Origin: Minisyncoccota bacterium
Lineage (GTDB): Bacteria; Patescibacteriota; Minisyncoccia; UBA6257; JAGOQP01
NCBI GenBank assembly: GCA_041674185.1
Contig: JBAYWE010000001.1
Coordinates: 893-64,892 of the forward strand
Reading direction: 5' to 3'
DNA length: 64,000 bases
Under the pieces are notes generated by a model. It was not told the DNA's origin. It saw nothing but the letters and a program-made list of their open reading frames with translations, and did no database searches. A program made the translations under genes and the position numbers. How positions within the stretch are numbered: position 1 is the first letter of the stretch; each line of letters begins with the position of its first letter. This document shows positions 1 to 64,000 of this stretch, piece by piece.

Positions 1-577
1 TATTATCAGTTGCTAAACGAAGATTTTTTTCAGAAACTTCGATAAGAGTCCGCACAACTGTTTCTGGATTACTTCCTCTATAAAATTGATACGTATCAGG
101 GGCTAATAATCCCTCTAAATTTGTTGCATACGTACAAGGAGAACAAGAAGATCTTAATAAAGTAGGCATGATCGTTTGTAACAAACCAGCGGGGATAATA
201 CCCCGTTCAGAAAAGAGCGCATCTATTTCCCGCAAAGTCATACCAGGAACGATCGTAATACGAATTTCTTGAGGACCGAGTGAGAGCGCACGAGAAATAT
301 CACTGAGAGAAGTAGACGTTATTTCATATACCCCAGGTTTAAAAGCACTAAAATGACCAGAAAATAAAGCACGAACCACAAACCATAAAGGGGAACGAAT
401 AATCTGTTGCTCTGATAATCTATGAGCTATATTCCACACACTATCTCCCGACATAACTTCAAAGACAGTCGAATGAGTACGTACCATAGGAGTAGTAACG
501 TCCGCCAAAACGGCAACAGTACCCCCAACTAATATAATAAAAAGAATTGAAATAATAATAAAACGACGAGATAACAT
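1..577 (-). CDS. mltG: Endolytic murein transglycosylase MltG/YceG-like, N-terminal part (gene runs off window start)
   Basis: Minus-strand translation from ATG at 577: MLSRRFIIISILFIILVGG...GVYEITSTSLSDISRALS...IRITIVPGMTLREI. N-terminal TM anchor plus YceG-like core. Missing from the ORF track because it is truncated by the window edge. Confidence 0.55.
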   Translation of the reverse strand, partial: MLSRRFIIISILFIILVGGTVAVLADVTTPMVRTHSTVFEVMSGDSVWNIAHRLSEQQIIRSPLWFVVRALFSGHFSAFKPGVYEITSTSLSDISRALSLGPQEIRITIVPGMTLREIDALFSERGIIPAGLLQTIMPTLLRSSCSPCTYATNLEGLLAPDTYQFYRGSNPETVVRTLIEVSEKNLRLATDN

Positions 578-658
578 AATGAGGATAATTTCTAACAAGA
601 GAGATATATCAGATATTTCGATTGAATGCTAAAAATTAGATATAAAATATTTATACAA

Positions 659-1771
659 CTATTTCTTTACATAAAAAGACTGTACTAATCCAATAAGCAT
701 AAGATTAACTAGCATACTCGACCCTCCATAACTCACAAAAGGAAACGTGACTCCAATAACAGGAATAATACCAGTAACCGAACCAACATTACAAATAAAC
801 TGTATAAAAAATAATACCGCCGTTCCTAAACAAAGAAATTTAGCTATATTCCCATCAACTAACATACCCATACGCAATAATCGCATCATAAACCACAGAA
901 ACGCCACGAGTACAACACCCGCCCCCACCAACCCTCCCTCTTCGGTAATGGCAGCAAAAATAAAATCAGTTTGCGCTTCTGGTAAAAAACCAAGTTGTGT
1001 TTGAGTCCCCTGTCGAAAACCTTGTCCAAATACCCCTCCTGACCCAAGAGCTATACGTGATTGAATAACATTATAATTTGCCCCCAAAGGATCTTGTTGT
1101 GGTTGAAAGAGCCCGACAATACGATCTTTCTGATATTCCTGAAACACCGACGTCCAAAGAAGGACAAACGCAAACAAGAAAAATACTCCCGCAACAACAA
1201 GTCGTCGAATAGGAATACCAGATAACAACAAGAATCCAACCCAAATACCCAACACCATAAGAGCAGATCCCATATCTGGTTGGGCAGCAATAATTAAGAC
1301 AGGGATAAGCGCATATAAAAATGATCCAATAATAACTCTCCACCGTGCGATACCTACATGTCTCTTTGCAAAAAATACAGCCAACACACAAATAAGAGCG
1401 AGTTTTGCAAGCTCTGCTGGTTGAAATTGAAATGGCCCCATAAGTAACCAGGCACGGTTTCCATTAATACTGGGAGCAAAAATAAAGGTAATAAGTAATA
1501 AAATAATCGTCCCTATGTAAAAAAAGACGCTCACACTCGTGTGACTAAAAAATGATCTAAAATCTAAAAAGGAAAATACTATAATAAATATAAATCCAAT
1601 AGCAATCCATAATAATTGTTTATAAAAAAGCTCTGGGCGAGAACTCAATAAAGAAAGTAATCCAGCCGCCAAAAGAAGAGATAGAGAGACCCATAATTTC
1701 CAATCTATATTCCGAGAAAGTGTTTTAAATAAAGACATAAAAAAATAAAATTTCAGATTATCAATATCCAA
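659..1771 (-). CDS. SEDS-family peptidoglycan glycosyltransferase (FtsW/RodA/SpoVE)
   Basis: Polytopic membrane protein, 370 aa. Motifs GPFQFQPAELAKLALI and GGSSMLVNLMLIGL are typical of FtsW/RodA. Lies in a cell-wall gene neighbourhood (mltG, murC). True start may be the internal M (MSLFKTLS...). Confidence 0.75.
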   Translation of the reverse strand: MDIDNLKFYFFMSLFKTLSRNIDWKLWVSLSLLLAAGLLSLLSSRPELFYKQLLWIAIGFIFIIVFSFLDFRSFFSHTSVSVFFYIGTIILLLITFIFAPSINGNRAWLLMGPFQFQPAELAKLALICVLAVFFAKRHVGIARWRVIIGSFLYALIPVLIIAAQPDMGSALMVLGIWVGFLLLSGIPIRRLVVAGVFFLFAFVLLWTSVFQEYQKDRIVGLFQPQQDPLGANYNVIQSRIALGSGGVFGQGFRQGTQTQLGFLPEAQTDFIFAAITEEGGLVGAGVVLVAFLWFMMRLLRMGMLVDGNIAKFLCLGTAVLFFIQFICNVGSVTGIIPVIGVTFPFVSYGGSSMLVNLMLIGLVQSFYVKK

Positions 1772-1785
1772 TTACCATAGTATCA

Positions 1786-2883
1786 TTATATATTCATCGT
1801 TCCATCGGCTTTGAGAAGGTACGGCTTCCTTTTTGAGTTATACCGCATATACCCAGCCACCGCAATCATCGCGGCATTATCCTGACAATAGGCAAATGGA
1901 GGAACAACAACAGAGACATTAGCTTCCAGTTTATTTTCTAATAATTCAGGGAGTTTTTTGTTTGCCGCTACACCACCTCCAATACACACACTTCGTGCAC
2001 CATATTCCTGAACAGCACGAGAAACTTTTGCAACGAGGGGAGCAAATGCTGCCTCTTGAAAAGAAGCTGATAAATCTCTTTGTAATTGAGAAGATATTTT
2101 TGCTTTTTTTGCAACCGCACGCGGAGAAAAATTTTGAGAAACAATACCTTGCGATTTTAGGTAATATAATACTGCTGTTTTTAACCCCGCATAACTAAAA
2201 TTATAATTTTTTTGATGAATCATCGGATGAGGCAGCACAATCGCGTGCGCATCCCCCTCTTTCGCAAGTTGCTCAATTAATGGACCCCCAGGATACGGAA
2301 GATCAAGCAATCGTGCTACTTTATCAAATGACTCTCCAACAGCATCATCAAGCGTCTCTCCTAACTTTATGTATTTTGTGAATGACTCTAAAACACCTAA
2401 GATGGTATGTCCCCCACTCACCACTAAAGAAATCATCGGAAATATATCTTCAGTTTTCAGTTTTTTGTTTTCAGTTAATAAGAAGCTGTATAAGTGTCCC
2501 TCTAAGTGATTTACACCGACAAGAGGAATAGTTTCATTAAAATAATTTTTATGAATTTCTTGTGCAAATTGAATTCCTGTCCACAGCGCTGGTTCAAGTC
2601 CCGGACCAACCGTTACCACTAAAAGATCTATTTTTTTATCTCGTACCTCTGATACCCTCTGTATCTCCTTCCATAGGATAGGTAAATTCTTAATATGCTC
2701 TCGTTTTGCGAGCATAGGAACTACACCACCAAATGGGGCGTGAAGTGCTATTTGAGATGCCACAATGTTTTTTTCAACTGTTACTAAAGGAAATTTAGCT
2801 TGTTCCTTAATAGAAACAACCGCAAAAGAGGTCTCATCACAACTTGTTTCAATAGCCAAGATACGCATACACACAAGATACAA
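1786..2883 (-). CDS. tsaD: tRNA N6-adenosine threonylcarbamoyltransferase TsaD (Kae1/Gcp family)
   Basis: N-terminus MRILAIETSCDETSFAVV and GVNHLEGH metal-binding motif. Length ~365 aa. Confidence 0.85.
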   Translation of the reverse strand: MYLVCMRILAIETSCDETSFAVVSIKEQAKFPLVTVEKNIVASQIALHAPFGGVVPMLAKREHIKNLPILWKEIQRVSEVRDKKIDLLVVTVGPGLEPALWTGIQFAQEIHKNYFNETIPLVGVNHLEGHLYSFLLTENKKLKTEDIFPMISLVVSGGHTILGVLESFTKYIKLGETLDDAVGESFDKVARLLDLPYPGGPLIEQLAKEGDAHAIVLPHPMIHQKNYNFSYAGLKTAVLYYLKSQGIVSQNFSPRAVAKKAKISSQLQRDLSASFQEAAFAPLVAKVSRAVQEYGARSVCIGGGVAANKKLPELLENKLEANVSVVVPPFAYCQDNAAMIAVAGYMRYNSKRKPYLLKADGTMNI

Positions 2884-2942
2884 CGTAAAAGAAAAAACTC
2901 AAAACTAAAACAATTCAACGATTGACGCTCATCATTGAATAA

Positions 2943-2972
2943 ATAAAAAAAATCCCGGTCGTAACCGGGATT
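2943..2972 (-). terminator. Rho-independent terminator
   Basis: Hairpin aatcccggt-cgta-accgggatt. On the minus strand it is followed by a T8 run, directly downstream of the stop of the 2994..3578 gene. Confidence 0.6.
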
Positions 2973-2993
2973 CTTGGCTAAAGCTAACAAAAT

Positions 2994-3578
2994 CTAAAAT
3001 GTATGCTTTAGACCAAAGACAAATAAAGGTTGTTCCCCATCAACAGTATAACCAACTGATAGGGAATAATTCCAAGATGGATTCAGGTCTCCGTCGTATC
3101 GAAGCTCAGGAAGTTGATCGGCGTGACCGTTATCAAACTTACAAACGGCATATGTTGCTGAGAAACTACCAACTCTAAGAACAACAGCATTATATACAAT
3201 AAGAATATTTGCTGTAAAACTTGGTTGATCAGGATGTCCAGCAGAAATCCCGTACCAGTGAACTGTAGAAATGAATGGGAATGGTTTTACAACCACCATG
3301 GGACCAACCCAAGGGCAGTTTTTAAAGAACCCACCACTAGCTGAAGCAGATAACCACGAAGTTCCCGTCGGAATCGAAAAAGTACCATAGACCCTCTGAT
3401 GATTACCAACAATATTTAAATTGTTAGTTCCATTAGAGAACCCCAGATTAATGTCATATCCACTAGAAAGAGCCCCTTTTCCGATAGACGCCGCTACGGA
3501 CTTCAATCCAAAAGATTGGGCAAAAATACTACAAACAGATAAAAACATAATTACGATTATTGCACAAACAGATTTCAT
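2994..3578 (-). CDS. Small beta-barrel outer-membrane-protein-like secreted protein (OmpW/OmpA-like 8-strand barrel?)
   Basis: Signal peptide MKSVCAIIVIMFLSVCSIFAQSF. Alternating hydrophobic/polar beta-strand pattern. Aromatic-rich, with C-terminal ...FVFGLKHTF ending in Phe as in OMP beta-barrel signatures. Confidence 0.4.
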   Translation of the reverse strand: MKSVCAIIVIMFLSVCSIFAQSFGLKSVAASIGKGALSSGYDINLGFSNGTNNLNIVGNHQRVYGTFSIPTGTSWLSASASGGFFKNCPWVGPMVVVKPFPFISTVHWYGISAGHPDQPSFTANILIVYNAVVLRVGSFSATYAVCKFDNGHADQLPELRYDGDLNPSWNYSLSVGYTVDGEQPLFVFGLKHTF

Positions 3579-4686
3579 TTCCTTTCTCCTTATTATTGAT
3601 TATTGAATTGTTTAAATTAAAAAACGAATACAATAATCCAGAGAGAGGAATATGTTCAATCTTTTGTATAAACTCCTGCGGAACAGATTCGTGCTCCTCA
3701 TAAGAAAGCATAAACGGGAAATCAGAATAAATCTTAAACTCATTTACAGGAACAAGCGCACAGATCCCAACATCGTAATCTACAGAATGAAGTCCCCCAG
3801 AATCAGCAACGGTTTCATATGAAGTAACCGTATGATTTTGTATTTCCGAGAAAGTGGCTTGCGTAGTAGACAAAGAACAAAGGATGAATGCGACAAGCCC
3901 CAGAGCAAACGATCTCTTAAAAGAACTCGAAAGTGACGTATTCCATGTTTTTAAAGACAAATTGCTTTGAGCAAATAATCTTACCGCGGCAACTTCATCT
4001 TCAGAGAGAATAGACAAAAACTTATCTTTGGTTCTCCTCAATTGAGTCTCTGCATACATTTCTCTTCCTTTTTCTCTCGTCCATTGGAAAAATACAACGG
4101 AAAAGAATATAGGATAAGAAATAAGAGATAACAGAATACTCAAAGGATTTTTAAATCGTTTCTTTTCATACGCCCATAATAATATAAGCAAGAAAGCGGG
4201 GATAAGGCCTAAAACATATTGTTTTAAAAACCATAAAAAAGTAGGACATATAATCTCCATTATAGGAGTATGTTTTACTTCTTTAAAGAACTTCTCGCGA
4301 AAATAACTATTCTTATCAGCGAGGTTTCTTCGCGCACGATCTATGTCGGCGTGTGAATATTTACCCTTATCAATAGATGCAATAAGCAATGCCTGCAATT
4401 CACTTGTTACCGAAGGTAACGTAGTGAAAACAGACAAACTATCCTCAAGACGAGAGATTTTATTTATGTCTCGAAAATAATTATCTGGAGAATAAGCAAT
4501 TCCCCTTCGTACTTGCTCTCGCGCATGATCTGCAATCTCTATAGACAAACGATTTGCAACTGGAATGTTTCTCAAATTAACCTTCTTATCAGAGGCAATC
4601 CGAGAAGACATTTCAGAGATAATACCTGTATTTACAAAAAATATCGTAAACACAAGCAATTTCAGAAGAAATGTTAGTTTTTTCAC
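3529..4686 (-). CDS. Hypothetical membrane protein with signal peptide
   Basis: 385 aa. N-terminal signal/TM, internal TM helices, no recognisable catalytic motif. Overlaps the downstream OMP-like gene by 50 nt on the same strand. Confidence 0.45.
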   Translation of the reverse strand: MKKLTFLLKLLVFTIFFVNTGIISEMSSRIASDKKVNLRNIPVANRLSIEIADHAREQVRRGIAYSPDNYFRDINKISRLEDSLSVFTTLPSVTSELQALLIASIDKGKYSHADIDRARRNLADKNSYFREKFFKEVKHTPIMEIICPTFLWFLKQYVLGLIPAFLLILLWAYEKKRFKNPLSILLSLISYPIFFSVVFFQWTREKGREMYAETQLRRTKDKFLSILSEDEVAAVRLFAQSNLSLKTWNTSLSSSFKRSFALGLVAFILCSLSTTQATFSEIQNHTVTSYETVADSGGLHSVDYDVGICALVPVNEFKIYSDFPFMLSYEEHESVPQEFIQKIEHIPLSGLLYSFFNLNNSIINNKEKGNEICLCNNRNYVFICL

Positions 4687-4856
4687 GAATTACTCCTTCA
4701 ATTAGTTAACTTAATTCTATAATTTAAACCCTTATTTTCTATATAATAAATTTCAAGGTACAAATACATTATATCACCAAATACGCAAAATGTCAATTTA
4801 TATAAAAACCGCTGATTAAGCAGTTATATTTCATAATATTGTATCTTTTGCCCATT

Positions 4857-5960
4857 CTATTCAGTAATCACCCCTCCCCCAAGAACCACACCCCTCTTTG
4901 TATACAACACGACTGACTGACCCGCTGTAGGAAATAGTTTATAGGTGCGTGAGGGATAAATAGTTAGAATACCATCTTTCAAAGAAACACGCGCCTTAAA
5001 TAATAACTGACGATATCGCACTCGAGCGAGAACGGTCATCTCTTTCCCCTCTCGTAATTTTTTCTCAAAACGAGCATTAAGAAAATTTATCTGTTGAGCA
5101 TAAAACACATTCATTGAGAGAGCTGCGTCTCCTTCAGGAGCAACAACGAGTGTATTTGAAGTAATATCACGTTTTATGACAAACAGTTCATGTCCCGCAG
5201 TATTTATAAATCCATGCCGTTGACCAAGGGTATACAATAAAACCCCATCATGTGTCCCCACCTTTTTGCCGTTGATATCTAACACTTCTCCGGGACCATA
5301 CGGAATATGTTTTTTAAGAAAATCAACAAAAGAAAATTTTCCTAAGAAACAAACCCCTTGCGAATCCTTTTTAGTTGCGGTAAACAAACCAGCTTTTTTT
5401 GCAAGTGCACGTACGCGTGGTTTTGTGAGCCCCCCAATAGGAAATAATATTTTAGAGAATCTATCGTGAGGAATTTGCCATAAAAAATAGGATTGATCTT
5501 TATTATCATCTTTTCCTGCCTTCAGTGCATAGTTATTTCCTATTATAAGTTTTCTGTTTTTAGTTTTTAGTTTCGTTTGTGCGTAGTGTCCACTCGCCAC
5601 CGCATCTGCTCCCAATTTCATTGCCGCATCATAGAGTAGTCCAAACTTAATCTCTGAATTACACACCACATCAGGGTTAGGTGTAATTCCACACGCATAC
5701 CCATCTAATAAATATTGTACAACCCGATTATAATATTCTTGTTCAAAATCCAATACATAAAACGGTATACCCAATGTATCAGCCACACGGCGCGCATCAT
5801 GTGCTTCTCTATCTTGGCATCCATCCACATTATACCCGCGCACAAAAACACCAAACACCTCGTGCCCCTGTTTTTTAAGTACATACGCCGCAACAGACGA
5901 GTCAACTCCGCCCGAGAGAGCTACGCATATTTTCTTCTTTTTCTGAAAATGCTTAAACAT
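4857..5960 (-). CDS. mnmA: tRNA-specific 2-thiouridylase MnmA
   Basis: PP-loop CVALSGGVDSSVAAYVL, plus PNPDVVCN and a C-terminal beta-barrel. Start placed at the internal M (MFKHFQKKKKICVALSGG), which removes most of the overlap with murC. The ORF-track start is at 6017. Confidence 0.85.
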   Translation of the reverse strand: MFKHFQKKKKICVALSGGVDSSVAAYVLKKQGHEVFGVFVRGYNVDGCQDREAHDARRVADTLGIPFYVLDFEQEYYNRVVQYLLDGYACGITPNPDVVCNSEIKFGLLYDAAMKLGADAVASGHYAQTKLKTKNRKLIIGNNYALKAGKDDNKDQSYFLWQIPHDRFSKILFPIGGLTKPRVRALAKKAGLFTATKKDSQGVCFLGKFSFVDFLKKHIPYGPGEVLDINGKKVGTHDGVLLYTLGQRHGFINTAGHELFVIKRDITSNTLVVAPEGDAALSMNVFYAQQINFLNARFEKKLREGKEMTVLARVRYRQLLFKARVSLKDGILTIYPSRTYKLFPTAGQSVVLYTKRGVVLGGGVITE

Positions 5961-5967
5961 ACATGAT

Positions 5968-7278
5968 TTATTTCTTACCCAAGAATGCATCCCCCACACG
6001 ATATGCTTCTCCCGCACCCATAGTAATGAGCAGTGAATCTTTGTCTATGTGTTTATAAACTTCTCGTACCGCACGTTCACACGAATCAGCATACACAGTC
6101 ACCTTTTCTTTCCGTCTTGCGCGAAGGGCTACAACAAGTTTTTGCGAAGAAATGGAAGGATCTTTTTTCTCTCGCGCTGCATAAATAGGAAGAATAATGA
6201 GTACATCGGGAATCAAAAAATTCTTTACAAAATCTTTGAATAACAGTTTCGTGCGCGAATACAAATGTGGTTGAAACACACATATAATTTTCTTATCAAT
6301 AAAATGATTTCGTATTGCGCGTAGAGTTGCGATAACTTCAGTCGGATGATGCGCATAATCATCATATATAATCATCCCCTGTTTTGTTATGCCTTTATAT
6401 TCTAACCGTCGCGCAGTTCCCGAAAACGAAGCGAGTGCTTTATAAATAGTACCCTGGGGAATATGGAGGGTGCGTAATACGGCAGACGCCGCGCGCATAT
6501 TCATAGCATTATGATCACCTATTAATTTTGCATCCGCAGGAGTAATAAGAGAACTGTAATCAATCACATGGCACGAAACAGCATCTGCGATACGGGCACA
6601 CGCAGAATCTTTCAAATTTGTAATTAAATATCCATTCTGGGGAATCTTTTGTGCGAATGCAGTAAATGCCTTAACAAGATTTGCCTTCGTTTTATAGTAA
6701 TCCAAATGATCATTATCTATATTCGTAATGACGGCAATGCGAGGATTTAAGTCTAAGAAAGATTTCCCATATTCGCACGCCTCAACCACAAAATAATCGC
6801 TTTTCCCAGCAATAAAGTTGGTTGGAATATCAGTAAGAAGACTCCCCACAATTACTGTAGGATCCTTTTTTGCTTGGAGAAGTCCCCAGGCAATCATCCC
6901 CGTCGTCGTTGTTTTTCCATGAGATCCTGCAACTGCAATCGTGTACATATCCGCCGAAATAATTCCCAGTGCCTGCGAATACGTGAAAGTTGGAATCCCT
7001 AGTTCTTGCGCGCGTACTAATTCTGGATTGTCATTTGAAACTGCCTTCGTGTAGATAACCACATCCACATCCTTTGTTATATGAGAAACAGTGTGTCCTT
7101 GCCAAATCCGCGCTCCTAATGACTGAAGATCTTTTACTAATGGAGAAACAACCATATCAGATCCAGTAATAATCTTCTTTTCTAACAAAAACTTACGCGC
7201 AATAGCGGATACACCAATTCCCCCAATACCAATAAAATGAATATGTTTTGCCTGTAACAAATAAGATGATATATCCAT
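5968..7278 (-). CDS. murC: UDP-N-acetylmuramate--L-alanine ligase MurC
   Basis: N-terminal IHFIGIGGIGVSAIA Rossmann motif, Mur ligase central motif GSHGKTTTT, ~436 aa. Confidence 0.85.
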   Translation of the reverse strand: MDISSYLLQAKHIHFIGIGGIGVSAIARKFLLEKKIITGSDMVVSPLVKDLQSLGARIWQGHTVSHITKDVDVVIYTKAVSNDNPELVRAQELGIPTFTYSQALGIISADMYTIAVAGSHGKTTTTGMIAWGLLQAKKDPTVIVGSLLTDIPTNFIAGKSDYFVVEACEYGKSFLDLNPRIAVITNIDNDHLDYYKTKANLVKAFTAFAQKIPQNGYLITNLKDSACARIADAVSCHVIDYSSLITPADAKLIGDHNAMNMRAASAVLRTLHIPQGTIYKALASFSGTARRLEYKGITKQGMIIYDDYAHHPTEVIATLRAIRNHFIDKKIICVFQPHLYSRTKLLFKDFVKNFLIPDVLIILPIYAAREKKDPSISSQKLVVALRARRKEKVTVYADSCERAVREVYKHIDKDSLLITMGAGEAYRVGDAFLGKK

Positions 7279-7366
7279 AAATTCACCATATAAGAAAAGA
7301 TAATTTCGTGCAAATGTAAAATGCCCTCCTCAAAGAGGAAGGCATAATATAAACAGAAAACAAAAA

Positions 7367-7792
7367 TTAAAACGGCAAATCATCTTGTGAATCGAGATGA
7401 TTCGTCCCAGAACGCCATGTGCTTTCTGGATGATTTCTTTTTATGGAACAGAAGTACATACCAAACGATTTTGGAGACCATATAAAACAGACAGCATAAG
7501 AACAAATATCGAATATAGCATCTGTTTGATAACCACTCATAATTTGAGGCCCTTTATGAGGAAGCGTTGTTTCGGAAAAAGGAATTTTTATCTTAGCACT
7601 ATATACAACACCATCCCCTTCAATAAGATAGTGGACAACCTCATCAATAAAATAAGAACAAATTCCTCGAAGATCTTGTTTTTTCTTCATAGATACATCA
7701 AGGAGTATAATTCTTTTTTGAAACCATACTTCTAGTGCCATGTGAGTAAGACGAACACAGAGCATTTTTTGTTTTGAAAGTACTACTTTCAT
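7367..7792 (-). CDS. Hypothetical protein with SSB-like acidic C-terminal tip (..DSQDDLPF)
   Basis: 141-aa ORF. Chosen over the overlapping + strand ORF 7397..7735 because its C-terminus mimics the SSB DDDIPF tail. No other motif recognised. Confidence 0.3.
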   Translation of the reverse strand: MKVVLSKQKMLCVRLTHMALEVWFQKRIILLDVSMKKKQDLRGICSYFIDEVVHYLIEGDGVVYSAKIKIPFSETTLPHKGPQIMSGYQTDAIFDICSYAVCFIWSPKSFGMYFCSIKRNHPESTWRSGTNHLDSQDDLPF

Positions 7793-8058
7793 AAGTCCTC
7801 CAATTACTGAAGGTTTATCTACAAGGATATCTCATAGATAATTATCATTTCGATAACAAAAATATCATAAGACACAACAAGATAGAAAGTCAAGAGACTC
7901 ACCATTTTTATCATTATAAAAATAAAAAACAACTCCTCAAGCTGTTTTTTATTTTTACTCTCAATACCATATACTAATTCTATCTATCCTGATACAAGGT
8001 CGGGACTCTCGCTCATCAGTCTCTTTCAAAAGAGTATTGAAGCTATCCACGAAATTAT

Positions 8059-8625
8059 CTATTTCTGCACCCGTTCTACATATTCCCCTGTTTCCGTATT
8101 CACGCGTATCATATCTCCCTCATTCACAAACATCGGCGTATTAACCGTTGCACCCGTTTCCAAAGTGACTAGTTTATTCCCTCCTTGCGCAGTATTTCCC
8201 TTTATCGCTGGAGGCGCTTCGGTCACCAAAAATTCCATTTTAATAGGGAGCTGAACAGTAATAATCCTTTCTCCAAATTTCACCGTCGTTACTTCGCTAT
8301 TCGGTTTCAAAAATTGAGCAGAAACTCCTAAATCAGATTCGGAAAGCATAAATCTATTCTTTGGGTTTCCTTTTTCGCAAAACCAAAATTCTCCCTTTCC
8401 TTTATATAAGAAGGATGAAGGCACACGATCCAATTCAGCTTCTTCAAATTCATCACTTGATTGAAATGATGTTTCTTTTACCTTACCACTTGCCAACTCA
8501 CGCATTTTTACTTTCATAACTGGTTTGCGTTGTTGCATACGCAAAAAATCCGCTGATAAAATTTCGTATGCAGATCCTTCATACACAATCACGTGTCCTT
8601 TTCGTACTTCATTATATGCTAACAT
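8059..8625 (-). CDS. efp: Elongation factor P
   Basis: 188 aa. MLAYNEVRKGHVIVYEGSAYEIL... KOW-like N-domain and two OB domains, typical EF-P architecture. Confidence 0.9.
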   Translation of the reverse strand: MLAYNEVRKGHVIVYEGSAYEILSADFLRMQQRKPVMKVKMRELASGKVKETSFQSSDEFEEAELDRVPSSFLYKGKGEFWFCEKGNPKNRFMLSESDLGVSAQFLKPNSEVTTVKFGERIITVQLPIKMEFLVTEAPPAIKGNTAQGGNKLVTLETGATVNTPMFVNEGDMIRVNTETGEYVERVQK

Positions 8626-8643
8626 GAGATTTTTTGATTAAAA

Positions 8644-10215
8644 TTATTCTTGAGTTTCTTCTTCTGAGGTTTTAATTTCAGGAGATGGATCTATATGTGA
8701 ATCATGAGACTTTTGAAGAGAACCTCGAATTAAATCCTTTAATGCGTCCACATTCATTCGTTCTTCGATAGGCTTTCGCTCCCGTGGTGCCGACGAGACA
8801 TGACCATGGTCTCGTTTTTTCTGTATATCAGAAGACACATCTTTCTTAAGCACTTCGTGTAACGAACGTTCATCTCGACGAGATACCATTTCTCCCGCCT
8901 TATCTCCTACAGAGCCATAATAATCAGTACGAATCTTTTCGTCAACTCGTTCTTTAGAAATAGAGTATTTTGAACGTGACGATTGTAAAATAGCATCAAA
9001 AAGTGAGGGTGCGGGCAGTGGAGGTGGAGGAAGGGTTTTTGCAGAAAAAGGACGCGACGAAACACCATCTACCATAATACGCGCATAAATATGTGCGTTT
9101 GGTAAATTTACAAAATCACTTGCCAAAAATTCTTCAAAAAATTCTTTCTCCAAAAATTCTGCGTCATCCGCTCCCACCCGAAATGAAATCATAGTTCCCA
9201 CGTTTCCAAAAATAGCATCGCGCACTTTCGTATTTTTATCCTGTTCTAATTGAGCGATGTATTGATGCGCCACAATAAGAGAAAGACGATATTTACGAGC
9301 CTCAGAAAGAATTGTCGCGAATGATTCAGTTGCAAAGTTCTGAAATTCATCAACATAGAGAAAGAAATCCTTACGTTCCGCCATGGGAATATCTACACGA
9401 GACATAGCAGCTAACTGCAATTTCGTAATCAACATAGCTCCCAATAAATTAGAATTATCTTCTCCAATTTTTCCTTTAGACAAATTGATAATAATAATTT
9501 TTCCTTCATCCATTGCTTGCCGAAAATCAAAGGAAGATTTTACCTGTCCAACAATACTACGAATTAACGGGTTGGTAACAAATTGTCCAATCTTGTTTTG
9601 AATAGCGGCAACTCCTTCTGTTTCCAACTTCTGCGTATATTTTGCAAACTCATCAACCCAAAACGAACGGACGCTCGGATCTTGCAGATCATTCACAATT
9701 TTACGACGAAATTCTTTATCAGAATACATCTTCATAACCCCCAGTAACGTTGACCCAGGATATTCAAGGAGTGCCAACAAGGTATTATTGAGAATATATT
9801 CCATACGCGCAGACCATGCATCTGGCCATATTTTTTTAAAAACCGACATAAGCCCCGATGCCACCAAATGACGCATATCAAAATCAACCCGTTCTAGAGG
9901 ATTAAACGCAACAGGAAAATTAATATCTGCGGGGTTTATATAAATAACATCATCAACTCGATCTTCAGGAATAAAATGTAAAATTTCTTCAGCTGTTTCT
10001 CCATGAGGATCCACAAAACAGACACCGTGTCCCGCCTTCACATCAGAAATAACCATGTTTAAAAGAAGGGTGCTTTTCCCAGTACCTGATTTTCCAATAA
10101 TATACGTATGCTGACGACGATCTGCTAGTTTGATGCCAAACGTACGCTCTTGATTACGAAAATTAGTTTTTCCTAAATATAATATAGAATCTGCCATAAT
10201 AGTTTTCTCATTCAA
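8644..10215 (-). CDS. HerA/FtsK/VirD4-superfamily P-loop ATPase (DUF87 / T4SS coupling-protein-like), soluble
   Basis: Walker A IIGKSGTGKSTLL, then FVDPHGE (HerA/TraG-type motif), Walker B FFLYVDEFQNF, and a C-terminal Pro-rich/charged tail (LPPPPLPAPS...). No N-terminal TM segment. Confidence 0.6.
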   Translation of the reverse strand: MNEKTIMADSILYLGKTNFRNQERTFGIKLADRRQHTYIIGKSGTGKSTLLLNMVISDVKAGHGVCFVDPHGETAEEILHFIPEDRVDDVIYINPADINFPVAFNPLERVDFDMRHLVASGLMSVFKKIWPDAWSARMEYILNNTLLALLEYPGSTLLGVMKMYSDKEFRRKIVNDLQDPSVRSFWVDEFAKYTQKLETEGVAAIQNKIGQFVTNPLIRSIVGQVKSSFDFRQAMDEGKIIIINLSKGKIGEDNSNLLGAMLITKLQLAAMSRVDIPMAERKDFFLYVDEFQNFATESFATILSEARKYRLSLIVAHQYIAQLEQDKNTKVRDAIFGNVGTMISFRVGADDAEFLEKEFFEEFLASDFVNLPNAHIYARIMVDGVSSRPFSAKTLPPPPLPAPSLFDAILQSSRSKYSISKERVDEKIRTDYYGSVGDKAGEMVSRRDERSLHEVLKKDVSSDIQKKRDHGHVSSAPRERKPIEERMNVDALKDLIRGSLQKSHDSHIDPSPEIKTSEEETQE

Positions 10216-10248
10216 AATATATTATCCACACGGATGAAATATGTAAAA

Positions 10249-11484
10249 TTATTCAAGGGGTAAATTGGGAGGAGGACTACCGCGACGAGAATCAATTTTT
10301 TGCAAACGGGGTGCACGCGTTACATTCGCAGGAGCATGAAATAAAGTAGCAAGTTCTTCAGTATTTAACACAGGAAGTTTTTCATCAGCCGTTCTATTAG
10401 ACATACCAAAATAACGAGCAACATATGAATCATAAATCATACGCTTTTTTGAAAGAACGACTGATTTTTTATACCAAGGAAAAATTTTTCCCGGAATCCC
10501 CGCATAGAACGGCATAGAGGTAGGTTTTAATGCATTCATGGTTTGCGTATTAAATTGTTGAAATGCAGCCATAACAGTTCCCCAATTTTGACCATCAAAG
10601 GTATCTTTCTTATCAATATAAATAAAACGCATGGTCATTTCGAATATATGCTTCGAAACTTTATTCTCTACAGCTTTAATAATATCTTTCGTATTAGCAG
10701 AAACACCAGACATATTTAATATCCCCGCCTCATTTGCTTTCACCCCCTTTTTTTCTAATAATTCTTTTACTTCCTTTTCTGCTTCTTTTGCGATATCTAC
10801 GCCCGTTGGCTTTCCCGTAGGACTAACAAGAAGTTGAATCCAAATTTGTTCTTCTCCTTTTAATTTAGACATAATTTCAAATAACGGAGAAAGTGGGTCT
10901 ATTCCTTTTTCGTTCTTCATATCATTTCGCTCTTCAAAAAAATCATACGTACGAATGGGATAGGGATTTGCTTTTGCTAATTCAAACGCTGCGCCAAATA
11001 TATCATACGCATCATTCGGAAGAAGAGAGGGCATTTCCGCGGTATAGTCGGTCCCTGGAACAATTTCGGCCTCTGGGTATTGGGCATATAAAGCGGCTTC
11101 AACCATATTACGACGTGCGGTAGGAAGTCGTATAAAAAAATGAATACCATCAGCACGTCCTACGATTTCAAAAGAAATCCAGAGTTCAACTTTTCCATCT
11201 AAATATTTATCAAATGATTTAATACCAAACGAATAAATACCATAGAGCGTGGTAAATACATGTTCCATGGACTTTGGGGTGCGTACGTTATCAGCAGGAA
11301 ACCGTATCTCAAGCATTTCCCATTTTACATTCTTTAAAAATTCTCCTCGAATATAAAACAAGCGCACTTTCCAAAAAAGCGCAATAAAAAATACGGGAAC
11401 CATAAACCACGCAACCGTGGAAAGGGTCTGATTCAGACTCGAAAATGCAATTTGTATAAAGTCCACCATATCCGTATGAGACAT
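10249..11484 (-). CDS. Hypothetical single-pass membrane protein, ATPase partner
   Basis: 411 aa. N-terminal TM helix (VAWFMVPVFFIALFW) followed by a large soluble domain. 34 nt upstream of, and co-oriented with, the ATPase gene. Confidence 0.45.
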   Translation of the reverse strand: MSHTDMVDFIQIAFSSLNQTLSTVAWFMVPVFFIALFWKVRLFYIRGEFLKNVKWEMLEIRFPADNVRTPKSMEHVFTTLYGIYSFGIKSFDKYLDGKVELWISFEIVGRADGIHFFIRLPTARRNMVEAALYAQYPEAEIVPGTDYTAEMPSLLPNDAYDIFGAAFELAKANPYPIRTYDFFEERNDMKNEKGIDPLSPLFEIMSKLKGEEQIWIQLLVSPTGKPTGVDIAKEAEKEVKELLEKKGVKANEAGILNMSGVSANTKDIIKAVENKVSKHIFEMTMRFIYIDKKDTFDGQNWGTVMAAFQQFNTQTMNALKPTSMPFYAGIPGKIFPWYKKSVVLSKKRMIYDSYVARYFGMSNRTADEKLPVLNTEELATLFHAPANVTRAPRLQKIDSRRGSPPPNLPLE

Positions 11485-11577
11485 CAGTTTCGTAATAGAA
11501 ATATAGTACCATTTTTATAACAAAATAACACCCCCACACAAGATAAGAGAGTACGATCAGAAAAAAAGTACTTGTTA

Positions 11578-12606
11578 TTAAGCAAGGTGGTAATTACCGT
11601 TATTCTTTTTAAAGAATTTCTTGTTCTGTAAATTAAGAAAGATGGTATTGTGTTTTAACACCCGTTCACGTGAAACTAATTGTACTAATTGATCAAGTCC
11701 CATGGGACCGTTCTTTTTCAATAAACGAAGAAGAACATCTCTGGTGTTTCCTGGTTCAATACCAAATTCACGCAATGAATATAACCCACGTCCCACAAGA
11801 ACAAAACGATCACTCGCCTTAATAAGTTCATTATGAACTGTTTGTGGGTGAGCCTTCTTTGTATCAAATTTTACCTTATTAATTTCTTGCGCAATATCAC
11901 GAAAATGCATAGGAGCTTTTTGCTTCTTAAGCACGAGATATGCTTTATCACGAATCGTGCTGGGAGTTATTTCTGGCCACTTTGCTAATCCAAAATTACC
12001 ATAGGCATTCACACGAAATTCTTTAGAGTTAGAGATGAAGTTCAATGCAACAAATTCTTTCACGTTATGTTGTTTCGTGACTTGAGCAAATAACATATCA
12101 AATTCATTCCGTTCAATAAGAGCTTCCTTTTTATTTTTAAGAAAAAGAGCCATCTTCTGTATAAATGTTTTTACCTCTTTAAGAGCAGTTGTATCAGTAT
12201 ACCAAAACGCACACAACTCATCTGTCTCAGAAAAATAGAGCGGTGATTTAAAAAGAGAGAAAAGCAAGGTAAGATATGAACCACTTATTGTTTTATCTTT
12301 CAATACCACTTTTAAATCTTCAACCAAAAAATCAGCGCGACGAACACCTCCGAGTGAAACGACATGATTAACAGCCTCTTTCAGAATCCCCTGAATTTCT
12401 TTTTGTTCTTGCGCCACTTTTAAAAGAGTGCGTAATGAAGCAGCCTCAATCTGACGAACGCGTTCACGCGTAATACCATATTTTTCTCCGAGATACGCAA
12501 GCGTACGCACTTGATTTGATCCCAATCCAAATCGTTGTACGATAATATCTTTTTGACGCTTCGGAAGCGTTGCAACAATAGCATCTAATAAAACTTTAAG
12601 TGTCAT
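11578..12606 (-). CDS. Sigma-70 region-4-like HTH protein with unknown C-terminal domain
   Basis: N-terminus QKDIIVQRFGLGSNQVRTLAYLGEKYGITRERVRQIEAASLRTL matches the sigma-70 region 4 HTH. Regions 2/3 are absent and the remaining ~270 aa is uncharacterised. Confidence 0.5.
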   Translation of the reverse strand: MTLKVLLDAIVATLPKRQKDIIVQRFGLGSNQVRTLAYLGEKYGITRERVRQIEAASLRTLLKVAQEQKEIQGILKEAVNHVVSLGGVRRADFLVEDLKVVLKDKTISGSYLTLLFSLFKSPLYFSETDELCAFWYTDTTALKEVKTFIQKMALFLKNKKEALIERNEFDMLFAQVTKQHNVKEFVALNFISNSKEFRVNAYGNFGLAKWPEITPSTIRDKAYLVLKKQKAPMHFRDIAQEINKVKFDTKKAHPQTVHNELIKASDRFVLVGRGLYSLREFGIEPGNTRDVLLRLLKKNGPMGLDQLVQLVSRERVLKHNTIFLNLQNKKFFKKNNGNYHLA

Positions 12607-12692
12607 AACAATGTAATACGTTTAATGTATATAATAACCAATCCTTTCGTTATAGTATACCACAATACCAGGGTACACCGCAAGGTTTTTGA

Positions 12693-13607
12693 TTAATTCT
12701 TTATATCAAATTTATGCCAAAGAGTCAAGAGCGGACTCGCAAGAAAGATCGAGGAGTATGTTCCAAAGACGGTACCAATAAGTAAAACACCAGTAAATAC
12801 GCGCAAATTAGCGGGTCCAAAGATAATAAGGGCAACCAACATAAGAACGAGAGTGAGTGAGGTATTAATAGAACGAGCCATTGTTTGTGTAATGCTTTCA
12901 TTAACCGTGTAATCAAAAGACTGTTTTGTTGAACGATGTATTAATAGATTTTCACGAATACGATCAAACACAACGATAGTATCGTGAACAGAAAATCCTA
13001 TAATAACCAGTACCGCGACCACAAAGTTTGTATCTATTTCTATACCATGTGTCTTTCCTAGAACAGCTAATATTCCCACAGGAATAATTGCATCGTGAAA
13101 CAAAGCAATGAGTGTTGCAATACCATATTTCCAAGAAGGAACAGGGTGTGAAACTTTACGAAATGAGAAAGTAATATAAAGAGAAATTCCTAAGAGGACA
13201 AGAATAGATGCCCATATAGCCCGCGAACGCAATTGATCTCCTATGGTAGGACCAATAGATTGATATTGTATCTCCTCAACAGAAGAGAATTTATTTTTTA
13301 AGATTTCTAAAAGTCGTGCATGATCTACTTCACTCAAGGTCTGTGTTTTTATTAAGAAAGAGTCAGAGGTTAATTCTTTATATACAACAGGACTCTCTAC
13401 TCCCCCAACAGTGACAAGAACATCTTGAATATTTTGTTCCTGTACTATTTGTGTCTGATCACTGACACGCACTTGCCAAAGTGTTCCTCCCGTAAAATCA
13501 ATTGAGGGGCGAAATCCAAAAATAATAAGACACGCAATACTCGCAACAACTAACACAGCTGATACAGAAATAAATATTCCCCGATATTTTATAATATTCA
13601 TACCCAA
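12693..13607 (-). CDS. secF: Protein translocase subunit SecF
   Basis: 304 aa, 6-TM SecDF-type architecture, immediately downstream of secD. Confidence 0.85.
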   Translation of the reverse strand: MGMNIIKYRGIFISVSAVLVVASIACLIIFGFRPSIDFTGGTLWQVRVSDQTQIVQEQNIQDVLVTVGGVESPVVYKELTSDSFLIKTQTLSEVDHARLLEILKNKFSSVEEIQYQSIGPTIGDQLRSRAIWASILVLLGISLYITFSFRKVSHPVPSWKYGIATLIALFHDAIIPVGILAVLGKTHGIEIDTNFVVAVLVIIGFSVHDTIVVFDRIRENLLIHRSTKQSFDYTVNESITQTMARSINTSLTLVLMLVALIIFGPANLRVFTGVLLIGTVFGTYSSIFLASPLLTLWHKFDIKN

Positions 13608-13618
13608 TTTTTATAGTA

Positions 13619-14884
13619 TTAAATTTTATTTTTATTTTGAATTATCGACTTCCCTGGGAAAATAATCATAAGTGCGCGGGTAACCGTAATTGCCGTAAAC
13701 ATACTCACCAATACACCGAGTAAAAGTGTGAGAGCTAGTCCCTTTACAAATCCAGAGGTGAGATTGAAAAGAATAAGTGTTGTAATAATAGTACTCACAT
13801 TCGAATCTCGAATAGCAGACCACGCTCGATGAAATCCTTCTCGAATTGCGGCTGTCTTTTCTAATCCTTTCTTCATTTCCTCTTTTGTGCGTTCAAATAT
13901 AAGAATATTTGCATCTACTGCCATACCAATAGAAAGAAGAAATCCCGCGATACCAGCCAATGACATAGTCACAAATAATTTAAAGATAATAAGAGAAAGA
14001 ACAATATATACCAACAAAGCGATACAGGCTAAAAATCCGCGTTGATGATAATACGATATCATGAACAACATAATAATAATGGTACCTATAAGTCCCGCAA
14101 ACAATGAGGCGTTCAATGAATGAGTACCTAAACTTGCTCCCACAGTTTGCTGATTCACCAAAGTAATAGGAGCAGGAAGAGCACCTGCATTTATATTTTG
14201 AGCAAGAGATTTCGCCTCATCGATAGTAAATTGACCGTTAATAACCGCGCTTCCAGACGGAATTTTTTCATTTACCACGGGAGCACTAATAAGAACATTA
14301 TCAACGAATATACCGATTTGCTTTCCCACATTCTGTTCTGTTAATTGTGCAAAGATATCTCCTCCCTCAGTCGTGAATTGCAATTGTACCTGTGGTTGTG
14401 AGGTCTGTTGACCAAAAGAAAGAGAGGCGGATTTAATATATTGTCCTTTTAACTCAGTCGGAATCCACGCAGGAGTTCCTGAAGCATCAAGAGCACCCAC
14501 CGTTCTAAAATCTAAGAACGGAGTTTGTCCAATTTGTTGGATGGCCTCATTCACATCTGATATACCCGCTAAATCAACCATAAGAAATTGCTCCCCCGCT
14601 GATTGTGAAATAGCAATTTGTGGTTCTTTTACTCCAAAGGTATTCACTCGTTTTTCAATCACATCACGAAGACCCGCCAAAGTATCAGAGATTTGAGCTT
14701 GTTCAATTGCGGAAGTGTCTATTTTATAGGTGAGATGAGACCCTCCGACTAAATCTAATCCCAATTTCCAAGGAGACCATGAACTTATAGATGCTGACCA
14801 TGGTGCGGGATATACAAAAAATACTCCTGCGATAGTTATTGCGAAGACGACCGCTAACAAAAGTGACGCTTTTCGTTTATTCAT
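13619..14884 (-). CDS. secD: Protein translocase subunit SecD
   Basis: 421 aa. N-terminal TM, periplasmic domain and C-terminal 5-TM SecD block (GLALTLLLGVLVSMFTAITVTR). Confidence 0.85.
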   Translation of the reverse strand: MNKRKASLLLAVVFAITIAGVFFVYPAPWSASISSWSPWKLGLDLVGGSHLTYKIDTSAIEQAQISDTLAGLRDVIEKRVNTFGVKEPQIAISQSAGEQFLMVDLAGISDVNEAIQQIGQTPFLDFRTVGALDASGTPAWIPTELKGQYIKSASLSFGQQTSQPQVQLQFTTEGGDIFAQLTEQNVGKQIGIFVDNVLISAPVVNEKIPSGSAVINGQFTIDEAKSLAQNINAGALPAPITLVNQQTVGASLGTHSLNASLFAGLIGTIIIMLFMISYYHQRGFLACIALLVYIVLSLIIFKLFVTMSLAGIAGFLLSIGMAVDANILIFERTKEEMKKGLEKTAAIREGFHRAWSAIRDSNVSTIITTLILFNLTSGFVKGLALTLLLGVLVSMFTAITVTRALMIIFPGKSIIQNKNKI

Positions 14885-15046
14885 ATTAAAAATAACATAT
14901 CACAAAAAGCTGAAAAAGCAACAGATACAAAAAGAAAAAAGAGTGCGTAGGCACTCTTTCCTCTATAGTATCTTTGTTTCCTCACGAGACAAAGATTATA
15001 TGCACAGTATGAACTATTTTGTTTTTTTTCGCAAGAGATATCTCTT

Positions 15047-18000
15047 TTATTTTTTTCTTGCTCCCATCCATAAACGCTTCCCGTCTAATTTGGTATCTAT
15101 CTCTGCATCAAATTTTTCCATCTTTCCAATGGTAAGGACACGAGCCCCCACTTCCTTCTTAATAAATGCTTCGTGTATGCGTACCATTGCTTCAATATCC
15201 GAGGTACTTGAGAGTGCAAGAATAATACTATCCTTGGGTACGTATCCGGCATCTTGGCGTAATTCTTGTACTGCCCGAGTCAACTCACGCAATAATCCCT
15301 CCGTTTTTAACTCAGGAGTAATAGTAGTATCAAGAATAAACATCTCTCCATCAACAAGCTCTGAAGAGAAGGTAATTTCTTTTACATTCACTTCATCACG
15401 AATAATTTCAAGAATATCGGGAACAAAAGATCCTTTTGGTTTTTTACCTTGAAGAGTGAGTTTTGCAAGTGGTTGGCGTACTTTAATTTGTAATTCTGCT
15501 CGTTTTGCAAGAACACTACTCGCTATATCACGCGCCCACGACATAACCGATACTAATCCCTCATCAGAAGCTTTTATCTTAAATGTAGGAACAAGTTCTA
15601 AATGAACAGAATCCTTTTTTGAGAAACTATGATCTTTTTTAAGCGATTGATAAATACTCTCTGCAAAAAATGGAGTAAAGGGAGCAATTATTTTTGAAAA
15701 TTGAAGCAGTGTATAGGCTAAAACCTGAGAAGCACTTTGTAGATCTTTTATATTTTCTGGTTTTTGGAATCGACGACGTGAACGACGAATATACCATCGA
15801 GAAAGATCATCAATAAAAGATTCAATAGCAATAGTTGCCTTCGTAAGATCATACATATCCATGTTAGTAGTCACTTCACGCGTCATAAGAGCAAGACGCA
15901 CAAGAATCCATCTATCTAATACATACGGAGTAGAAGGCATATCAATAAGATTTCTTTTATCTAATCCATACATTTGCAAAAATGCAAACGAATTATAGAT
16001 AACCATAAGCGTACGACGAAATGCCTTTCCCACCTCCTCTTCATCAAAATTCTTTGGATCTCCTGGCGCATTGACGGTATAAAAATACCACCGAATAGAA
16101 TCCACTCCATATTTTTGTATTAAAGCCCACGGATCAACAATATTTCCTTTTGACTTAGACATTTTTTGTCCATGTTTATCATGAATAAGTCCCAAACAAA
16201 TAACATTTTTATACGGAGTAGGAAGATCTAATGCGGTCGCAACAGCAAGAAGCGTATAAAACCACCCTCGAGTTTGATCCACTGCTTCAGAAATATAATC
16301 AGCGGGATACAGTTCTGGTTTTGATATCTTCTGTGACTTTGAATTCTTTTGAGCAAAGGGAAAGTGTCCTTGTGCAAACGGCATGGATCCCGAATCAAAC
16401 CAAACGTCGGCAACTTCTTTTACTCGACGCATGGGCGCATGACATTTTTCACATGCAAAAGTAATCTCATCAATATACGGACGATGTAAATCCCCCAACC
16501 CCTGTTCATTTCGAGGAAAAGGAACAAAAGAAACATCCATACTCTGCGCAGTTTTTATAAAATCACCCCCTCTCTGTTTCTTATACGTAATGCTTTCTTC
16601 TTGACTCTTTCCCGAAAGAACTGACTCAAGCATCCATAATGGATACTCATGACTCACCACAAGAACATTTTTACCGGCATATTTCTTCTCAATATCTTTC
16701 ACAAAATCATACATACGTGCAGCAACAGCTATAAGCGCTTCTCCTTTTTCTGGGAATTTTAGAAATCGATCCTCGTAGGTAGGAAAGAGAGCATCATATC
16801 GATCAACCGACTGCCCCTCAAGTTCTCCTAGGTATATCTCCCGCAATCGTTTATCAAAAACTACTTTTGCTCCCGTGAACTGTGAGACAATTTCAGCAGT
16901 TTGATGAGTACGATAAAGATCAGAAGAAATAATAATATCAATATGCTTCTGTACAAGTTTCTGAGCAGTTCGCTTTACATCCCCTATTCCCTTTTTAGTA
17001 AGAGGAAATTGTACACTCTTTTTTACATCACCGCTAATAATGTGTTTCGTGTTATGGAGTGCTCCTCCATGACGCATCAGTATGAATCGAGTCATACTTT
17101 TAGGTTGTGTAGCAATTAATTCTTCTTTCGATCCCAAAACCTGAATGTGGGTACAGTGGGTGCATCGCCACACCGGGAGTGGAGTCCCCCAGTACCGTTC
17201 ACGAGAAAAATTCCAATCTTTTACCTCCTTGAGCCATTCTCCAAATCGCCCCTGCTTAATATGACTCGGAACCCAGTTCACAGACTCGTTTGAAGCAATA
17301 AGTTTCTTTTTCAGTTGAGTCATCTCCACAAACCATGAGGTGCGCGCATAATATAACAAGGGAGTTCCACAACGCCAACAATACGGATATTCATGTTCAT
17401 ATGGAACAGTAGATACGAGCCTCTTTTGTTTTTCAAGGTATTCAAAAATAATTTTCTCAGTTTCATTACTTTTCACAAACCGTCCTGCAAGATCAGGAAC
17501 ACCTTTTATAAATTTGCCCGCTTCATCTACGGTATGATACTGGGGTAATCCTATTTTTTTACCCAATGTATAGTCATCCTCTCCATACATAACTGCGGTA
17601 TGCACAACCCCTGTTCCATCAGTCGTAGTAACAAAATCAGCGCTATATACTTTATATGCGGTCTCTGATTTTTTGAATTCCGCAATATCAAACAAAGGTT
17701 CATATGAAAGACCCACAAGATTTTTTCCTAAAATATTCTTATGTATAGTTTCAATTTGTTCATGAGGAAACACAGCACGAACCAACTCTGACGCAATAAC
17801 ATATAATTCAGATTTTCCATCTACACGAATCACATCGTATGAAATATCCTCTCCCACAGCTAACGCAACATTTCCTGGAAGTGTCCACGGCGTTGTCGTC
17901 CACGAAAGAATATAGGTATTCTCTCCTATGTGAATTTGCTTGTTGTTTATTGCTTGTTGTTTGTTATTTACAAGAAGTTTAAACTTTATATATACCGATT

Positions 18001-18613
18001 TATCAGTCACTGTTTTATAACCCTGTGCGATTTCATGGGAAGAAAGAGCGGTTCCGCAACGAGGACACCACGGTACCACTTTATGTCCTTCATAAAGAAG
18101 CCCCTTGAGCGACAACTGTTTAATAATCCACCATAATGACTCTATATAGGTATTGTGATAGGTAACATACGGATCTTCCATATCTAACCAAAATCCAATA
18201 CGCTCAGTTAGTTTTTCAAACTCAGATTTATGCACCCCAGCCGATTCTCTGCACTTTTGATTAAAAGCAGAAATACCATACGCCTCAATATCTTTTTTAG
18301 AAGAAAGTTCTAATTGTTTTTCAACTTGTAATTCTACAGGAAGTCCATGAGTATCCCACCCAGCCTTACGGGGTACCACAAAACCTTGCATCGTTTTATA
18401 GCGGACAAAAACATCCTTAAAAACGCGCGCAAGAACATGGTGTATTCCCGGGCGTCCATTCGCCGTCGGAGGACCTTCCCAAAAATTAAACTGCTTTACT
18501 TTTTTTCCTTTTGCAGGAGTTATTGATTTTTTAAAAATCCCCCGCTCTTTCCAAAGTGCGAGTACTTTTTCCTCTATTTCAGGGAGGTTGAATGATTTGA
18601 TGTTTCGTAACAT
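15047..18613 (-). CDS. ileS: Isoleucine--tRNA ligase (type 2) with an inserted histidine-phosphatase (PGAM-like) domain
   Basis: Class I HIGH motif (PPTANGRPGIHHV), KMSKS (KMSKSKGN), CP1 editing region and C-terminal anticodon-binding region. Start placed at ATG 18613 (MLRNIKSFNLPEIEE), not the ORF-track 18784 whose first 57 codons are low-complexity. About 180 aa between VLGS..EEL and DLHRP carry the RHG...R...SHE histidine phosphatase motifs. Confidence 0.9.
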   Translation of the reverse strand: MLRNIKSFNLPEIEEKVLALWKERGIFKKSITPAKGKKVKQFNFWEGPPTANGRPGIHHVLARVFKDVFVRYKTMQGFVVPRKAGWDTHGLPVELQVEKQLELSSKKDIEAYGISAFNQKCRESAGVHKSEFEKLTERIGFWLDMEDPYVTYHNTYIESLWWIIKQLSLKGLLYEGHKVVPWCPRCGTALSSHEIAQGYKTVTDKSVYIKFKLLVNNKQQAINNKQIHIGENTYILSWTTTPWTLPGNVALAVGEDISYDVIRVDGKSELYVIASELVRAVFPHEQIETIHKNILGKNLVGLSYEPLFDIAEFKKSETAYKVYSADFVTTTDGTGVVHTAVMYGEDDYTLGKKIGLPQYHTVDEAGKFIKGVPDLAGRFVKSNETEKIIFEYLEKQKRLVSTVPYEHEYPYCWRCGTPLLYYARTSWFVEMTQLKKKLIASNESVNWVPSHIKQGRFGEWLKEVKDWNFSRERYWGTPLPVWRCTHCTHIQVLGSKEELIATQPKSMTRFILMRHGGALHNTKHIISGDVKKSVQFPLTKKGIGDVKRTAQKLVQKHIDIIISSDLYRTHQTAEIVSQFTGAKVVFDKRLREIYLGELEGQSVDRYDALFPTYEDRFLKFPEKGEALIAVAARMYDFVKDIEKKYAGKNVLVVSHEYPLWMLESVLSGKSQEESITYKKQRGGDFIKTAQSMDVSFVPFPRNEQGLGDLHRPYIDEITFACEKCHAPMRRVKEVADVWFDSGSMPFAQGHFPFAQKNSKSQKISKPELYPADYISEAVDQTRGWFYTLLAVATALDLPTPYKNVICLGLIHDKHGQKMSKSKGNIVDPWALIQKYGVDSIRWYFYTVNAPGDPKNFDEEEVGKAFRRTLMVIYNSFAFLQMYGLDKRNLIDMPSTPYVLDRWILVRLALMTREVTTNMDMYDLTKATIAIESFIDDLSRWYIRRSRRRFQKPENIKDLQSASQVLAYTLLQFSKIIAPFTPFFAESIYQSLKKDHSFSKKDSVHLELVPTFKIKASDEGLVSVMSWARDIASSVLAKRAELQIKVRQPLAKLTLQGKKPKGSFVPDILEIIRDEVNVKEITFSSELVDGEMFILDTTITPELKTEGLLRELTRAVQELRQDAGYVPKDSIILALSSTSDIEAMVRIHEAFIKKEVGARVLTIGKMEKFDAEIDTKLDGKRLWMGARKK

Positions 18614-18666
18614 ATAGAACTTCACTATACAAAAAAAAGGAGGAGAAGTGAAGTAAAATAAAAATA

Positions 18667-19749
18667 TTGACACATATAAATAAAAGATGTACGTTAAACA
18701 CACCAAAAAATAACGGAGGCACCTTGAAAATTTTAGTAGATGAAAAGAGAGCGGTTGAGGTCTTTTCAAAATTAGTAGAGGCATTTAAAAATAAACTGCC
18801 TCCCTATGATACTGCACCACTCCCTCAGATACTCACCCCCACACAGATACAAAAGAAATCCGCAGAACATGCACGATTTCTATTCTGTTGTTGTTACTAT
18901 ATGCGCGGAGGTATTCGAAGTGATACAGCTATGAAAAGTTTAGCGGTATTATACGAAAACCATCCTGAATATTTTGATTCAGCGTATGTCGCACAAGCAG
19001 ATGAAAAATCACTACTCCAGTCTTTAAAACAACATCTGCAGGAAGTGAAGCTGAATTATAACGCAAGTGTAATACCACAGTTTTGGATTGATAATTTCAA
19101 AAAAATCAATACATTTTGGGGTGATAATCCAGCACAACTCATTCAAGATGCGGATTATGAAGAAATCACAGAACGCATTATGAATAGCGGAAAAATAAAA
19201 TCAGAAAATCCACATGGATTCTTTGGTTTTAGAGAAAAAATGGTCAGTATGATCATTTATTTTCTCGTAGATGCGGAATTTATAGATCCTCTACATTTTC
19301 CTGTGCCCATTGATTTCCACGCATTGAGAATCATAACGGCACACGAAATTCTTGATACAGAAACAAATACCAAAACAAATATTCTTTCACCAGAATATTT
19401 ACAAGCGGCGCGAGATATATCAGTGAAATTCTGCTTAGAACACAATGAAAGCCCACTCGACTTATGTGGCGCATTGTGGCTTCTCTCACGTACGTGGTGT
19501 AGCCTTCACCCAGGAAATGCAAGTGAAGTTGGTATATATCACGGAAGGAAAACTCACATAGGAGTTTCAAAAAAAAGTAGGTGGACGCAGAAGAACGCAT
19601 TCACTTATGAGGCAACGTGTGGAAGATGTCCTATAGAAAAAACGTGTAAGTATCTCATACCAGCAGGATATTATTACCGACAAGGAAAGATAATTATCCG
19701 CGGAGAAAGAAATAACCATCCACAACTCAATCTCTTTTCAACAAAATAG
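18667..19749 (+). CDS. Hypothetical protein, possible HhH-GPD (endonuclease III-like) base-excision repair fold
   Basis: 360 aa. PVPIDFHALRI resembles the VDTHVxR catalytic segment of HhH-GPD glycosylases. Cys cluster near the C-terminus (CGRCPIEKTC). ORF-track start is TTG; start uncertain. Confidence 0.35.
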   Translation: MTHINKRCTLNTPKNNGGTLKILVDEKRAVEVFSKLVEAFKNKLPPYDTAPLPQILTPTQIQKKSAEHARFLFCCCYYMRGGIRSDTAMKSLAVLYENHPEYFDSAYVAQADEKSLLQSLKQHLQEVKLNYNASVIPQFWIDNFKKINTFWGDNPAQLIQDADYEEITERIMNSGKIKSENPHGFFGFREKMVSMIIYFLVDAEFIDPLHFPVPIDFHALRIITAHEILDTETNTKTNILSPEYLQAARDISVKFCLEHNESPLDLCGALWLLSRTWCSLHPGNASEVGIYHGRKTHIGVSKKSRWTQKNAFTYEATCGRCPIEKTCKYLIPAGYYYRQGKIIIRGERNNHPQLNLFSTK

Positions 19750-19750
19750 C

Positions 19751-19805
19751 CCGCCACACGCGTATCATATGAAAAACATGATACGCGTGTAGACGGGCTT
19801 TTATT
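19751..19805. terminator. Bidirectional terminator hairpin between convergent genes
   Basis: Nested perfect stem gcccg..acacgcgtatcat-atgaaaaac-atgatacgcgtgt..cgggc followed by ttttatttt. Sits between the convergent genes 18667..19749 (+) and 19806..20927 (-). Confidence 0.55.
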
Positions 19806-20927
19806 TTACAACGTCACTTGAACTTGAGAAACAAGGCTGTGTGTAGTCGTCACAACTTCTTTTCCATGAGCAACTATATACATACCCTTTTTATCATTAA
19901 TAACTCGCTGAAGGTGCGGAATAATTCTTTCTTCTAAAAGCACTATAAGCGATTGGAATGAGTTTAGTGGTCCTCGCAAAGAAAACGGCGAATCATCCAT
20001 TCCCAGAAATCCCTGGTCAAATAAATATAAAACCTTTAAAAAATAGCGGGATTGATAATGAAATGCCTCAGAAATTTTACTATCAATAATTCGTTTTCTA
20101 TGCTCTTTCTTAAATTCTTTATCATCCTCAAGTTTAAAGAGGTTAATAAGATCTCCTTGTGAATCACGTTCGCGAAGATGCTTCCTCACAAGATCTTGAA
20201 ATTTCTTAACCGGATAATCTTGTAAGACAGCAGACACAAACCAGTCACGCAATTCTTGTCCACGAATTCTATGATCACGCAACCTTCCTAATTCACAGGC
20301 AACGCCAAAAGAAATGACATTATTTTCAGTTGCGGTTTGAATATACCGAGGGACGTTTGTGAATCGTAATGCCTGTTTTATCGTCTCAGGGGATTTCATC
20401 ATTATCCGAGAAAATTCAGCAAGAGACATGTCCTTTCTTTTATAGAATCGAAAGCATCGCGTGATGAACAAAGCTTCTTCATCTGGACGGACTGGGTCAC
20501 GCACGTTTTCAGATATTTGTAACTTGATAGCCTCCTCAGCTGAAATACCCACGCATAAAACAGCTTTAATACGATTTCTAAATTCTTTATCGTATCTTCC
20601 TTGTTCAATAAGTAATCGGGTAGCTCGAAGACGTCGTTCTCCCGCGATTAAAAAACAGTATTGTCCCTGATACAAAACGAACTGAGAATCATCAAGGTGG
20701 GTCTTAAATATCTCGCTAAAATGAGCAATGTATTTTTTCATCTCACGATAGTCGAGACAAGCAACCGTAACAGCATTAATGAGTCCATGTTCAAAAATAT
20801 TTTCCGCAAGACTAGGGATATTTTCAAATATTTTACGTATTTGCGGAAGTACATTAATTTTGAATAGAGACAGAAAGACATCCTGAGTCTTATATTGCTT
20901 TGATTTGTACTCCATGAGTTCCTCCAC
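19806..20927 (-). CDS. ParB-like nuclease domain protein
   Basis: ParB/Srx N-domain motif LIAGERRLRATRLL. 373 aa with an uncharacterised C-terminal half. Confidence 0.55.
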   Translation of the reverse strand: MEELMEYKSKQYKTQDVFLSLFKINVLPQIRKIFENIPSLAENIFEHGLINAVTVACLDYREMKKYIAHFSEIFKTHLDDSQFVLYQGQYCFLIAGERRLRATRLLIEQGRYDKEFRNRIKAVLCVGISAEEAIKLQISENVRDPVRPDEEALFITRCFRFYKRKDMSLAEFSRIMMKSPETIKQALRFTNVPRYIQTATENNVISFGVACELGRLRDHRIRGQELRDWFVSAVLQDYPVKKFQDLVRKHLRERDSQGDLINLFKLEDDKEFKKEHRKRIIDSKISEAFHYQSRYFLKVLYLFDQGFLGMDDSPFSLRGPLNSFQSLIVLLEERIIPHLQRVINDKKGMYIVAHGKEVVTTTHSLVSQVQVTL

Positions 20928-21046
20928 GGAATTATTATGAATAAAATTTTCAATATTTACTGCCTATACTCTGAAATAAAAGTGGGGAAAAAGCAAGTCT
21001 TATACAATAAAAAAGCCGGGGGTTCCCGGCTCTATAAACTTTACCT

Positions 21047-21328
21047 CTATTTCTTATCGCGGAATGGAATATACCCAAAAACGTCTTCAACTAATTTTTT
21101 TACCCAATTTACAACGGCCATAGAAATAGTTTCACCGCCTGCTGAAACAAGGAGATGGTCCTGACGTCCATGGTGGGGAACATCTTTCCCAATTACCCAT
21201 CCTCCACGAGATCCATCATTATGTCCAAGCTCCAACTCTTCATGGATAAAATGCTGTACACCATCCATATTCGTTGGTGGAACTATTGGATTATCAGAAA
21301 CAATAAATAATACATACACTTTTTTCAT
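21047..21328 (-). CDS. Hypothetical small protein
   Basis: 93-aa ORF co-oriented with and upstream of the ParB-like gene. No motif recognised. Confidence 0.25.
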   Translation of the reverse strand: MKKVYVLFIVSDNPIVPPTNMDGVQHFIHEELELGHNDGSRGGWVIGKDVPHHGRQDHLLVSAGGETISMAVVNWVKKLVEDVFGYIPFRDKK

Positions 21329-21436
21329 ACAACCACCTTTCTTATTTAGTTATAGTTATAAAATAAAAGTCTGTTTAGCTTTGATTTACTAAAATAACGA
21401 TAACACCAAAATATAATTGTGTCAATATTTAAAACA

Positions 21437-21549
21437 GCGGGGAGATTGGTCTCACCTCTCGTCGCGCCGTCGCAAAACACGAAATGCGGGGAGATTTCAC
21501 GTCGTTACACCACTCTTCTTTAAAAATTAGGCGGGGAGATTTCACGTCG
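21437..21549. repeat. Three degenerate direct copies of the tmRNA 3'-end segment (att-like scars): gcggggagatt at 21437-21447, gcggggagatttcacgtcg at 21486-21504 and 21531-21549
   Basis: The 11-mer gcggggagatt is the reverse complement of the tmRNA T-arm/acceptor 3' half (AAUCUCCCCGC). A fourth, genuine copy lies inside ssrA at 21718-21728. The two 19-mers are identical and 26 nt apart. Confidence 0.5.
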
Positions 21550-21673
21550 CACTTCGTGCTCTTTAGAAACCCTCGGTTTCTAACATCCTTCGGATTGTTT
21601 TCCTACACGGTGAACTACAAGTTCCCCGACCCCCTCCGATTCAATCTCCCTAACACCGTCCACTTTATTACCA

Positions 21674-21710
21674 AACAAAAACACCCAACAAGTGGGTGTT
21701 TTTGTTTGGT
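21674..21710 (-). terminator. Perfect 16-bp stem hairpin immediately 3' of tmRNA
   Basis: ccaaacaaaaacaccc-aacaagt-gggtgtttttgtttgg, abutting the ssrA 3' end at 21713. Confidence 0.45.
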
Positions 21711-21712
21711 AG

Positions 21713-22037
21713 TGGAGGCGGGGAGATTGAACTCCCGTCCATAGATATCTTCAAAAACCGTCTACACGCTTAGTTGATAAACAACAATGATTTAGTTCTA
21801 TGTTTAACCATGATCTACGAACCACTCAACCATAGCGATTCTCATATATAACACCGGTAAAATCCCTATGAGAAATCGGGGACCGATGCCTTTCATAAAA
21901 GAAAGGATAACCCGTGTTCGTTCTTAGGCAAACGCGAGAGCCATAGGTTTGGCAATTATTGGTTTGATTGGTTTACAAGACAATCGGCTTGGCATGCAAG
22001 TTTTCAAAGGAGTACCTCTGTCAAAGCGTACGCCCCC
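21713..22037 (-). ncRNA. ssrA: tmRNA (SsrA), ~325 nt
   Basis: Minus-strand 5' end GGGGGCGUACGCUUUGACAGAGG...UUGCAUGCC (matches the conserved tmRNA GCAUGCC region). 3' end GGACGGGAGUUCAAUCUCCCCGCCUCCAC(U)A has a tRNA-like T-arm and an acceptor with G3-U. Internal tag ORF GCC AAA CCU AUG GCU CUC GCG UUU GCC UAA (AKPMALAFA*) at 21924-21953. smpB is immediately upstream on the same strand. Confidence 0.75.
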
Positions 22038-22064
22038 ATATATAATTCTCAATGTCCACAGTAT

Positions 22065-22526
22065 TTATCTGCTCTTAGTGAAACGATCTATATCACGTTT
22101 TGTTTCACGTTTTTTGATGGTTTCACGCTTATCACGCTGTTTTTTACCACGCGCTAATGCTACCTCAACTTTTATTCTACCACTTTTTTCACGTATCTGC
22201 AAGGGTATGAGTGAAAATCCCTTTTCGCGTGTTTTCTCAAGTAATTCCCCTATTTCCTTCTTGTGTAACAGTAGTTTACGAGCATGGAGCGGATCATATT
22301 CTGAAGTAGTATTTTTTTCTTGGTAGGGAGTAATATGCGCATTTACCAACCACGCCTCATCTCCATACACCTTTATATATGAACCAAGAAGAGACGCCTT
22401 ACCGGTACGTATGGACTTCACCTCTCCCCCAGACAATACTAACCCCGCCTGATACGTTTCAAGAATTTCATATTCCATGCGCGCCTTTCTATTCTGTATT
22501 GATTCCATAGAAGAAGTATATCTCAT
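22065..22526 (-). CDS. smpB: SsrA-binding protein SmpB
   Basis: IQNRKARMEYEILETYQAGLVLSGGEVKSIR...LLLHKKEIGEL, a canonical SmpB. Adjacent to ssrA. Confidence 0.85.
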   Translation of the reverse strand: MRYTSSMESIQNRKARMEYEILETYQAGLVLSGGEVKSIRTGKASLLGSYIKVYGDEAWLVNAHITPYQEKNTTSEYDPLHARKLLLHKKEIGELLEKTREKGFSLIPLQIREKSGRIKVEVALARGKKQRDKRETIKKRETKRDIDRFTKSR

Positions 22527-22618
22527 GTAGGAGATAAATTGCCAGAATCTTGCTTAAAAAATAAAAACTGTATACGATATCCTTAGAAATTTTAACAACA
22601 GCCAAAGAGGAAAATAAA

Positions 22619-23164
22619 ATGAATCACTTCTTCAACAAAGAAGACTTAGATTTAAAAACTGTATTTACCCAAAGCTTAAGCACCGTTCTTAAATGGGATA
22701 ACCACAGGAAAAACGGTACGTATATAGAAGAAATCTCGAAAACCAACCTTGTTTCGTTCAACTTCTTGAAAGAATTTTTAAAGACAGCCTTAGTAGGATT
22801 ATCAATATTAGAAAAATTCTCCCTACGAAACTCTTTTGAAGGAAGCCTTGAAGGAGGAGAACAGGAAATAAAAATTCTAAACACAGATCAGCAACATGCT
22901 ATTCTTGATCTATATGAACTAGTGGGAAAAGAAAGAGAAAAAGAATTGAATTATTACAGAGAAAAGATTATTAGTCTCCTCACTATAGTTCAAATTATCC
23001 ATACCCAAATCAGAACAAAAGAAATCCCAGATGTATCTCCTTTACTCGGCGGATTGTGGTTCTGTGTTGACGAAAAAGGATTTATAGAAACTATCTCGGG
23101 ACCACAGCTTCTAGAAAAAAACATTGAAAAATTAAAACATTTCTTAGCAAAAGAGGAATTATAA
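22619..23164 (+). CDS. Hypothetical protein
   Basis: 181-aa ORF with no recognisable motif. Sits between smpB and infC. Confidence 0.35.
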   Translation: MNHFFNKEDLDLKTVFTQSLSTVLKWDNHRKNGTYIEEISKTNLVSFNFLKEFLKTALVGLSILEKFSLRNSFEGSLEGGEQEIKILNTDQQHAILDLYELVGKEREKELNYYREKIISLLTIVQIIHTQIRTKEIPDVSPLLGGLWFCVDEKGFIETISGPQLLEKNIEKLKHFLAKEEL

Positions 23165-23279
23165 GACCTCTCCCCAATCCCCGGCTTGCCGGGGATTATT
23201 ATTACCCAAAAATAGAGGTGTGTTTGACTTTTACTCGCATAAAATGGTATTGTTTTGTGGTAAGTAACGTTTAAAACAT

Positions 23280-23792
23280 ATTATTATAAAACGAGTAAAC
23301 ATCAACGAGCAGATACGAGCAACGCAACTGCGCGTCATAGATGATCAAGGACAAAATATTGGCGTAATTTCACGTGAAGAAGCGCTTGCACTCGCGCGGG
23401 AAAAAGGACTCGATTTAATCGAAGTAACCGCAACCACGAATCCTCCGATCGCAAAACTGATTAGTTATGATAAGTTTCGCTATCAACAGGAAAAAGAGTA
23501 CAAAAAACAATACGCGAGTCAGAAACAAACTGATTTAAAACAAGTCCGCATCACTAATCGCGCTGCAGAAAACGATTTACGCATCAAAGCAAAAAAAGTT
23601 GATGATTTTCTTGAAAAAGGACATAAGGTTGAGATTATGCTTGCGCTCCGCGGACGCGAAAAAGCAAATGAGGCATGGGCATTTGAACGATTACGATTAT
23701 TTATAAGCATGATTACCCCAGAACACAAAGTAAGTGTTGCTCCTAAAAAGGGAGGGAGAGGTATCGTTATGCAAGTTATTAAGAACAAATAA
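23280..23792 (+). CDS. infC: Translation initiation factor IF-3, probable non-AUG (AUU/AUA) start
   Basis: Frame translation ...IIKRVNINEQIRATQLRVIDDQGQNIGVISREEALALAREKGLDLIEVTATTNPPIAKLISYDKFRYQ...RGREKANEAWAFERL matches IF-3 N- and C-domains. No in-frame ATG lies upstream of the conserved N-terminus. The frame opens after TAA at 23265-67 and has ATT ATT ATA at 23280-23288. Confidence 0.75.
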   Translation: MIIKRVNINEQIRATQLRVIDDQGQNIGVISREEALALAREKGLDLIEVTATTNPPIAKLISYDKFRYQQEKEYKKQYASQKQTDLKQVRITNRAAENDLRIKAKKVDDFLEKGHKVEIMLALRGREKANEAWAFERLRLFISMITPEHKVSVAPKKGGRGIVMQVIKNK

Positions 23793-23805
23793 TTATTTTA
23801 GAAAA

Positions 23806-23988
23806 ATGAAAAAATCAATCACCACACGATTTAAAATCACCAAAACAGGAAAAGGAATGCGTCGTAAGATGGCACAATGTCATTTCAGAGCAAAGAAAAC
23901 ATCCCTCCAACAACGTCGTAAAGATGGTAATTATGTAGCAGACAAAAACGTCACGAGACGCATAAAATCAAAACCCGGAACACTCTAA
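23806..23988 (+). CDS. rpmI: 50S ribosomal protein L35
   Basis: MKKSITTRFKITKTGKGMRRK..., basic and 60 aa. Canonical infC-rpmI-rplT order. Confidence 0.8.
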   Translation: MKKSITTRFKITKTGKGMRRKMAQCHFRAKKTSLQQRRKDGNYVADKNVTRRIKSKPGTL

Positions 23989-24021
23989 ACACTAATCACT
24001 ATTTACTAATCACTAATTCAT

Positions 24022-24369
24022 ATGACTAGAGTAAAACGAGGAACGATTGCTCATAAAAAACGAGAAAAAGTCCTCAAAAAAACAAAAGGATATAAGTGGG
24101 GTCGCAAATCAAAAGAAAAGGCAGCAAAAGAAGCTCTCTTACATGCGCAATCTCGCATGTTGCGTGGACGCAAAGAAAAGAAGCGCGACTATCGCCGTGT
24201 ATGGCAAGTGCGTATTAATGCCGCGGTACGCTTAGAAGGAACTACCTACAGCAAATTTATTGCTGCACTGAAAGCAAAGAAAATCGTCATCGATAGAAAA
24301 ATTCTTGCTGAACTCGCACAAAAACATCCCGCAGCATTTAAGATGGTATACACCATGGCAATGAAATAA
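24022..24369 (+). CDS. rplT: 50S ribosomal protein L20
   Basis: MTRVKRGTIAHKKREKVLKKTKGYKWGRKS...WQVRINAAVRLEGTTYSKFIAALKAKKIVIDRKILAELA matches L20 throughout. Confidence 0.9.
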   Translation: MTRVKRGTIAHKKREKVLKKTKGYKWGRKSKEKAAKEALLHAQSRMLRGRKEKKRDYRRVWQVRINAAVRLEGTTYSKFIAALKAKKIVIDRKILAELAQKHPAAFKMVYTMAMK

Positions 24370-24389
24370 CGTTTTAAAGATCACATATA

Positions 24390-24420
24390 AAAAAACCCCG
24401 CATAAAACGCGGGGTTTTTA
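24390..24420 (+). terminator. Rho-independent terminator after rplT
   Basis: aaaaaaccccgc-ataaaac-gcggggttttt: a GC stem, a U-tract, and an A-tract upstream, so it is bidirectional. Confidence 0.7.
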
Positions 24421-24450
24421 ATATAATAGATGAGATATGAGATATTTCCC

Positions 24451-25032
24451 CTATGCTCCCTCTGTATGCTTCTGAGGTGTATGAGTTACCCGAGGGGTAT
24501 GCGTGACAGATGAGGTTTGGTGTACCCGAGAGGGGGCTTTATTTTTGGCTCCCAGAAAATCATGGGCTTGTTTTAAAACTTTTCTATTTTCATTATTTTT
24601 AGGACCCACAAATATTTGCAATGCCTCCCGATAGGTAAACCAACCATATCCTTCAAAACTTGGTTCAATACGGGGGTGTTTTTTGCTCGTTTCTGCAAGA
24701 TAATAAATAATGGTTTTAAAAACTTTCTGTCCATTTTTAAGAAATGTCCAATTTTCGTATGCTTTAAAATGATCCGCAAAACGTAAGTCGGCACGAGTAA
24801 ATCCAGTTTCTTCACGCGTTTCTCGCAATGCTGCTACAAAACTTCTCTCCTCTGCCTCTATTTTACCCCGAGGAATCTCCCATTGGTTTCTACCATGATA
24901 CAACACCAAAAAACGAGCCTCATTATTCACGCGCCTATAAATAATAACCCCAGAAGATATTTCACGCCGCTCAACACGAGGGACATGCCCAGGAGTTTTT
25001 TCCCGTATGATTTTATGATTCGGAACCATCAT
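24451..25032 (-). CDS. NUDIX hydrolase
   Basis: Nudix box GKIEAEERSFVAALRETREETGF (GX5EX7REUXEEXGU). Confidence 0.75.
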   Translation of the reverse strand: MMVPNHKIIREKTPGHVPRVERREISSGVIIYRRVNNEARFLVLYHGRNQWEIPRGKIEAEERSFVAALRETREETGFTRADLRFADHFKAYENWTFLKNGQKVFKTIIYYLAETSKKHPRIEPSFEGYGWFTYREALQIFVGPKNNENRKVLKQAHDFLGAKNKAPSRVHQTSSVTHTPRVTHTPQKHTEGA

Positions 25033-25123
25033 ATACTATAGTACGAGACTAACATAAAAAAGACTTCTTCTCAAACTGAGAAAAAAGTATAGTAAAAAAG
25101 GTCACTATGCTATCCCTAATCAC

Positions 25124-27703
25124 TTACTGAAACACAAAAGTTCCCTGTGCATCAATATCTACTTGTATCGTTGCTCCCCGATGGATTTCTCCTGATAATA
25201 TTTTCTGAGCAAATACCGCTTTGAGAGAATTATCAATAACCTTGCGAAGAGGACGCGCTCCAAACGAGGGATCATATCCTAATTCTGCAATACGATGTAC
25301 CGCTGCATCACTTATTTCCATTTGGATACCATTCGTTTCCTGCAATAACTTCTGTAATGTAGCAAGATTAAGTCGGGCAATTTGTTCTATATGTTCTTGA
25401 GCAAGAGGGCGAAACACAACGATATCAGAGAAACGATTTAAAAATTCAGGTTTAAATAATTCTGTTAATTTCTTCTTGAGTGTATCACCAAACTGAGAAA
25501 CATGCTCCCCTGCTTGAATACGCTCCTGAATAAATACTGAGTGTGCATTCGATGTTGCAATGATAATCGTATTTTGAAAATCAACCACCCGTCCGAGTGA
25601 ATCGGTTAAACGGCCATCGTCCAAGACCTGTAAGAATAAGTTTAAAATATCCGGATGGGCTTTTTCTAATTCATCAAGCAATACAAGACTATACGGATGT
25701 GCGAGTACTGCTTCAGTAAGCGAACCAGAAACACGACCATCAGGAGAACCAATGAATCGAGTGATGGATTCTTTTTGTTGATATTCAGACATATCAAAAC
25801 GCGCCATTAAGGAATCCGATCCAAAATTGATCTTTGCAAGTAATTTAGAGAGTTCAGTTTTACCAACTCCTGTGGGGCCGACAAACAAGAACGAAGCAAT
25901 AGGACCTCCGCTGCGAGAAAGCCCGCTTCTATATTGACGCAATGCTTGAGAAACAGCGGTTACTGCTTCTTCTTGATCAATAAAATGTTTGTGTATTTCA
26001 TCTTCTAAATGCAATAATTTTTCAGCCTCAATTCCAGAAACTGCATGAATAGGAATTTGGACCCGTCGTTCGACAGTCGCAATAACATCAGACCCCTTCA
26101 CGACTCGCTCTCCTCGTTGTAATATACCCGAAATAACTTCAGCTAGTAACTCTTGAGCACTCGAGGGTAATGGTTTCGCGTGAAGATATTTTGCAGCCAA
26201 TACCGCCGCTTGACGAATCGCAGAAAAATAAATAGTTACTTTGTGTTTTTTCTCCATCACCAACGCATCATAACTTAATAAACGTACCGTATCGGAGACC
26301 GATAATTCTTGTATACGAATCGATTGGAAGAGTCCTGAAATAGCGGTGTTTGATTGTATATATTCTTTTTCTTCGCGAGGATAGGTAGATCCAACCACAG
26401 GGAATATATTATTACGCAGAATAGGCATAAGTATATCTACAAGAAGAACGCCTCCTATTTGCGGTTGTGCAAGAACATGAACATCAGAAATGTATAATAT
26501 AATATTTCCTGCTCGTAGAATTTCATCAGCAACACGAGAAAGTCTCCCTGAAACATCTTCAGCAGAGGCCCCTGCAATTAATTGACTCAACGAAAGAGAA
26601 ACGACACGCCTATCAAAGAGCGATCCAGGCACTGAATCAGAAATAATCTCAAAGGCGAGGTGATACAACAATGATTCCTTCCCAACTCCCTGTTCTCCCA
26701 CAAGAAGTACATTACGATTTGTAGATCCAGACAACATATCAACCATGCGTCGATACTCATCTTCATGACCAATAAGAAACCCCTCTAACCCCATACGAGC
26801 ATACTCAGTAATATCTTCGGAAAATTCATCAAGGGTTGGGGTGGGTCGAGAGGTAAGAGTTCGATTGACTCTATGCGCATGAACACGAGATTGAGCCTGG
26901 GCAAATCCACTTAAAGAAGCGGGAATAGATGATCGTGATATAAAACCACCAAAAGCTACGGCCTCAGAAATATCAGATCCGGTAATATGAAAGAGGTCTA
27001 ATATTTTAGTGATGCGCGGATGAGAGATGTTCATTAAAGCGGCGAAAAAAGATTCTTCGTCTACGATAGGTTTACGCAACATACGGGCAATCTGAACAGC
27101 TTCTATACACACAACTCCAATACGGTCCGTAAGTTGTGCTCGATATTCGTGCGGTGCCATAGTAGAAGTAGGAGCCGACGCTTGTGGTGCGGTTTTTGTT
27201 TTTTCATATTCCTGAGAAAGTTCACGAATAAATTCATCAAAAGATATATCAAGTCGTTCAATAATAACACGGATAGGATGACGCGTTACGGCAAGTTGAT
27301 GAGCAAGCCAACACCATAAATCCCCCCCTCGTGTTTCAGTACGTTCAAGAGCAGAAAGCGTTAAGCGAAGTGTTTTTCTATTCATACAGAGAGCCACATT
27401 ATTTTGAGGCACTTGCCCCGCATATAATTCATCAAGGGTATAATGAGCTCGTCGTATATGCACAATATAATCAAGAAAGAAACAAAACAATAACATACCA
27501 AACCACTGAATACGAGAAACATCAGAAAGAAGAAATGCTATGGTTGCCCCCCACCACACAATAAGAAAAATACTCGAAATAATACGTACAAGAGAACGAG
27601 CCATGGGAGACAAAAGAAAAAGACGCCTATGAAAAGTAAACTGAGAGGGATCAATAAATGAAAATTGTTTTTTAGAAAAAATATGCATATCGAAATATAT
27701 CAC
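25124..27703 (-). CDS. Membrane-anchored Hsp100/Clp-family AAA+ protein (ClpC/ClpB-like) with degenerate D1 ATPase
   Basis: Two N-terminal TM helices. D1 Walker A GEQGVGKE (K-E instead of K-T/S) and Walker B LYISDVH (no DE). D2 is intact: GPTGVGKT, LLDELEKAH, sensor-2 GARPLRK. No long M-domain coiled coil and no IGF/LGF loop seen. Confidence 0.7.
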   Translation of the reverse strand: MIYFDMHIFSKKQFSFIDPSQFTFHRRLFLLSPMARSLVRIISSIFLIVWWGATIAFLLSDVSRIQWFGMLLFCFFLDYIVHIRRAHYTLDELYAGQVPQNNVALCMNRKTLRLTLSALERTETRGGDLWCWLAHQLAVTRHPIRVIIERLDISFDEFIRELSQEYEKTKTAPQASAPTSTMAPHEYRAQLTDRIGVVCIEAVQIARMLRKPIVDEESFFAALMNISHPRITKILDLFHITGSDISEAVAFGGFISRSSIPASLSGFAQAQSRVHAHRVNRTLTSRPTPTLDEFSEDITEYARMGLEGFLIGHEDEYRRMVDMLSGSTNRNVLLVGEQGVGKESLLYHLAFEIISDSVPGSLFDRRVVSLSLSQLIAGASAEDVSGRLSRVADEILRAGNIILYISDVHVLAQPQIGGVLLVDILMPILRNNIFPVVGSTYPREEKEYIQSNTAISGLFQSIRIQELSVSDTVRLLSYDALVMEKKHKVTIYFSAIRQAAVLAAKYLHAKPLPSSAQELLAEVISGILQRGERVVKGSDVIATVERRVQIPIHAVSGIEAEKLLHLEDEIHKHFIDQEEAVTAVSQALRQYRSGLSRSGGPIASFLFVGPTGVGKTELSKLLAKINFGSDSLMARFDMSEYQQKESITRFIGSPDGRVSGSLTEAVLAHPYSLVLLDELEKAHPDILNLFLQVLDDGRLTDSLGRVVDFQNTIIIATSNAHSVFIQERIQAGEHVSQFGDTLKKKLTELFKPEFLNRFSDIVVFRPLAQEHIEQIARLNLATLQKLLQETNGIQMEISDAAVHRIAELGYDPSFGARPLRKVIDNSLKAVFAQKILSGEIHRGATIQVDIDAQGTFVFQ

Positions 27704-28062
27704 GAACCAAAAATTCCCCTATAGATAAGAATCGCAGGAAAAAGCGCCCATACAATATAGATCCCAAAGGTTACAATTCCAGTACCCACATATAAAATTC
27801 CCCCAAAGAGAATTTTTATAAAACGATATAAGAATCCAAGCACATACCCCACAATATTACGTTCTTGATACAGAGGCTGGAATAAAAATCGCACATTAAT
27901 ACGAATGGCGAGTTTTCGCTCACACATACGCAAAAAACGCATCCATACCCCATAGAAAGCGAAAAAGCCATCTACATACCAATGACGAAAAAAGACACCC
28001 ACACGAAACACGAACGTCTTTGAGAGATATATAACGACTTGCGAGACCATTTCCATATACAT
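27700..28062 (-). CDS. Hypothetical small membrane protein
   Basis: 120 aa, hydrophobic. Its stop overlaps the clp-like gene start by 4 nt (ATGA coupling). Confidence 0.4.
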   Translation of the reverse strand: MYMEMVSQVVIYLSKTFVFRVGVFFRHWYVDGFFAFYGVWMRFLRMCERKLAIRINVRFLFQPLYQERNIVGYVLGFLYRFIKILFGGILYVGTGIVTFGIYIVWALFPAILIYRGIFGS

Positions 28063-28135
28063 AAGTATATCAAAAAACAGATAAAAATGTTATCACAAAT
28101 ATAAAACTCCTCTCTGTTTCCAATTATACATGTAT

Positions 28136-28163
28136 AAAAGACCGCCATTAAAGGCGGTCTTTT
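28136..28163 (-). terminator. Rho-independent (bidirectional) terminator
   Basis: aaaagaccgcc-attaa-ggcggtctttt. On the minus strand it is followed by TTTTAT, just downstream of the small ORF 28202..28357. Confidence 0.6.
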
Positions 28164-28201
28164 ATACAATCTTGTAATGAGAACCTTCTCATATAGAGAG
28201 A

Positions 28202-28357
28202 CTAAACCTGTTCTGGAGTTTCCTCTTGAGGAACTGCATCTAAAGCCGGAGCTTCTGTAGTAGTTACTTCTTCTTCCTTTTTTTCTTCTGTTGAAGCCAC
28301 AACGGGTTCGGTTGAACCTACAATTTCGTCAGGTACTATGTTTGTATTTTGATCCAT
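28202..28357 (-). CDS. Small acidic protein (51 aa) or small-transcript unit
   Basis: MDQNTNIVPDEIVGSTEPVVASTEEKKEEEVTTTEAPALDAVPQEETPEQV*, with its own sigma70-like promoter and terminator. Below the ORF-track length cutoff. Confidence 0.3.
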   Translation of the reverse strand: MDQNTNIVPDEIVGSTEPVVASTEEKKEEEVTTTEAPALDAVPQEETPEQV

Positions 28358-28449
28358 AATAGTATTATGTAATTATTTAAGACGGCTTACGACGATCACC
28401 TAAGTAAGATTGACCATATCACACAGTTTACAGAAAGCAAGGGTATTTC

Positions 28450-28479
28450 ATTATACGGGCATCATGATGTTATGTTCAA
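28450..28479 (-). promoter_or_regulatory. Sigma-70-like promoter (TTGAAC-N18-TATAAT) reading toward the small acidic ORF
   Basis: Minus strand TTGAACataacatcatgatgcccgTATAAT. Directly abuts the 34-bp palindrome at 28483. Confidence 0.35.
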
Positions 28480-28482
28480 TTC

Positions 28483-28516
28483 TCCATATTTTTTCGCGAT
28501 CGCGAAAAAATATGGA
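28483..28516. repeat. Perfect palindrome copy 1: TCCATATTTTTTCGCGATCGCGAAAAAATATGGA
   Basis: 34-bp perfect inverted repeat. The same core recurs at 49382 and 50508. Confidence 0.8.
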
Positions 28517-28597
28517 AAGTTATCTACAGAGAAATTATAGCTAAAAAAGAAGCACCCCTCTCTCCCTTCCTACCCCTCATTCCTCACAACTCACGAC

Positions 28598-29518
28598 TCA
28601 CCTCAAAGTTTCGTATATATTAAGGATCGCCTTTACCGCATCTCCCGCGGCAGTGTTGTTTTGATGGTAGAGTCCGTCCGTACAATCACCAGCAGACCAA
28701 ATACCTTCACGAGAGGTTTGCATTGTTTTATGATCAACAACAATTTGTCCTCGTTCATTCAAAGTAACTAAGTCTTTTATCAAAGCAGTATTTGGATTAT
28801 ATCCAATCGCCACAAACGCCCCAGAAATAGCCATATCCTCTTCTTGTCCAGTACTCGTATTACGAAGATGCGCTTGTTGTAAGAAAACATCTCCGCTAAA
28901 CTCAGTCACCACGGTATTCATACGAATAGACACATGAGGATACGAAGTTATTTTCTCTTGATACACCGGATCACCCCTCAACACATCAGAGCGATTTAAC
29001 AACGTCACGTGTTGCGCATACGGAATCAAATCCAATACGGCTTCGAGTCCACTATTCCCCCCTCCCACAACAATAACGTCTTTTCCCTTCATAAGAGGTG
29101 CGTCACAAATAGAACAGTAGAATACTCCCTTCCCTTCAAATTGTTTTTCTCCAGGTATATCCAATCGTTTATAAGAACTTCCCAAAGCAACAAGAATTGT
29201 CTTTGTGGAAAAAACTTTTCCGGTATGTACCCGTACGTCAAATCCCCCTCCTTCATGAGTAGTAATCTCAGAAACCGTAGACCCGAGAAAAATATCAATA
29301 TCTTGTTGTGCGCGAAGATGTTTTTCTAGTTGTTGAGCAAAATCAAAACCAGATATAGTCTCAATGCCAATAAAATTTTCTATAGATCCCGAATTAACTG
29401 ATTGTCCCCCAATATCTTGGGATATAAGAGCTGTTTTTAATCGTTTTCGCGCAGCATAAATTCCTGCTGCAACACCCGCAGGACCTCCGCCGATAATAAT
29501 AAGATCATACATAATCAA
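28598..29518 (-). CDS. trxB: Thioredoxin-disulfide reductase
   Basis: FAD motif MYDLIIIGGGPAGVAAGIYAARKRL, redox CSICDAP, NADPH GxGxxG (VVGGGNSGLEA). 306 aa. Confidence 0.85.
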   Translation of the reverse strand: MIMYDLIIIGGGPAGVAAGIYAARKRLKTALISQDIGGQSVNSGSIENFIGIETISGFDFAQQLEKHLRAQQDIDIFLGSTVSEITTHEGGGFDVRVHTGKVFSTKTILVALGSSYKRLDIPGEKQFEGKGVFYCSICDAPLMKGKDVIVVGGGNSGLEAVLDLIPYAQHVTLLNRSDVLRGDPVYQEKITSYPHVSIRMNTVVTEFSGDVFLQQAHLRNTSTGQEEDMAISGAFVAIGYNPNTALIKDLVTLNERGQIVVDHKTMQTSREGIWSAGDCTDGLYHQNNTAAGDAVKAILNIYETLR

Positions 29519-29530
29519 TTTTTGAATAAA

Positions 29531-29998
29531 TTATTTTTCTGTAGGAGTGATCGGGTGAATACGAATACCCTTAAGAAGAAAAAGGAGTACCGTAATAAGA
29601 AATCCCGCAATCACCCCAAACCATAGTAACCCGATACCAATCAAAATTCCCACTCCCGCCGTTGCCCAAATCACAGCCGCGGTCGTAAGTCCATGCACTC
29701 TATTTTCATGTTTCATGATAATTCCTGCCCCCAAGAAACCAATACCCACCACCACATTCGCAATCACACTCAAAAAACCACTATTGCGCGCAATAATATC
29801 AGAAACACCCTCAGGAGAAAGAGCAACAAGATACGGCAAAGAAAGAGCAATTAAAGAAAAAAGAGCGGCTCCTCCCGAAACCAACATAGAAGTACGGATT
29901 CCAGCCTCTTTTCCAATATATTCACGCTCAAGCCCAATCAGACATCCGACCGCAAGTGCAATAATAAAGCGCAAAACCATTTCTTCAAGTGATAGCAT
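29531..29998 (-). CDS. MgtC/SapB family membrane protein
   Basis: RFIIALAVGCLIGLEREY... is the MgtC N-terminal signature. 155 aa, 4-5 TM. Confidence 0.7.
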   Translation of the reverse strand: MLSLEEMVLRFIIALAVGCLIGLEREYIGKEAGIRTSMLVSGGAALFSLIALSLPYLVALSPEGVSDIIARNSGFLSVIANVVVGIGFLGAGIIMKHENRVHGLTTAAVIWATAGVGILIGIGLLWFGVIAGFLITVLLFLLKGIRIHPITPTEK

Positions 29999-30103
29999 GT
30001 GTAAGTTAAAATTTAAAGTTAAAAAGTATAAAGTAAGTATAGATTAAATACCATAAAACTCAATGTATAAAACAACACTTTATAACGTGAGAATTTGATG
30101 GCT

Positions 30104-30331
30104 TTATGACTGTAGTGCCTCATCTATCGCCCCCCGATCAAAACCAACGATAATTTTCCCATCAATATCTAACACGGGAACTCCCATTTGACCCGATTTA
30201 CGGATCATTTCTGCTGCCGCCGCATCATCTTCTTGTACATTTACTTCTTTGTACGAAACCTTTTTTTCGTCTAAGTATGCCTTTGCTAATTTGCAGTAAG
30301 AACAAAATGTTGTTGAGTATATAGTAATCAT
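30104..30331 (-). CDS. Glutaredoxin-like protein (NrdH/YruB-type)
   Basis: 75 aa. CxxC CSYC at the N-terminus (TFCSYCKLAKAYL), GVPVL and a thioredoxin-fold pattern. Confidence 0.65.
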   Translation of the reverse strand: MITIYSTTFCSYCKLAKAYLDEKKVSYKEVNVQEDDAAAAEMIRKSGQMGVPVLDIDGKIIVGFDRGAIDEALQS

Positions 30332-30531
30332 GAATTTAAAGTTTTTAATTTTGTAATTTTATGAATAAATTCCAACTCTCAATTTTTAAATAGGTGCATT
30401 TGAAACATTATTTAAAAATTAGAAATTATTCTATCATCCCCCATCAGCTATTTTAAGAAAACATTTCATAAATAAGTATTTAAATAGTATGCATGAAGGA
30501 TGAAATCTCAAAAACAAAAATTGGAACTTGT

Positions 30532-31260
30532 TTATTGAATGAGTGCTTCGTATTCCTTCAGATCAAACGCATTTTCCAAACGGGTTCCATTAATAAATAT
30601 CGTGGGAGTCGAGATATTATTACCAAGAAGTACCTGAGCATCTTTCAAATATTCATCAGTTATAGAGGCGTACGAATCAGAGTCATAACATGTCGTGAAT
30701 GCAGGAATATTCAACCCCCCCTGTTCTGCAAATCCAATAAAAGTATCTCGTGTCAGATTGTTATTATTTTCATTATTCTTTTTCGCAATAATCTCAGAGC
30801 TCTCCACAGAAAGAATTGCATCATGCATGTTCCAAAAACCTTTTTGTTCTCGTGCACATTGTGCAGCACGCGCAGCAGCAAATGATTCTCCTCTCTTGCT
30901 GTATCCATCAATGAAAGAAAGTGTTTTAACAATCATTTTTGCTTTTCCGGTATCAATATACTGTGCCCGTATCTGGGGCTCTATCTGAGCAAAAAATATG
31001 GCACAGGCACTACATTGAAAATCTAAAAACCCTACAATAGTAGAAGATGCATCGGGGTTTCCGAGAACTTCCTCAGAGCGTATTTCGAGGCCAGTACGAC
31101 CATCAGTCACAGGGTCCCCACTCCCGTCAATAGGTTGAGGAGAAGAATTTTTTCCAAAAATAAGAGCTATACTTATAATAGCTATACCCAAAACAACCGC
31201 ACTTCCAATAATAATCCGTTCAAACGAAGATTCCTTTTTATTTGTATTTTTTTCTTGCAT
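30532..31260 (-). CDS. DsbA-like thiol:disulfide oxidoreductase, membrane-anchored
   Basis: TM anchor then FLDFQCSACAIF CxxC in a thioredoxin-like fold. Start placed at the internal M (MQEKNTNKK). The ORF-track start at 31326 would overlap the divergent PGT gene. Confidence 0.55.
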   Translation of the reverse strand: MQEKNTNKKESSFERIIIGSAVVLGIAIISIALIFGKNSSPQPIDGSGDPVTDGRTGLEIRSEEVLGNPDASSTIVGFLDFQCSACAIFFAQIEPQIRAQYIDTGKAKMIVKTLSFIDGYSKRGESFAAARAAQCAREQKGFWNMHDAILSVESSEIIAKKNNENNNNLTRDTFIGFAEQGGLNIPAFTTCYDSDSYASITDEYLKDAQVLLGNNISTPTIFINGTRLENAFDLKEYEALIQ

Positions 31261-31305
31261 AACATACGATATATATATTACCAAATCGACTAACCAAGAG
31301 TATAA

Positions 31306-32619
31306 ATGATCGTAAAAATAAAGCAAACATTGCTGGCAATAGGAGATATTATCGCATTATATCTCAGTTTAATAGCGGCGCTGCTCATGCGGTATGGGTA
31401 TATAAATGAAGAATATAGCCATGCACACCTCGGTCCATTTTCAATTATTTTCATACTATGGATTGCTATATTCTATATCGTAGGACTGTATGATATCCGC
31501 AATTTAAAAAATACGCTCTCATTTATGAGAAAATTTGGCGTCAGCATTCTCGCGGGTGCCGTAAGTTCCATAACATTATTTTATATCATTCCGTACTTCC
31601 ATATTTCTCCCAAAAGAAATCTCGCGCTATTTTTAGGTATATTTATTATAGTAGGAGGAATGTGGCGATTATTTTTTAATCGTACCATTCGCGTACCGCA
31701 ACGACGCGTCGTACTTATGGGAGAAGGAGAAGAATTAAATGAACTCGCTGTACATATGCGCGAAAATCCACAGATTGGATACCACGTAGTGCATCATATC
31801 ACCACCCTCCAAGAAAATCAGACGGCCCAAGAATTGAAAGCTATCCACCATCCAGATACCATTATCATCAGCGAAACACTGCACGCGCCAACCCTTATGA
31901 AAGAATTATCATCGGAGGCAATGCACGGAATAGAAATTATTGATAGCACGACCGCCTATCAAATAATATTTAAAAAACTACCTCTTTCACAAATGCACGA
32001 ATTGTGGATTATTACACGACTCTCTCGTGCAAAACGAGTACATGAAACCATGAAGCAGGTGTATGAGCCTATAGCCGCTCTATTACTTTGTATAGGACTC
32101 TCACCTCTCTTACTCGCTATCTACATACTTATTATAAGCACCTCTCGAGGACCAGGGATTTATAAACAAATACGAGTGGGAAAAGGAGAAGAAAAATTTT
32201 GGATATATAAATTCCGTACCATGCGCGTAGACGCAGAAAAGAATGGAGCGGTCTTTGCACAGAAAAATGACACACGTATTACGAAAGTCGGCACCTGGTT
32301 ACGGTTTTCTCACCTCGATGAACTCCCTCAAATTTTTAATGTGATACGCGGAGACCTATCTTTCGTAGGACCTCGTCCTGAACGTCCCGAGTTTATTATT
32401 CAGCTCAAAAAAGAAATTCCTCACTATGAGTTACGACATCTCGTGCGACCCGGTATCACCGGATGGGCACAGGTAAACTATCGAGCAAATGTAAATTTAG
32501 TAGAAGACACCTATCATAAATTGCAATACGACATGTTTTATATTCAAGAACGATCCTTTATATTTGATGTTCTCACCATATTAAAAACAATTAAAATGTT
32601 TCTCTTTAATTATAGATAG
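31306..32619 (+). CDS. Polyprenyl-phosphate sugar phosphotransferase (bacterial sugar transferase, WbaP/WecA-like initiating PGT)
   Basis: 4 N-terminal TMs plus C-terminal motifs ISTSRGPGIYKQIRVGKGEEKFWIYKFRTM and LDELPQIFNVIRGDLSFVGPRPERPEF (PF02397). Confidence 0.8.
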   Translation: MIVKIKQTLLAIGDIIALYLSLIAALLMRYGYINEEYSHAHLGPFSIIFILWIAIFYIVGLYDIRNLKNTLSFMRKFGVSILAGAVSSITLFYIIPYFHISPKRNLALFLGIFIIVGGMWRLFFNRTIRVPQRRVVLMGEGEELNELAVHMRENPQIGYHVVHHITTLQENQTAQELKAIHHPDTIIISETLHAPTLMKELSSEAMHGIEIIDSTTAYQIIFKKLPLSQMHELWIITRLSRAKRVHETMKQVYEPIAALLLCIGLSPLLLAIYILIISTSRGPGIYKQIRVGKGEEKFWIYKFRTMRVDAEKNGAVFAQKNDTRITKVGTWLRFSHLDELPQIFNVIRGDLSFVGPRPERPEFIIQLKKEIPHYELRHLVRPGITGWAQVNYRANVNLVEDTYHKLQYDMFYIQERSFIFDVLTILKTIKMFLFNYR

Positions 32620-32716
32620 ATAGGTATTACCTTACTTATTTTAAAATATGCCCTTGATTAGGGCGTATTTTTATGGTATCATATAGTCAGTTCATAATAA
32701 CAATTAGGAAGGAAAA

Positions 32717-33325
32717 ATGAAAACATGGATTAGGGAACATATCCTAGAAATGAGATTATCCATAGAAAAAAAGCGGGGGGCTATAGAACAGCAAAAAATA
32801 AAAATGAAAGGCTTTTTAAGAGGAGAATATATTGCCCTTAAAAAAGATTTTGGCGCAGGAGTAATACTCATCCTCACCATAGGAGTGATCCTATTGCTCA
32901 TCCAAGTAGTTATGAAAGTACTCGCACCAATCGTACTCATAACCAACAATGAATTATTTCAAATATTATTGTCTCTTGGTATAATACTCATTCTTGGACT
33001 TCTCTCACGGAAATTAAAGGAAAACGAGAAGACCGCATGGCTCGTTGACTTCTTGCCATCAAAATCAATGGATCAACCAGAGATGATCTTCTGGCATGAA
33101 GAAAAATATTGTTCTGGAATCTTAATAGGATATAGAGAAATTAAGACTCCAGGAGGAATCACTATAAAATTTGCGGAAATATCGGAGGTAAATATAGGAC
33201 CAACAGGAATAAGCATGTTATCTCCAAAATTTATTTCCGTGCTGTCGGAGGATTTACAGCCAACAGGAAGGAAACTAAAAGACGTAGCAAAGAGACTGGC
33301 TACATTAGGAACTATACCAAATTAA
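32717..33325 (+). CDS. Hypothetical membrane protein
   Basis: 202 aa, two TM helices. Good RBS AGGAAGGAAAAATG. Confidence 0.4.
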   Translation: MKTWIREHILEMRLSIEKKRGAIEQQKIKMKGFLRGEYIALKKDFGAGVILILTIGVILLLIQVVMKVLAPIVLITNNELFQILLSLGIILILGLLSRKLKENEKTAWLVDFLPSKSMDQPEMIFWHEEKYCSGILIGYREIKTPGGITIKFAEISEVNIGPTGISMLSPKFISVLSEDLQPTGRKLKDVAKRLATLGTIPN

Positions 33326-33344
33326 TTTTTCTAAAAACAAGTTC

Positions 33345-33369
33345 GGAGCGCAAAACGCTCCATTTTTTT
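33345..33369. terminator. Bidirectional terminator
   Basis: ggagcg-caaaa-cgctcc + attttttt, between the converging genes. Confidence 0.5.
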
Positions 33370-34855
33370 ATTCTATTTCAGTTTGAGGAACATTCCCTTT
33401 TCGCAATGCCATAGCCTTATTCCATACAAATATAACACTCTCTTCGCGCAACAGAAAAAGCGCAATAGCATAAACCACCATACTTATAAAAATATTTATA
33501 TATAAATTAATTTCCAACATACGGAACAATAAAAGTATGAGAGCCATAGCTACAGTTGCCCCAATCAATTTTTCAATTTGATGTAGAATACGAAATTGTA
33601 ACTCCTTGCGTAAGAAATGAATAAGATATAGCGTGAGAATAACCTGATTAAGTACGGTTGAAATCGCTGCTCCCTCAATACCAAATAATGGAATTAAGAG
33701 AAGATTAAATAGAAAGTTTCCAAAAATACCAATAAGAACATAGGCAATAAGCTTCTTTTCCTTATTAAGAGCAAAAAAGGCGTTACCAAACATAATAGCA
33801 ATAAAAGCAGGAACAAAAGTCAAACTCAATATACCAAACGGACCAGCGGCAGAGTAATATAGAGAACCATAGAGAAGCTGAATGATTTGTCGCGAAAGAA
33901 GAAATCCCCCAACCGTAAGAGGAATCGCAAATAACATCAATAATGAGACACCTCGTTCTAATAATTTTCTTAGTAGTTCGCTATCTTTAATAGCCCGAGA
34001 CATAGAAGGAAAAAAGGCGGTGGCAAGCAACGCGGGGATCATATAAATAATTTGTATGATGCGCTGAGCAGCACCATAGTATCCAACATCATCTATGGTA
34101 CCAAACCATCCAACCATAATCGTATCCGTGTTAAGCATAATCGCCCCCATAACTCCCAGCATACCAAACGGCCAACATGAAACTAATATTTTCTTCGCGA
34201 GTTTTTTATCAAAATTATTCCACAGATTCTTAAAATAAGATCGGTATGGATAAAATGCGACTATCATACCAAGCCCTGTGCCCGCAACATACCCCCACAC
34301 TAAAGAATATGCAGTACGAGAAATATATAAAGAAAGAAATCCAACAAGAGCAATTATTGCATTCGTAAAGACCTGAACGAATGACTCAACTTCCATACGA
34401 TCCCATGCACGAGAGAGAGTTGCTCCAAAATCCCGAAGTCCATCTAATCCAAGCATGAACAACGTAAGTGGAATAAGGATCAGCACCTCATGTTGTTTAA
34501 CAAAATATGGAGCACCGAGAACCACTGCACAAATAACAATAAAAAGAAATAGAATCTTTACTAAGAGAGCAGTAGAAAAATATTTATGCTGTAAACTAAT
34601 ATCACGAGCAGACTCTCTCGTGATAATCGCGTTAATACCAAAATCTACAAATATAGTGAATAGCGCCGCTAAACTAAGCACATAAGAAAACACCCCCCAT
34701 TCAGTAGTTCCCATAACCCGGGCGGCATATATTAGAATAACCGCCTTAAGAAAACGAGATAGAATAGATCCAAAAAACAGCCAAAAAGTATTTTTCGCTA
34801 TAGTCTGTCCAGTAGTTTTATTTTCTAAGAGGAAAGACTTTACACGCTGTATCAT
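33368..34855 (-). CDS. Polysaccharide flippase (Wzx/MOP superfamily)
   Basis: 495 aa, ~12-14 TM helices, typical oligosaccharide flippase composition. Confidence 0.65.
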   Translation of the reverse strand: MIQRVKSFLLENKTTGQTIAKNTFWLFFGSILSRFLKAVILIYAARVMGTTEWGVFSYVLSLAALFTIFVDFGINAIITRESARDISLQHKYFSTALLVKILFLFIVICAVVLGAPYFVKQHEVLILIPLTLFMLGLDGLRDFGATLSRAWDRMEVESFVQVFTNAIIALVGFLSLYISRTAYSLVWGYVAGTGLGMIVAFYPYRSYFKNLWNNFDKKLAKKILVSCWPFGMLGVMGAIMLNTDTIMVGWFGTIDDVGYYGAAQRIIQIIYMIPALLATAFFPSMSRAIKDSELLRKLLERGVSLLMLFAIPLTVGGFLLSRQIIQLLYGSLYYSAAGPFGILSLTFVPAFIAIMFGNAFFALNKEKKLIAYVLIGIFGNFLFNLLLIPLFGIEGAAISTVLNQVILTLYLIHFLRKELQFRILHQIEKLIGATVAMALILLLFRMLEINLYINIFISMVVYAIALFLLREESVIFVWNKAMALRKGNVPQTEIE

Positions 34856-34867
34856 ATATAAACCACA

Positions 34868-35986
34868 TTACATGGTTTTTAAATATTTTTCCACCTCATC
34901 AATAAATCGAGTATATATAAATAGAGCGTGAGCCTTCTGACATGCGGCTTGTGCATATTTCTCTCTTAATACATCGTCATTAAGAAGAGTTATTATTGCT
35001 TTAGCAAACCCCTCAACATCTCGTATAGCAACCGTAATGCCCGTCTCACCATCAACACTGACCTCAGGAACTCCTGTAGGAAGATTGGTATTTATCACAC
35101 ATTTACCACACATCATAGCTTCCGCTTGTGTGATACCAAACACCTCTCCATTTCCACAAGAAGGGAATGCGAAGATATCACACGCATAATAATATGGAAC
35201 GAGTTCATGCGAAGAAATGAGCGAAGGAATAATATGAACACGATCCGAAACACCAAGATGGATGGCAAGAGATATAAGCTTATCATGGAGAATCCCCGAT
35301 CCAATAATTAATACATGGACAGAAGGAACTGAAACGATTGATCTAATGAGATATTCAAATCCTTTATAATAAATAAGTCTTCCAACCCCTAAAATAAGAG
35401 GTGTTCCGTATATATTCCGAATATCCTGAGCTTTTTGTACGATCTCAGGGGTTTGGGCGTACGCCTCTGGCTTTAATCCAAAATAAATTATTCGGCATGA
35501 ATCAGAAAATTTTTTTAAAATGGGTGAATATGAAACAAGACGAGAATTTGAAACAAAAATATGACGAGCGCGACGCAACATAAACAATAAAAATGGCTGA
35601 AAAAATATTCGCGTTATTTTTTGTCGAATAATATCAGAATGATACCAAACAACAACTTGTTTTCGTCTTCCAAATAACCAATATGCAACACAGGCAAGGG
35701 GAAATGGATGATGTATAAGAATTACATCAAAATCCTGAGCCATTTTCCTAAATAAAGAAAAAAACTGTAAAGAAAGAGGCATCCCCATAAATACACCAAA
35801 ACTTTTTGCGCGATGAGTAACAACATCATCTATAATATCCCGAGCATACGAACCCCGCGACTGGCAAACTAAATTCTCTATGTATATACCGTCTTTCATA
35901 GACAAACCAGAGGCGATATCACGCGCCACAGTCTCGACTCCCCCAACCCAAGGAGCATATAATTTATTGATTTGAAGAATTTTCAT
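34868..35986 (-). CDS. Glycosyltransferase family 4
   Basis: EVFGITQAEAMMCGKCVINTNLPTGVPE is the GT4 E-x7-E region. Start placed at the internal M (MKILQINKLYAPWVGG). Confidence 0.7.
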   Translation of the reverse strand: MKILQINKLYAPWVGGVETVARDIASGLSMKDGIYIENLVCQSRGSYARDIIDDVVTHRAKSFGVFMGMPLSLQFFSLFRKMAQDFDVILIHHPFPLACVAYWLFGRRKQVVVWYHSDIIRQKITRIFFQPFLLFMLRRARHIFVSNSRLVSYSPILKKFSDSCRIIYFGLKPEAYAQTPEIVQKAQDIRNIYGTPLILGVGRLIYYKGFEYLIRSIVSVPSVHVLIIGSGILHDKLISLAIHLGVSDRVHIIPSLISSHELVPYYYACDIFAFPSCGNGEVFGITQAEAMMCGKCVINTNLPTGVPEVSVDGETGITVAIRDVEGFAKAIITLLNDDVLREKYAQAACQKAHALFIYTRFIDEVEKYLKTM

Positions 35987-37091
35987 GATTTGTGTGTGAT
36001 ATAAGTGAATTGTATACAACGTGGTATTGAGAAACCATACCTGAGATAGAATACCGTTCGGTCACCAGCTGGTATGCGCGCTGAACCATATACTCAGAGT
36101 CTTTAGGATGCTCTTGTATGAACCGTATACACCGAGCAAGAGCATTAAAATCTCCCCTTTCAAAAAGTAATCCAGTTTGATTATTATGTACTAATTCCAC
36201 CACTCCGTGAACTCGAGATGCTATGACTGGTTTTTTAAGAATCATGGATTCTAGTAGTGCTATGGGAAGACCCTCCCATCGAGTAGAAAGAACAGAAACA
36301 TCAAAAACTTCCTTAATAAAGAATAAAGTATTCTGCCCATCACCAAGAAAAAGAATGTTGGTTAAATGCAAATTATTTGCTTCTTTTTGTAACATATTCA
36401 AATCAGGACCAGAGCCAATAACAAGAAGACAAAACAGGTGTTGATCTAAAAGATTCATTGCACGAAGAAGCGTTTTTATATCTTTCTGATAATGCAATCG
36501 AGCAATAGTCCCAATAACAAATCTTTTTGAAATAAAATCTTTTATCTCTTTTCGGAGAATGTGAGGTAAAACAGCAGTATTTTTAACACCATTTTCTATA
36601 ACCTGCACTCGCTCAAGAGGAGCTAGGTTTTTTGATATCAACAATTTTCCATCATCTTGACCGACACAAATAATCCGATCGACACAGTAATTACTTATCT
36701 TCTCAAAAAGAAACAAACATCCGGTAATAATAGTTTTTCTGTGCAAAAAATGCAGTCCGTGAATGGTGTAAATGATGCGTGGCTTCTTTCCTCTTATAAG
36801 GAGAATGGGGGTGATTATTTTAATAAGAAAACCAGCCCGTACCCCATGTGCATGTACTATATCTGGAGATTCTCGAATAACGCAACGATAGAGGGTAAAC
36901 ACAGTAGTTAAAATATTTAACGAAGACGGAAAATAGGAAATGACACCCATGTCTTCTAAGAAAATAGCCCGCTGGGGAGAAAAAAATACAAAAGTAAAAA
37001 AAGAATGAAGCCCGTGGTAAATACTCAAAGAAACCCGCTCTCCCCCACTCAGAGAACCACTCGAATGTATAACAAAAATCTTAGGCTTCAT
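35964..37091 (-). CDS. Glycosyltransferase family 4
   Basis: WEGLPIALLESMILKKPVIASRVHGVVELV, GT4 motif. Confidence 0.7.
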   Translation of the reverse strand: MKPKIFVIHSSGSLSGGERVSLSIYHGLHSFFTFVFFSPQRAIFLEDMGVISYFPSSLNILTTVFTLYRCVIRESPDIVHAHGVRAGFLIKIITPILLIRGKKPRIIYTIHGLHFLHRKTIITGCLFLFEKISNYCVDRIICVGQDDGKLLISKNLAPLERVQVIENGVKNTAVLPHILRKEIKDFISKRFVIGTIARLHYQKDIKTLLRAMNLLDQHLFCLLVIGSGPDLNMLQKEANNLHLTNILFLGDGQNTLFFIKEVFDVSVLSTRWEGLPIALLESMILKKPVIASRVHGVVELVHNNQTGLLFERGDFNALARCIRFIQEHPKDSEYMVQRAYQLVTERYSISGMVSQYHVVYNSLISHTNHENSSNQ

Positions 37092-38058
37092 ATTTTTGAA
37101 TTATTGATTTGAAAATATTAAAAGATTCTGGAAAACGTATACGAAACGTATATAATCGAAATCTCCACAGAAGAGTCCTCTGAATAAATCTTAGAAGGCT
37201 TTCTATTACTAAGTATACACGAGTTCCAAAAAAAGAAATAAAGTAAAGTAATAACGAAAATATGGAAAACTTAACTCTAAGCGCTTTTTTAAAATAACAT
37301 CTTCCCATAGAAAGATCTCCGGTACGACTATAGAAATTTCCCAGACGAGAATAGAGTGAAACTGCGTCTTCCGGAAATAGAGTAGTATCGGAAAGATCAT
37401 TAAGTAGTGACTGAATACGTTGTATAAATATTTTATTGTGGATTAAATCAATGTGAGAATTTTGCTTTCGATGTCGATTATAAATAGTAAGTGGCTCAGT
37501 ATATATAGCTATATGTGTTTTCGTTTTTTTCTGTTGTGTATCTCGAATTAACAGTCCAATTTCATCAACACCATTCTGGTCTGCTTTAAAAAATTGACCA
37601 GACACAAGAACGTCCTTCTTCATCATAAGATTAAGCGGAACAAATGTCGCACAATCAATAAATTTTCTGGTATCTAAATCAAAAACCCAACTGAAACCAC
37701 TTAAAATAGTAATGTGTGGATGATCTTTAAAAAATTGTAGCTTCTTGGCAATATACTCGGGAAAGAAGAGATCGTCTTGATCTATAAACGCAATAAAATC
37801 CCCTCGCGCAATTTTGCACCCCTGCGTTCGAGGAATTGCAGGACCACCCATATTCGAATCTAAAAAAATGGTCTGGATCCGTTGATCAGTAAAAGATGAG
37901 ATAATATTTCTTGTTGTGTCAGATGAATTATCGTCAATAATAATAAGCTCAAAATTAGAAAAAGTTTGAGCAAGAACACTCCGAATAGTGCGGGCAACAG
38001 TACGCTCGCCATTATATGTGGGCAATATCACCGAAACAGTAGCATGTGAAGTTTCCAT
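37081..38058 (-). CDS. Glycosyltransferase family 2
   Basis: VSVILPTYNGERTVARTIRSVLAQTFSNFELIIIDDNSSD, GT2 DxD context. Confidence 0.75.
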   Translation of the reverse strand: METSHATVSVILPTYNGERTVARTIRSVLAQTFSNFELIIIDDNSSDTTRNIISSFTDQRIQTIFLDSNMGGPAIPRTQGCKIARGDFIAFIDQDDLFFPEYIAKKLQFFKDHPHITILSGFSWVFDLDTRKFIDCATFVPLNLMMKKDVLVSGQFFKADQNGVDEIGLLIRDTQQKKTKTHIAIYTEPLTIYNRHRKQNSHIDLIHNKIFIQRIQSLLNDLSDTTLFPEDAVSLYSRLGNFYSRTGDLSMGRCYFKKALRVKFSIFSLLLYFISFFGTRVYLVIESLLRFIQRTLLWRFRLYTFRIRFPESFNIFKSIIQKYEA

Positions 38059-38077
38059 AAAGAGTGTGTTGATTATA

Positions 38078-39244
38078 TCACTCTTTCAAGAAAGGACGTA
38101 AAGCATCAAATACGATTTCTGGTTGTATATTTTTCATGTGCGGACAAGGATATGTACACGTGACAAGAGAACACTGGTGAGAGGTGTCCGTGCCATGTAA
38201 AGTAACGACGTGGTGTCCTAGAGCATAGCAACTTTGAACAGAAGTACCCCCGTTCAGAAGCTGAACTGTCGGAATATCATATGAAGCGGCAAAATGAGCA
38301 AGAACAGAATCATTTCCCACAAACAAAGAAGCATATTTTAAAAATGCATAACATAAACGTAAAGAAAGACTCCCCGTCATATCTTTTATGGGGATTGTAG
38401 GACATAACGATATAACAGTTTTTGCAAATTTCTTATCAGAGGCAGATCCACACAATACAATGTCATACCCACGACCATACAGTGTATGAGCTAAATGAGA
38501 AAAATAATCAAGTGGCCACATTTTGAAATAGTGTCCTGCGGATATATGAAAAGCCACAAAATGTCTTGGGGTGATATCTGTAATAAGAGATGAGATTTGT
38601 TTGCTTTCTTCTTGAGTAAGAAATATTTGCGGCTTCCATGTGGAAATCTTTATCCCTAAAAGGGCAAGCATATTTCGATAACGATGCCATGCGGGATCCT
38701 GTAGATGATATCGAATAACATGAGTATATAAGAAAGAAAGAACCTCCTCATACAAAATACCCACTCTATAACGAGCCCCTATACATATTCCTAAAAAACT
38801 AATAAACGGCTCTCCCCGTGGATCAATATATACATCATACGATCCTTTTCGAAGTGTGCGTATCAACTGCCATATATTTTTAAAAGATGCCTCAACACGC
38901 CGAGAAGGAGACGTCCTTCCTTGATTAAATCGAGTATATGGAAATGTGTGTATAGTATGTATGTACGGGTTGTGAGAATAAATGGGCCGTGTGGCTTCTG
39001 TACACAGAACATCAATTTCGGCCTGAGGAAATTTTTCCTTTAGGTGAAAGAATATGGGGGAAATATAAAATGCGTCGCCCAACTGATCAAATCGGACAAC
39101 GAGAATTCTTTTAACCAATTGAGTATTAATAGGTACATTTTTCCTTATGCAGAAGAATAAAAAACTTCCCACACTATCAATAATGCGAGCAATAATACGA
39201 AACACAGGATTCTGATATACATAATAATTAAGGCTATCTTTCAT
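38078..39244 (-). CDS. Glycosyltransferase family 9 (heptosyltransferase-like)
   Basis: ILVVRFDQLGDAFYISPIFFHLKEKFPQAEIDVLCTE, the GT9 N-terminal signature. Confidence 0.6.
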   Translation of the reverse strand: MKDSLNYYVYQNPVFRIIARIIDSVGSFLFFCIRKNVPINTQLVKRILVVRFDQLGDAFYISPIFFHLKEKFPQAEIDVLCTEATRPIYSHNPYIHTIHTFPYTRFNQGRTSPSRRVEASFKNIWQLIRTLRKGSYDVYIDPRGEPFISFLGICIGARYRVGILYEEVLSFLYTHVIRYHLQDPAWHRYRNMLALLGIKISTWKPQIFLTQEESKQISSLITDITPRHFVAFHISAGHYFKMWPLDYFSHLAHTLYGRGYDIVLCGSASDKKFAKTVISLCPTIPIKDMTGSLSLRLCYAFLKYASLFVGNDSVLAHFAASYDIPTVQLLNGGTSVQSCYALGHHVVTLHGTDTSHQCSLVTCTYPCPHMKNIQPEIVFDALRPFLKE

Positions 39245-40565
39245 ATGTAGTGGAAAATAAAATGGAAGAAGGAATATGAGAGGTTGTGTGCGAAAGAAGT
39301 TCGTCTACTCGAGCACACACATCTGTACTCGCAATAGAGGCCACGCAAGGAGATGCAGTAGATACCCCCCAACCACATAACCAATTATCTCCCAAACAAG
39401 AAGCGTGAGCATCATACACCCACATAGTATACGATGGATACCCATATAAGGAACATCTTCCTATATGCCCTCCTCCTACAACACAAACCGTAGGAACGCG
39501 CAGCGCTATAGCCAAATGAACAAAGGATGTTTCGTTACTAATACACATACAAGCTCCCTGTATAAGAGCACACACATCCAATAAGGAGGTCTTATTTACA
39601 TGATTCTGTACAAAAGGAGCTTTTTGCACAATATACTGAGATAAAGCAAGCTCTTGTTCACCGGAACCAATAAGAATAACAGTACATCCCTTTTTATATA
39701 TATGGTGTATAACCTCAAGAAATCTATCTACGGGCCATTGTCTATACATAACAGCAGCACCACATCCCAGAACCACATACGGAGTCTGAGGAATTGTATA
39801 CGAGGAAATAATTTTAATATGGGTACTATAGTCCAATTCTTCTTTGTGGGTAACCGTCTCATAAAAAGAGATAAGGTGTTTAAAAATTGATGTTATGGGA
39901 ACAGTTCTAGGCGCACATGAATCAATACTCGAAACACAGGTTGATAACGCACGACGATACATAGGAAAAAGGACCGAGATAAGATATCGATTATATACAG
40001 TATTCACCGCAGCATCAAAAAATATTTTTTCCCCCTCATATCCAATAATTTCTTTTGCAGAGATATTTGAAACGATACCGAAATATTCCACAAAAGAAAG
40101 TTGATTTGTACTATGGTAAATCACTCGCGAAAAACCCTCTTGATGTATATTTTTTAGAACCCCCACACTATAAAAAATATTCCATAAAAACTTATTTCGG
40201 TTAATATATATAACACGATCAAAGAACGATTCACACAATCCTCGTACAGATCGATGGGCTAGTAAAACAATTTCACACCCAGGAAATGCATTCCGATAAT
40301 GTTTGAATACAGAAGTTGAGCAAACTACATCACCCACATTATCAAGTTGTATAATAAGAATTTTTTTATCTTGAGGCTGAACAATGACAAAGCGACGATA
40401 TAAAAATAAAGATACCTTTCGTAAGAATTGAAACAGACCAAAAAAAATAACTGTTTTAAAAACTATTTTTACAATATCAGAAATGAGACCAATAATAACA
40501 TTATATATGCGCATATATCGTATTTTTTCTAAAAGAAGACACGGTATACGTAGGCACCAGATCAT
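39234..40565 (-). CDS. Glycosyltransferase family 9 (heptosyltransferase-like), Cys-rich C-terminus
   Basis: KILIIQLDNVGDVVCSTSVFKHYRNAFPGCEIVLLAH. Start uncertain; the internal M at ~40514 is also possible. Confidence 0.55.
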   Translation of the reverse strand: MIWCLRIPCLLLEKIRYMRIYNVIIGLISDIVKIVFKTVIFFGLFQFLRKVSLFLYRRFVIVQPQDKKILIIQLDNVGDVVCSTSVFKHYRNAFPGCEIVLLAHRSVRGLCESFFDRVIYINRNKFLWNIFYSVGVLKNIHQEGFSRVIYHSTNQLSFVEYFGIVSNISAKEIIGYEGEKIFFDAAVNTVYNRYLISVLFPMYRRALSTCVSSIDSCAPRTVPITSIFKHLISFYETVTHKEELDYSTHIKIISSYTIPQTPYVVLGCGAAVMYRQWPVDRFLEVIHHIYKKGCTVILIGSGEQELALSQYIVQKAPFVQNHVNKTSLLDVCALIQGACMCISNETSFVHLAIALRVPTVCVVGGGHIGRCSLYGYPSYTMWVYDAHASCLGDNWLCGWGVSTASPCVASIASTDVCARVDELLSHTTSHIPSSILFSTTYER

Positions 40566-41439
40566 GTATGGTGCTAGAAATCACATTATAATCATGGGGA
40601 AAATGGTACGTTCGAATGGCAAGTGTTGGAAGAAATTTCTGTATAACGGATTTACTCCCTAATAATAAATCATTTTCTGCGCCCTCTATGTCTGCTTTTA
40701 TAAAATCTATTCTTTCTATTGCATAACTGGAAACAAAAGAATCAAGTTTCGTTTGAATAATGGTTCTCGTCACGCCCGAGCGACGTATATATTTTGAAGA
40801 TCCCTCAAAAGAATCTGCGAGGTCAATACTCATGGAAATATCTGTGTCTTTTTCTCCAAGCGCTTGAGAGATAAACTGTACATTCTGTAAATCATTGACA
40901 TGAACGTTGCGCTGAGCATATGAAAGAACTTCTGCGATAGGATCAAACGCAAATACTTTTCCAGAGGGCCCCGTGAGTTTCGCCGCAACAACAGAAAATA
41001 AGCCAATATTACAGCCAGCATCAATAACATAATCTCCATTTCGTAACATCTCTAAAGAAGTAATATAGGGGCCATCAAAAAAGTCTCCAAAGTTTATGTG
41101 ATAATATTTTTCAAACACATCCCCCTCCTTCTCTATAGAAACAAGATAGGGAACGATAATATCAAAAAAGTCACCCTGCTCCAATCCATGCAAGGGAGCA
41201 TAGAATGTTAACCCACGTATAACAATACAAATTTCTGTTTCTGTTTTCGTAATTGATCCAATGGGAAATTTCTTAAAAAAACGATGTATCAGAAAATATT
41301 CCCCAAAAAATCTATTGCGTAAAGACCCCACACAAAGAAAAAACAGCATACTCCCCCAATCAAAAACAGTACTAGTAAGAGATCGATACACCGACTTAAA
41401 TACATATATTATTCTCCAGATAATTCCTTTCATATTCAT
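40501..41439 (-). CDS. FkbM-family SAM-dependent methyltransferase
   Basis: YVIDAGCNIGLFSVVAA...KVFAFDPIAEVLSYAQRNV. Confidence 0.7.
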   Translation of the reverse strand: MNMKGIIWRIIYVFKSVYRSLTSTVFDWGSMLFFLCVGSLRNRFFGEYFLIHRFFKKFPIGSITKTETEICIVIRGLTFYAPLHGLEQGDFFDIIVPYLVSIEKEGDVFEKYYHINFGDFFDGPYITSLEMLRNGDYVIDAGCNIGLFSVVAAKLTGPSGKVFAFDPIAEVLSYAQRNVHVNDLQNVQFISQALGEKDTDISMSIDLADSFEGSSKYIRRSGVTRTIIQTKLDSFVSSYAIERIDFIKADIEGAENDLLLGSKSVIQKFLPTLAIRTYHFPHDYNVISSTIHDLVPTYTVSSFRKNTIYAHI

Positions 41440-42590
41440 GTGATATATACTCGCTTTATAGCCTGTTCATAGGCTCGTACAGACTTTTCTATAGAGAAGG
41501 ATTCTACAATATCTTTCTGAACGGAAGATGGGCTAGGGAGTGTCCGTGGACAAGACAGGACGGCTAGTAACTTTTCACCCATAAGCATACCATCACCCAC
41601 AGGAATAAGAAATCCGTTTAAACCGTCACGAATAGATTCCCGCGGACCAAAATCACAATCGGTTGCTACCACAGGAATTCCACAGGCAAGTGCTTCTGTA
41701 ATAACACGAGGATTTCCTTCATACCGAGAAGCAAATGAAAAAACATCACTTTGAGCAATATACTTTATGGGGTTATCCTTAAATCCAAACAAAAAAACAT
41801 CTTTTTGTAAAATAAGATTATATTTTTCAAGTAAGGGGGAAATAATACGAGGATCTCCTGACCCCAACAATACCAAAACAGCTGACACATTTTTCCTAAC
41901 AAAATCAAAGGCAGTAAATAATGTATCAAAATCCTTATCTGCACGACTAAGACGCATACTACTAATAACAATCTTATATTCTCTTTTTGCATCGAAAACA
42001 GCCTCGGAAACAGGCTCTCTCATATACAATGGAAATTTTTCAGCATCAATAACGGGAGAATGAATGGTTATTATGTTTCGTGAATGAATACAAAATTCTT
42101 CCTGCATTCTTGTGAGAGCTTCTTGGTTATTCACTATGGTGAGTTTTAATTTCGGAAAGTATCTTTTTGCTAAATGAAAATATATTGCAGAAAATTGTGA
42201 AGCAGAAAAAAATTTAAAAATATTAGTATACTCAATACGAATTATTGGAGTGTGTAGACACAACCGTGAAATATATAACAAAATGAGAATTGCAAGATCA
42301 ATACTCGGACTTGCACTTAAAATAACACCATCATACGCGTGTTTTTTAAAAAAACAAAAACAACGATACAATAAATTAATTATACCCGAGACAGAAATAC
42401 TATGTAGGGGAACATTTTCTCCCAGCACAGTGCGTCGATCTAACTGAGGAGAAGATGTATGTAATTCAAAATTGAGTACAGAAACAGAGAAATCGCTTTT
42501 TGCAAGATGTGTAATAATGTGAGCTGAATCTATACCCTTTCCACCAAAATCGCTCATCCAATCGTATGTGATCCAAATAAGTTTCTTCAT
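41436..42590 (-). CDS. Glycosyltransferase family 4
   Basis: YEGNPRVITEALACGIPVVATDCDFGPRE. 4-nt overlap with the upstream gene. Confidence 0.7.
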   Translation of the reverse strand: MKKLIWITYDWMSDFGGKGIDSAHIITHLAKSDFSVSVLNFELHTSSPQLDRRTVLGENVPLHSISVSGIINLLYRCFCFFKKHAYDGVILSASPSIDLAILILLYISRLCLHTPIIRIEYTNIFKFFSASQFSAIYFHLAKRYFPKLKLTIVNNQEALTRMQEEFCIHSRNIITIHSPVIDAEKFPLYMREPVSEAVFDAKREYKIVISSMRLSRADKDFDTLFTAFDFVRKNVSAVLVLLGSGDPRIISPLLEKYNLILQKDVFLFGFKDNPIKYIAQSDVFSFASRYEGNPRVITEALACGIPVVATDCDFGPRESIRDGLNGFLIPVGDGMLMGEKLLAVLSCPRTLPSPSSVQKDIVESFSIEKSVRAYEQAIKRVYIT

Positions 42591-43528
42591 TTTATAAAGA
42601 TAATATTATCAAAATCAGAAACATCACCAATACGATCATACTGCGTCTGAATAAGCAAAAAATATTTTGAAATTTGAGAATACTCAATTTGTTGCAAAGA
42701 ACCATCGTGAGAAATAGAGAACATAGAAAATCCATTCTTCTGCATAAATTCCAACACCGTACTATAATTTTCTGAAAATGGTCTAAAACGAATTTCTATA
42801 CAAGCAACAAGATGCTCCTGCGCCAGAATATGTTCCGCACCACGCAGCACTAATGATTCGGCGCCCTCAACATCTATCTTAATAAGTGTAGGTTGTATTA
42901 CATGATCAGAAGAAAAAGAATCGAGGGTTACTGACGATGTATGTATTTCTTCAAAGGGGGCATCCTCATTCTGAGTGCCATCAAAATTATCAAGAACTAG
43001 AGTAGAAATCCACGACCCAGAAAGAGGGCGAGAAAAGAAAGACACTACATCATTCTTCTCAGAAACAGCCTTCTCAACAATAGTCATATTGTCCCTTTTG
43101 TTCTTTCTTAAATACACTAATGTGTGTGGATCTGGTTCAAATGCATATACACGGGAGTCTTTTGATATCTCTGCAATTAAACATGAGTAATATCCAATAT
43201 GCGCCCCCACATCAAAAAATATCTCATTGTCCTTCACTTGATGTAAAAGAAACTTAGTTAGTCGAATCTCTGGATCGGTCAAAAGAAAGGCTCCAAATTT
43301 CCACATATCAGCACACAATGGAACGGGGATTGTCATCGTCGAGCCAAAAAACATTTTTCTTTTTTGAGGAAAAATAAAATCACCTCCATAAAAAATATTG
43401 GAAATTCTTCCTACGCACGAAGCCATGAAAACACGTACAGGATTATACATAAGTTGAGACCATCTCCCTCGACGCCAAATAGTTTCTATCTTTTCAAATT
43501 TCTTTATTAAAAAATCTTTGTGTATCAT
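42587..43528 (-). CDS. FkbM-family methyltransferase
   Basis: FFDVGAHIGYYSCLIAE...RVYAFEPDPHTLVYLRKN. Confidence 0.7.
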   Translation of the reverse strand: MIHKDFLIKKFEKIETIWRRGRWSQLMYNPVRVFMASCVGRISNIFYGGDFIFPQKRKMFFGSTMTIPVPLCADMWKFGAFLLTDPEIRLTKFLLHQVKDNEIFFDVGAHIGYYSCLIAEISKDSRVYAFEPDPHTLVYLRKNKRDNMTIVEKAVSEKNDVVSFFSRPLSGSWISTLVLDNFDGTQNEDAPFEEIHTSSVTLDSFSSDHVIQPTLIKIDVEGAESLVLRGAEHILAQEHLVACIEIRFRPFSENYSTVLEFMQKNGFSMFSISHDGSLQQIEYSQISKYFLLIQTQYDRIGDVSDFDNIIFIK

Positions 43529-44412
43529 ATGTTCTTTTTAAAGACAATAAATCCATCGGATGTGCTATCCACCACACACAATCCTCCCTGAGAATCTATA
43601 AAAGACGGTGCATATCCTACCTGTTCTAAATATGCTCGTGCCTCTTGGTGCATAGGAAGATCAGGATTATATTCCATAACAATAATAGGATTGTGTGATG
43701 AAAGCAACCGGTGAGCTCCTTGTAATATCCTAAATTCAGCACCCTCAGCATCTATTTTTATTACATACGGAGCAATATTATATTTTTGTATAATACCGTC
43801 AAGAGTAAATGATGGTACCCATATCTCTTCCTGAATACTTCTAAACTGCTCGTTAAGGTCAACAATGCTTTGTTCTGTACTACTATTTTCAGAATAAAGA
43901 AGGGGGAGTTTAATAAAAGACTCACCTTCTTCATGAGAAGAAACAGTCCCACAAAAAAGTGAAATATTATCGTGAGATTTCTTATTAATATTTAAATATT
44001 CCCAAGCCTCTACATTTGGTTCAAATGATAAGACGCGTCCTTTTTTACCAACAAGAAAACTAGCTAATAAAGAATAGAATCCAAAATGAGCACCTACATC
44101 AAAAAACACAGCTCCCTCGGTAAGGGTGTTTAATAAAAATCTTGCAAGACGAATCTCAGACGGATGCGCCTTCGCCCCATATAGATAATATTCTAAGCCA
44201 ATGGGAGCAGGAATACACATGCGCCACCCAAAAAACAAAGGACCCGATATCAACGTTACCTTTTTAGAAAACCTATATCTAACCTTACTATATATACCCA
44301 CAACAAATCTGATGGGATGTTTTAAAAATACAGAAAATAACCGCCCTATTCTATTTTTAACAGTTGTGTGCTCCACCGCATCAAGAATCAAAGAAAAATT
44401 ATCTGCATACAT
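43525..44412 (-). CDS. FkbM-family methyltransferase
   Basis: VFFDVGAHFGFYSLLASF...RVLSFEPNVEAWEYL. Confidence 0.7.
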   Translation of the reverse strand: MYADNFSLILDAVEHTTVKNRIGRLFSVFLKHPIRFVVGIYSKVRYRFSKKVTLISGPLFFGWRMCIPAPIGLEYYLYGAKAHPSEIRLARFLLNTLTEGAVFFDVGAHFGFYSLLASFLVGKKGRVLSFEPNVEAWEYLNINKKSHDNISLFCGTVSSHEEGESFIKLPLLYSENSSTEQSIVDLNEQFRSIQEEIWVPSFTLDGIIQKYNIAPYVIKIDAEGAEFRILQGAHRLLSSHNPIIVMEYNPDLPMHQEARAYLEQVGYAPSFIDSQGGLCVVDSTSDGFIVFKKNI

Positions 44413-44420
44413 AAAGAAAT

Positions 44421-46652
44421 CTATTGAAAATTAATGGGCTGCCATATTTTATCGTCTATGTTCTTGATAATCATATCAAGTGCATCTTTCTTCTCAGGAA
44501 CCATTATTTGTAGTGCTTCGGCGCATATCTTTGCTCGTTTGTCGTGTATTTTATAATAGTGCTGTAACAATATATAGTATCCAGACACCATCCCTTGTTC
44601 TTGTTGATAAATACCAGGACTAAGTTTTCGAACAAATTCTAACGAATCAAATCCATCATCATAATAGATTTCTCCTGCGGATATCTGAACTAAGGCAAGA
44701 TATAGATGAGATTGAGCCACTTTATCATCAAGCACAACCACATCCTTTAAGACAGTAATGGCTTCGTTATATCTCTTCTGAAATCCAAGATTATACGCGC
44801 GCATATAATATAAATCTTGACGCTGAGGAGATAATTCTTGCGCTTTTTGATACGCCTCTTGTGCCAAAGGAAGATATTCAGTTAATCCCCCTTTCCCCAA
44901 CGCATCATATCCACCCCCTAAATTAGCCCAGTAGCGAGGATTGTAGGGTTCACGCACAAGTAAATCTTTTATTTGATCAATAGCAAAGAGTACTAATTGT
45001 TTTTCACTTTCTTTTCCTTTATACAAATCCTTTACATTATCCAACATATTAGTACGAATAACATCCTGCGCATATGTATAAGGATGGAGTGCTGAATCCA
45101 TATTTTCTTTAAATTCATCTAAAGAGACTGATGCTTGTGAATTACGAATAAGAGAAAGGTACGAACTCATTTGAGAAAACGGAATAACAGTCCAAAAGAT
45201 AAGAGTATAGAAGAAGAAGATTGCGACGACACTAAAAACAGTGGTTAGAGCGTAGTAATTAGTATTAAGTGAAGAAGTCTTCTTTCCTGAATTTTTGCTC
45301 GTTCTCAAGCCCCTATCTCTAATATCTCCTTCTTCCCCTCGTTCCTTGTTTCTCGTCACTTCAGCTACTACATAACCGAGGAATCCAAACCATAAAATAT
45401 AGGTAATAATTGAGTCAAATACCGTAAGGTTTTGTATAAAATAAGCGGTTCCAAAAAACAAAATCATCGCTTTTACAAAAGAGAAGGCACGACCTCGAAT
45501 ACAATACCACAATAGAAGTCCCCATATACTCAGATAAATGAGTAATCCGATGACTCCATTCATAACCAATACATCAAAAATCTTGTTGTGAGCTCTATCA
45601 AACCACTTATTTTCAAATTCAAAATATCGAGGATTATAGTTTGCATTGTAGGCAATATTAAAATTCTCAGGACCCCAACCCAATAAGAACTTCTGTACTC
45701 CATACTCAGAAGGATTTACCGCATCCAAACTCACCCCCGCGGAGATCAAACGAGTCTGAGTGCTGTTGTCTTGAAGAGTAAACTGGGCAAGACGATCAAA
45801 TCCAGGAATTTTCTGCCAAAATTGAGCATTTTTTGTTGAAAAGAAAAATACTCCACAAAAAACTAGAATAAGCAGTATATATCCTGCAATACGTGAAAGT
45901 GAACGAGAACTAATATGTACGTTCTTTCCTGAATACCACACATATAAAAATACAAGAATAATACCAACCCCCACACCTACAATAACACCACGCGTTTCAG
46001 TAATAAAAATACCAAAAAACGAAGTTATGCCGACAACAATAGATGCAATAATCCAAAACAAGCGTACACCTGTTTTATTTTCTTTTTGTCGATAGTATTC
46101 CCAAAAAACAATTCCCGCCGAAAATAAAGCAAATAAAAATACCTCCGCAAGATAAATGGGATTTCCGGTAAATGAGGTGGGGCGTATCACACCACGGGAA
46201 AAATCAACAAGCGCATCAAAAAATAAAACAAAACTCACACCTAAAGAAATCTGAAAAAAACGAACCCAATCTTTATATTCAAATAAAAGATATGAAAACA
46301 CAAAAAATCCAAAAAAGAAAAGAAGCCCCAAAAGTCCCTCCCCTCGTTCAATGTCTCCAAAAAAAGCACGATATGAATCAAAAGCAAAAAGAGTACTCAC
46401 CACATTAAGAGCAATAAAAGAAAAAATCGCAATACCCAAAGGATTCTTTAATAACGTATGCACCTTACGACCAATATCTTCACGAAACTCTCTGTTATAC
46501 CATAGATAGCCCCCAACTAACAAGACAACAATAGTAACAATCCAACGAATTAATAAATTCTTCCCACTAATATAGGGGAAAAAATATGACTTCGCAATGA
46601 CCAAGGGGATAAACGCCAATACATACAGAAAATACTTTATAATATTTTTCAT
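44421..46652 (-). CDS. Wzy_C (O-antigen ligase/polymerase-like) membrane protein with C-terminal TPR repeats; candidate O-oligosaccharyltransferase
   Basis: ~12 TM helices with an O-antigen-ligase-like core (RAHNKIFDVLVMNGVIGLLIYLSIWGLLLWY), then a ~250-aa soluble TPR-like tail (AYQKAQELSPQRQDLYYMRAYNLGFQKRYNEAI). Confidence 0.6.
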   Translation of the reverse strand: MKNIIKYFLYVLAFIPLVIAKSYFFPYISGKNLLIRWIVTIVVLLVGGYLWYNREFREDIGRKVHTLLKNPLGIAIFSFIALNVVSTLFAFDSYRAFFGDIERGEGLLGLLFFFGFFVFSYLLFEYKDWVRFFQISLGVSFVLFFDALVDFSRGVIRPTSFTGNPIYLAEVFLFALFSAGIVFWEYYRQKENKTGVRLFWIIASIVVGITSFFGIFITETRGVIVGVGVGIILVFLYVWYSGKNVHISSRSLSRIAGYILLILVFCGVFFFSTKNAQFWQKIPGFDRLAQFTLQDNSTQTRLISAGVSLDAVNPSEYGVQKFLLGWGPENFNIAYNANYNPRYFEFENKWFDRAHNKIFDVLVMNGVIGLLIYLSIWGLLLWYCIRGRAFSFVKAMILFFGTAYFIQNLTVFDSIITYILWFGFLGYVVAEVTRNKERGEEGDIRDRGLRTSKNSGKKTSSLNTNYYALTTVFSVVAIFFFYTLIFWTVIPFSQMSSYLSLIRNSQASVSLDEFKENMDSALHPYTYAQDVIRTNMLDNVKDLYKGKESEKQLVLFAIDQIKDLLVREPYNPRYWANLGGGYDALGKGGLTEYLPLAQEAYQKAQELSPQRQDLYYMRAYNLGFQKRYNEAITVLKDVVVLDDKVAQSHLYLALVQISAGEIYYDDGFDSLEFVRKLSPGIYQQEQGMVSGYYILLQHYYKIHDKRAKICAEALQIMVPEKKDALDMIIKNIDDKIWQPINFQ

Positions 46653-46844
46653 TCAAGAAAATTAATAGCGGTCTTCTATAACCGATATTATAAAAATTAA
46701 TAATATGAAGCAGTATAACCTAATTTAAGTATAATGGAAAGATAGTAAATAAGATTTTTGCCAACAAAAAACAGCCCCGAAGGGCTGTTTTTTGTTTTTA
46801 CCTCTTATGTGAAATCAAAAGATAACACACGAATAGTTAAACTA

Positions 46845-48701
46845 TTAAGGTAAGGTTACACCAGCTCCTGTGGTCTTATACACACTTGAATCAAGTGATG
46901 TAGTGACAGGAGAAGCTAAAGCAGAATCTGTGCTCCAAATGATATTTTTAACAAACATCATGTAAGAACCAGAAGTTACTGTTGAAGGAATTTCTCCCTT
47001 TACAGTAATGCTTGCAGTAGTATCCTTTGAAACTTTGTAAACTCCACCAGTGTACGCATTGTATCCGGTTACAACCAAGCTGTTATTAGCAGTTGATGAA
47101 CCAGTTGCACCTGCGCTGACTGAAGTTGCATAGGTAAGATTCGTTGAGGTTGAATCGCTCAAGTAGATATCTCCACCTGCTGCGGTTACGCTCAATACGA
47201 AGGTTGCCATACCTTTATAGGTAGGAGTTGCATTTGCTCCTGCAGTGTTCTGAGTAGTGATACCAGAAGCTGAGGTCAATGATACAACCAAACCTTTGCT
47301 CAATACAGTCATGGTGTCAGACAAAGCTGAACCACTCAAGTATCCTCCAGTGACTGAATCGCCACGTGAGTTTTCTGCTACGAATCCTGCTGCAGAATCC
47401 AAGCTTGCGGTTGAAGTTGCTGCAGTGGTGGTAGCACCAGTGTAGTCAGCTTTAATCGTAATGGTCTTGGTTGAATCTGCTGGTACATAGAGGGTCATGC
47501 TGGTAAAGGTTGCACGATTGCTTGAAACAGTCGCTGAACCCAACAAGGTTGATCCATCATATGCATATACAGTTGATTCTGAAGCATTTCCTCCCAAGGT
47601 TACTACAAAGTCAGTAACTTTGATTTGATCCTTTTCAGAGCGCAAATCAACAGCCAATAAGGTTGCTTCTTTTACATCTCCGTTAGTATCAGACACAATG
47701 TTTGCTGCCTTTGGTGAATTTCCGTTCTTGGAAACAGTCAAAGTAGCATTGGTAACTTGGCTCTTTTCAGGATTGAATGTGCGGCTGATAGCTGAAGCTG
47801 GGCCGTATTGATCAATTCCCAAACCATCCTTTCCACGTACTCCGTTTGCAGGAACAGTAACGGTGCGATTTGCTGCGTTTGCATCTGCAGTATCAATGGT
47901 GCTGTACAAATCACCAGCTACAGTAAGAACTTTGTATTCACCTGCTTTTACAAGGAATGAAAGTCCACTAACAGTAACATAGTAATTGGTTCCATCTTTA
48001 ACCACAGTGTTTGAATTCAAAGCAGATGATGACAAGACGGTTGAACCATCCATGACATACAAGGTGCTCAAAATTTTGTTGTAAAGCGCAGTTGAGCTAC
48101 CAAGATCAATCTTGACGCGCTCTACGTTTACATCACCATTGGTTGCCTTAAGTTTCAAACCAATTAAGGCAAACTTGGTTGCTCCTTCATAAGCCTTCTG
48201 TCCATCGGCTGGAGTTGGGTTCAACTCAACAGTCAAAGTTCCTTCGGTTTTGGTCATTCCGGTAGGAGTGGTTGGAGTAGTAGGGGTAGTAGGAGTGGTT
48301 GGGGTAGTAGGGGTCGTAACAACACTCATTGAATTGAAGTGTGCGCGAGTTACTGCTCCAAAGTATCCAACAGCAGGAGAGATTCCTACTGATTTTTGAT
48401 AAGCGGCCAACGCAGCTTTAGTCATAGGACCAAAGAATCCGGTTGGTGCTACTGACAAGAATCCTTTTGAATTAAGGAATCCTTGCAAAGCGGTTACTTC
48501 TGCTCCCTTTGAACCAACAGTGAGGTTGCTGGTGTAAGTTGCTGAAGTTGCTGGGGTTGTACCTGCTTGTGCCTGTAATGCTTGAATCTGAGCCAAGAGG
48601 GCTTGGATTTGAGCGTTGATGTCAGTCTGCGCGGACGCTGACGGAGCAACAATTGCTACAGCCAACAAAGCAAATACGAAAATTTTTGAAAATTTATTCA
48701 T
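46845..48701 (-). CDS. Secreted Thr/Ser-rich surface (S-layer-like) protein with PG_binding_1 domain and (TTP)n linker
   Basis: Signal peptide. Coiled AQIQALLAQIQALQAQ. Peptidoglycan-binding motif GSKGAEVTALQGFLNSKGF...FGPMTKAALAAYQKSVGI. (TTP)x5 linker. ~450 aa beta-rich, T/S/G/A-dominated domain. Confidence 0.6.
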   Translation of the reverse strand: MNKFSKIFVFALLAVAIVAPSASAQTDINAQIQALLAQIQALQAQAGTTPATSATYTSNLTVGSKGAEVTALQGFLNSKGFLSVAPTGFFGPMTKAALAAYQKSVGISPAVGYFGAVTRAHFNSMSVVTTPTTPTTPTTPTTPTTPTGMTKTEGTLTVELNPTPADGQKAYEGATKFALIGLKLKATNGDVNVERVKIDLGSSTALYNKILSTLYVMDGSTVLSSSALNSNTVVKDGTNYYVTVSGLSFLVKAGEYKVLTVAGDLYSTIDTADANAANRTVTVPANGVRGKDGLGIDQYGPASAISRTFNPEKSQVTNATLTVSKNGNSPKAANIVSDTNGDVKEATLLAVDLRSEKDQIKVTDFVVTLGGNASESTVYAYDGSTLLGSATVSSNRATFTSMTLYVPADSTKTITIKADYTGATTTAATSTASLDSAAGFVAENSRGDSVTGGYLSGSALSDTMTVLSKGLVVSLTSASGITTQNTAGANATPTYKGMATFVLSVTAAGGDIYLSDSTSTNLTYATSVSAGATGSSTANNSLVVTGYNAYTGGVYKVSKDTTASITVKGEIPSTVTSGSYMMFVKNIIWSTDSALASPVTTSLDSSVYKTTGAGVTLP

Positions 48702-49381
48702 ATCGAATTTTTGTTTGTTCTGAATTAAGTGATTTTTGTAATTGTTAGAAAATTCTTGCAGCGGTGACTACCCTTATTACCGACCCACTACTCCATCGGT
48801 GAGGACGAATAAGTAAGTTAATAATAGTGATCACGCTTGTGTGCGAGAATCTTGACTTCCCATAAGGAAGCCACGCGCTTGTATAATAGACAAGTATTAT
48901 ACCAGCGCGCGAATCCCCTATTTAGTTTTAGTCCGGATGAGATAAAGAAAAACCTCATAGAGATGAGGCGTTAAAAACAACAGTATACAATACTGAATCA
49001 TACAATATATATACAGAGCTCGTATTCCGCCTCACACGGAAAAACTTTTATTGATTTATATAGTACAAAGATAGTATAGCAAGTATTGGCATAAATGTCC
49101 AATAAACCTTTTATACTTATCTCTACCCCGTCACATATCTGTCTTCGTCAGGGCTTATTATAAGAAACGAGCAACCCTCCAAAACGTTACAAGAATACAT
49201 CTCAAGGGAGTTCTGGGGGATATTATTCTGCTTATACATACCCACATATACCCTCATTTTACACTTTCACGCACACAATGAAGCGCACCATACACACATA
49301 AAATATACACATAATATCTATATCCGCACACATCCATATATATATAACAGATACCCCTCGCACACACACCCTGTACACAAC

Positions 49382-49417
49382 TTTCCATATTTTTTCGCGA
49401 TCGCGAAAAAATATGGA
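49382..49417. repeat. Perfect palindrome copy 2: TTCCATATTTTTTCGCGATCGCGAAAAAATATGGAA
   Basis: 36-bp perfect inverted repeat, ~90 nt downstream of the stop of the HTH gene. Confidence 0.8.
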
Positions 49418-49508
49418 AGTCTTACCCAAAGAGGAAAAACCAACCAAAAACGCCCCTATAATGGCGTTTTATCTATATATTCTATATATAATCGTATATA
49501 AAAGCTTA

Positions 49509-50384
49509 TTATTGCTCTTTTTTTCGTAGTCTTAAAAACGAATTCGGCCCCCCATTCCCCACACGCTCAACAATCTTACTATCCACCAAGGTTTTAATAT
49601 CATATCGCACCGTGCGATCACTCACCTTCGGAAGACGTTCTAAAATGTCATTAATATTACAAAAATTCTTACTCTTCAATATAGAAACGATCCGCTCCTT
49701 ACGCTCTGCAGAAGAAAGGACAACGCGATCATTTTGAGCTGTTTCTCTCGATATTTCATTGCCAGTATTTCCGGAAATAGAACCCCTATTTTTTTCCGAC
49801 TTATTTCCGGAAAACACATTGCCAGACTCAGTAATATCGTTTGCCGGACTTTTTCCGGAAAATGATAGGGCATTGTAAGAATCAGTAAAAGAGCCATTTT
49901 GGGTGGCTTTTCCGGAAAGGACTTTGCCAGACTCGGAAATATCGTTTGCCGGATTAACGTCTATATGAGAACTCTCACCATGGGGATATATCTCGCTTGT
50001 GTTGGCATCAGAATGTATCATCTGGGCGAAGTCGGAAAAAAGCACAGGGGGTTCGGAAAACATATGTTCTATTGATTCCTGTTCAAGGATTCCAGAGTTT
50101 TCTTCAAGAGTTTGTTTGGCTTCTATAAGAAGTACCTGTAAGGCACCTATTTCTCTCAAGAGCACCGCAGAATTTATTGCGGTAATATCTCCCAATTTTG
50201 AACCAAGCTGAACTACCTCCTCAAGAGCATCTAACGTCTCACTATTTTTGTGAGAAAAATACTGTAAAGCACGGTCTTCGAGAAGTTGTTTGAGACCTAC
50301 ATGCGGAACAACCTGAGCCACACGAAACACAGCCCATACCACCTCAAAAGAACGCTTTTTTATAAATTCACTTGGGTAGTTCAT
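49509..50384 (-). CDS. Winged-helix (DeoR/HTH_11-like) DNA-binding protein with internally repeated low-complexity middle region
   Basis: C-terminal ERKERIVSILKSKNFCNINDILERLPKVSDRTVRYDIKTLVDSKIVERVGNGG is an HTH_11/DeoR-type wHTH. The middle has two ~35-aa repeats (ANDISESGKVLSGK / ANDITESGNVFSGNK) encoded by a ~105-bp imperfect tandem DNA duplication carrying 4 TTCCGGAA palindromes. Confidence 0.55.
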   Translation of the reverse strand: MNYPSEFIKKRSFEVVWAVFRVAQVVPHVGLKQLLEDRALQYFSHKNSETLDALEEVVQLGSKLGDITAINSAVLLREIGALQVLLIEAKQTLEENSGILEQESIEHMFSEPPVLFSDFAQMIHSDANTSEIYPHGESSHIDVNPANDISESGKVLSGKATQNGSFTDSYNALSFSGKSPANDITESGNVFSGNKSEKNRGSISGNTGNEISRETAQNDRVVLSSAERKERIVSILKSKNFCNINDILERLPKVSDRTVRYDIKTLVDSKIVERVGNGGPNSFLRLRKKEQ

Positions 50385-50400
50385 AACGTGTAATTGACTT

Positions 50401-50430
50401 AAAAATATACCACCCCACCCAAGGAGTCAA
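50401..50430 (-). promoter_or_regulatory. Candidate sigma-70 promoter for the HTH gene (TTGACT-N17-TATTTT)
   Basis: Minus strand TTGACTccttgggtggggtggtaTATTTT, ~20 nt upstream of ATG 50384. Confidence 0.25.
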
Positions 50431-50507
50431 GTGAAGATATCATTCCTACTGTTTTCGTGTTTTTATCATTTTTACTAAAATCACTGTTATAAAAAACCTC
50501 CCAACCT

Positions 50508-50545
50508 TTTCCATATTTTTTCGCGATCGCGAAAAAATATGGAAA
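50508..50545. repeat. Perfect palindrome copy 3: TTTCCATATTTTTTCGCGATCGCGAAAAAATATGGAAA (38 bp)
   Basis: Same core as copies 1 and 2, ~125 nt upstream of the HTH gene start. The flank GGAAAGTTAT[C/A][T/C]ACAGA is shared with copy 1. Confidence 0.8.
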
Positions 50546-50903
50546 GTTATACACAGATAAAAAAATATCAAAAAATAAGAATGATATAATAAAAACCATA
50601 CGAGAGAGATACTATAAAAAAACAAAAGAATAAGAAAAATAAAAAAATCTATTTCTCTCAAATCATACAATTTATTTTCTCTCCTCTGCGTCACAGCCCT
50701 CTCTCTCAGTCCTCATCTACACCTCTCGTGAGGATAACCGGAAGAATCTTCCCTCATCATACACGCCGACCTATTGCTACGACTTTTATAGCACCATACT
50801 TACACTGCATAAGTGAGTGGTTCTTTTTTATAATATACCCGGTACCCCACCCAAAAACAAAACTATTTTAAAAAATAAATATAATTTAATTAAAACATAA
50901 CAC

Positions 50904-51149
50904 ATGGACGAACCTATTATACAAACAATCCCCCAAGACCCCACACCCACTCGTCATCAAACACCGTGGTGGAAATTTGCGATTGGATTTTTAGTTATTA
51001 TCGCACTCGGCATTATTGTAGATGCTATTTGGGTACAGTACTTTAGCCCCGCCGCCCAAGACACAAAACAAATGGAGGAACAATACGCGGCGTACGAACA
51101 ACAACAAAAAGAATATGAAGAGGCAATGCAACAAGACACTCCACAATAA
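50904..51149 (+). CDS. Hypothetical small membrane protein
   Basis: 81 aa, one TM (WWKFAIGFLVIIALGIIV), Gln/Glu-rich tail. Followed by a terminator. Confidence 0.3.
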   Translation: MDEPIIQTIPQDPTPTRHQTPWWKFAIGFLVIIALGIIVDAIWVQYFSPAAQDTKQMEEQYAAYEQQQKEYEEAMQQDTPQ

Positions 51150-51221
51150 ATAAATTCTCTCGCACAAATAACACAAAACATCTATTACGAAAAATTTACT
51201 TATTATATACACCTTCTTCCT

Positions 51222-51246
51222 AAAACCCCGCATCCGCGGGGTTTTA
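51222..51246. terminator. Bidirectional rho-independent terminator
   Basis: aaaaccccgc-atcc-gcggggtttt, between the small + ORF and the convergent clpP. Confidence 0.65.
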
Positions 51247-51280
51247 GAAAACTTTATTCAAAGAATACTACATTAAAAAC

Positions 51281-51868
51281 TTATTTTGCTTTCGTTTTGA
51301 TGATATTATCAATAACTCCATACGCTTTTGCATCTTCAGCAGAAAGGAAAAAATCTCTATCTGTATCTTTCTCGATACGAGATACTGGTTGACCTGTATG
51401 CTTTACTAAAATTTGATTTAAACGATCTTTTAATTTCAATAAATGTTTGGTCGCAATTTCAATGTCGGTTGCTTGTCCTTCAGTACCTCCCATAATCTGG
51501 TGAAGCATCACCTCAGCGTTGGGAAGCGCAAACCGCTTTCCTTTTGCCCCTGAGGCCAAGAGAACCGCCCCCATAGAAGCCGCCATACCCACACAGATTG
51601 TAGAAACATCTGGTTTAATGTGTTGCATGGTATCATAAATAGCTAATCCTGCCGTCACCGATCCTCCGGGACTATTAATATAGAGTTGAATATCTTTTTT
51701 GGGGTCTTCATGATCTAAAAAGAGCAATTGGGCCACGATGGAATTTGCTTCTTCATCAGTAATCACTCCGCCTAAAAAGACAATACGTTCTTTCAATAAT
51801 CGCGAATAAATATCGTAGGCACGTTCACCATATTGTGAACGATCTATAACCATAGGTACTAAATTCAT
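51281..51868 (-). CDS. clpP: ATP-dependent Clp protease proteolytic subunit
   Basis: 195 aa, [25 protein letters not shown]...[19 protein letters not shown]...[11 protein letters not shown]. The Ser-His-Asp triad context is present. Confidence 0.9.
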
Positions 51869-51928
51869 ACAAGTATATATATTAAAAATAATACTAATTG
51901 TATATATTCGATAGTATACACATCTATT

Positions 51929-53155
51929 TTATTCTTCCTCTGTTTCATCAGAAATAGGAGTAACCTCTTCAGCATCAACAACCCCCCCTTCCTGTGCTTG
52001 ATCAGGATTAGATTGTGAACGAACATCTATACGAAAATGAGTCAATAAAGCAGCTAAACGCACATTCTGACCCCCTTTTCCAATCGCCAAACTAATTTGA
52101 TCTTCAGGAACTAATACCCGAGCTTCACGCTGACCCGTTAATTCTACACTCGTTACCGTCGCGGGAGAAAGAGACGCTCCTACAAATTTTTCCATATCCT
52201 CTGACCACTCAATAATATCTATTTTTTCATTTCCCAATTCACTATTCACCGCAAGTACACGCGCACCTCGCTGTCCGACACAAGATCCCACGGGATCAAC
52301 TCCATCTGCAGTTGAAGCAACTGCAATCTTCGTGCGACTTCCTGCTTCTCGCACAATTCCTTTTATTTGCACGGTTCCATCTCCCACCTCTGGAACTTCT
52401 AATTCAAATAATTTCGCAACAAAACGAGGGTGTGAGCGTGAAAGCACTAAATTAGGACCACGCATATTATCCTGTACGGATAGCAAAAAGAATTTTAAGC
52501 GCTCACCAATACGATAATGTTCTCCCGGAATAGATTCGGTGCGGAACATAATACCCGACGCCTTACCCATGTCCACAAATATATTTCCTCGTTCAATGCG
52601 TTGAACAATACCAAACACAAGACCGCCTATTTTACTCTCATACTCTTTACGCATAGAATCTTTCTCAATTTCACGTAATTTTTGCAAGATAACTTGTTTT
52701 GCAGTTTGTGCCGCAATACGTCCAAACTCTGACGAGGGAGATTCTAAATCAAATTCAATTTCATCTCCCACCTTCGCATCAGATTTTATAAGCTGTGCTT
52801 CAGCTAATAATAAATGACGTTCGGGACTATACAAAGGCAATAAAGGCTCTCCCTCTTCTTCTGTGTGCGTTATACGATCAGAAGAACGCCGATCGGAATA
52901 TTCAGGATTTTCTTCTTCTCCCTCTTGTTTAAAACGCACCGTCGTTTCATCTACTACTGTTTTTATTTGCACAAATTGAGTTGAACCATCTTTCATATTC
53001 AACGCACAACGCACCACTTCACCACGTTTGTTGTATTCTTTTTTATATGCCGAAGCAAGTGCAGCTTCTATTGCTTCAATAATTTGTGCTGCATCGAGTT
53101 CTTTTTCTGAGGCTAATTGTTCAATTGCCTTTTGTAATACTTTTATATCAAACAT
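51929..53155 (-). CDS. nusA: Transcription termination/antitermination factor NusA
   Basis: N-terminal domain MFDIKVLQKAIEQLASEKELDAAQIIEAIEAALASAYKK, an S1 domain, and two KH domains (VGSCVGQRGARV; IGKGGQNVRLAALLT). 408 aa, no AR repeats. Confidence 0.85.
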   Translation of the reverse strand: MFDIKVLQKAIEQLASEKELDAAQIIEAIEAALASAYKKEYNKRGEVVRCALNMKDGSTQFVQIKTVVDETTVRFKQEGEEENPEYSDRRSSDRITHTEEEGEPLLPLYSPERHLLLAEAQLIKSDAKVGDEIEFDLESPSSEFGRIAAQTAKQVILQKLREIEKDSMRKEYESKIGGLVFGIVQRIERGNIFVDMGKASGIMFRTESIPGEHYRIGERLKFFLLSVQDNMRGPNLVLSRSHPRFVAKLFELEVPEVGDGTVQIKGIVREAGSRTKIAVASTADGVDPVGSCVGQRGARVLAVNSELGNEKIDIIEWSEDMEKFVGASLSPATVTSVELTGQREARVLVPEDQISLAIGKGGQNVRLAALLTHFRIDVRSQSNPDQAQEGGVVDAEEVTPISDETEEE

Positions 53156-53351
53156 ATTTTTTGATCTTGAACACGGTACTAAATTTATACCCCATTCATA
53201 TTTTTCTCTATTTAGTTTTATAATAAAATCCGCTCAAGGCGGATATAACAGATGCTTATAGTATACTCTCGGGAGCATATTTGTCAAACGACGTACTTTA
53301 TGGAAGGATTTAACTAGAACCCACCACAAAAACTATGAAGGAGATACTATA

Positions 53352-53558
53352 ATGACAATACCCGTTTTAGAAAAAGACGACCATTTGCTTAATTTTAAGC
53401 TCGCCATGAAAGATCTCGTTAACATAAGCGAGACAGACGCAGAACAAGTTTTTCTAAAAACAGAGATAACATCACAAGAAGATATTGCAACCGTAGTAGA
53501 TTATCTAAAACAATATCGCCCCAATCTGTACAAAAAATATGTGGGTAAGATCCATTAA
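53352..53558 (+). CDS. Hypothetical small protein
   Basis: 68 aa. Strong RBS GAAGGAGAT 8 nt upstream of ATG. Preferred over the overlapping minus ORF 53419..53712. Confidence 0.4.
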   Translation: MTIPVLEKDDHLLNFKLAMKDLVNISETDAEQVFLKTEITSQEDIATVVDYLKQYRPNLYKKYVGKIH

Positions 53559-53629
53559 CCCCTACAAGATATAAAAAGAGCGGATTTCTCCGCTCTTTCA
53601 TATTCATATTATATTGAAGAGAATTATCG

Positions 53630-54310
53630 TTATTCAACTCTCTCTCGTAATTTTTTAAGCAAATCCGCCGCATAATCTTTTCCCCCCAATCCAAAAGCAA
53701 TACCACCCGCAAGGGAAATCATGGCTATAGCACCCATAATAATAGATTCAACAATTTGCGTTGCGACTCCCAATTGGAGAAGAGACGCAAGAATACCAAA
53801 GATAACAGTCACCCACCACACAAGAGTTCCTAAGAAATGGGCCGCGTGTAACTTTGCGCCCTTAACTGAACCGCGCACCAATGAACGTAAGAAATTTCCT
53901 GCGATCACCGCAATCAACACAATAAATGCAGCTACAATGATATTAGGAAGGAACAAGAGAACCTGACTCAAAAATGAAGAAAGTCCCCATAAACCAAGAA
54001 TGTCTGACGCCGCAAGTACCAAAACGATAACAAAAAACCAATATACGATACCCCCAATAAACACGCCACTATTCAAAGAAAACCCTCCTCGCTGTGCAAA
54101 TTCGGCAATACCCATTCTTTTGAGCGCCGCATCAAGCTTGATCGCTGAAATAAATCGCTCAACAACCAAACGAAAGAGCGAAGCAATAAATAATCCGACC
54201 AACAACACAATAATCGCCGCAATGAGCGACGGAATAAAACTCGCCACAAGCATCCACGCATTACTAAATGCATGTTCAATGCTTTGAGTCCACAATAATG
54301 AATAACTCAT
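53630..54310 (-). CDS. Hypothetical polytopic membrane protein (conserved-TM-helix repeat, MscS-N-terminal-like)
   Basis: 226 aa, ~6 TM helices with repeated A/G/I/L-rich helices. Confidence 0.45.
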   Translation of the reverse strand: MSYSLLWTQSIEHAFSNAWMLVASFIPSLIAAIIVLLVGLFIASLFRLVVERFISAIKLDAALKRMGIAEFAQRGGFSLNSGVFIGGIVYWFFVIVLVLAASDILGLWGLSSFLSQVLLFLPNIIVAAFIVLIAVIAGNFLRSLVRGSVKGAKLHAAHFLGTLVWWVTVIFGILASLLQLGVATQIVESIIMGAIAMISLAGGIAFGLGGKDYAADLLKKLRERVE

Positions 54311-54512
54311 ATACTATGATGTTAAATTAATAGTACTCTTAGTATATCGCTAATATCCCTCAAAATCTACTACTATTACATTTGACATATTACATATATA
54401 AGTGTACAATATAAACAGAAACTTAACACCCTTGAATTACTCATATAGATCACCTTTTTGGCTATTTATGTGAGTAATTCAAACTAATCTCAAATTGAAA
54501 GTGGAGTAGAAG

Positions 54513-54926
54513 ATGAAAACTGCATTATTAATATTTTTACTCGTTATTGTTGGACTTTTATTCGTCATATATTTAAGACCGTCCTCAAAAGAACCCGAGG
54601 GAAAGAAGATAGCTCTTATAAATACACCCGACTCATTGGTGATTCTGTACGAAGGAGTTATTGTAAAGTCGGAATCAGAAAATTTTTCTGGATCATCATT
54701 TCTGTCTTGTAGATATAAGATGGAAAACGATCGGATATCGGACATTACTGTTATTACCCCCATGGCAATCGCGATGAACATGCGCATTGGAGATACTATA
54801 TATTTTCAGAGAACAAGTGTATCATCCTTGTCACAACACGGAACACATCACACAACATTTATTGGCGCCTTCTACGACACAGAGAGTTTGAGAGAGCCAA
54901 AGCACATTCAGAGATTTAAAGAGTAG
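54513..54926 (+). CDS. Hypothetical secreted/anchored protein
   Basis: 137 aa. N-terminal signal/TM (MKTALLIFLLVIVGLLFVIYL). RBS GGAG 9 nt upstream. Confidence 0.4.
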   Translation: MKTALLIFLLVIVGLLFVIYLRPSSKEPEGKKIALINTPDSLVILYEGVIVKSESENFSGSSFLSCRYKMENDRISDITVITPMAIAMNMRIGDTIYFQRTSVSSLSQHGTHHTTFIGAFYDTESLREPKHIQRFKE

Positions 54927-55025
54927 ACAAACCGCCGTAGCCCCCCTCAAGGGGGCATTTGCTTTTTATAAACAACTTTACCCACCCCTATTTATGCCGT
55001 ATACTTATATATATCCTCTATATAT

Positions 55026-55400
55026 ATGCATTTCTTAACACGCATCATAATCCTTTTCATATGTAACGCGATCGCACTCTTTGCGGCGGTATACTTTGTA
55101 AATGGGTTCAGTATCGCTCCTGGGTGGGAGTCATATGCAAAAGTCGCTCTTATTTTAACTATAATCAATATATTCATCCGTCCGCTTCTCAAAGCTATCC
55201 TAAGCCCACTCATATTTATTACTCTGGGTATAGGTGTTTTAGTCGTGAATGCAGTCATTTTATATGCCGTTGATTCATTTTCTCCAGAACTCACCGTTGC
55301 TGGACTTTATCCGCTCGTCTATGCTACGTTACTCATTAGTGTTGTGAATGCAATTCTCTCGGTTATCTCAAAAAAGGTCCGTGAAGATGAAAATGCATAA
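55026..55400 (+). CDS. Phage-holin-family / DUF360 small membrane protein
   Basis: MHFLTRIIILFICNAIALFAAVYFV...NIFIRPLLKAILSPLIFITLGIGVLVVNAVILYAV is the PF04020-like pattern. 124 aa, 4 TM. Confidence 0.5.
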   Translation: MHFLTRIIILFICNAIALFAAVYFVNGFSIAPGWESYAKVALILTIINIFIRPLLKAILSPLIFITLGIGVLVVNAVILYAVDSFSPELTVAGLYPLVYATLLISVVNAILSVISKKVREDENA

Positions 55401-55468
55401 ATCACAAAAGAATATATACCATCTAACTAAGAGAAAAATCTCTTAATAAGACATAATTTCTTAATCTT

Positions 55469-55690
55469 ATGAAAAACATTATTTCAATTGCACAAGTAGT
55501 TATTGCCTGTATTATCGTTGTCCTCGTCGTTATACAAGGGAATGGATCGGGTATGGGAGAAGCACTCGGAGGAGACACCTCTGGTTTTAGTCATCAACGT
55601 CGTGGCGTAGAACGAGGAGTTTTTGTTCTCACCTTAGTAGCACTCGCACTCTTCATTGCAACCTCTCTTGCAAATCTATTAGTACGATAA
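55469..55690 (+). CDS. secG: Preprotein translocase subunit SecG-like
   Basis: 73 aa, two TM helices flanking the Gly-rich loop VIQGNGSGMGEALGGDTSGF. Confidence 0.5.
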   Translation: MKNIISIAQVVIACIIVVLVVIQGNGSGMGEALGGDTSGFSHQRRGVERGVFVLTLVALALFIATSLANLLVR

Positions 55691-55723
55691 CATCGTTTTT
55701 CTTAATTATTAGCATCACCTGTT

Positions 55724-57385
55724 ATGCTTACATCTATACAAAAAACGTTAAAAACGTTTATTCGCATCCTTCTCGCTTTTTCAAAAAGAGAACGTCTTAT
55801 ATTTGGTATTTGTGTAGGAGCGCTCCTTATTTCTGGATTTTTCATAGGAACCTCAATTATACAATCCGTTACTATAGTCGTTCCTGATTCTGGGGGTGAT
55901 TACAGCGAAGGTATTGTGGGGCAAATATCATATGTAAATCCAATTCTTGCAAAAGATGGATCATCAGATAAAGATTTAATAGCGCTTCTCTTCGCAAATA
56001 CTATTGACCTTGCAGAAACAATCAAGAACAGCACCGATTTTAAAAAATGGAATATACGCATAAAAGAGGGGGCGGTGTGGCATGATAACAAACCTATTAC
56101 CAGTGATGATTTCGTATTCACCGTAGAAACCATACAAAACCCAGACACACTTTCCCCTCTATATCCAGATTGGCAACACATAACCATATCTCGAGTCAGC
56201 GAACGTGAAATAGCCTTTCAATTAGAACAACCCTATGCTTCATTTGAAACGGTCTTAGCTGAATTACGCCCCATTCCTAAACACATATTTGAATCAATCT
56301 CGCCCGCAAATATGCGTCTCTCAAAATATAACTTCGAACCAATTGGAAGTGGACCCTTCTCAATTGTGGGATCAGAAGTAGAAGATACCGGATTTGTAAG
56401 ATCATACGAAGTACAACGAAATAATCTCTACACACCCATTGGACACCTTGCGTATCTAGATACCATTACTCTTAAATTTTTTGAAGATGAGGAAGGATTG
56501 ATCGAAGCATATAATAAGGGACGTATTGATGGTATTTGCACTACAAATCCAACACTAAAAGACGCCATAACACTCCGTACACAAGAATATGCTATCCCCA
56601 GTATGAAATACTACGCAGTATTCTTAAACCAAAATTCAAGCTCATTATTACGATACCCAGAAGTACGCAAAGCACTCGCACAAGCACTTAATAAAGATAC
56701 TCTTATAGAAGAAATCTTTCATGGACAAGCAACTTCTATGAAAGGACCCCTTCCAGACGCACTTACTATTGAGCAAAGAAATAATCCCACAGGATCTCCC
56801 GAATCAACACTCTCACAGGCGGGATGGAAACAAAATGAAACTACAGGCATATGGGAAAAAGGCTCAATCTCATTATCGGCAATACTTAGTATCCCCAACA
56901 GTGAACCGCTACAAACACTCGCAAAAAAAATAGTACAACAATGGCAAGATGTAGGAATGAATATTACTATAGACGCACGTGACCCAAAGACACTTGCTGA
57001 TGAAATAATAAAAACGCGCAATTATCAAATGTTACTCTTCGGAAATATTTTACTTTCTCATCCAGATCTTTTTCATTTTTGGGATTCAAGCGAAAAATTT
57101 TATCCCGGATTAAATTATTCACTCTATGAAAATAAAGCTGTTGATGGAAGCATTACCGCTCTGAAACGCATCGGTATCCACGATACAAGACGAACACAAT
57201 ATTTAGAAAACATCGCCTCCCAAATTAATACAGACATTCCCGCAATCTTTTTGATCTCACCGTATTATACGTATATCACTAAAACATCACTTGAGGGTAT
57301 TATACAAGAAGCCATTTCTCTTCCCGACGAACGCTTTAAAAATATTACTGACTGGCATATCAAAACGAAAAGAGTATTGAAATAA
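55724..57385 (+). CDS. Solute-binding protein family 5-like (peptide/nickel ABC SBP-like), N-terminally anchored
   Basis: 553 aa, N-terminal TM anchor, size and composition of SBP_bac_5. No permease or ATPase genes adjacent. Confidence 0.45.
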   Translation: MLTSIQKTLKTFIRILLAFSKRERLIFGICVGALLISGFFIGTSIIQSVTIVVPDSGGDYSEGIVGQISYVNPILAKDGSSDKDLIALLFANTIDLAETIKNSTDFKKWNIRIKEGAVWHDNKPITSDDFVFTVETIQNPDTLSPLYPDWQHITISRVSEREIAFQLEQPYASFETVLAELRPIPKHIFESISPANMRLSKYNFEPIGSGPFSIVGSEVEDTGFVRSYEVQRNNLYTPIGHLAYLDTITLKFFEDEEGLIEAYNKGRIDGICTTNPTLKDAITLRTQEYAIPSMKYYAVFLNQNSSSLLRYPEVRKALAQALNKDTLIEEIFHGQATSMKGPLPDALTIEQRNNPTGSPESTLSQAGWKQNETTGIWEKGSISLSAILSIPNSEPLQTLAKKIVQQWQDVGMNITIDARDPKTLADEIIKTRNYQMLLFGNILLSHPDLFHFWDSSEKFYPGLNYSLYENKAVDGSITALKRIGIHDTRRTQYLENIASQINTDIPAIFLISPYYTYITKTSLEGIIQEAISLPDERFKNITDWHIKTKRVLK

Positions 57386-57632
57386 GAACTCTTACTAGAG
57401 TACACCCTTTACTTTAAATCTTAGGTATGCTATAGTACCAGTACTTTAATTCTCTTACTTTACTTAACGCATGTGAGGCGCTCGTTTACTATTTTTGCAC
57501 CCATAGATAGAACGTCTATTTACTGAACGATATCTCATATAAGACCAGAACAGCATACATGAAACTGAAGGAGCGAAATTGATAAATACCCCCCCACAAC
57601 AATACAGTTTATATACAGGAAAAACTTTGTAC

Positions 57633-57716
57633 GCCGAGGTGGCGAAATTGGTAGACGCACTAGCTTCAGATGCTAGCGACCGAAAGGTTGTGCAGGTTCA
57701 AATCCTGTCCTCGGCA
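57633..57716 (+). tRNA. tRNA-Leu (anticodon CAG), class II with long variable arm
   Basis: GCCGAGG acceptor paired with CCTCGGC. D-arm TGGCGAAATTGGTAGACGCA. Anticodon stem-loop CTAGC-TTCAGAT-GCTAG. Long variable arm CGACCGAAAGGTTGTG. T-arm CAGGTTCAAATCCTG. Discriminator A. CCA not encoded. Confidence 0.85.
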
Positions 57717-57856
57717 CAAAAAAATAAAAGAAATATAAAGTAAATAATAGTACTTATAACACGAGAATAAGTTCTGTTAGAAAATTATAAAATTGATAAA
57801 AATAAATTCGTGAATAGAGATATATTTAAATTATCTCATACACAAAAAAATACATT

Positions 57857-59692
57857 ATGGAACAAATACAAAAAACAAAAGGACGCCCAAGCGTTTCTAC
57901 GACTCGTCGTGCAGTCACATCGACGACCTCTCGTCGTACACCCACACGATCAACAGGACACAACCCACATACAGTTCATCAAGGATACTCCGCTCAACAT
58001 TCAGTGCGTAGTACTTCAAACGAACAAGAGAAGACGGTAAAATTTACTCCTTTAGGAGGATTAGAAGAGATAGGACGCAATATGTCTGTCTTTGAATATG
58101 AGAATGAAATTCTTATTGTTGATATGGGACTACAATTCCCCGAAGAAGAGACACCGGGAATAGATTTTATCATTCCCAATATCACCAGCCTTATCCCTAA
58201 AAAGAAAAATATTAAAGGAATTGTTATCACCCATGGTCACTTTGACCATATTGGGGCAATACCCTATTTGATATCAAAACTAGGAAACGATATCCCTATT
58301 TACACAGCCGCTTTTAGTAAAGCTATTATTACCAAACGACAAGATGAATTTAACAATGGAGGAAAATTACATATTATAGTCGTAAAACCGGGAGAAAAAA
58401 TTCGTATATCTGAACACTTCAACGCAGAATTTTTTGACGCCGATCATACAATCCCCGATTCACTCTCTATGGTACTACAAACGCCCGTAGGAAATATGGT
58501 GTATTGTTCTGATCTTAAAATCACGCGTGATATTGATGGAGAACCACACCACACAGATTTATATAAATATGTAGGAGAAAAAAATATCCATACCTTATTC
58601 CTCGAAAGCACAAACGCATGGAAGCCAGGAAAGTCTGTATCAGAAGAAACAGTTATAAAGAATCTAGATGATTTCTTCATACACGCAAAAGGACGTATCA
58701 TCATTGGACTCTTCTCATCTTTGATTACGCGCGTCGTAGATATATTCCGTCTTGCAGAACAACATGGACGCAAAGTAGTTCTGAGTGGATTTTCGTTAAA
58801 AAATAACGTACAAATAGCTCAAAATCTTGGATATTTAAAAGCAAAAAAAGATACTATTGTTCCTATGGAAAGTATCCATAAATATAAAGATGACAATATT
58901 CTCGTACTCAGTACAGGCGCACAGGGAGAAGCACGTGCCAGTTTAAATAAAATTGTTAGTGGAGAAAATAAAAACATTACCATTAAAAAAGGTGACACCA
59001 TCATCTTCTCCTCTTCGGTCATTCCAGGAAATGAGCGTCCCATTCAAACACTCAAGGATAATCTCACACGCCAGGGGGCCCGTGTGTATCAGACACAACA
59101 TATTGATATTCATGCAAGTGGGCATGGTCCCGCAGAAGACCTAAAATTAGTTATCCAATTAATCAAACCGAAATTCTTTGTACCGATTCATGGTATGTAT
59201 TTTATGCGCGCTGCAAATGCAGACCTCGCACAAGAAACGGGAGTTCCTGAACAAAATACACTCCTTCTCGATAACGGACAGGTACTTGCACTCACCTCAA
59301 CAAAAGCAGTTATAACTCACGAAACAGCCCTCACCTCATATGTTATGGTAGATGGTCTCGGTGTAGGAGATGTTGAAGAGGTGGTCGTACGTGACCGCGT
59401 AGCCCTTTCTCAGGAAGGAATGTTTGTGATGATTCTCACGCTTGATAGACGTACGGGACGATTCTTAAAAAATCCAGATATTATTTCCCGAGGATTTATT
59501 TATCTAAAGGAAAATAAAGATATTATAGAAGAAGTGCGTAAGAAAATTAAAGCCATTATCGGCCGCATCCCTCATTTTCAGTCAGTAGAATCAGACTACT
59601 TAAAATCAATGCTACGAGATCAAATAGGACAATATATTTATCGTATCACGAAACGTCGTCCTATGATTATTCCCGTTATTATTGAAGTCTAG
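57857..59692 (+). CDS. rnj: Ribonuclease J with ~55-aa basic Ser/Thr/Arg-rich N-terminal extension
   Basis: VKFTPLGGLEEIGRNM..., MBL motif VITHGHFDHIGAIPYL, beta-CASP motif IDIHASGHG, and a C-terminal domain. The N-terminus MEQIQKTKGRPSVSTTRRAVTSTTSRRTPTRSTGHNPHTVHQ precedes the conserved core. Confidence 0.85.
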   Translation: MEQIQKTKGRPSVSTTRRAVTSTTSRRTPTRSTGHNPHTVHQGYSAQHSVRSTSNEQEKTVKFTPLGGLEEIGRNMSVFEYENEILIVDMGLQFPEEETPGIDFIIPNITSLIPKKKNIKGIVITHGHFDHIGAIPYLISKLGNDIPIYTAAFSKAIITKRQDEFNNGGKLHIIVVKPGEKIRISEHFNAEFFDADHTIPDSLSMVLQTPVGNMVYCSDLKITRDIDGEPHHTDLYKYVGEKNIHTLFLESTNAWKPGKSVSEETVIKNLDDFFIHAKGRIIIGLFSSLITRVVDIFRLAEQHGRKVVLSGFSLKNNVQIAQNLGYLKAKKDTIVPMESIHKYKDDNILVLSTGAQGEARASLNKIVSGENKNITIKKGDTIIFSSSVIPGNERPIQTLKDNLTRQGARVYQTQHIDIHASGHGPAEDLKLVIQLIKPKFFVPIHGMYFMRAANADLAQETGVPEQNTLLLDNGQVLALTSTKAVITHETALTSYVMVDGLGVGDVEEVVVRDRVALSQEGMFVMILTLDRRTGRFLKNPDIISRGFIYLKENKDIIEEVRKKIKAIIGRIPHFQSVESDYLKSMLRDQIGQYIYRITKRRPMIIPVIIEV

Positions 59693-59698
59693 TAATCT

Positions 59699-59727
59699 AA
59701 AAAATTCCACATATGTGGAATTTTTTA
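59699..59727. terminator. Bidirectional terminator (perfect 20-bp palindrome flanked by A6/T6)
   Basis: aaaaaattccacatatgtggaatttttt, between the convergent rnj (+) and pilin (-) genes. Confidence 0.65.
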
Positions 59728-59740
59728 GATTCATAATCAA

Positions 59741-60820
59741 TTAATACATAGGACGAACAATAACATTATCCAAATAAAATTCACTGGGAATGGAGGTTGG
59801 TTGTGAAAAATAGGCCGCATTCACATTCGTAGTACCAGTAGTATCATCAACATATGTTTTCTTTTTCCAGTCGGTGCTACTGATACCAACTGAATGAAAC
59901 AACCAGCAACAAGATGTATTACTACACTCACAATTCCATCCAAATGTCTTCGTAGGAGCAGTCTTATAGTATAATTGAACAAATATTTTTTTACTCACTG
60001 GATTTAATATCGAACCAAATCCATAATAAACTCCCTCATTCAGGGTTGTACTATCAGTAATAATATGTAGCGCATACCCCCCACCAACACCATCAAAAAC
60101 CTTCTCAACAAGAAGAGGAGTACTATAATCAGACCAAGAACCCCGTCCTACTACCTCCATATCTCCATCGCGTACCAAATTTTCATTATCAAGGAACACC
60201 GTAAGATTTGATCCCACCTCATACAAATAGTCATTATTTCCTCCATCAGAAGACGGCTTCCCGGAAAAATCTTCCTTAAATCCATATTTTGAAGAGCTCA
60301 ATCGTGCATTTAATTCCCACGCATTATTCACCGTCGTATACATATAATACGAACCAGACGAGGTTGTATTAGTTGGATCAACGGGGAGCGTAGAAAGGAG
60401 TGTTCCCGCAGAAGATTGAGTTACAACGAGAGGGATCCAACCTGTACCATCGATATCTCTATAAGAATCAGGAGAATGACATTCATAATTCCACCCAAAA
60501 GGAGGAGGAAGTAATCCCAAACTCCCACACGTAGAGGTTGCATTACCGACAAGAGTGGTGTCGGGTATTGATATATAGATAACATTATTCACTCCTATAG
60601 AAGACACAGACTGTTCAAGTTGTAATAGTGAAATAGCTTTATGGAGAACAGCAAGATCAGTCATGCGTGATGAGTCTCTACTTTGTTGTAATAATTCAGA
60701 GGGATTAAGCACTACAACCACCGCTGCGGTTAGAATAGCAAGAATACCAATAACAATCAGTAATTCAATAAGAGTAAATGATTGAGTATTTCTTGTAAAC
60801 ATACACAAAATGACTTTCAA
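59741..60820 (-). CDS. Type IV pilin-like protein (prepilin-type N-terminal cleavage/methylation domain), large 359-aa form
   Basis: N-terminus ...QSFTLIELLIVIGILAILTAAVVVVL is the class III signal peptide plus N-methylation motif. Large Cys-containing C-terminal globular domain. Confidence 0.7.
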   Translation of the reverse strand: MKVILCMFTRNTQSFTLIELLIVIGILAILTAAVVVVLNPSELLQQSRDSSRMTDLAVLHKAISLLQLEQSVSSIGVNNVIYISIPDTTLVGNATSTCGSLGLLPPPFGWNYECHSPDSYRDIDGTGWIPLVVTQSSAGTLLSTLPVDPTNTTSSGSYYMYTTVNNAWELNARLSSSKYGFKEDFSGKPSSDGGNNDYLYEVGSNLTVFLDNENLVRDGDMEVVGRGSWSDYSTPLLVEKVFDGVGGGYALHIITDSTTLNEGVYYGFGSILNPVSKKIFVQLYYKTAPTKTFGWNCECSNTSCCWLFHSVGISSTDWKKKTYVDDTTGTTNVNAAYFSQPTSIPSEFYLDNVIVRPMY

Positions 60821-60825
60821 AAAAT

Positions 60826-62190
60826 CTACACAAGATCAACTACCTCCCCTGCTTTTGGGATAATAGCTTGTATTTTTAACTCTTTTATAACCACATCCTG
60901 AAGCGCCTTCTGCTCTTCACTATCTCCCTGTACCACAAACAAAGTCTTGGGTGCTGGTTGTATTGCTTGTATCCATTTTAAAAGCAGTGGTTGATCAGCG
61001 TGTGCACTATATCCCCCTAATACTTCTACCCGCGCACGCACAGAAACAACGTCTCCCATAATAGATACCTCTTGAGCACCGTCTATAATACGCCTCCCAA
61101 TAGAATGATCGGGTTGATACCCCACAAAAATAATAGTGCTTTGCGGATCAGATAAATATCGTAATTCATGATGAAGCACGCGACCTCCATTCGACATACC
61201 TGAACCAGCAATAATAATTTTAGGAGGAGGTACTGAATTTATTTTCTTCGATTCCTCTGTGGTTACCGTAAAATTCAATCCCGTAAAATCAAAAATTTCA
61301 TCTCCTGATTTTACCAGGCCGCGCGTTTCACTATCCACAAACGATGGATTATTTAAATATTTTTTATATACCGACGTCATTTTTATGGCGAGTGGACTAT
61401 CAATAAAAATAGGTACTTCAGGAATACGTTTATGTTCCACTAATTCATTTAATTCATACAATAACTCCTGAGTACGCTCCATCGCAAAAGCAGGAATTAG
61501 CACGGTACCCCCAACCGCAACAGTTTCTTGAATAATCGTGCGTAATTTTTCTTTTCGTTCTCCGATAAGAGGATGAAGCCGCCCCCCATAGGTTGATTCT
61601 ATAAGTGCATAATCAACGGCAGGAAGGTATTCAGTATCCTTTACCAAGGGCGCAGGAACATTCCCCAAATCACCAGAAAAACCAACTCGTACACCCCCAG
61701 CCTGCACAACCACAGAAGCAGATCCCAATATATGCCCCGCATCATAATACGTAACCTCAAAGGGACCAACGTGTATGGTTTGGTGATACGCTATAACATC
61801 CCATTGAGTCATCGCATCATCAATATCAGATATTTCAAACAACGGTTTTGGAGGATTAATATCTCCCTTATATTTATGCGTCATGAGTGTATACGCATCA
61901 AGCAACAATTCATATGCCTCATCTTTGGCCGGAGCCGTTGAATAAATAGATCGATGATATCCATTTTTGACCAATAAAGGAACTCGTCCAATATGGTCTA
62001 TATGTGCGTGAGTGATAAACACCGCATCAATGGTATGCACATCAAAAGGAAGTGGCTCTGCATTTTTCTGTTCTAATGTTTCATCTCCTTGAAACATCCC
62101 GCAATCAATCAAAATACGTTTCCCTTCATGTTCTAATAAATAATTCGATCCCGTGACACTTTCAGCCCCTCCTAAAAAATGTAGTTTCAT
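60826..62190 (-). CDS. MBL-fold beta-CASP family hydrolase (CPSF/RNase J-like RNA-metabolising enzyme)
   Basis: HAHIDHIGRVPLL (HxHxDH), ...YSAHADQPLLLKWIQ (beta-CASP motif C). 454 aa. Confidence 0.7.
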   Translation of the reverse strand: MKLHFLGGAESVTGSNYLLEHEGKRILIDCGMFQGDETLEQKNAEPLPFDVHTIDAVFITHAHIDHIGRVPLLVKNGYHRSIYSTAPAKDEAYELLLDAYTLMTHKYKGDINPPKPLFEISDIDDAMTQWDVIAYHQTIHVGPFEVTYYDAGHILGSASVVVQAGGVRVGFSGDLGNVPAPLVKDTEYLPAVDYALIESTYGGRLHPLIGERKEKLRTIIQETVAVGGTVLIPAFAMERTQELLYELNELVEHKRIPEVPIFIDSPLAIKMTSVYKKYLNNPSFVDSETRGLVKSGDEIFDFTGLNFTVTTEESKKINSVPPPKIIIAGSGMSNGGRVLHHELRYLSDPQSTIIFVGYQPDHSIGRRIIDGAQEVSIMGDVVSVRARVEVLGGYSAHADQPLLLKWIQAIQPAPKTLFVVQGDSEEQKALQDVVIKELKIQAIIPKAGEVVDLV

Positions 62191-62278
62191 ATGAACAAGT
62201 ATACTGTATTAGGTAGTAAGTATAAACCCCCATAACTATACATAAAAACGGAAAGGTAGAAATATGAAATTTTAATAA

Positions 62279-62310
62279 AAGCCTCAATTACCTGAGGCTT
62301 TTATTTTTTA
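62279..62310 (-). terminator. Rho-independent terminator downstream of gyrA
   Basis: gcctca-attacc-tgaggc followed by a T-rich run on both strands. Confidence 0.6.
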
Positions 62311-62342
62311 TTCGTTACAAACCACTCACAATTTGCGGCTCA

Positions 62343-64000
62343 TTACAGGCACGTACTTGAAACAATAGTATCTTTTTCTTCAACGCGCATGACACGAACC
62401 CCACTCGTGGCGCGAGAACTCTGACGAATATCAGCAAGTTTTGCACGAATTACTTGTCCTTTTGCTGAAAGCACAATCACTTCTTCTTCGTCAGCAATAA
62501 TTTTAAAGGATACAATATTTCCGGTTTTAGGAGTTATTTTTGCCGTCTTGATCCCCTGACCTCCTCGTGATTGAGTCTTGTACTCATTTATAGAGGTTTG
62601 TTTTGCAAAACCCTTTCCCATAACAACAAGGAGTAGTTGTTTCTTATCCGCATTTTGTTTCACAATATCGATACCCACCACCTCATCATTTTTTTTCAGT
62701 TTAATACCTCGTACTCCTGCGGCGGTACGTCCCATAGGACGTAATTGACTCTCTTTAAAACGAATTGCTTGTCCAAGTGCAGTAATCATAATAACCTCAT
62801 CCTTTCCTGACGAAGGCATAACCCACTTCAGAGAATCTCCTTTTTTAAGATTCAACGCGATAATGCCATTTCTGCGTACATTTTCAAAGTCTGCAATAGG
62901 TGTTTTTTTAATCACCCCATCTTTTGTTGCCATAACCAAAAACTTAATATCAGAATCTTTGGCATTATACGTCACAAACGCACGTACATTTTCTGAAGCG
63001 GGAATATCAAGGAAATTATGGATAATCTTTCCCTTGGAGGTACGTGATCCTTGTGGAATTTCATGTACTTTTGTTTGAAAAACTTTTCCCGAATCGGTAA
63101 AGAAGAGGGCATTATCATGCGTCTGTGCATTCTTCAGATGAGTAAGGAAATCGTCATCCCCCACATCAGATCCTATAAGTCCCTTTCCGCCACGGTGCTG
63201 CACCTTAAATATAGTAGGGCTAATACGCTTGATATATCCTCCCGCAGACATAGTTACTATTGCATCTTCTTGTGCAATAAGATCCTCATCAGTAAAGGTA
63301 GAAAGTCCACTATCGACAAGTTTGGTACGACGCGCATCTCCATACGATTCTTTCATATCAACTAATTCTTTTTCAACCACAAGAAGAATATTCTTTACGG
63401 AAGATAAAATACGTTCTAATTCTTTAATAAGCTTTCTTTTTTCTGCTAACTCATCATCAATCTTCTGACGTTCCAAAGAAGCAAGTGTTTGGAGACGTAT
63501 TTCCAAAATCGCAGTTGCTTGTAAATCAGAAAGTCCAAATTTCTTCTTCAAATTAGTATGCGCCTCTTCTCTATCTTTTGACTTTTTGATAGTAGTAATA
63601 ACCGCATCAATATGATCGAGGGCAGTAACCAATCCTTCCAAGATGTGTTCTCTGTCTCTTGCTTTCCCTAAATCAAATTCAGTACGACGACGAATAACTA
63701 TCTGTCTATGAGCAATATAATTTTCTAAAACATCTTTAATGGAAAGTTCTTGAGGTTGCGTACCACCCTGAACTAACCCGATCATATTCAAATTAAAGTT
63801 CTTCTGTAATTCAGTAAGCTTAAACAGTTGATTTAAGATTTTTTGAGGCGCGGCATCATTCTTTAGTTCAATCACAATAGAGAGCCCATCTTTATCACTT
63901 TCGTCACGCAAATCTTTAATACCCTCTAATTTTTTATCTGTTACCAACGCAGCAATTTTCTGAATTAACTCAGATTTATTTACTCGGTACGGAATTTCAG
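62343..64000 (-). CDS. gyrA: DNA gyrase subunit A, C-terminal portion (gene continues beyond window end)
   Basis: GyrA C-terminal beta-pinwheel repeats (QRGGKGL, GRTAAGVRGIKL, SRATSGVRVM). The reading frame stays open to position 64000, so the ORF-track M at 63947 is internal. Confidence 0.75.
   Translation of the reverse strand, partial: EIPYRVNKSELIQKIAALVTDKKLEGIKDLRDESDKDGLSIVIELKNDAAPQKILNQLFKLTELQKNFNLNMIGLVQGGTQPQELSIKDVLENYIAHRQIVIRRRTEFDLGKARDREHILEGLVTALDHIDAVITTIKKSKDREEAHTNLKKKFGLSDLQATAILEIRLQTLASLERQKIDDELAEKRKLIKELERILSSVKNILLVVEKELVDMKESYGDARRTKLVDSGLSTFTDEDLIAQEDAIVTMSAGGYIKRISPTIFKVQHRGGKGLIGSDVGDDDFLTHLKNAQTHDNALFFTDSGKVFQTKVHEIPQGSRTSKGKIIHNFLDIPASENVRAFVTYNAKDSDIKFLVMATKDGVIKKTPIADFENVRRNGIIALNLKKGDSLKWVMPSSGKDEVIMITALGQAIRFKESQLRPMGRTAAGVRGIKLKKNDEVVGIDIVKQNADKKQLLLVVMGKGFAKQTSINEYKTQSRGGQGIKTAKITPKTGNIVSFKIIADEEEVIVLSAKGQVIRAKLADIRQSSRATSGVRVMRVEEKDTIVSSTCL

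What the first reader, a model, noticed from the sequence alone, without database searches (positions are those of the whole stretch)
8644..12606. Three-gene cluster embedded between efp and secDF: soluble HerA/VirD4-like ATPase, single-TM partner and a sigma-region-4 HTH protein
The 523-aa ATPase has Walker A GKSGTGKST, then FVDPHGE (the HerA/DUF87 and T4SS coupling-protein signature), Walker B YVDEFQNF, and a disordered Pro-rich, highly charged C-terminal tail, but no membrane anchor. A 411-aa protein with one N-terminal TM helix is encoded 34 nt upstream on the same strand. Upstream again is a 342-aa protein whose only recognisable part is an N-terminal sigma-70 region-4 HTH. HerA-type ATPases paired with an accessory protein are the engines of several defence systems and of DNA translocation, competence and conjugation machines. 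The tight co-orientation and spacing inside an essential-gene block suggest a conserved, functionally linked module of unknown role.
Basis: partly seen in the sequence, partly recalled or inferred. Interest (0 to 1): 0.6.

Follow-up and report, generated by a model that had tools for sequence, protein, structure and literature searches.

The report
Membrane-docked coupling-protein ATPase module of Patescibacteria
In this ultra-small (Patescibacteria/CPR) bacterium, three neighbouring genes are kept together in many related species: a conjugation-type motor ATPase with no membrane anchor, a one-helix membrane protein shaped like the front half of the VirB4 secretion ATPase, and a DNA-binding protein. 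They probably form a chromosomal membrane-bound translocation motor, but what it moves is unknown.

Summary
Window 8644-12606 (- strand) encodes three co-oriented genes between efp and secDF.

- **ATPase.** It is a type IV coupling protein (T4CP; VirD4/TrwB family), not a HerA helicase, and it has no transmembrane domain.
- **342-aa protein.** It combines a primary-sigma region 4 with four winged-helix-like modules, one of them a HARE-HTH.

Synteny depends on the anchor gene. In 80 species genomes found through the partner, the HTH gene precedes it in 77/77 testable loci and the ATPase follows it in 76/80. In loci found through the ATPase, the partner is adjacent in only 42/65. The ATPase is therefore the more widespread gene, and it is better conserved than EF-P or SecD.

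There are no relaxase, integrase, T4SS or defence genes nearby. This is the 'orphan' Patescibacterial T4CP already counted in the literature.

Most likely it is a two-partner, membrane-docked T4CP motor with a nucleic-acid-binding adaptor or regulator. The substrate and direction of transport are unknown. I rate it a new variant of a known kind, of moderate interest.

The parts
11578..12606 (-). 342-aa DNA-binding protein: sigma region 4 followed by four winged-helix-like modules
12406..12606 (-). Sigma-A-type region 4 (aa 1-67) with the -35 recognition helix ITRERVRQIEA
   Evidence: phmmer against PDB: S. aureus SigA domain 4 (4g6d_A) 2e-11, aligned TRERVRQIEA / TRERIRQIEA. NCBIfam RpoD models about 1e-12, over region 4 only.
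11764..11958 (-). HARE-HTH winged helix (aa 217-281)
   Evidence: Pfam PF05066, 39 bits against a cutoff of 25.9. Precomputed on nearly all homologues.
10249..11484 (-). 411-aa DUF8128 (PF26449) single-pass membrane protein, the proposed membrane dock
   Evidence: 1,384 homologues, nearly all carrying PF26449. UniRef name 'DUF8128 domain-containing protein'. 3,358 clusters at 50% identity. AF2 pLDDT 87.4, pTM 0.84.
11350..11427 (-). Transmembrane helix (aa ~20-45); the flanking charges predict N-terminus outside and body in the cytoplasm
   Evidence: Kyte-Doolittle score 1.88. Modelled as the long helix aa 3-52. No K/R in aa 1-22, 6 K/R in aa 46-70 (read from the sequence).
10318..11328 (-). 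Cytoplasmic body (aa 53-389) with the VirB4 N-terminal-domain fold
10252..10365 (-). Conserved C-terminal motif NTEELATLFHAP followed by a disordered tail ...RGSPPPNLPLE
   Evidence: Invariant or nearly invariant columns E376 E377 L378 A379 T380 H383 P385 L394 P404 P405 L408 P409 in alignment A1. pLDDT below 50 for aa 390-411.
8644..10215 (-). T4CP-type ATPase without a transmembrane domain (523 aa from the TTG; probably 517 aa from the ATG at 10197)
   Evidence: Pfam T4SS-DNA_transf 3.4e-13, TrwB_AAD_bind 1.8e-10, TraG-D_C 2.6e-8. Profile search of PDB finds only DotL and TrwB. hhalign to TrwB: Prob 93%, E 3.5e-7, 265 columns. Median 60% identity across loci.
10069..10095 (-). Walker A, GKSGTGKST (aa 41-49)
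   Evidence: Read from the sequence. G41, K42, G44 and K47 are invariant in A3.
9334..9357 (-). Walker B, YVDEFQNF (aa 287-294)
   Evidence: Read from the sequence. D289, E290, F291, Q292, N293 and F294 are invariant.
8845..8979 (-). Conserved C-terminal extension (aa 413-457: SRxxYxxPRxxVExKI ... RRxERSLxEVLK)
   Evidence: Conserved in alignment A3 beyond the ATPase core.
8716..8754 (-). Short conserved motif NVDALKDLIRGSL (aa 488-500) inside the otherwise variable charged tail
   Evidence: Alignable in all 32 sequences of A3 despite the variable low-complexity sequence around it. A role as an adaptor-binding site is inference only.

Best explanation
The three genes form a vertically inherited chromosomal module of Parcubacteria/Paceibacteria-type Patescibacteria, built around the 'orphan' type IV coupling protein of this phylum.

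**Shown**
- The ATPase is a VirD4/TrwB-family P-loop motor with the helical insertion between Walker A and Walker B, but without the usual N-terminal transmembrane domain.
- The gene before it, DUF8128, encodes a single-pass membrane protein. Its large domain, predicted to be cytoplasmic, has the fold of the VirB4 N-terminal domain. In the solved R388 T4SS that domain ties the VirB4 ATPase to VirB3/VirB8 at the inner membrane.
- The gene before that encodes a protein made of a primary-sigma region 4 and four winged-helix-like modules.

**Inferred**
- DUF8128 supplies in trans the membrane anchor and docking ring that the T4CP lacks. Small membrane proteins do this for other TMD-less T4CPs, such as TraI for TraJ in pIP501. 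The result would be a membrane-bound hexameric translocation motor.
- The sigma-4/winged-helix protein binds nucleic acid and acts as substrate adaptor or regulator. TrwA, TraM and PcfF play this role for canonical T4CPs. It may bind through the conserved C-terminal extension and short motif of the ATPase.
- The substrate is most likely nucleic acid or a nucleoprotein.

The direction of transport, the channel used, and any link to the Patescibacterial VirB4 T4SS are unknown.
For: **ATPase is T4CP-type**
- Pfam, NCBIfam and PDB profile hits are to T4CPs.
- hhalign to TrwB gives Prob 93% over aa 30-326.
- Similarity to R388 VirB4 is limited to the P-loop.
- It has no transmembrane segment.

**Partner**
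- The AF2 model is confident.
- It has one transmembrane helix, and the flanking charges put the body in the cytoplasm.

**Linkage**
- HTH, partner and ATPase lie on the same strand and adjacent in 76/80 genomes.
- The median gap from partner stop to ATPase start is 36 nt, and some pairs overlap.
- The trio persists when the flanks change.

**Core, non-mobile character**
- ATPase identity across loci is 60%, against 51-53% for EF-P and SecD.
- GC content is flat across the region.
- There is no relaxase, integrase, T4SS or defence neighbour.
- DUF8128 is absent from viral contigs.

**Literature**
- T4CP homologues occur in 2,918/3,035 Patescibacteria genomes, and only 148 of 5,713 lie near virB4. 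The authors say exaptation cannot be excluded (PMC12102498).
- TMD-less T4CPs that work with membrane partners are a recognised subclass (PMC7434980).
Against: - No direct evidence shows that DUF8128 and the ATPase touch.
- DUF8128 has no sequence-profile similarity to TrwK, TrsE or TrsD, so the VirB4 link is structural only. I inferred that the match is to the N-terminal domain; I did not read it from an alignment.
- In ATPase-anchored loci, 20/65 have no DUF8128 upstream and 6 pairs lack the HTH gene. The ATPase may therefore work without an adjacent partner, and the HTH protein may not be obligatory.
- Sigma region 4 and HARE-HTH are both RNA-polymerase-binding modules. The HTH protein could be a general transcription factor that only shares an operon.
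- The T4CP homologue of Southlakia was reported as non-essential although its T4SS is essential (PMC12102498).
Confidence: 0.55

Rival explanations
1. The ATPase is a stand-alone housekeeping DNA translocase, an analogue of FtsK or the soluble SftA. It would serve chromosome segregation, resolution or repair and have nothing to do with secretion. DUF8128 would tether it near the membrane or septum, and the winged-helix protein would load it on DNA, as the FtsK gamma domain does in cis.
For: - The ATPase is more conserved than EF-P or SecD.
- Its neighbours are always housekeeping genes, sometimes ftsZ.
- T4CP homologues are present in 96% of Patescibacteria genomes, against 80% for VirB4 (PMC12102498). 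Many genomes therefore have the ATPase without a T4SS.
- There is no relaxase.
Against: - Profile matches are to T4CPs. FtsK_SpoIIIE scores only 0.0092, over the P-loop.
- FtsK is mentioned for the Saccharibacterium TM7x in titles found. I did not read those papers.
- The Southlakia T4CP homologue was reported as non-essential.
Confidence: 0.2
2. The pair is an accessory of Sec-dependent protein export, or a protein-substrate receptor. This would explain why it sits directly after secD-secF.
For: - secD-secF lie directly upstream of the HTH gene in about 55/80 loci.
- No terminator-like hairpin with more than 9 stem pairs lies between secD and efp. The one strong hairpin (14 pairs) lies upstream of secD.
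- Some T4CPs recruit protein substrates (general knowledge of T4SS).
Against: - The trio stays together when secDF is elsewhere or on the other strand.
- In ATPase-anchored loci, secF is upstream in only 20/42.
- Nothing in the three proteins resembles SecA, SecB or a chaperone.
Confidence: 0.07
3. The locus is an anti-phage defence system built on a HerA/MADS-type ATPase and an accessory protein.
For: - The best single E-value in any library is PADLOC mad8, 5.2e-20. There are weak HerA, AbiO, Nhi and DndH hits.
- The sigma-4 domain also matches MzaA, at 1.4e-10 in PADLOC and 7.3e-14 in NCBIfam.
Against: - MADS is an eight-gene operon. None of the other mad genes is present, and the partner has no PADLOC hit.
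- No nuclease or methyltransferase is nearby.
- The genes are core, syntenic and under strong purifying selection in hundreds of species. Defence islands are not like this.
- The MzaA match covers only the shared region 4.
Confidence: 0.03
4. The locus is a decayed remnant of an integrated conjugative element.
For: The ATPase family is typical of conjugative elements. NCBI names it 'type IV secretory system conjugative DNA transfer family protein'.
Against: - No integrase, relaxase, VirB4, VirB6 or flanking tRNA is present.
- GC content is uniform.
- The same chromosomal neighbourhood recurs in many species.
- All catalytic motifs are invariant.
Confidence: 0.02
5. The HTH gene does not belong to the machine. 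It would be a Patescibacteria-specific RNA-polymerase-associated factor (sigma-4 binds the beta flap, HARE-HTH binds core as in the delta subunit) that only shares a transcription unit with the DUF8128-ATPase pair.
For: - Both recognisable domains are known RNA-polymerase-binding modules.
- Six DUF8128-ATPase pairs lack the HTH gene upstream.
- One source names a homologue 'DNA-directed RNA polymerase delta subunit'.
Against: - The HTH gene is adjacent to the partner in 77/77 testable partner-anchored loci. This includes the four loci where the ATPase has moved away.
- That linkage is tighter than the linkage between secDF and the HTH gene.
Confidence: 0.3

Closest known systems
Type IV coupling proteins (VirD4 / TrwB of R388 / TraD / DotL)
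   Same: - Walker A and B nucleotide-binding domain with a helical insertion.
- Alignable to TrwB aa 119-394.
- DotL and TrwB are the only solved relatives found by sequence.
- Has a C-terminal extension, as TraD and DotL have for adaptor binding.
   Different: - No N-terminal transmembrane domain.
- Scores far below every curated NCBIfam T4CP cutoff.
- Chromosomal, in a housekeeping context.
- No relaxase or mating-pair genes nearby.
- Unusually well conserved (60-70% identity across lineages).
TMD-less T4CPs with a separate membrane partner (TraJ/TraI of pIP501; TrsK/TrsJ of pGO1)
   Same: - A soluble T4CP encoded directly after a gene for a membrane protein.
- The Patescibacterial T4SS belongs to the same monoderm (MPF-FATA) lineage (PMC7434980, PMC12102498).
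   Different: - The partner here is 411 aa, with one membrane helix and a large folded cytoplasmic domain. The known partners are small multi-helix proteins.
- No homology to TrsJ.
- Not part of a tra operon.
VirB4 (TrwK) N-terminal domain, VirB3-VirB4 fusions, and TrsD of pGO1
   Same: - Membrane segment plus VirB4 N-terminal domain is the layout of VirB3-VirB4 fusions (my own knowledge).
- TrsD is a separate protein described as remotely similar to the VirB4 N-terminus, encoded before the VirB4 gene.
   Different: - No sequence-profile similarity to TrwK, TrsE or TrsD.
- No ATPase domain in the same chain.
- The adjacent motor is VirD4-type, not VirB4-type.
- Most Patescibacterial TrsD homologues lie next to virB4, but this locus has no virB4 nearby.
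EccE of mycobacterial type VII secretion systems
   Different: The similarity is much weaker. EccE has two membrane helices. No other T7SS genes are present.
Primary sigma factor region 4 and the RNA polymerase delta subunit (HARE-HTH)
   Same: - The N-terminal 67 aa are a near-canonical SigA region 4, including the -35 recognition helix.
- Aa 217-281 are a HARE-HTH, as in delta.
   Different: - No sigma regions 1-3, so it cannot act as a sigma factor.
- No acidic delta tail.
- The NCBIfam delta model scores below its cutoff (29.3 against 42).

Membership tests
Type IV coupling protein (VirD4/TrwB/TraD) | P-loop nucleotide-binding domain with T4CP-specific profile similarity | tested here: met
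   - Pfam T4SS-DNA_transf 49.7 bits (cutoff 20.1), TrwB_AAD_bind 40.7 (20.5), TraG-D_C 34.3 (22).
- hhalign to TrwB: Prob 93%.
- PDB profile hits are DotL and TrwB only.
Type IV coupling protein (VirD4/TrwB/TraD) | All-alpha domain inserted between Walker A and Walker B | tested here: inconclusive
   The TrwB_AAD_bind and TrwB alignments run through aa 100-230.
Type IV coupling protein (VirD4/TrwB/TraD) | N-terminal transmembrane domain | tested here: not met
   Maximum hydropathy 1.37. Walker A begins at aa 41. Homologues start at the same point.
Type IV coupling protein (VirD4/TrwB/TraD) | Encoded with a relaxase and/or mating-pair-formation genes | tested here: not met
   None in the window ORFs examined or within +/-8 kb in 80 loci. 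The rest of the genome could not be searched.
Type IV coupling protein (VirD4/TrwB/TraD) | Reaches the curated cutoff of a named NCBIfam T4CP family | tested here: not met
   conju_CD1115 48 bits against 250; SXT_TraD 40.5 against 366; TraD_Ftype 21.9 against 521.
HerA/DUF87 helicase | N-terminal HAS-barrel domain before the ATPase, and a NurA-type or other nuclease partner | tested here: not met
   Only about 35 residues precede Walker A. The DUF87 hit (31.3 bits) is weaker than the T4CP hits. There is no nuclease neighbour.
VirB4 (applied to the partner) | Fold of the VirB4 N-terminal domain | tested here: met
   [not shown]
VirB4 (applied to the partner) | Sequence-profile similarity to VirB4 or TrsD, and a C-terminal ATPase domain in the same chain | tested here: not met
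   hhalign Prob below 1% against TrwK, TrsE and TrsD. The partner has no Walker motifs.
TMD-less T4CP with a membrane partner (TraJ/TraI type) | Soluble T4CP gene directly preceded by a membrane-protein gene | tested here: met
   The pair is adjacent in 76/80 partner-anchored loci and 42/65 ATPase-anchored loci.
TMD-less T4CP with a membrane partner (TraJ/TraI type) | Partner homologous to TraI/TrsJ, and located in a tra operon | tested here: not met
   No similarity to pGO1 TrsJ. Neighbours are housekeeping genes.
TMD-less T4CP with a membrane partner (TraJ/TraI type) | Physical interaction between the partner and the T4CP | not testable with these tools
   Needs complex prediction or experiment.
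MADS defence system | Eight-gene mad1-mad8 operon including a methyltransferase | tested here: not met
   Only a mad8-like hit for the ATPase. The partner has no PADLOC hit, and the HTH protein's only PADLOC hit is MzaA, not a mad gene. Flanks are efp and secDF. Operon definition.
Sigma-70 family sigma factor (applied to the HTH protein) | Region 2 (core binding, -10 recognition) in addition to region 4 | tested here: not met
   Only Sigma70_r4 is found. The rest of the model consists of winged-helix modules.
RNA polymerase delta subunit | HARE-HTH followed by an acidic tail; reaches the TIGR04567 cutoff | tested here: not met
   HARE-HTH is present. TIGR04567 scores 29.3 against 42. The sequence has no acidic tail.

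The most novel reading that the evidence does not exclude
The DUF8128-T4CP pair, with the sigma-4/winged-helix protein as nucleic-acid handler, is the inner-membrane motor that Patescibacteria use to take up host-derived nucleic acid. These nucleotide-auxotrophic epibionts have an unresolved uptake step for host RNA or DNA. The motor would be a chimeric engine (VirB4-type dock, VirD4-type motor) re-purposed from conjugation for feeding. It could act alone or plug into the relaxase-less Patescibacterial T4SS.
Probability: 0.12. Interest if true: 0.85.

Novelty: new variant of a known kind. Interest (0 to 1): 0.5.

Why it matters
Patescibacteria make up a large share of bacterial diversity. They cannot make nucleotides and live on other cells. 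How they move macromolecules across their envelope is an open question (PMC11665869; bioRxiv 10.64898/2026.06.21.733656).

A coupling-protein ATPase is present in about 96% of their genomes, yet it is almost never next to the T4SS, and its role is unexplained (PMC12102498). This analysis supplies three things.

- **A gene context for that orphan ATPase.** In a large clade it sits in a conserved HTH-DUF8128-T4CP trio.
- **A first structural assignment for DUF8128.** Its body has the VirB4 N-terminal-domain fold and is tied to the membrane by one helix.
- **A testable model.** A two-partner, membrane-docked motor with a nucleic-acid-binding adaptor.

If the model is right, it names concrete targets for genetics and cryo-ET in the few cultivable Patescibacteria. 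It would also show a new way of assembling a T4SS-family motor from VirB4-like and VirD4-like parts.

Tried and rejected
- **HerA reading.** Rejected. T4CP profiles score higher than DUF87, and there is no N-terminal barrel.
- **VirB4-type motor.** hhalign to R388 TrwK matches only the P-loop. The match to pGO1 TrsE covers only 112 N-terminal columns. TrwB and TrsK align over the full domain.
- **Sequence homology of DUF8128 to TrwK, TrsE, TrsD or TrsJ.** None found. A profile search of PDB sequences gave only a chance-level hit.
- **Local Pfam, NCBIfam and PADLOC scans of the partner.** Nothing significant. The family name came from precomputed annotation and UniRef.
- **Defence system or mobile element.** No supporting neighbours, no viral relatives, flat base composition.
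- **Fusion proteins joining DUF8128 to the ATPase.** None among the top 150 and top 120 hits. The long ATPase homologues only have longer low-complexity tails.
- **Divergent DUF8128 in partner-less loci.** The N-terminal-TM proteins upstream of the ATPase in L134 and L146 turned out to be DUF4015 glycosidase-like proteins.
- **Promoter scan.** Not above the shuffled expectation.
- **Rfam.** Only a tmRNA and a tRNA in the window.
- **AFDB Foldseek library.** Unavailable.
- **Literature.** Searches for PF26449 and DUF8128 found nothing.

Full report
**1. What is there**

The window is a 37% GC stretch of a Patescibacteria (CPR) genome. The ATPase is 100% identical to an NCBI protein from a 'Candidatus Paceibacterota' MAG. 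On the - strand the gene order is ileS, secD, secF, a 342-aa gene, a 411-aa gene, a 523-aa gene, efp, then a gap containing only short overlapping ORFs on both strands (7279-8058), murC-like and mnmA.

- Hydropathy shows no membrane segment in the ATPase and one in the 411-aa protein, at aa ~20-45.
- Base composition is flat across the region.
- The only strong terminator-like hairpin (14 stem pairs) lies between ileS and secD. The others between secD and efp have 5-9 stem pairs. The block may therefore be one transcription unit, but the promoter scan was not above its shuffled control.
- The ATPase probably starts at Met7 (ATG at 10197), judging from the database protein and the N-termini of homologues.

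**2. The ATPase is a type IV coupling protein without its membrane domain**

- The best Pfam matches are T4SS-DNA_transf, TrwB_AAD_bind and TraG-D_C, all above their gathering scores. DUF87/HerA is weaker.
- NCBIfam lists only T4CP-like families at the top, all far below their curated cutoffs.
- In the PDB, the only relatives found by sequence are TrwB and DotL, with the single sequence and with a 32-sequence profile.
- Profile comparison with R388 TrwB gives Prob 93%, E 3.5e-7, over 265 columns (aa 30-326 against TrwB 119-394). R388 VirB4 (TrwK) matches only at the P-loop.
- pGO1 TrsK (a T4CP) aligns over the whole domain, at lower probability. pGO1 TrsE (a VirB4) aligns only over the first 112 columns.

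I file the ATPase as T4CP-like. I do not place it in any named T4CP subfamily.

Beyond the catalytic core (aa 15-395, nearly invariant) there are three parts:
- a conserved extension, aa 413-457;
- a variable charged, low-complexity stretch;
- a short conserved motif, NVDALKDLIRGSL.

Canonical T4CPs use C-terminal tails to bind adaptors. That role here is inference.

**3. The partner is DUF8128, with a VirB4 N-terminal-domain fold**

The partner has 1,384 homologues at 90% clustering and 3,358 clusters at 50% identity. Nearly all homologues listed carry PF26449, which gene calls and UniRef name DUF8128. No paper in the library mentions it.

An AlphaFold2 model built on 45 sequences is confident (pLDDT 87.4, pTM 0.84). 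It has a long N-terminal helix, an alpha/beta body and a disordered C-terminal tail.

- Foldseek independently puts 14 TrwK chains on top.
- No other RecA-like ATPase appears among the listed hits, and the partner has no Walker motifs. The match must therefore be to the VirB4 N-terminal domain. This is an inference, because the tools do not print the aligned ranges.
- There is no sequence-level similarity to TrwK, TrsE, TrsD or TrsJ.
- No K/R precedes the helix and six follow it, which predicts a cytoplasmic body.
- The motif NTEELATLxHxP and the PPxxLP tail are the most conserved parts.

**4. The third protein**

Its first 67 residues are a near-canonical primary-sigma region 4. They include the -35 recognition helix (TRERVRQIEA, against TRERIRQIEA in S. 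aureus SigA; 2e-11).

The AF2 model (pLDDT 92.9) shows four further winged-helix-like modules. The third is the Pfam HARE-HTH. The protein has no sigma regions 1-3 and no acidic delta tail. It is neither a sigma factor nor a delta subunit.

**5. Linkage**

A scan of one genome per GTDB species found at least 569 genomes with a DUF8128 relative. I analysed the best 80.

| Anchor and sample | Test | Result |
|---|---|---|
| Partner (80 genomes) | HTH gene directly upstream, same strand | 77/80; the other three are cut by contig ends, so 77/77 testable |
| Partner (80 genomes) | ATPase directly downstream | 76/80; the four exceptions are real |
| Partner (80 genomes) | secF / secD found, mostly directly upstream | 56 / 54 of 80 |
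| Partner (80 genomes) | efp downstream | 35/80 |
| ATPase (metagenome contigs) | DUF8128 adjacent upstream | 42/65 testable |
| ATPase (metagenome contigs) | DUF8128 further upstream, not adjacent | 3/65 |
| ATPase (metagenome contigs) | DUF8128 absent from the available flank | 20/65 |
| ATPase (metagenome contigs) | HTH gene present | 33/53 testable |
| ATPase (metagenome contigs) | DUF8128-ATPase pair without HTH | 6 |

- Clustering all ORFs of the partner-anchored loci revealed no other frequent neighbour, and no T4SS, relaxase, integrase or nuclease gene.
- Independent gene calls for a groundwater lineage show the same trio with different flanks.
- The median gap from partner stop to ATPase start is 36 nt, and some pairs overlap.
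- The partner-less ATPases are as similar to the window's ATPase as the others (59% against 60% identity). They also lack a membrane domain, and they sit among varied housekeeping genes.

The ATPase is therefore the more widespread gene, and the trio is an arrangement of a large clade. Whether partner-less genomes encode DUF8128 elsewhere could not be tested.

Conservation ranks, as median identity to the window protein:

| Gene | Identity |
|---|---|
| ATPase | 60% |
| SecD | 53% |
| EF-P | 51% |
| SecF | 49% |
| MnmA | 46% |
| HTH | 38% |
| DUF8128 | 35% |

**6. Literature**

- Quinonero-Coronel et al. 2025 (PMC12102498) counted 5,713 VirD4-type homologues in 2,918 of 3,035 Patescibacteria genomes. 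Only 148 lie near virB4. VirB4 is in 2,417 genomes. The authors note that the Southlakia homologue is non-essential and that exaptation cannot be excluded. They describe no partner or HTH gene.
- Wang et al. 2023 (PMC10633639) saw no recognisable coupling protein or relaxase in the Southlakia T4SS cluster.
- TMD-less T4CPs that rely on small membrane proteins are a recognised subclass, for example TraJ/TraI of pIP501 (PMC7434980).
- How Patescibacteria obtain host nucleic acid is unresolved (PMC11665869; bioRxiv 10.64898/2026.06.21.733656).

**7. Interpretation**

Shown:
- a T4CP-type soluble ATPase;
- an adjacent single-pass protein with a VirB4 N-terminal-domain fold;
- an adjacent sigma-4/winged-helix protein;
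- strong but asymmetric synteny;
- a core, non-mobile, non-defence character.

Inferred:
- DUF8128 docks the ATPase to the membrane, replacing the missing transmembrane domain.
- The HTH protein is an adaptor or regulator.
- The substrate is nucleic acid.

The rivals are a stand-alone FtsK-like housekeeping translocase, a Sec accessory, a defence system and an ICE remnant. A further rival is that the HTH gene is only an operon passenger acting on RNA polymerase. Each is weighed in its own section. The first and the last remain serious.

**8. Verdict**

The ATPase family in this phylum is already published. The gene context, the fold of DUF8128 and the two-partner model are new as far as the searchable literature shows. 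I rate it a new variant of a known kind, with interest 0.5.

Noticed in passing
window 15047-18784 (-): The isoleucyl-tRNA synthetase ORF (1,245 aa) carries an inserted histidine-phosphatase (PGAM-like, His_Phos_1, 1.6e-32) domain at aa 568-730. The domain sits between the two halves of the catalytic domain.
   Followed up: partly
window 25124-27703 (-): This is a ClpB/ClpC-like AAA+ protein (859 aa). Pfam detects only the D2 module, and the N-terminus (aa ~40-85) has hydrophobic, membrane-like segments. That is unusual for this family.
   Followed up: no
window 14933-14964 (-): A strong terminator-like hairpin (14 stem pairs followed by a T-run) lies between ileS and secD. It is the only strong one from here to efp.
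   Followed up: no
window 21710-22526 (-): tmRNA (tag peptide AKPMALAFA) lies directly beside smpB.
   Followed up: no
window 18667-20927: Two ORFs (360 aa on +, 373 aa on -) have no Pfam hit at 1e-5. By eye, the second looks ParB-like.
   Followed up: no
window 33368-46652 (-): A long co-oriented run of ORFs. I identified only two of them: a 743-aa Wzy_C/O-antigen-ligase-like protein at 44421-46652 and a membrane protein at 33368-34855 that looks flippase-like by eye. The ORFs between them were not scanned. A sugar-transferase-like ORF (by eye) sits at 31306-32619 on the + strand. A surface-polysaccharide locus is a guess.
   Followed up: no
L130:464-5906 and L150:714-2441, 8011-9762: In two ATPase-anchored loci without DUF8128, the ATPase is flanked by tandem paralogues of a ~570-620-aa protein. 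Each begins with a CxxC...CPxC zinc-ribbon motif (NCQNCKQxFxIEPEDFxFYEK).
   Followed up: no
L053 and L063: Two contigs of one MAG (JBDRMC01) each carry the whole secDF-HTH-DUF8128-ATPase-efp block. This could be a strain mixture or a duplication.
   Followed up: no
[not shown]
   Followed up: no
L158:4349-5968: A 523-aa DUF8128 variant follows secF directly, with no HTH gene between them. It is one of six DUF8128-ATPase pairs without the HTH gene.
   Followed up: partly

What the first reader, a model, noticed from the sequence alone, without database searches (positions are those of the whole stretch)
16550..17092. Isoleucyl-tRNA synthetase carries an inserted, apparently intact histidine-phosphatase (phosphoglycerate-mutase-like) domain
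ileS is 1188 aa from ATG 18613, about 150-200 aa longer than typical type-2 IleS. In the linker between the conserved ...PLPVWRC..VLGSKEEL and DLHRPYIDEI segments there is a ~180-aa block. Other IleS proteins have only ~15-25 residues there. The block reads TRFILMRHGGALHN...SSDLYRTHQTAEIV...YLGELEGQS...NVLVVSHEYPLWML. It contains the catalytic RHG motif, the conserved Arg, the T-A pair and the second catalytic His in SHE, which is the histidine phosphatase superfamily core. The motifs look catalytically competent rather than decayed, so this may be an aaRS with a phosphatase activity. I am not aware of such an IleS architecture being described.
Basis: partly seen in the sequence, partly recalled or inferred. 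Interest (0 to 1): 0.8.

Follow-up and report, generated by a model that had tools for sequence, protein, structure and literature searches.

The report
Phosphatase domain nested inside isoleucyl-tRNA synthetase
The gene for the enzyme that loads isoleucine onto tRNA carries, inside its catalytic body, a complete and apparently active phosphatase domain. Related bacteria encode the same phosphatase as a separate gene directly in front of that gene, so the two activities seem to work together for a purpose nobody has described.

Summary

It is not an assembly artefact: all 120 best homologues (51-100% identity, independent Parcubacteria/Patescibacteria assemblies) carry it. In other Parcubacteria the same phosphatase is a free-standing gene of about 190 aa, directly upstream of an insert-less ileS (argS-hisPhos-ileS) in 7 of 7 readable look-ups. 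Some IleRS carry two to four copies, or a copy at a second site after KMSKS.

It is not a dPGM, CobC or PspA by curated cut-offs. The substrate is unknown. I read it as a phosphomonoesterase working with IleRS.

Eight full-text searches and a 96,000-sequence IleRS survey do not mention this architecture, although it is plainly visible in public databases. Novelty: new variant of a known kind. Interest: 0.65.

The parts
15047..18613 (-). ileS coding sequence, 1188 aa plus stop: type-2 isoleucyl-tRNA synthetase with a nested phosphatase domain
   Evidence: ORF. TIGR00392 scores 881.5 bits against a cut-off of 621.4. Pfam finds tRNA-synt_1, Anticodon_1 and DUF5915. Foldseek places the model on type-2 IleRS structures 8c8w, 8wnd and 1ile.
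18437..18448 (-). Class I signature motif in its non-canonical form GIHH (GXHH instead of HXGH), aa 56-59
   Evidence: Translation. G56 and H58 are nearly invariant and H59 is invariant. The GXHH variant is described for IleRS2 in PMC10485003.
17882..17899 (-). TTTPWT motif of the CP1 editing domain, aa 239-244
   Evidence: Translation. T239, T240, T241, W243 and T244 are invariant in 119 sequences.
17153..17164 (-). First half of the CP3 zinc knuckle, CTHC (C484, C487)
   Evidence: Translation. C484 is invariant and C487 nearly so. It aligns to the Tth IleRS WVCQAC motif. The CP3 zinc motif of TtIleRS is described in PMC7191050.
16493..17095 (-). The whole insert, aa 507-707 (201 aa). It is equivalent to a complete free-standing ~190-aa phosphatase, including its C-terminal helix and strand tail.
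   Evidence: Boundaries come from the alignment to 1ILE: Tth 483|489 corresponds to aa 506|708. Free-standing homologues of 182-214 aa align end to end. The insert-only AF2 model has pLDDT 87.4.
16595..17083 (-). His_Phos_1 (PF00300) core, aa 511-673
17066..17074 (-). RHG motif: R514, nucleophile H515, G516
   Evidence: Translation. R514 and H515 are invariant in 120 homologues. They are present in all non-truncated copies among 228 fused and 178 free domain copies.
16910..16912 (-). R568, the second phosphate-binding arginine
   Evidence: Invariant.
16838..16840 (-). E592, the predicted general acid, in LREIYLGELEG (aligned to PhoE LREIHLGDWEG)
   Evidence: Alignment to PhoE 1ebb. The position is E in 215 and D in 10 of 228 fused copies. 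It is D in 139 and E in 39 of 178 free copies.
16649..16651 (-). H655, the second catalytic histidine (SHE)
   Evidence: Invariant.
16442..16453 (-). Second half of the CP3 zinc knuckle, CEKC (C721, C724)
   Evidence: Translation. Both cysteines are invariant. The motif aligns to the Tth LAC-ACGG region.
16151..16165 (-). KMSKS loop, aa 817-821
   Evidence: Translation. K817, M818, K820 and S821 are invariant.
18624..18652 (-). Promoter-like site (TTCACT-17-TATAGT) ending 11 nt before the ATG at 18613. This is a consensus match only.
   Evidence: The number of sites in the region is not above the shuffled expectation, so this is weak support for the start codon.
14933..14964 (-). Terminator-like hairpin with a T-run between the ileS stop and the secD start
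   Evidence: secD and secF are identified.

Best explanation
**Shown here.** This is a real, conserved, two-enzyme polypeptide. It is a complete type-2 isoleucyl-tRNA synthetase with a GXHH signature, KMSKS, an intact CP1 editing motif and the type-2 C-terminal domains. A full-length branch-1 histidine phosphatase (PhoE/PspA-like, about 200 aa) is nested in the loop between the two CxxC pairs of the CP3 zinc knuckle. The nested domain belongs to the same Parcubacteria-specific family as a free-standing ~190-aa gene. In related lineages that gene lies immediately upstream of an insert-less ileS, often with start and stop a few bases apart or overlapping. In still other lineages the domain is duplicated in tandem or placed at a second site after KMSKS.

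**Inferred from the well-studied chemistry of the family.** H515 attacks a phosphomonoester to form a phospho-histidine intermediate. R514, R568 and H655 hold the phosphate. E592 protonates the leaving group, and water then releases phosphate.

**Inferred from the repeated gene-neighbour and nested-domain linkage (Rosetta-stone logic).** The phosphatase works physically with IleRS, as a subunit in the split lineages and as a tethered domain here. It acts on a phosphorylated species generated at or presented to IleRS. My ranking of candidates, none tested:
- a blocked tRNA-Ile 3' end (2'/3'-phosphate or pyrophosphate on A76);
- a phosphorylated residue of IleRS itself;
- a nucleotide by-product.
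For: - **Real ORF and domain.**
- **Not an artefact.** All 120 best homologues (51-100% identity, many independent assemblies from NCBI, JGI, ENA and Logan) have PF00300 at the same place. 129 of 147 full-length fused proteins have the domain between WxCxxC and H[RK]PYxD. Most of the rest only fail the regular expression; five carry extra copies.
- **Insertion site.** It is the CP3 zinc knuckle.
- **Catalytic residues.** They are kept in essentially all non-truncated copies among 228 fused and 178 free domain copies (two have a non-acidic residue at the acid position, one lacks the second His), including every complete copy of the 2-4-domain proteins.
- **Free-standing gene.** It lies directly upstream of ileS in L002, L003/4, L005/6, L007/8, L009, L010 and L011/12. 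The downstream genes of L002 and L007 were tested and pass TIGR00392.
- **Split and fused states interleave.** Split-state IleS are not monophyletic on the IleS tree (0 of 100 bootstraps monophyletic). A fused locus still has argS 1.6 kb upstream.
- **Second insertion site and tandem copies.**
- **IleS-specific.** Every multi-domain hit I scanned is IleS. The other long hits have the length, and the domain position, of a fused IleS or a fragment of one.
- **Charge.** Free-standing members are unusually basic: pI 9.5 and +8.3 net charge per 100 aa, against +1.2 for window ORFs and about -1.9 for PhoE/PspA. This is compatible with RNA or acidic-partner binding.
Against: - There is no biochemical evidence of any kind, and no substrate can be read from the sequence. 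No curated equivalog cut-off is reached.
I could not measure whether the phosphatase pocket faces the aminoacylation site, the editing site or the tRNA path.
- The insert is the least conserved part of the protein: 43% mean pairwise identity against 60-69% for the catalytic and editing parts.
- Tolerance of two insertion sites and of 2-4 copies argues against a precise geometric coupling. It is equally compatible with mere co-expression.
- The split loci share synteny (smpB-argS-hisPhos-ileS), so the seven neighbourhoods are not fully independent observations.
- A more distant archaeal homologue is not next to ileS.
- To my knowledge there is no precedent in this superfamily for an RNA-end phosphatase.
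Confidence: 0.55

Rival explanations
1. Passenger enzyme. The domain is an ordinary housekeeping phosphomonoesterase, for example for phosphate or nucleoside salvage in a reduced genome. It became linked to ileS, and later nested in a permissive loop, because that guarantees co-expression. There is no mechanistic connection to isoleucylation.
For: - CP3 is structurally variable among IleRS, so it is a permissive site (PMC7191050).
- The insert evolves faster than the core.
- Two sites and variable copy number are tolerated.
- The nearest solved relatives are small-molecule phosphatases.
- IleS in this group also picks up other domains, such as GNAT and an IS200 Y1 transposase domain in P0353.
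Against: - The linkage is specific to IleS and persists through at least three architectures and over IleS divergence down to about 35-40% identity.
- Gene junctions are tight or overlapping in the split state.
- No other aaRS or unrelated host protein appears among the long proteins I scanned. The remaining long hits fit fused IleS by length and domain position.
Confidence: 0.3
2. Non-catalytic module. The fold is used as a phosphate- or anion-binding structural or RNA-binding domain, for example gripping the tRNA backbone or a 5' phosphate. The 'catalytic' residues are kept only for binding.
For: - Free-standing members are very basic.
Against: The complete set is conserved in about 400 copies: the nucleophile His, both Arg, the second His and the acidic proton donor (E or D). 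A proton donor is not needed for binding alone.
Confidence: 0.08
3. It is the organism's cofactor-dependent phosphoglycerate mutase (a glycolytic enzyme) that happens to be fused to IleRS.
For: The best NCBIfam hit by score is the archaeal dPGM model NF038349. The fold is shared with dPGM.
Against: - It scores 94.5 bits against a cut-off of 225 for NF038349, and 29.6 against 81.7 for TIGR01258.
- The sequence has REIYLG where dPGM has ERHYG. From established knowledge of dPGM, the Arg and Tyr that bind the second substrate group are therefore absent.
- The domain is the short ~165-aa phosphatase type, and the top structural neighbours are phosphatases.
Confidence: 0.03
4. Artefact or selfish insertion. 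Either a frameshift or mis-assembly fuses two genes, or an intein-like element is spliced out of the protein.
For: None was found. The idea is suggested only by the unusual length.
Against: - The frame is continuous and the composition uniform.
- The architecture is identical in more than 120 independent assemblies.
- There are no Hint, intein or homing-endonuclease Pfam hits.
- The junction residues (…KSM|TRF… and …GLG|DLH…) lack intein splice-site residues.
Confidence: 0.02

Closest known systems
Type-2 isoleucyl-tRNA synthetase (IleRS2), e.g. Thermus thermophilus 1ILE and Priestia megaterium 8C8U-8C8W
   Same: Same domain order, a zinc-knuckle CP3, an editing CP1, the type-2 C-terminal domains (DUF5915) and a GXHH-type signature. 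The scores are TIGR00392 881 bits and Foldseek TM 0.78-0.88.
   Different: About 200 extra residues form an independent enzyme fold inside CP3, where Thermus has about 5 residues.
PhoE (Geobacillus stearothermophilus, 1EBB/1H2E) and PspA/iPSP1 (Hydrogenobacter, 4IJ5): branch-1 histidine phosphatases acting on small molecules
   Different: Those enzymes are free-standing and acidic (about pI 6, from the aligned fragments). This one is nested in an aaRS or encoded next to one, and its free relatives are strongly basic. No equivalog cut-off is met.
Bifunctional RNase H / acid phosphatase (Rv2228c-type, NCBIfam NF005567)
   Same: A branch-1 histidine phosphatase is joined to a nucleic-acid enzyme. 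It is the second-best NCBIfam hit (86.5 bits).
   Different: There the fusion is end to end and not nested, the partner is different, and the score is far below the cut-off of 326. From memory, the functional reason for that fusion is also unclear.
IleRS carrying a GNAT acetyltransferase domain (NCBIfam NF040702, ileS_w_GNAT)
   Same: It is another IleRS that has acquired an extra catalytic domain. One relative, P0353, has both a His_Phos and a GNAT domain.
   Different: The added fold and chemistry differ. The window protein scores 304 against a cut-off of 1999 for that model.
MutT1 (Nudix plus histidine-phosphatase domain; 9cxx, 3fjy)
   Different: The partner domain is different, the fusion is end to end, and the similarity is much lower.

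Membership tests
Isoleucyl-tRNA synthetase, type 2 | Equivalog HMM TIGR00392 above its curated cut-off | tested here: met
   881.5 bits against 621.4. The match is split in two by the insert.
Isoleucyl-tRNA synthetase, type 2 | Class I signature (HXGH or its IleRS2 variant GXHH) and a KMSKS loop | tested here: met
   GIHH at aa 56-59 and KMSKS at aa 817-821. Both are conserved in 119 sequences. GXHH is known in IleRS2.
Isoleucyl-tRNA synthetase, type 2 | CP1 editing domain with the threonine-rich motif | tested here: met
   TTTPWT at aa 239-244 is invariant. The protein matches editing-domain structures 1wk8 and 1ue0.
Isoleucyl-tRNA synthetase, type 2 | Type-2 C-terminal domains rather than the type-1 C-terminal zinc-binding domain | tested here: met
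   PF19302 (DUF5915) at aa 1093-1184. The best structural matches are IleRS2 and eukaryotic IleRS.
Isoleucyl-tRNA synthetase, type 2 | Isoleucine activation and tRNA-Ile charging activity | not testable with these tools
   Inferred from the intact motifs only.
Histidine phosphatase superfamily, branch 1 (PF00300) | Pfam model above its gathering score | tested here: met
   113.3 bits against 21.7, E 1.5e-32, aa 511-673.
Histidine phosphatase superfamily, branch 1 (PF00300) | Catalytic core: RHG nucleophile His, two Arg, a second His and an acidic proton donor | tested here: met
   R514, H515, R568, E592 and H655 are present. They are conserved in about 400 family members.
Histidine phosphatase superfamily, branch 1 (PF00300) | The alpha/beta fold of the superfamily | tested here: met
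Histidine phosphatase superfamily, branch 1 (PF00300) | Phosphomonoesterase activity through a phospho-histidine intermediate | not testable with these tools
   Needs an enzyme assay.
Cofactor-dependent phosphoglycerate mutase (dPGM) | Curated equivalog or subfamily HMM cut-offs (NF038349, TIGR01258 and others) | tested here: not met
   94.5 against 225, and 29.6 against 81.7.
Cofactor-dependent phosphoglycerate mutase (dPGM) | Substrate-binding residues after the catalytic Glu (the ERHYG motif) | tested here: not met
   The sequence reads REIYLG. The motif definition is from my own knowledge of dPGM.
Alpha-ribazole phosphatase CobC | TIGR03162 or NF011580 above cut-off | tested here: not met
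   75.6 against 162.9, and 59.4 against 250.
Phosphoserine phosphatase PspA (histidine-phosphatase type) | NF045917 above cut-off | tested here: not met
   67.5 against 350, although PspA is the closest structure.
Intein or homing element | Hint or intein domains and splice-junction residues | tested here: not met
   No such Pfam hits. The junction sequences lack the Cys/Ser ... His-Asn-Cys/Ser/Thr pattern.
Known anti-phage defence proteins (PADLOC) | Any PADLOC model hit for the insert or its free-standing homologue | tested here: not met
   0 families at E <= 0.01.

The most novel reading that the evidence does not exclude
The phosphatase is a dedicated maintenance activity of the isoleucylation machinery in Parcubacteria. 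[quoted passage not shown] The other is a self-protecting step that removes an inhibitory phosphate placed on IleRS by a HipA-like kinase toxin. Either would be a new class of aaRS-embedded quality-control or anti-toxin function. It would also be the first RNA- or aaRS-directed member of the branch-1 histidine phosphatases.
Probability: 0.2. Interest if true: 0.85.

Novelty: new variant of a known kind. Interest (0 to 1): 0.65.

Why it matters
Aminoacyl-tRNA synthetases are among the most studied enzymes, and their accessory domains (editing, GST, WHEP, EMAPII, GNAT) have repeatedly revealed new biology.

Here a second, apparently active catalytic centre of a chemistry not previously linked to aaRS sits inside the catalytic body of an essential enzyme. 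It does so across a large, uncultivated bacterial radiation. Evolution has also supplied a natural control series:
- separate neighbouring gene;
- nested domain;
- tandem copies;
- a second insertion site.

This makes the hypothesis of a functional IleRS-phosphatase partnership directly testable with recombinant proteins.

If the substrate turns out to be tRNA or IleRS itself, it would define a new repair or regulatory step in translation. If it is an unrelated metabolite, the case still shows how reduced genomes nest whole enzymes in permissive loops of essential proteins. It would also warn that automated pathway calls in Patescibacteria, for example 'phosphoglycerate mutase present', could be triggered by a domain hidden inside ileS.

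Tried and rejected
- **Genome-contig scan.** The scan with the single insert sequence returned only two loci, so the taxonomic range across GTDB species could not be charted. It did give the key split locus L002.
- **afdb50 fold library.** The library was not available.
- **Model coordinates.** The AlphaFold models are not exposed, so I could not measure distances between the phosphatase pocket and the synthetic site, editing site or tRNA path.
- **Literature.** Eight full-text searches found no paper describing the architecture. The single hit for IleRS plus Parcubacteria was irrelevant. A 2026 survey of 96,219 IleRS sequences does not mention a phosphatase or Patescibacteria.
- **Domain tree.** A neighbour-joining tree of the phosphatase domains interleaves fused and free forms. 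Branches are too long and too many proteins are fragments, so I draw no direction of evolution from it.
- **Cluster look-up.** It gave no organism names for the divergent or multi-domain variants.
- **Other checks.** PADLOC gave nothing. Rfam found no leader RNA near ileS. No second His_Phos gene exists in the window.
- **Look-ups of distant free homologues.** One was too short to read. The other was archaeal and not linked to ileS.
- **Considered and rejected.** Assembly artefact, intein, dPGM, CobC and PspA identity.
Full report
**1. The observation**

- The window holds one uninterrupted ORF at 15047..18784 on the minus strand.
- Starting at the ATG at 18613 it encodes 1188 aa. That start agrees with the N-terminus of the homologue consensus (MLxxxxxFxLPExEEKVL). 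A promoter-like -10 box ends 11 nt upstream. A terminator-like hairpin follows the stop, and secD-secF lie downstream.
- Pfam finds tRNA-synt_1 in two pieces, Anticodon_1 and DUF5915. Between the two catalytic pieces it finds His_Phos_1 (PF00300) at aa 511-673, E 1.5e-32, 113 bits against a gathering score of 21.7.
- NCBIfam's ileS equivalog TIGR00392 scores 881.5 bits against a cut-off of 621.4, again as a split match.
- GC content is uniform across the junctions.

**2. Where the insert sits**

- Alignment to solved IleRS shows that T. thermophilus residues 483 and 489 correspond to aa 506 and 708. About 5 residues in Thermus are replaced by 201 residues here, aa 507-707 = window 16493..17095.
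- The flanks are WRCTHC (C484, C487) and CEKC (C721, C724). These are the two halves of a four-cysteine zinc knuckle.
- According to PMC7191050 the Thermus enzyme has this zinc motif in the CP3 subdomain. CP3 links CP2 to the second half of the Rossmann fold, and its topology differs among IleRS. It is therefore a structurally permissive surface element.
- The rest of the protein has everything expected of a working type-2 IleRS:
  - KMSKS and the invariant TTTPWT editing motif;
  - the type-2 C-terminus;
  - the non-canonical GIHH (GXHH) signature, which Brkic et al. linked to mupirocin hyper-resistance in IleRS2.

**3. Not an artefact**

- All 120 best homologues in a 5.8-billion-protein collection carry PF00300. 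They are 51-100% identical and 1140-1235 aa long. They come from NCBI, JGI, ENA and Logan assemblies named Paceibacterota, Wolfebacteria, Jorgensenbacteria, Minisyncoccia and Parcubacteria. Wolfebacteria and Nealsonbacteria belong to the Parcubacteria group of Patescibacteria.
- The distance between the two cysteine pairs is 228-246 residues in all of them.
- In 129 of 147 full-length fused proteins the domain lies between WxCxxC and H[RK]PYxD. Most of the others only have motif variants that fail the regular expression; five carry extra copies.

**4. The domain looks catalytically competent**

- R514, H515, R568, E625 and H655 are invariant, and E592 is nearly invariant, in the 120 homologues.
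- Alignment to PhoE (LREIHLGDWEG against LREIYLGELEG) identifies E592 as the general acid.
- I examined 228 IleS-embedded and 178 free-standing domain copies:
  - both Arg and both His are present in essentially every non-truncated copy (one free copy has Ser for the second His);
  - the acid position is E or D in all but two copies;
  - every complete copy in the multi-domain proteins keeps the full set.
- The insert as a whole evolves faster than the synthetase core: 43% mean pairwise identity against 60-69%. Selection is concentrated on the active site.

**5. Structure**

- AlphaFold2 with 119 sequences gives mean pLDDT 91.3 and pTM 0.85. Most 10-residue blocks of the insert score 92-98.
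- The model's core matches type-2 and eukaryotic IleRS structures with target-normalised TM 0.78-0.88. The insertion does not disturb the synthetase fold.
- By curated HMM cut-offs it is not a dPGM, CobC, PspA or GpmB. The dPGM-type ERHYG substrate motif is replaced by REIYLG. That makes it a phosphatase-type member of unassigned specificity.
The orientation of the phosphatase pocket relative to the IleRS sites remains unknown.

**6. The key extra finding: split, nested and multiplied forms**

- A scan of species-representative genomes returned a second fused IleS (L001). It also returned L002, where a free-standing 188-aa His_Phos_1 protein, 39% identical to the insert, lies between argS and a 962-aa insert-less ileS. 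Stop and start overlap. TIGR00392 scores 722.7 bits as one continuous match.
- This protein has a family of at least 120 clusters of ~190-aa proteins.
- In every look-up where the downstream gene could be read, the phosphatase gene is immediately upstream of an insert-less ileS of 931-963 aa. There were seven such look-ups: L002, L003/4, L005/6, L007/8, L009, L010 and L011/12. The usual order is smpB-argS-hisPhos-ileS-(small ORF)-recO.
- An eighth locus ends right after the phosphatase.
- The pair stays together even where other genes have been inserted between argS and the phosphatase: a retron-like RT/bAvd cassette in L003 and Pterin_4a in L009.
- The free-standing protein aligns to the whole insert, including its C-terminal helix and strand tail. 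The insert is therefore a complete gene's worth of protein.
- A search of 1.84 billion cluster representatives with the insert gave a top 150 made of fused IleS, fragments of fused IleS and ~190-aa free proteins.
- Some IleS have two domains:
  - P0302 has them in tandem in CP3;
  - P0300, P0316 and P0361 have one in CP3 and one after KMSKS, before the anticodon-binding domain.
- P0283 has at least four tandem copies before its contig ends.
- On a tree of IleS cores with the domains removed, split-state IleS are never monophyletic (0 of 100 bootstraps):
  - L011's IleS is closest to a fused IleS (55%) and only 38-46% identical to other split IleS;
  - L007's is closest to fused ones (54%).
- A fused locus (L015) still has argS 1.6 kb upstream, with the same Na_Ca_ex and Pterin_4a neighbours seen in split loci.
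- Since the three split lineages share synteny, the split state is probably ancestral. Nesting has happened more than once, or has been reversed.
- A more distant archaeal homologue, with a NAC neighbour, is not linked to ileS. The linkage is therefore a property of the Parcubacteria subfamily.

**7. Mechanism**

- Shown: the architecture, the intact active site, the fold, and the persistent and specific linkage to ileS.
- Inferred from family chemistry: a phospho-histidine (H515) phosphomonoesterase cycle, with E592 as the acid.
- Inferred from the neighbour, nested, tandem and second-site series: the phosphatase functions together with IleRS.
- A weak extra hint is that the free-standing proteins are very basic: pI 9.5 and +8.3 net charge per 100 residues. 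Ordinary ORFs of this window have +1.2, and PhoE/PspA about -1.9. This would suit binding to tRNA or to an acidic patch.
- What the substrate is I cannot tell. In decreasing order of personal preference the candidates are:
  - a phosphate-blocked tRNA-Ile 3' end;
  - a phospho-residue on IleRS;
  - a nucleotide by-product.
- The main rival is that it is a passenger housekeeping phosphatase, kept with ileS only for co-expression. Supporting that rival are the permissive site, the faster evolution, the tolerance of two sites and several copies, and the tendency of IleS in this group to acquire other domains (P0353 has GNAT and an IS200 Y1 domain).

**8. Novelty**

- The architecture is plainly present in public databases. 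UniRef and NCBI entries include one from a Wolfebacteria genome of the GW2011 series. NCBI mostly names these proteins 'class I tRNA ligase family protein'.
- I found no description of it in eight full-text searches.
- I also found none in a 2026 preprint that annotated domain architectures of 96,219 IleRS, nor in the AARS Online paper.
- NCBIfam has a special model for IleS with a GNAT domain but none for this one.
- I rate it a new variant of a known kind: an aaRS with an acquired accessory catalytic domain. Interest is 0.65. It would surprise an aaRS specialist and is directly testable, but its biological meaning is still open.

Noticed in passing
window 18437..18448 (-): The class I signature motif of this IleRS is GIHH. 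This is the swapped GXHH form that Brkic et al. (PMC10485003) associate with mupirocin hyper-resistance in type-2 IleRS. G56 and H58 are nearly invariant and H59 is invariant across the 119 aligned homologues.
   Followed up: partly
P0300, P0302, P0316, P0361, P0279, P0287, P0385, P0283 (relatives); locus L016 1932..6191 for P0300: Some Patescibacterial IleS carry two His_Phos_1 domains. They are either tandem in CP3, or one in CP3 plus one after KMSKS and before the anticodon-binding domain. P0283 has at least four tandem copies before its contig ends. All complete copies keep the catalytic residues.
   Followed up: partly
P0353 (1066 aa, JGI contig of 11.3 kb): This IleS-like protein has an IS200-type Y1 transposase domain (aa 340-461) inside the CP1 region, a His_Phos_1 domain (aa 680-854) and a C-terminal GNAT domain (aa 935-1063). 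It has no recognisable anticodon-binding domain. It could be a mosaic, a pseudogene or a repurposed paralogue.
   Followed up: no
L003 / L004 3597..4959: A diversity-generating-retroelement-like pair (bAvd accessory protein and an RVT_1 reverse transcriptase) is inserted between argS and the phosphatase gene. It does not separate the phosphatase from ileS.
   Followed up: no
P0121-P0240 (free-standing phosphatases): The free-standing ileS-adjacent phosphatases are unusually basic: mean pI 9.5 and net +8.3 charges per 100 residues. The nested inserts have +2.3, ordinary ORFs of this window +1.2, and PhoE/PspA about -1.9.
   Followed up: partly
L002 (CAZDKD010000014.1): The record is titled 'uncultured Candidatus Saccharibacteria'. 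However, its IleS is 75-77% identical to those of loci L003, L005 and L010, and the phosphatase of L003 is named Nealsonbacteria (Parcubacteria) by NCBI. The taxonomic label looks doubtful.
   Followed up: partly
window 21710..22037 (-) and 57633..57717 (+): There is a tmRNA gene with tag peptide AKPMALAFA, and a tRNA-Leu(CAG). These are the only Rfam or ARAGORN RNA genes in the window. No T-box or other leader lies upstream of ileS.
   Followed up: no
window 18667..19749 (+) and 19806..20927 (-): Two ORFs of 360 and 373 aa lie immediately upstream of ileS. Neither has a Pfam or PADLOC match. The first begins only 54 bp from the ileS start, on the opposite strand.
   Followed up: no
window 8644..10215 (-) and 11578..12606 (-): A type IV secretion coupling-protein-like ATPase (T4SS-DNA_transf / TrwB) and a protein with Sigma70_r4 plus HARE-HTH domains sit a few genes downstream of ileS-secDF. 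An unannotatable 411-aa ORF lies between them.
   Followed up: no
window 14943..15452 (+): A 169-aa GTG ORF runs antisense to the 3' end of ileS. It is most likely a chance ORF on the opposite strand of a conserved gene.
   Followed up: no
P0173 (194 aa): JGI names one free-standing ~190-aa phosphatase 'isoleucyl-tRNA synthetase'. This is presumably annotation transferred from the fused proteins, and an example of how this architecture propagates misannotation.
   Followed up: no

What the first reader, a model, noticed from the sequence alone, without database searches (positions are those of the whole stretch)
18614..21328. Possible remnant genomic islet next to ssrA: HhH-GPD-like protein plus ParB-like nuclease-domain protein plus small ORF
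Between ileS and the att-like scars lie three non-housekeeping genes. The first is a 360-aa protein with an endonuclease-III-like VDTH-type segment (PVPIDFHALRI) and a C-terminal Cys cluster. The second is a 373-aa ParB/Srx-nuclease-domain protein (IAGERRLRATRL) with an unknown C-terminal half. The third is a 93-aa ORF. ParB-like nuclease proteins and DNA-glycosylase-like proteins are recurrent in DNA-modification and anti-phage modules and in mobile elements. Their position at an ssrA integration hotspot suggests horizontally acquired cargo, possibly a two-component DNA-targeting system.
Basis: inference. Interest (0 to 1): 0.5.

Follow-up and report, generated by a model that had tools for sequence, protein, structure and literature searches.

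The report
Fe-S DNA glycosylase beside ParB paralogue
These are two native genes of a small-genome Patescibacteria (CPR) bacterium, not the remains of a mobile island at the tmRNA gene: an unannotated endonuclease-III/AGOG-like iron-sulfur DNA glycosylase and a divergent ParB-type DNA-clamp paralogue that recurs beside it across the phylum.

Summary
The three ORFs and the quoted motifs are present as described.

**ORF1** (18724-19749, +; the TTG at 18667 is probably the -35 box).
- A Lys and four Cys (C-x39-C-x2-C-x5-C) are invariant and the Asp is at least 90% conserved in 118 diverse relatives.
- No Pfam, NCBIfam, PADLOC or PHROG model covers it.
- The family has at least 846 clusters at 50% identity, and all but one of the 68 genome records are named as, or are unclassified alongside, Patescibacteria.

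**ORF2** (19806-20927, -).
- It is a true but divergent ParB: N-terminal domain plus HTH, with boxes I-III intact.
- It has no ParA neighbour and no ParB_C match.
- It evolves much faster than neighbouring genes.

**Island reading: not supported.**
- Composition is native.
- The copies of the ssrA 3' end do not bracket the genes.
- There is no integrase.
- The layout is syntenic in relatives.
- The family is not linked to tRNA or tmRNA genes and was not found in viral contigs.

**Functional link: supported by context only.**
- A ParB-like gene lies within 800 bp of the glycosylase in 15 of 68 species loci, in four orientations and many clades.
- An unrelated protein with a D..ExK motif takes that place in 14 other loci. 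No locus has both.
- One close relative keeps ParB but lacks the glycosylase.

Verdict: a new family-level variant of a known enzyme kind, with a possibly new partnership.

The parts
18724..19749 (+). P1: a 341-aa protein (360 aa if read from TTG 18667) with an HhH-superfamily DNA glycosylase fold. It carries a GFxGFxEK hairpin with an invariant Lys (K191 in 360-aa numbering), PVPIDFHALR with D216, invariant W271, and four invariant Cys (C278-x39-C318-x2-C321-x5-C327) predicted to bind a [4Fe-4S] cluster.
   Evidence: - AF2 model: pLDDT 91.4.
- Conservation.
- hhalign register to E. coli Nth.
- No curated family model matches it.
- Start site.
18662..18695 (+). Promoter-like region for P1: TTGACA at 18667-18672, a 17-nt spacer ending in TG, then TACGTT. 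Positions 18662-18681 are 85% identical to the region of the 93-aa ORF's promoter-like site (inverted copy at 21411-21430).
   Evidence: (inverted repeat I5). This is a reading of the sequence, not a tested promoter.
19735..19811 (.). Long hairpin between the convergent stops of P1 and the ParB-like gene, T-rich on both sides. It looks like a bidirectional terminator, so the two genes are separate transcription units here.
   Evidence: (I1).
19806..20927 (-). Divergent ParB paralogue, 373 aa.
- N-terminal ParB/Srx NTP-binding domain with box I (PQIR), box II (GERRLRA) and box III (ENVRD).
- A family-specific insertion of about 30-35 aa.
- A ParB-type HTH domain.
- About 115 aa of low-confidence helical C-terminus with no ParB_C match.
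   Evidence: - NCBIfam parB_part 1.3e-6 and sub-threshold Pfam matches.
- Family profile against solved ParB/Spo0J/Noc structures: E 1e-19 to 1e-12.
- Foldseek top hits: Noc, ParB-CDP, KorB.
- Alignment A2.
- AF2 pLDDT 70, with residues 258-319 below 50.
21047..21328 (-). 93-aa lineage-restricted orphan gene with its own promoter-like site, ribosome-binding site and terminator. Function unknown.
   Evidence: - Only one other protein cluster among 5.8 billion (70% identity), at the same position in relative L077.
- Absent from relative L001, where an unrelated 149-aa ORF sits.
- No family hits.
- Terminator at 21033-21012 and promoter-like site at 21425-21397.
21437..21549 (+). Three partial direct copies of the antisense ssrA 3' end (GCGGGGAGATT...) at 21437, 21486 and 21531. 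They are context only and do not bracket the three ORFs.
   Evidence: Similar arrays lie downstream of ssrA in the relatives L001 (one copy, 17 nt) and L077 (four copies).
21710..22037 (-). ssrA (tmRNA), tag peptide AKPMALAFA. It is followed by a perfect 19-bp hairpin at 21669-21711. Context only.
   Evidence: I3.

Best explanation
The region holds native, long-resident chromosomal genes of a Patescibacteria (Ca. Paceibacterota) genome, not island cargo.

**P1.** It founds or belongs to an uncurated, essentially Patescibacteria-restricted family of helix-hairpin-helix DNA glycosylases.
- It has an AGOG/endonuclease-III-like core.
- Its Lys and Asp sit where bifunctional glycosylase/AP-lyases have theirs.
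- It has an endonuclease-III/MutY-type four-Cys [4Fe-4S] site. The loop between the first two cysteines is expanded from 6 to 39 residues and is strongly basic.
- Inferred mechanism: it binds duplex DNA through the hairpin and the basic Fe-S loop region, flips a damaged or modified base into the pocket lined by the invariant Trp, cleaves the N-glycosidic bond with the Asp, and probably nicks the AP site through a Lys Schiff base.

**The ParB-like neighbour.** It is a specialised paralogue of the ParB/Noc/KorB DNA-clamp family. It has intact nucleotide-binding boxes and an HTH, but no ParA and no canonical dimerisation domain.
- It is functionally tied to the glycosylase.
- Most likely it acts as a DNA-loading or licensing factor, or as a regulator. 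Other ParB-superfamily NTPases are required for base-flipping enzymes on dsDNA in this way (DpdB for DpdA, phage ParB for a thymine dioxygenase).

**Status of the steps.**
- Shown here: the folds, the conserved residues, native composition, synteny and the recurrent adjacency.
- Inferred: the substrate, lyase activity, cluster binding and the nature of the coupling.
For: **Fold of P1**
- AF2 pLDDT 91.4.

**Sequence links**
- 8 of 38 members give sub-threshold Pfam AGOG hits (best E 6e-4). Three match WhiB, a family I recall as an Fe-S protein with a Cys motif of this spacing, and one the EndoIII Fe-S domain.
- The family profile hits Pa-AGOG 1xqo over PVPVDFHVLR.
- hhalign puts K191 on Nth K120, D216 on D138 and C318/321/327 on C194/197/203.

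**Conservation and charge**
- In 118 representatives of separate 50% clusters, the Lys, the Trp and all four Cys are invariant. The Asp, the His and the GFxGF hairpin are at least 90% conserved.
- Family median pI is 9.0. The Cys-rich C-terminal 83 aa has 14 K/R against 4 D/E.

**ParB-like**
- Profile against solved ParB/Spo0J/Noc: E 8.6e-19 to 2.8e-12 over the N-domain and HTH. Foldseek agrees. Boxes I-III are conserved.
- Other Patescibacteria carry canonical parA-parB operons with Pfam E of about 1e-30 and a ParB_C domain. This supports paralogue status.

**Native rather than island**.

**Linkage**
- A ParB-like gene lies within 800 bp of P1 in 15 of 68 species-level loci, in four orientations. 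These loci are scattered over the P1 tree and occur in both Saccharimonadia and Paceibacteria.
- It is the commonest neighbour.

**Precedents**: PMC10164549 (DpdB ATPase required for DpdA) and PMC13229309 (ParB activator required on dsDNA).
Against: - No activity, cluster or DNA-binding data exist.
- Sequence-only support for homology is weak (hhalign probability 5%, PDB profile E 0.57). The assignment rests on a predicted structure.
- The single best structural match is QNG1, a nucleotide rather than DNA glycosylase.
- Only about 22% of P1 loci have the ParB-like gene adjacent.
- In the window the two genes are convergent, with separate promoters and a terminator between them.
- A close relative keeps the ParB-like gene but has no P1, so ParB-like does not depend on P1.
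- I could not check whether this genome also has a canonical ParB, so the ParB-like gene could be the organism's only one.
- In the Saccharibacteria subgroup box II is GH(T/S)R rather than GERR.
- No parS-like site was found.
Confidence: 0.6

Rival explanations
1. One reading: the three genes are the decayed cargo of an integrative element that entered at the ssrA 3' end. They are therefore horizontally acquired, possibly a mobile two-component DNA-targeting or defence module.
For: - ssrA is clearly a recombination hotspot in this lineage. There are three partial copies of its 3' end in the window, one in L001 and four in L077.
- Gene content between ileS and ssrA varies among relatives about 80% identical in housekeeping proteins. 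P1 is absent in L077, and the small ORFs are swapped.
- ParB-like diverges very fast: 38-48% identity against 77-90% for neighbouring genes.
- ParB-like weakly matches phage ParB families.
Against: - All ssrA-end copies lie within about 270 bp of ssrA, on the ssrA side of the 93-aa ORF. None lies near ileS.
- No integrase or other mobility gene is present.
- GC, GC3 and codon usage are native.
- ParB-like is at the same place in all three relatives.
- P1 loci elsewhere sit among housekeeping genes and show no tRNA or tmRNA enrichment.
- No P1 relative was found in IMG/VR.
- No PADLOC hit.
Confidence: 0.1
2. The two genes are unrelated housekeeping genes. P1 is simply the lineage's base-excision-repair glycosylase. 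The ParB-like protein is a chromosome-organising ParB/Noc-type protein. Their adjacency is eroding ancestral synteny with no functional meaning.
For: - In the window they are separate convergent transcription units.
- 53 of 68 loci have no ParB-like gene within 800 bp of P1.
- L077 keeps ParB-like without P1, and L007 has a ParB-like gene alone.
- Neighbours are housekeeping genes.
- In L013 the order smpB, ParB..., P1 suggests old synteny.
Against: - The adjacency occurs in four different orientations, in different outer contexts, and in many separate clades of two classes. Passive synteny would not preserve that.
- My own estimate for a single-copy gene in a genome of about 800 genes is about 0.2 adjacent loci out of 68. 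The observed number is 15.
- A second, unrelated protein family occupies the same position in 14 other loci, and the two are mutually exclusive. This looks like partner swapping.
- Canonical parAB operons exist in the phylum and look quite different.
Confidence: 0.22
3. P1 is not a DNA enzyme. It is a QNG1-like nucleotide or nucleoside N-glycosylase used for base salvage by an auxotrophic epibiont.
For: - QNG1 keeps the same Lys/Asp pair (K199/D231) and uses a Trp to stack the base (PMC9881137).
- From general knowledge, Patescibacteria depend on salvage.
Against: - P1 has an invariant EndoIII/MutY-type four-Cys motif, which is a hallmark of DNA-binding HhH glycosylases as far as I recall. In the paper 'iron' occurs nowhere in the text and QNG1 is described as metal independent.
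- No Pfam match to the queuine-salvage family. The sub-threshold hits are to AGOG.
- The protein has a basic pI and a basic Fe-S region.
- Its recurrent neighbours are a DNA-binding ParB and a nuclease-like protein.
Confidence: 0.08

Closest known systems
Endonuclease III (Nth) / MutY family, HhH-GPD with a [4Fe-4S] cluster loop
   Same: - A Lys at the start of the second hairpin helix, and an Asp in a hDxHhhR segment (PIDFHALR against AVDTHIFR).
- A Trp-Leu segment before the cluster.
- The last three Cys have identical spacing, C-x2-C-x5-C.
   Different: - No Pfam HhH-GPD or EndoIII Fe-S match at threshold.
- About 10-15% identity.
- 39 rather than 6 residues between Cys1 and Cys2.
- Lys-Asp spacing of 25 rather than 18.
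- About 130 extra residues: an N-terminal extension, an insertion before the hairpin, and a conserved C-terminal YYxxG tail.
- Restricted to Patescibacteria.
AGOG (archaeal 8-oxoguanine DNA glycosylase/AP lyase, Pfam PF09171)
   Same: - It is the only family detectable by sequence. There are sub-threshold Pfam hits in 8 of 38 members, and a PDB profile hit to 1xqo over PhPVDxxhxR...W.
- A Lys/Asp pair with long spacing.
   Different: - All scores are below the Pfam gathering threshold.
- From my own knowledge, AGOG has no Fe-S cluster.
- AGOG is about 100 aa shorter and, from its name and my own knowledge, archaeal.
QNG1 / DUF2419 queuosine-5'-monophosphate glycosylase
   Same: - Extra elements around an HhH core.
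- The same Lys/Asp dyad and an aromatic base-stacking residue (PMC9881137).
   Different: - QNG1 is metal independent and monomeric and acts on a free nucleotide.
- P1 has four invariant Cys.
- P1 has no sequence match to the queuine-salvage family.
- P1 has DNA-protein neighbours.
Chromosomal ParB/Spo0J, Noc and KorB (CTP-switch DNA clamps)
   Same: - For ORF2: N-terminal domain with boxes I-III (PQxR, GERRxRA, ENxxR) and a ParB HTH.
- Profile E about 1e-19 to solved ParBs.
   Different: - A 30-35-aa helical insertion in the N-domain.
- No ParB_C match and no adjacent ParA.
- No canonical parS in 64 kb.
- Very fast divergence.
- Canonical parAB operons of the same phylum score about 1e-30 in Pfam, against about 1e-3 for this subfamily.
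ParB-superfamily helpers of DNA base-processing enzymes: DpdB-DpdA (7-deazaguanine insertion) and phage ParB-5mYOX (thymine dioxygenase)
   Same: The logic is the same: a ParB-fold NTPase encoded beside an enzyme that must flip a base out of dsDNA, and required for that enzyme's activity on dsDNA (PMC10164549, PMC13229309).
   Different: - The partner enzyme here is an HhH glycosylase, not a TGT-fold transglycosylase or a dioxygenase.
- This ParB keeps an HTH DNA-binding domain, which the 5mYOX-associated ParBs lack.
- No PADLOC or Dpd model matches it.
- Coupling here is inferred from gene context only.

Membership tests
HhH-GPD superfamily DNA glycosylase (EndoIII/AGOG-like) | Two-lobe all-helical HhH glycosylase fold | tested here: met
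   [not shown]
HhH-GPD superfamily DNA glycosylase (EndoIII/AGOG-like) | Gly-rich hairpin followed by a catalytic Asp about 20-30 residues downstream | tested here: met
   GFxGF is at least 90% conserved and D216 (D197 in 341-aa numbering) is at least 90% conserved in 118 representatives. D216 aligns to Nth D138.
HhH-GPD superfamily DNA glycosylase (EndoIII/AGOG-like) | Lys at the start of the second hairpin helix (bifunctional glycosylase/AP lyase) | tested here: met
   K191 (K172 in 341-aa numbering) is invariant in 118 sequences and aligns to Nth K120. Lyase chemistry itself was not testable.
HhH-GPD superfamily DNA glycosylase (EndoIII/AGOG-like) | Passes a curated family model (Pfam HhH-GPD PF00730, AGOG PF09171, or NCBIfam nth/mutY) | tested here: not met
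   No hit for the window protein at E up to 1. AGOG appears only below threshold in 8 of 38 relatives.
Endonuclease III/MutY Fe-S subgroup | C-x6-C-x2-C-x5-C [4Fe-4S] cluster loop | tested here: inconclusive
   Four invariant Cys are present, but the spacing is C-x39-C-x2-C-x5-C. Spatial clustering in the model and actual metal binding could not be checked.
HhH-GPD superfamily DNA glycosylase (EndoIII/AGOG-like) | N-glycosylase activity on DNA | not testable with these tools
   Needs biochemistry.
QNG1/DUF2419 queuine salvage glycosylase | Sequence membership of the queuine-salvage family, with Q-specific Asp-x3-Trp and the C-terminal Tyr in the active site | tested here: not met
   No Pfam hit. 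P1 has D/E/N-x2-W, with Gly at that position in the window protein, and Fe-S cysteines that QNG1 lacks. The similarity is structural only.
ParB (CTP-switch clamp) family | ParB/Srx N-domain with box I (QxR), box II (GxRRxxA) and box III (ENxxR) | tested here: met
   Q29 and R31, G96-E-R-R99-L-R-A, and E140-N141-x-R are present. Profile E 8.6e-19 to M. xanthus ParB.
ParB (CTP-switch clamp) family | ParB-type HTH DNA-binding domain | tested here: met
   - Pfam HTH_ParB E 1.3e-3 in the window protein.
- Above threshold in relative L074 (24.6 bits against a 22.6 cutoff).
- PDB alignments extend through the HTH.
- Foldseek matches the Noc, ParB and KorB DNA-binding domains.
ParB (CTP-switch clamp) family | C-terminal dimerisation domain (ParB_C) | tested here: not met
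   No ParB_C hit, whereas canonical Patescibacteria ParBs have it. The C-terminal 115 aa is helical but low-confidence.
Chromosomal ParABS partition system | Adjacent parA and nearby parS sites | tested here: not met
   No ParA beside it in the window, L001, L004, L007 or L077. No parS within 3 mismatches in 64 kb. No shared palindrome.
Genomic island integrated at ssrA | Cargo bracketed by ssrA and a direct repeat of its 3' end | tested here: not met
   All copies lie at 21437-21549, on the ssrA side of the three ORFs. None lies near ileS.
Genomic island integrated at ssrA | Integrase or other mobility genes | tested here: not met
   There is no such ORF between 18.6 and 21.7 kb. PHROGs matched only ParB-like families.
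Genomic island integrated at ssrA | Atypical composition | tested here: not met
   GC is 0.374, 0.374 and 0.390 against a window mean of 0.382 (SD 0.023). GC3 and synonymous-codon likelihood are also typical.
Genomic island integrated at ssrA | Absent from this position in close relatives | tested here: inconclusive
   - ParB-like is present in all three relatives.
- P1 is present in two and absent without trace in L077.
- The small ORF is present in two and replaced in L001.
Known anti-phage defence systems (PADLOC) | Match to any model of a known or candidate defence protein | tested here: not met
   No hits at E up to 1 for any of the three proteins.

The most novel reading that the evidence does not exclude
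P1 is the constant component of a previously undescribed two-gene base-excision module spread across Patescibacteria. In this module an Fe-S HhH glycosylase works with one of two interchangeable partners.

- One partner is a ParB-type NTP-switch DNA clamp, as in this window. It would load on duplex DNA and license or target the glycosylase, as DpdB does for DpdA and phage ParB does for a thymine dioxygenase.
- The other partner is a PD-(D/E)xK-like nuclease.
- The fast evolution of the ParB partner and the patchy presence of P1 would then reflect a conflict-type role, such as excising modified bases from invading or host-derived DNA, rather than routine repair.
Probability: 0.25. Interest if true: 0.7.

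Novelty: new variant of a known kind. Interest (0 to 1): 0.45.

Why it matters
Patescibacteria make up a large share of bacterial diversity, have minimal genomes, and their DNA-repair equipment is poorly known.

- This work defines a sizeable, uncurated family: at least 846 clusters at 50% identity, none covered by Pfam, NCBIfam, PADLOC or PHROGs.
- The family combines an AGOG-like core with an endonuclease-III-type Fe-S site.
- It can now be annotated and tested.

If the link to the ParB paralogue is functional, it would be a third, independent case of a ParB-fold NTPase assisting a base-flipping DNA enzyme. It would be the first such case involving a glycosylase and a ParB that keeps its HTH. 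That bears on what ParB-like proteins do outside chromosome segregation.

The negative result also matters. Proximity to ssrA and the presence of att-like repeats do not by themselves mark the neighbouring genes as island cargo.

Tried and rejected
- **Curated models.** Pfam, NCBIfam, PADLOC and PHROGs scans of P1 and the 93-aa ORF gave nothing.
- **Profile of P1 against PDB sequences.** Only a marginal AGOG hit, E 0.57.
- **AFDB50 fold search.** The library was unavailable, so there was no comparison with predicted structures of annotated proteins.
- **IMG/VR scans.** The P1 profile gave no relatives. The ParB-like alignment was too divergent to scan with.
- **parS.** Canonical parS was searched with up to 3 mismatches: none. 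A search for shared 16-bp palindromes around the ParB-like genes of six loci found no common motif.
- **Fusions.** The longer P1 family members were checked for informative domain fusions. Only sub-threshold AGOG hits appeared, and the N-terminal extensions are unannotated.
- **tRNA/tmRNA linkage.** Across 60 loci there was no enrichment: 31 tRNA genes (about 0.5 per 12-kb locus) and 2 tmRNA genes.
- **The second neighbour family (C2).** It is unrelated to ParB by hhalign. It has no Pfam, NCBIfam or PDB match.
- **Rfam at a permissive threshold on 21300-21760.** Only hairpin-like chance hits and the ssrA end.
- **Literature.** Searches found no description of this glycosylase family or of a ParB-glycosylase pairing in the held library.
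- **A 12-nt complementarity between the P1/ParB terminator and ssrA (I7).** I judged it to be chance.

Full report
**1. What is in the sequence**

The window is from a Patescibacteria (CPR) genome. NCBI names the identical ORF2 and ORF3 products as proteins of a Candidatus Paceibacterota MAG, locus tags WC099_00090 and WC099_00095.

Three observations move the start of ORF1 to TTG 18724, giving 341 aa:
- The family alignment begins at residue 20 of the listed ORF.
- A GGAGG sits 4 nt upstream of that TTG.
- The TTG at 18667 is the first base of a TTGACA -35-like hexamer. The region around it is 85% identical to the region of the promoter-like site in front of the 93-aa ORF (I5).

ORF1 and ORF2 are convergent. 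A long, T-flanked hairpin (19735-19811) separates them, so they are not an operon here.

The 93-aa ORF has a promoter-like site matching 10 of 12 positions, an AAAGGTGG ribosome-binding site, a clean terminator (21033-21012) and typical codon usage. It is probably a real gene.

**2. ORF1 (P1) is a new family of HhH DNA glycosylase with an Fe-S-type cysteine set**

No curated library recognises it: Pfam, NCBIfam, PADLOC and PHROGs all return nothing.

Size and spread of the family:
- A word-index search found 40 clusters, unnamed or called 'hypothetical protein'. The two with an organism name are from Wolfebacteria and Saccharibacteria.
- An exhaustive profile search found 846 representatives of 50% clusters at E up to 1e-3, and 314 at E up to 1e-30.
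- A scan of GTDB species genomes returned 68 loci. They come from Saccharibacteria, Paceibacteria, Wolfe-, Lipton-, Campbell-, Zambryski- and Falkowbacteria, Kazan and unclassified Patescibacteria, plus one bin labelled Gammaproteobacteria.

Structure:
- An AlphaFold2 model built on 38 sequences is confident: pLDDT 91.4, pTM 0.90.
- Foldseek gives the same set.

By sequence the nearest family is AGOG:
- 8 of 38 members give sub-threshold Pfam AGOG hits. Three match the WhiB model, a family I recall as an Fe-S protein with a Cys motif of this spacing, and one the EndoIII Fe-S domain.
- Three of the ten long members scanned also match AGOG.
- The family profile weakly hits 1xqo over PVPVDFHVLR...W.

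An hhalign comparison against E. coli Nth has low probability. The register is chemically sensible all the same:
- EK191MVSM aligns to RK120TANV.
- PID216FHALR aligns to AVD138THIFR.
- W271L aligns to W178L.
- C318-x2-C321-x5-C327 aligns to C194-x2-C197-x5-C203.

Conservation in 118 representatives of separate 50% clusters:
- The Lys, the Trp and all four Cys are invariant.
- The Asp, the following His and Arg, and the GFxGF hairpin are at least 90% conserved.

The first Cys sits 7 residues after the Trp, as in Nth, where the distance is 9. It is 39 residues before the second Cys, where Nth has 6. The inserted segment carries conserved PGN and GRxT motifs and is very basic. Family median pI is 9.0.

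My reading is an active enzyme with glycosylase/AP-lyase-type residues and a [4Fe-4S] site whose 'cluster loop' is greatly expanded. Substrate and activity are inferred, not shown.

QNG1 being the top structural hit keeps a nucleotide-glycosylase alternative alive. However, QNG1 is metal independent (PMC9881137), and P1 has no sequence match to that family.

**3. ORF2 is a genuine but aberrant ParB**

- Alone, it scores only weakly: NCBIfam parB_part 1.3e-6, with Pfam ParB_N and HTH_ParB below threshold.
- A profile of 17 relatives matches solved ParB, Spo0J and Noc structures at E 8.6e-19 to 2.8e-12 across the nucleotide-binding N-domain and the HTH. KorB matches more weakly.
- The AF2 model (pLDDT 70; good for residues 11-257) hits Noc, CDP/CTPgS-bound ParB, Spo0J and KorB.
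- Box I (PQ29xR31), box II (G96ERR99xRA) and box III (E140N141xxR) are present. A family-specific insertion of about 30-35 aa sits between box I and box II.
- In the Saccharibacteria members box II is GH(T/S)R.
- There is no ParB_C match and no adjacent ParA. There is no second ParB in the 64-kb window and no canonical parS.
- Other Patescibacteria loci fetched here contain textbook parA-parB operons. Their ParBs score about 1e-30 in Pfam and have ParB_C (L018, L022).

I therefore regard the P1-linked proteins as a separate paralogous subfamily. I could not check whether this particular genome also has a canonical ParB.

**4. Is it an ssrA islet? The evidence says no for P1 and ParB**

- *Composition.* The three ORFs have GC 0.374, 0.374 and 0.390, GC3 0.296, 0.307 and 0.277, and synonymous-codon log-likelihoods of -1.06, -1.05 and -0.94. 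The means over 50 ORFs are 0.382 (SD 0.023), 0.299 (SD 0.036) and -1.055 (SD 0.073).
- *Boundaries.* The copies of the ssrA 3' end are real: GCGGGGAGATT occurs four times exactly (5 matches with one mismatch allowed, against 0.58 expected). All lie at 21437-21549, between ssrA and the 93-aa ORF. None is near ileS, so they do not bracket the genes.
- *Mobility genes.* No integrase or other mobility gene is present.
- *Synteny, relative L001/L009.* Housekeeping proteins are 77-88% identical. The block DUF8128, sigma factor, secF, secD, ileS, P1, ParB-like, small ORF, ssrA, smpB, infC, rpmI, rplT, NUDIX, clpB is identical in order and orientation.
- *Synteny, relative L077.* Housekeeping identity is 82-90%. 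The block is the same, with the ParB-like gene and a 70%-identical small ORF.
- *The wider family.* P1 sits among housekeeping genes such as tRNA synthetases, pentose-phosphate enzymes, TypA, ABC-F and UvrC. Across 60 loci there are 31 tRNA genes, about 0.5 per 12-kb locus. tmRNA occurs only in the window's own clade and, 5.5 kb away, in L013.
- *Viral contigs.* No relative was found in IMG/VR.

- L077 has no trace of P1 and carries an unrelated 93-aa ORF in its place.
- L001 has an unrelated 149-aa ORF where the window has the 93-aa ORF.
- The 93-aa ORF family has only two clusters among 5.8 billion proteins.
- ParB-like is 38-48% identical among the three relatives, and P1 is about 64-65% identical. 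Flanking genes are 77-90% identical.

**5. Are the two genes linked?**

- A ParB-like ORF lies within 800 bp of P1 in 15 loci. With crude gene calls it is the immediate neighbour in 14.
- It is the most frequent neighbour by a wide margin.
- All four arrangements occur:
  - downstream convergent: the window, L009, L070, L074, L075;
  - downstream co-directional: L010, L056;
  - upstream divergent: L038, L054, L061, L063, L065, L072, L073;
  - upstream co-directional: L039.
- The outer contexts differ. In Wolfebacteria L004/L010, for example, the pair sits between a VTT-domain gene and fructose-bisphosphate aldolase.
- The linked loci are scattered over a neighbour-joining tree of P1.

My own rough estimate for a single-copy gene in a genome of about 800 genes is about 0.2 adjacent cases in 68. 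Shared ancestry inflates the count, but at least seven separate clades are involved.

A second family occupies the same position:
- This unannotated family of about 250 aa ('C2', alignment A4) has invariant D..E-x-K..Q. That is a PD-(D/E)xK-like motif, which is inference only.
- It lies within 800 bp of P1 in 14 other loci, and also in L006.
- It never occurs together with the ParB-like gene.
- It is unrelated to ParB.

So 29 of 68 P1 genes have one of two mutually exclusive DNA-protein-like neighbours. This is the strongest argument that P1 works with a partner.

Against obligatory coupling:
- 39 loci have neither neighbour.
- ParB-like genes occur without P1 (L007, L077).
- In the window the genes are transcribed separately.

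**6. Most likely mechanism**

I favour (0.6) the following.
- P1 is a lineage-specific Fe-S HhH DNA glycosylase, probably a bifunctional lyase.
- The ParB paralogue is a functionally connected DNA-binding NTP switch. It either helps the enzyme engage duplex DNA or targets it to particular regions, or it acts KorB-like as a regulator.

There are two experimentally established precedents for the first role:
- DpdB is a ParB-superfamily ATPase without which DpdA cannot exchange guanine in DNA. No stable complex between them was seen (PMC10164549).
- A phage ParB homologue is required for its cognate thymine dioxygenase specifically on dsDNA (PMC13229309).

The rival explanations are:
- unrelated housekeeping neighbours (0.22);
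- island cargo (0.10);
- a QNG1-like nucleotide glycosylase (0.08).

**7. Novelty**

The enzyme kind (HhH Fe-S glycosylase) and the ParB fold are both known. Three things appear to be new:
- the family itself, which is not in Pfam, NCBIfam, PADLOC or PHROGs, and for which no description was found in the held literature;
- its architecture: an AGOG-like core, an EndoIII-type cysteines with a 39-residue loop, and a conserved YYxxG tail;
- its recurrent pairing with a ParB paralogue or a D..ExK protein.

I rate it a new variant of a known kind, with interest 0.45.

Noticed in passing
window 21529-21668 (+), with 21669-21711: The roughly 180 nt between the innermost ssrA-end copy and ssrA is about 83% identical to relative L001, within the same HSP as ssrA itself. 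Flanking proteins are far more diverged.

On the plus strand the segment folds into a closed multi-hairpin structure at -38.3 kcal/mol, z = -3.3, with 0 of 200 shuffles folding as well. Its closing stem pairs the 'scar' GGGGAGAUU with AAUCUCCC, an inverted partial copy of the tmRNA T-arm, and the segment ends at the 19-bp hairpin shared with ssrA. Two of the hairpins are kept in L001, with differences in the loops or by stem extension.

It could be a small RNA convergent with ssrA rather than, or as well as, an att scar. L077 has a different sequence at this position. There is no Rfam match.
   Followed up: partly
L011, L012, L014, L017, L022-L025, L027, L029, L032, L044, L047, L062 (for example L017:7148-7948); also L006:7148-7903: An unannotated family of about 250 aa with invariant D..E-x-K..Q (a PD-(D/E)xK-like motif) lies within 800 bp of the glycosylase gene in 14 of 68 species loci. 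It is mutually exclusive with the ParB-like neighbour. It has no Pfam, NCBIfam, PHROG or PDB match.
   Followed up: partly
window 19806-20927 compared with L001:9011-10132 and L077:8438-9520: The ParB-like protein is only 38-48% identical among three relatives whose IleS, SecD, SecF, SmpB, L20, NUDIX and ClpB are 77-90% identical. This is unusually fast divergence for a gene fixed in position.
   Followed up: partly
window 15047-18613 (-): The isoleucyl-tRNA synthetase (about 1187 aa) carries an inserted histidine-phosphatase (His_Phos_1) domain, ...FILMRHGGALHN..., between the two halves of the catalytic domain. The same is seen in the orthologues of L001 and L077 according to precomputed Pfam hits.
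   Followed up: no
window 18662-18681 (+) and 21411-21430 (-): A near-identical 20-mer, AAATATTGACACAnnTATAn, containing a TTGACA -35 box, lies upstream of both the glycosylase gene and the 93-aa orphan ORF. This could be a shared promoter type or co-regulation.
   Followed up: no
L018:1550-3293; L022:5319-6515; L013:881-2802: Canonical parA-parB (L018) or a canonical ParB with ParB_C (L022) lies 3.5-4 kb from the glycosylase gene in two further loci. In L013 an smpB gene is immediately followed by a 454-aa ParB, with the glycosylase 3 kb further on. This echoes the smpB, ssrA, ParB-like, P1 order of the window.
   Followed up: partly
window 22619-23164 (+): A 181-aa ORF between smpB and infC has no hit in Pfam, NCBIfam, PADLOC or PHROGs. 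It is nevertheless kept at the same position in both relatives (173 aa in L001, 154 aa in L077).
   Followed up: no
L054, L063, L064, L065, L072 and L039 (for example L054:7027-7596): In a group of Saccharibacteria loci the glycosylase is followed by a CobA/BtuR-type corrinoid adenosyltransferase homologue (Pfam E 1.7e-46). This is probably clade synteny.
   Followed up: no
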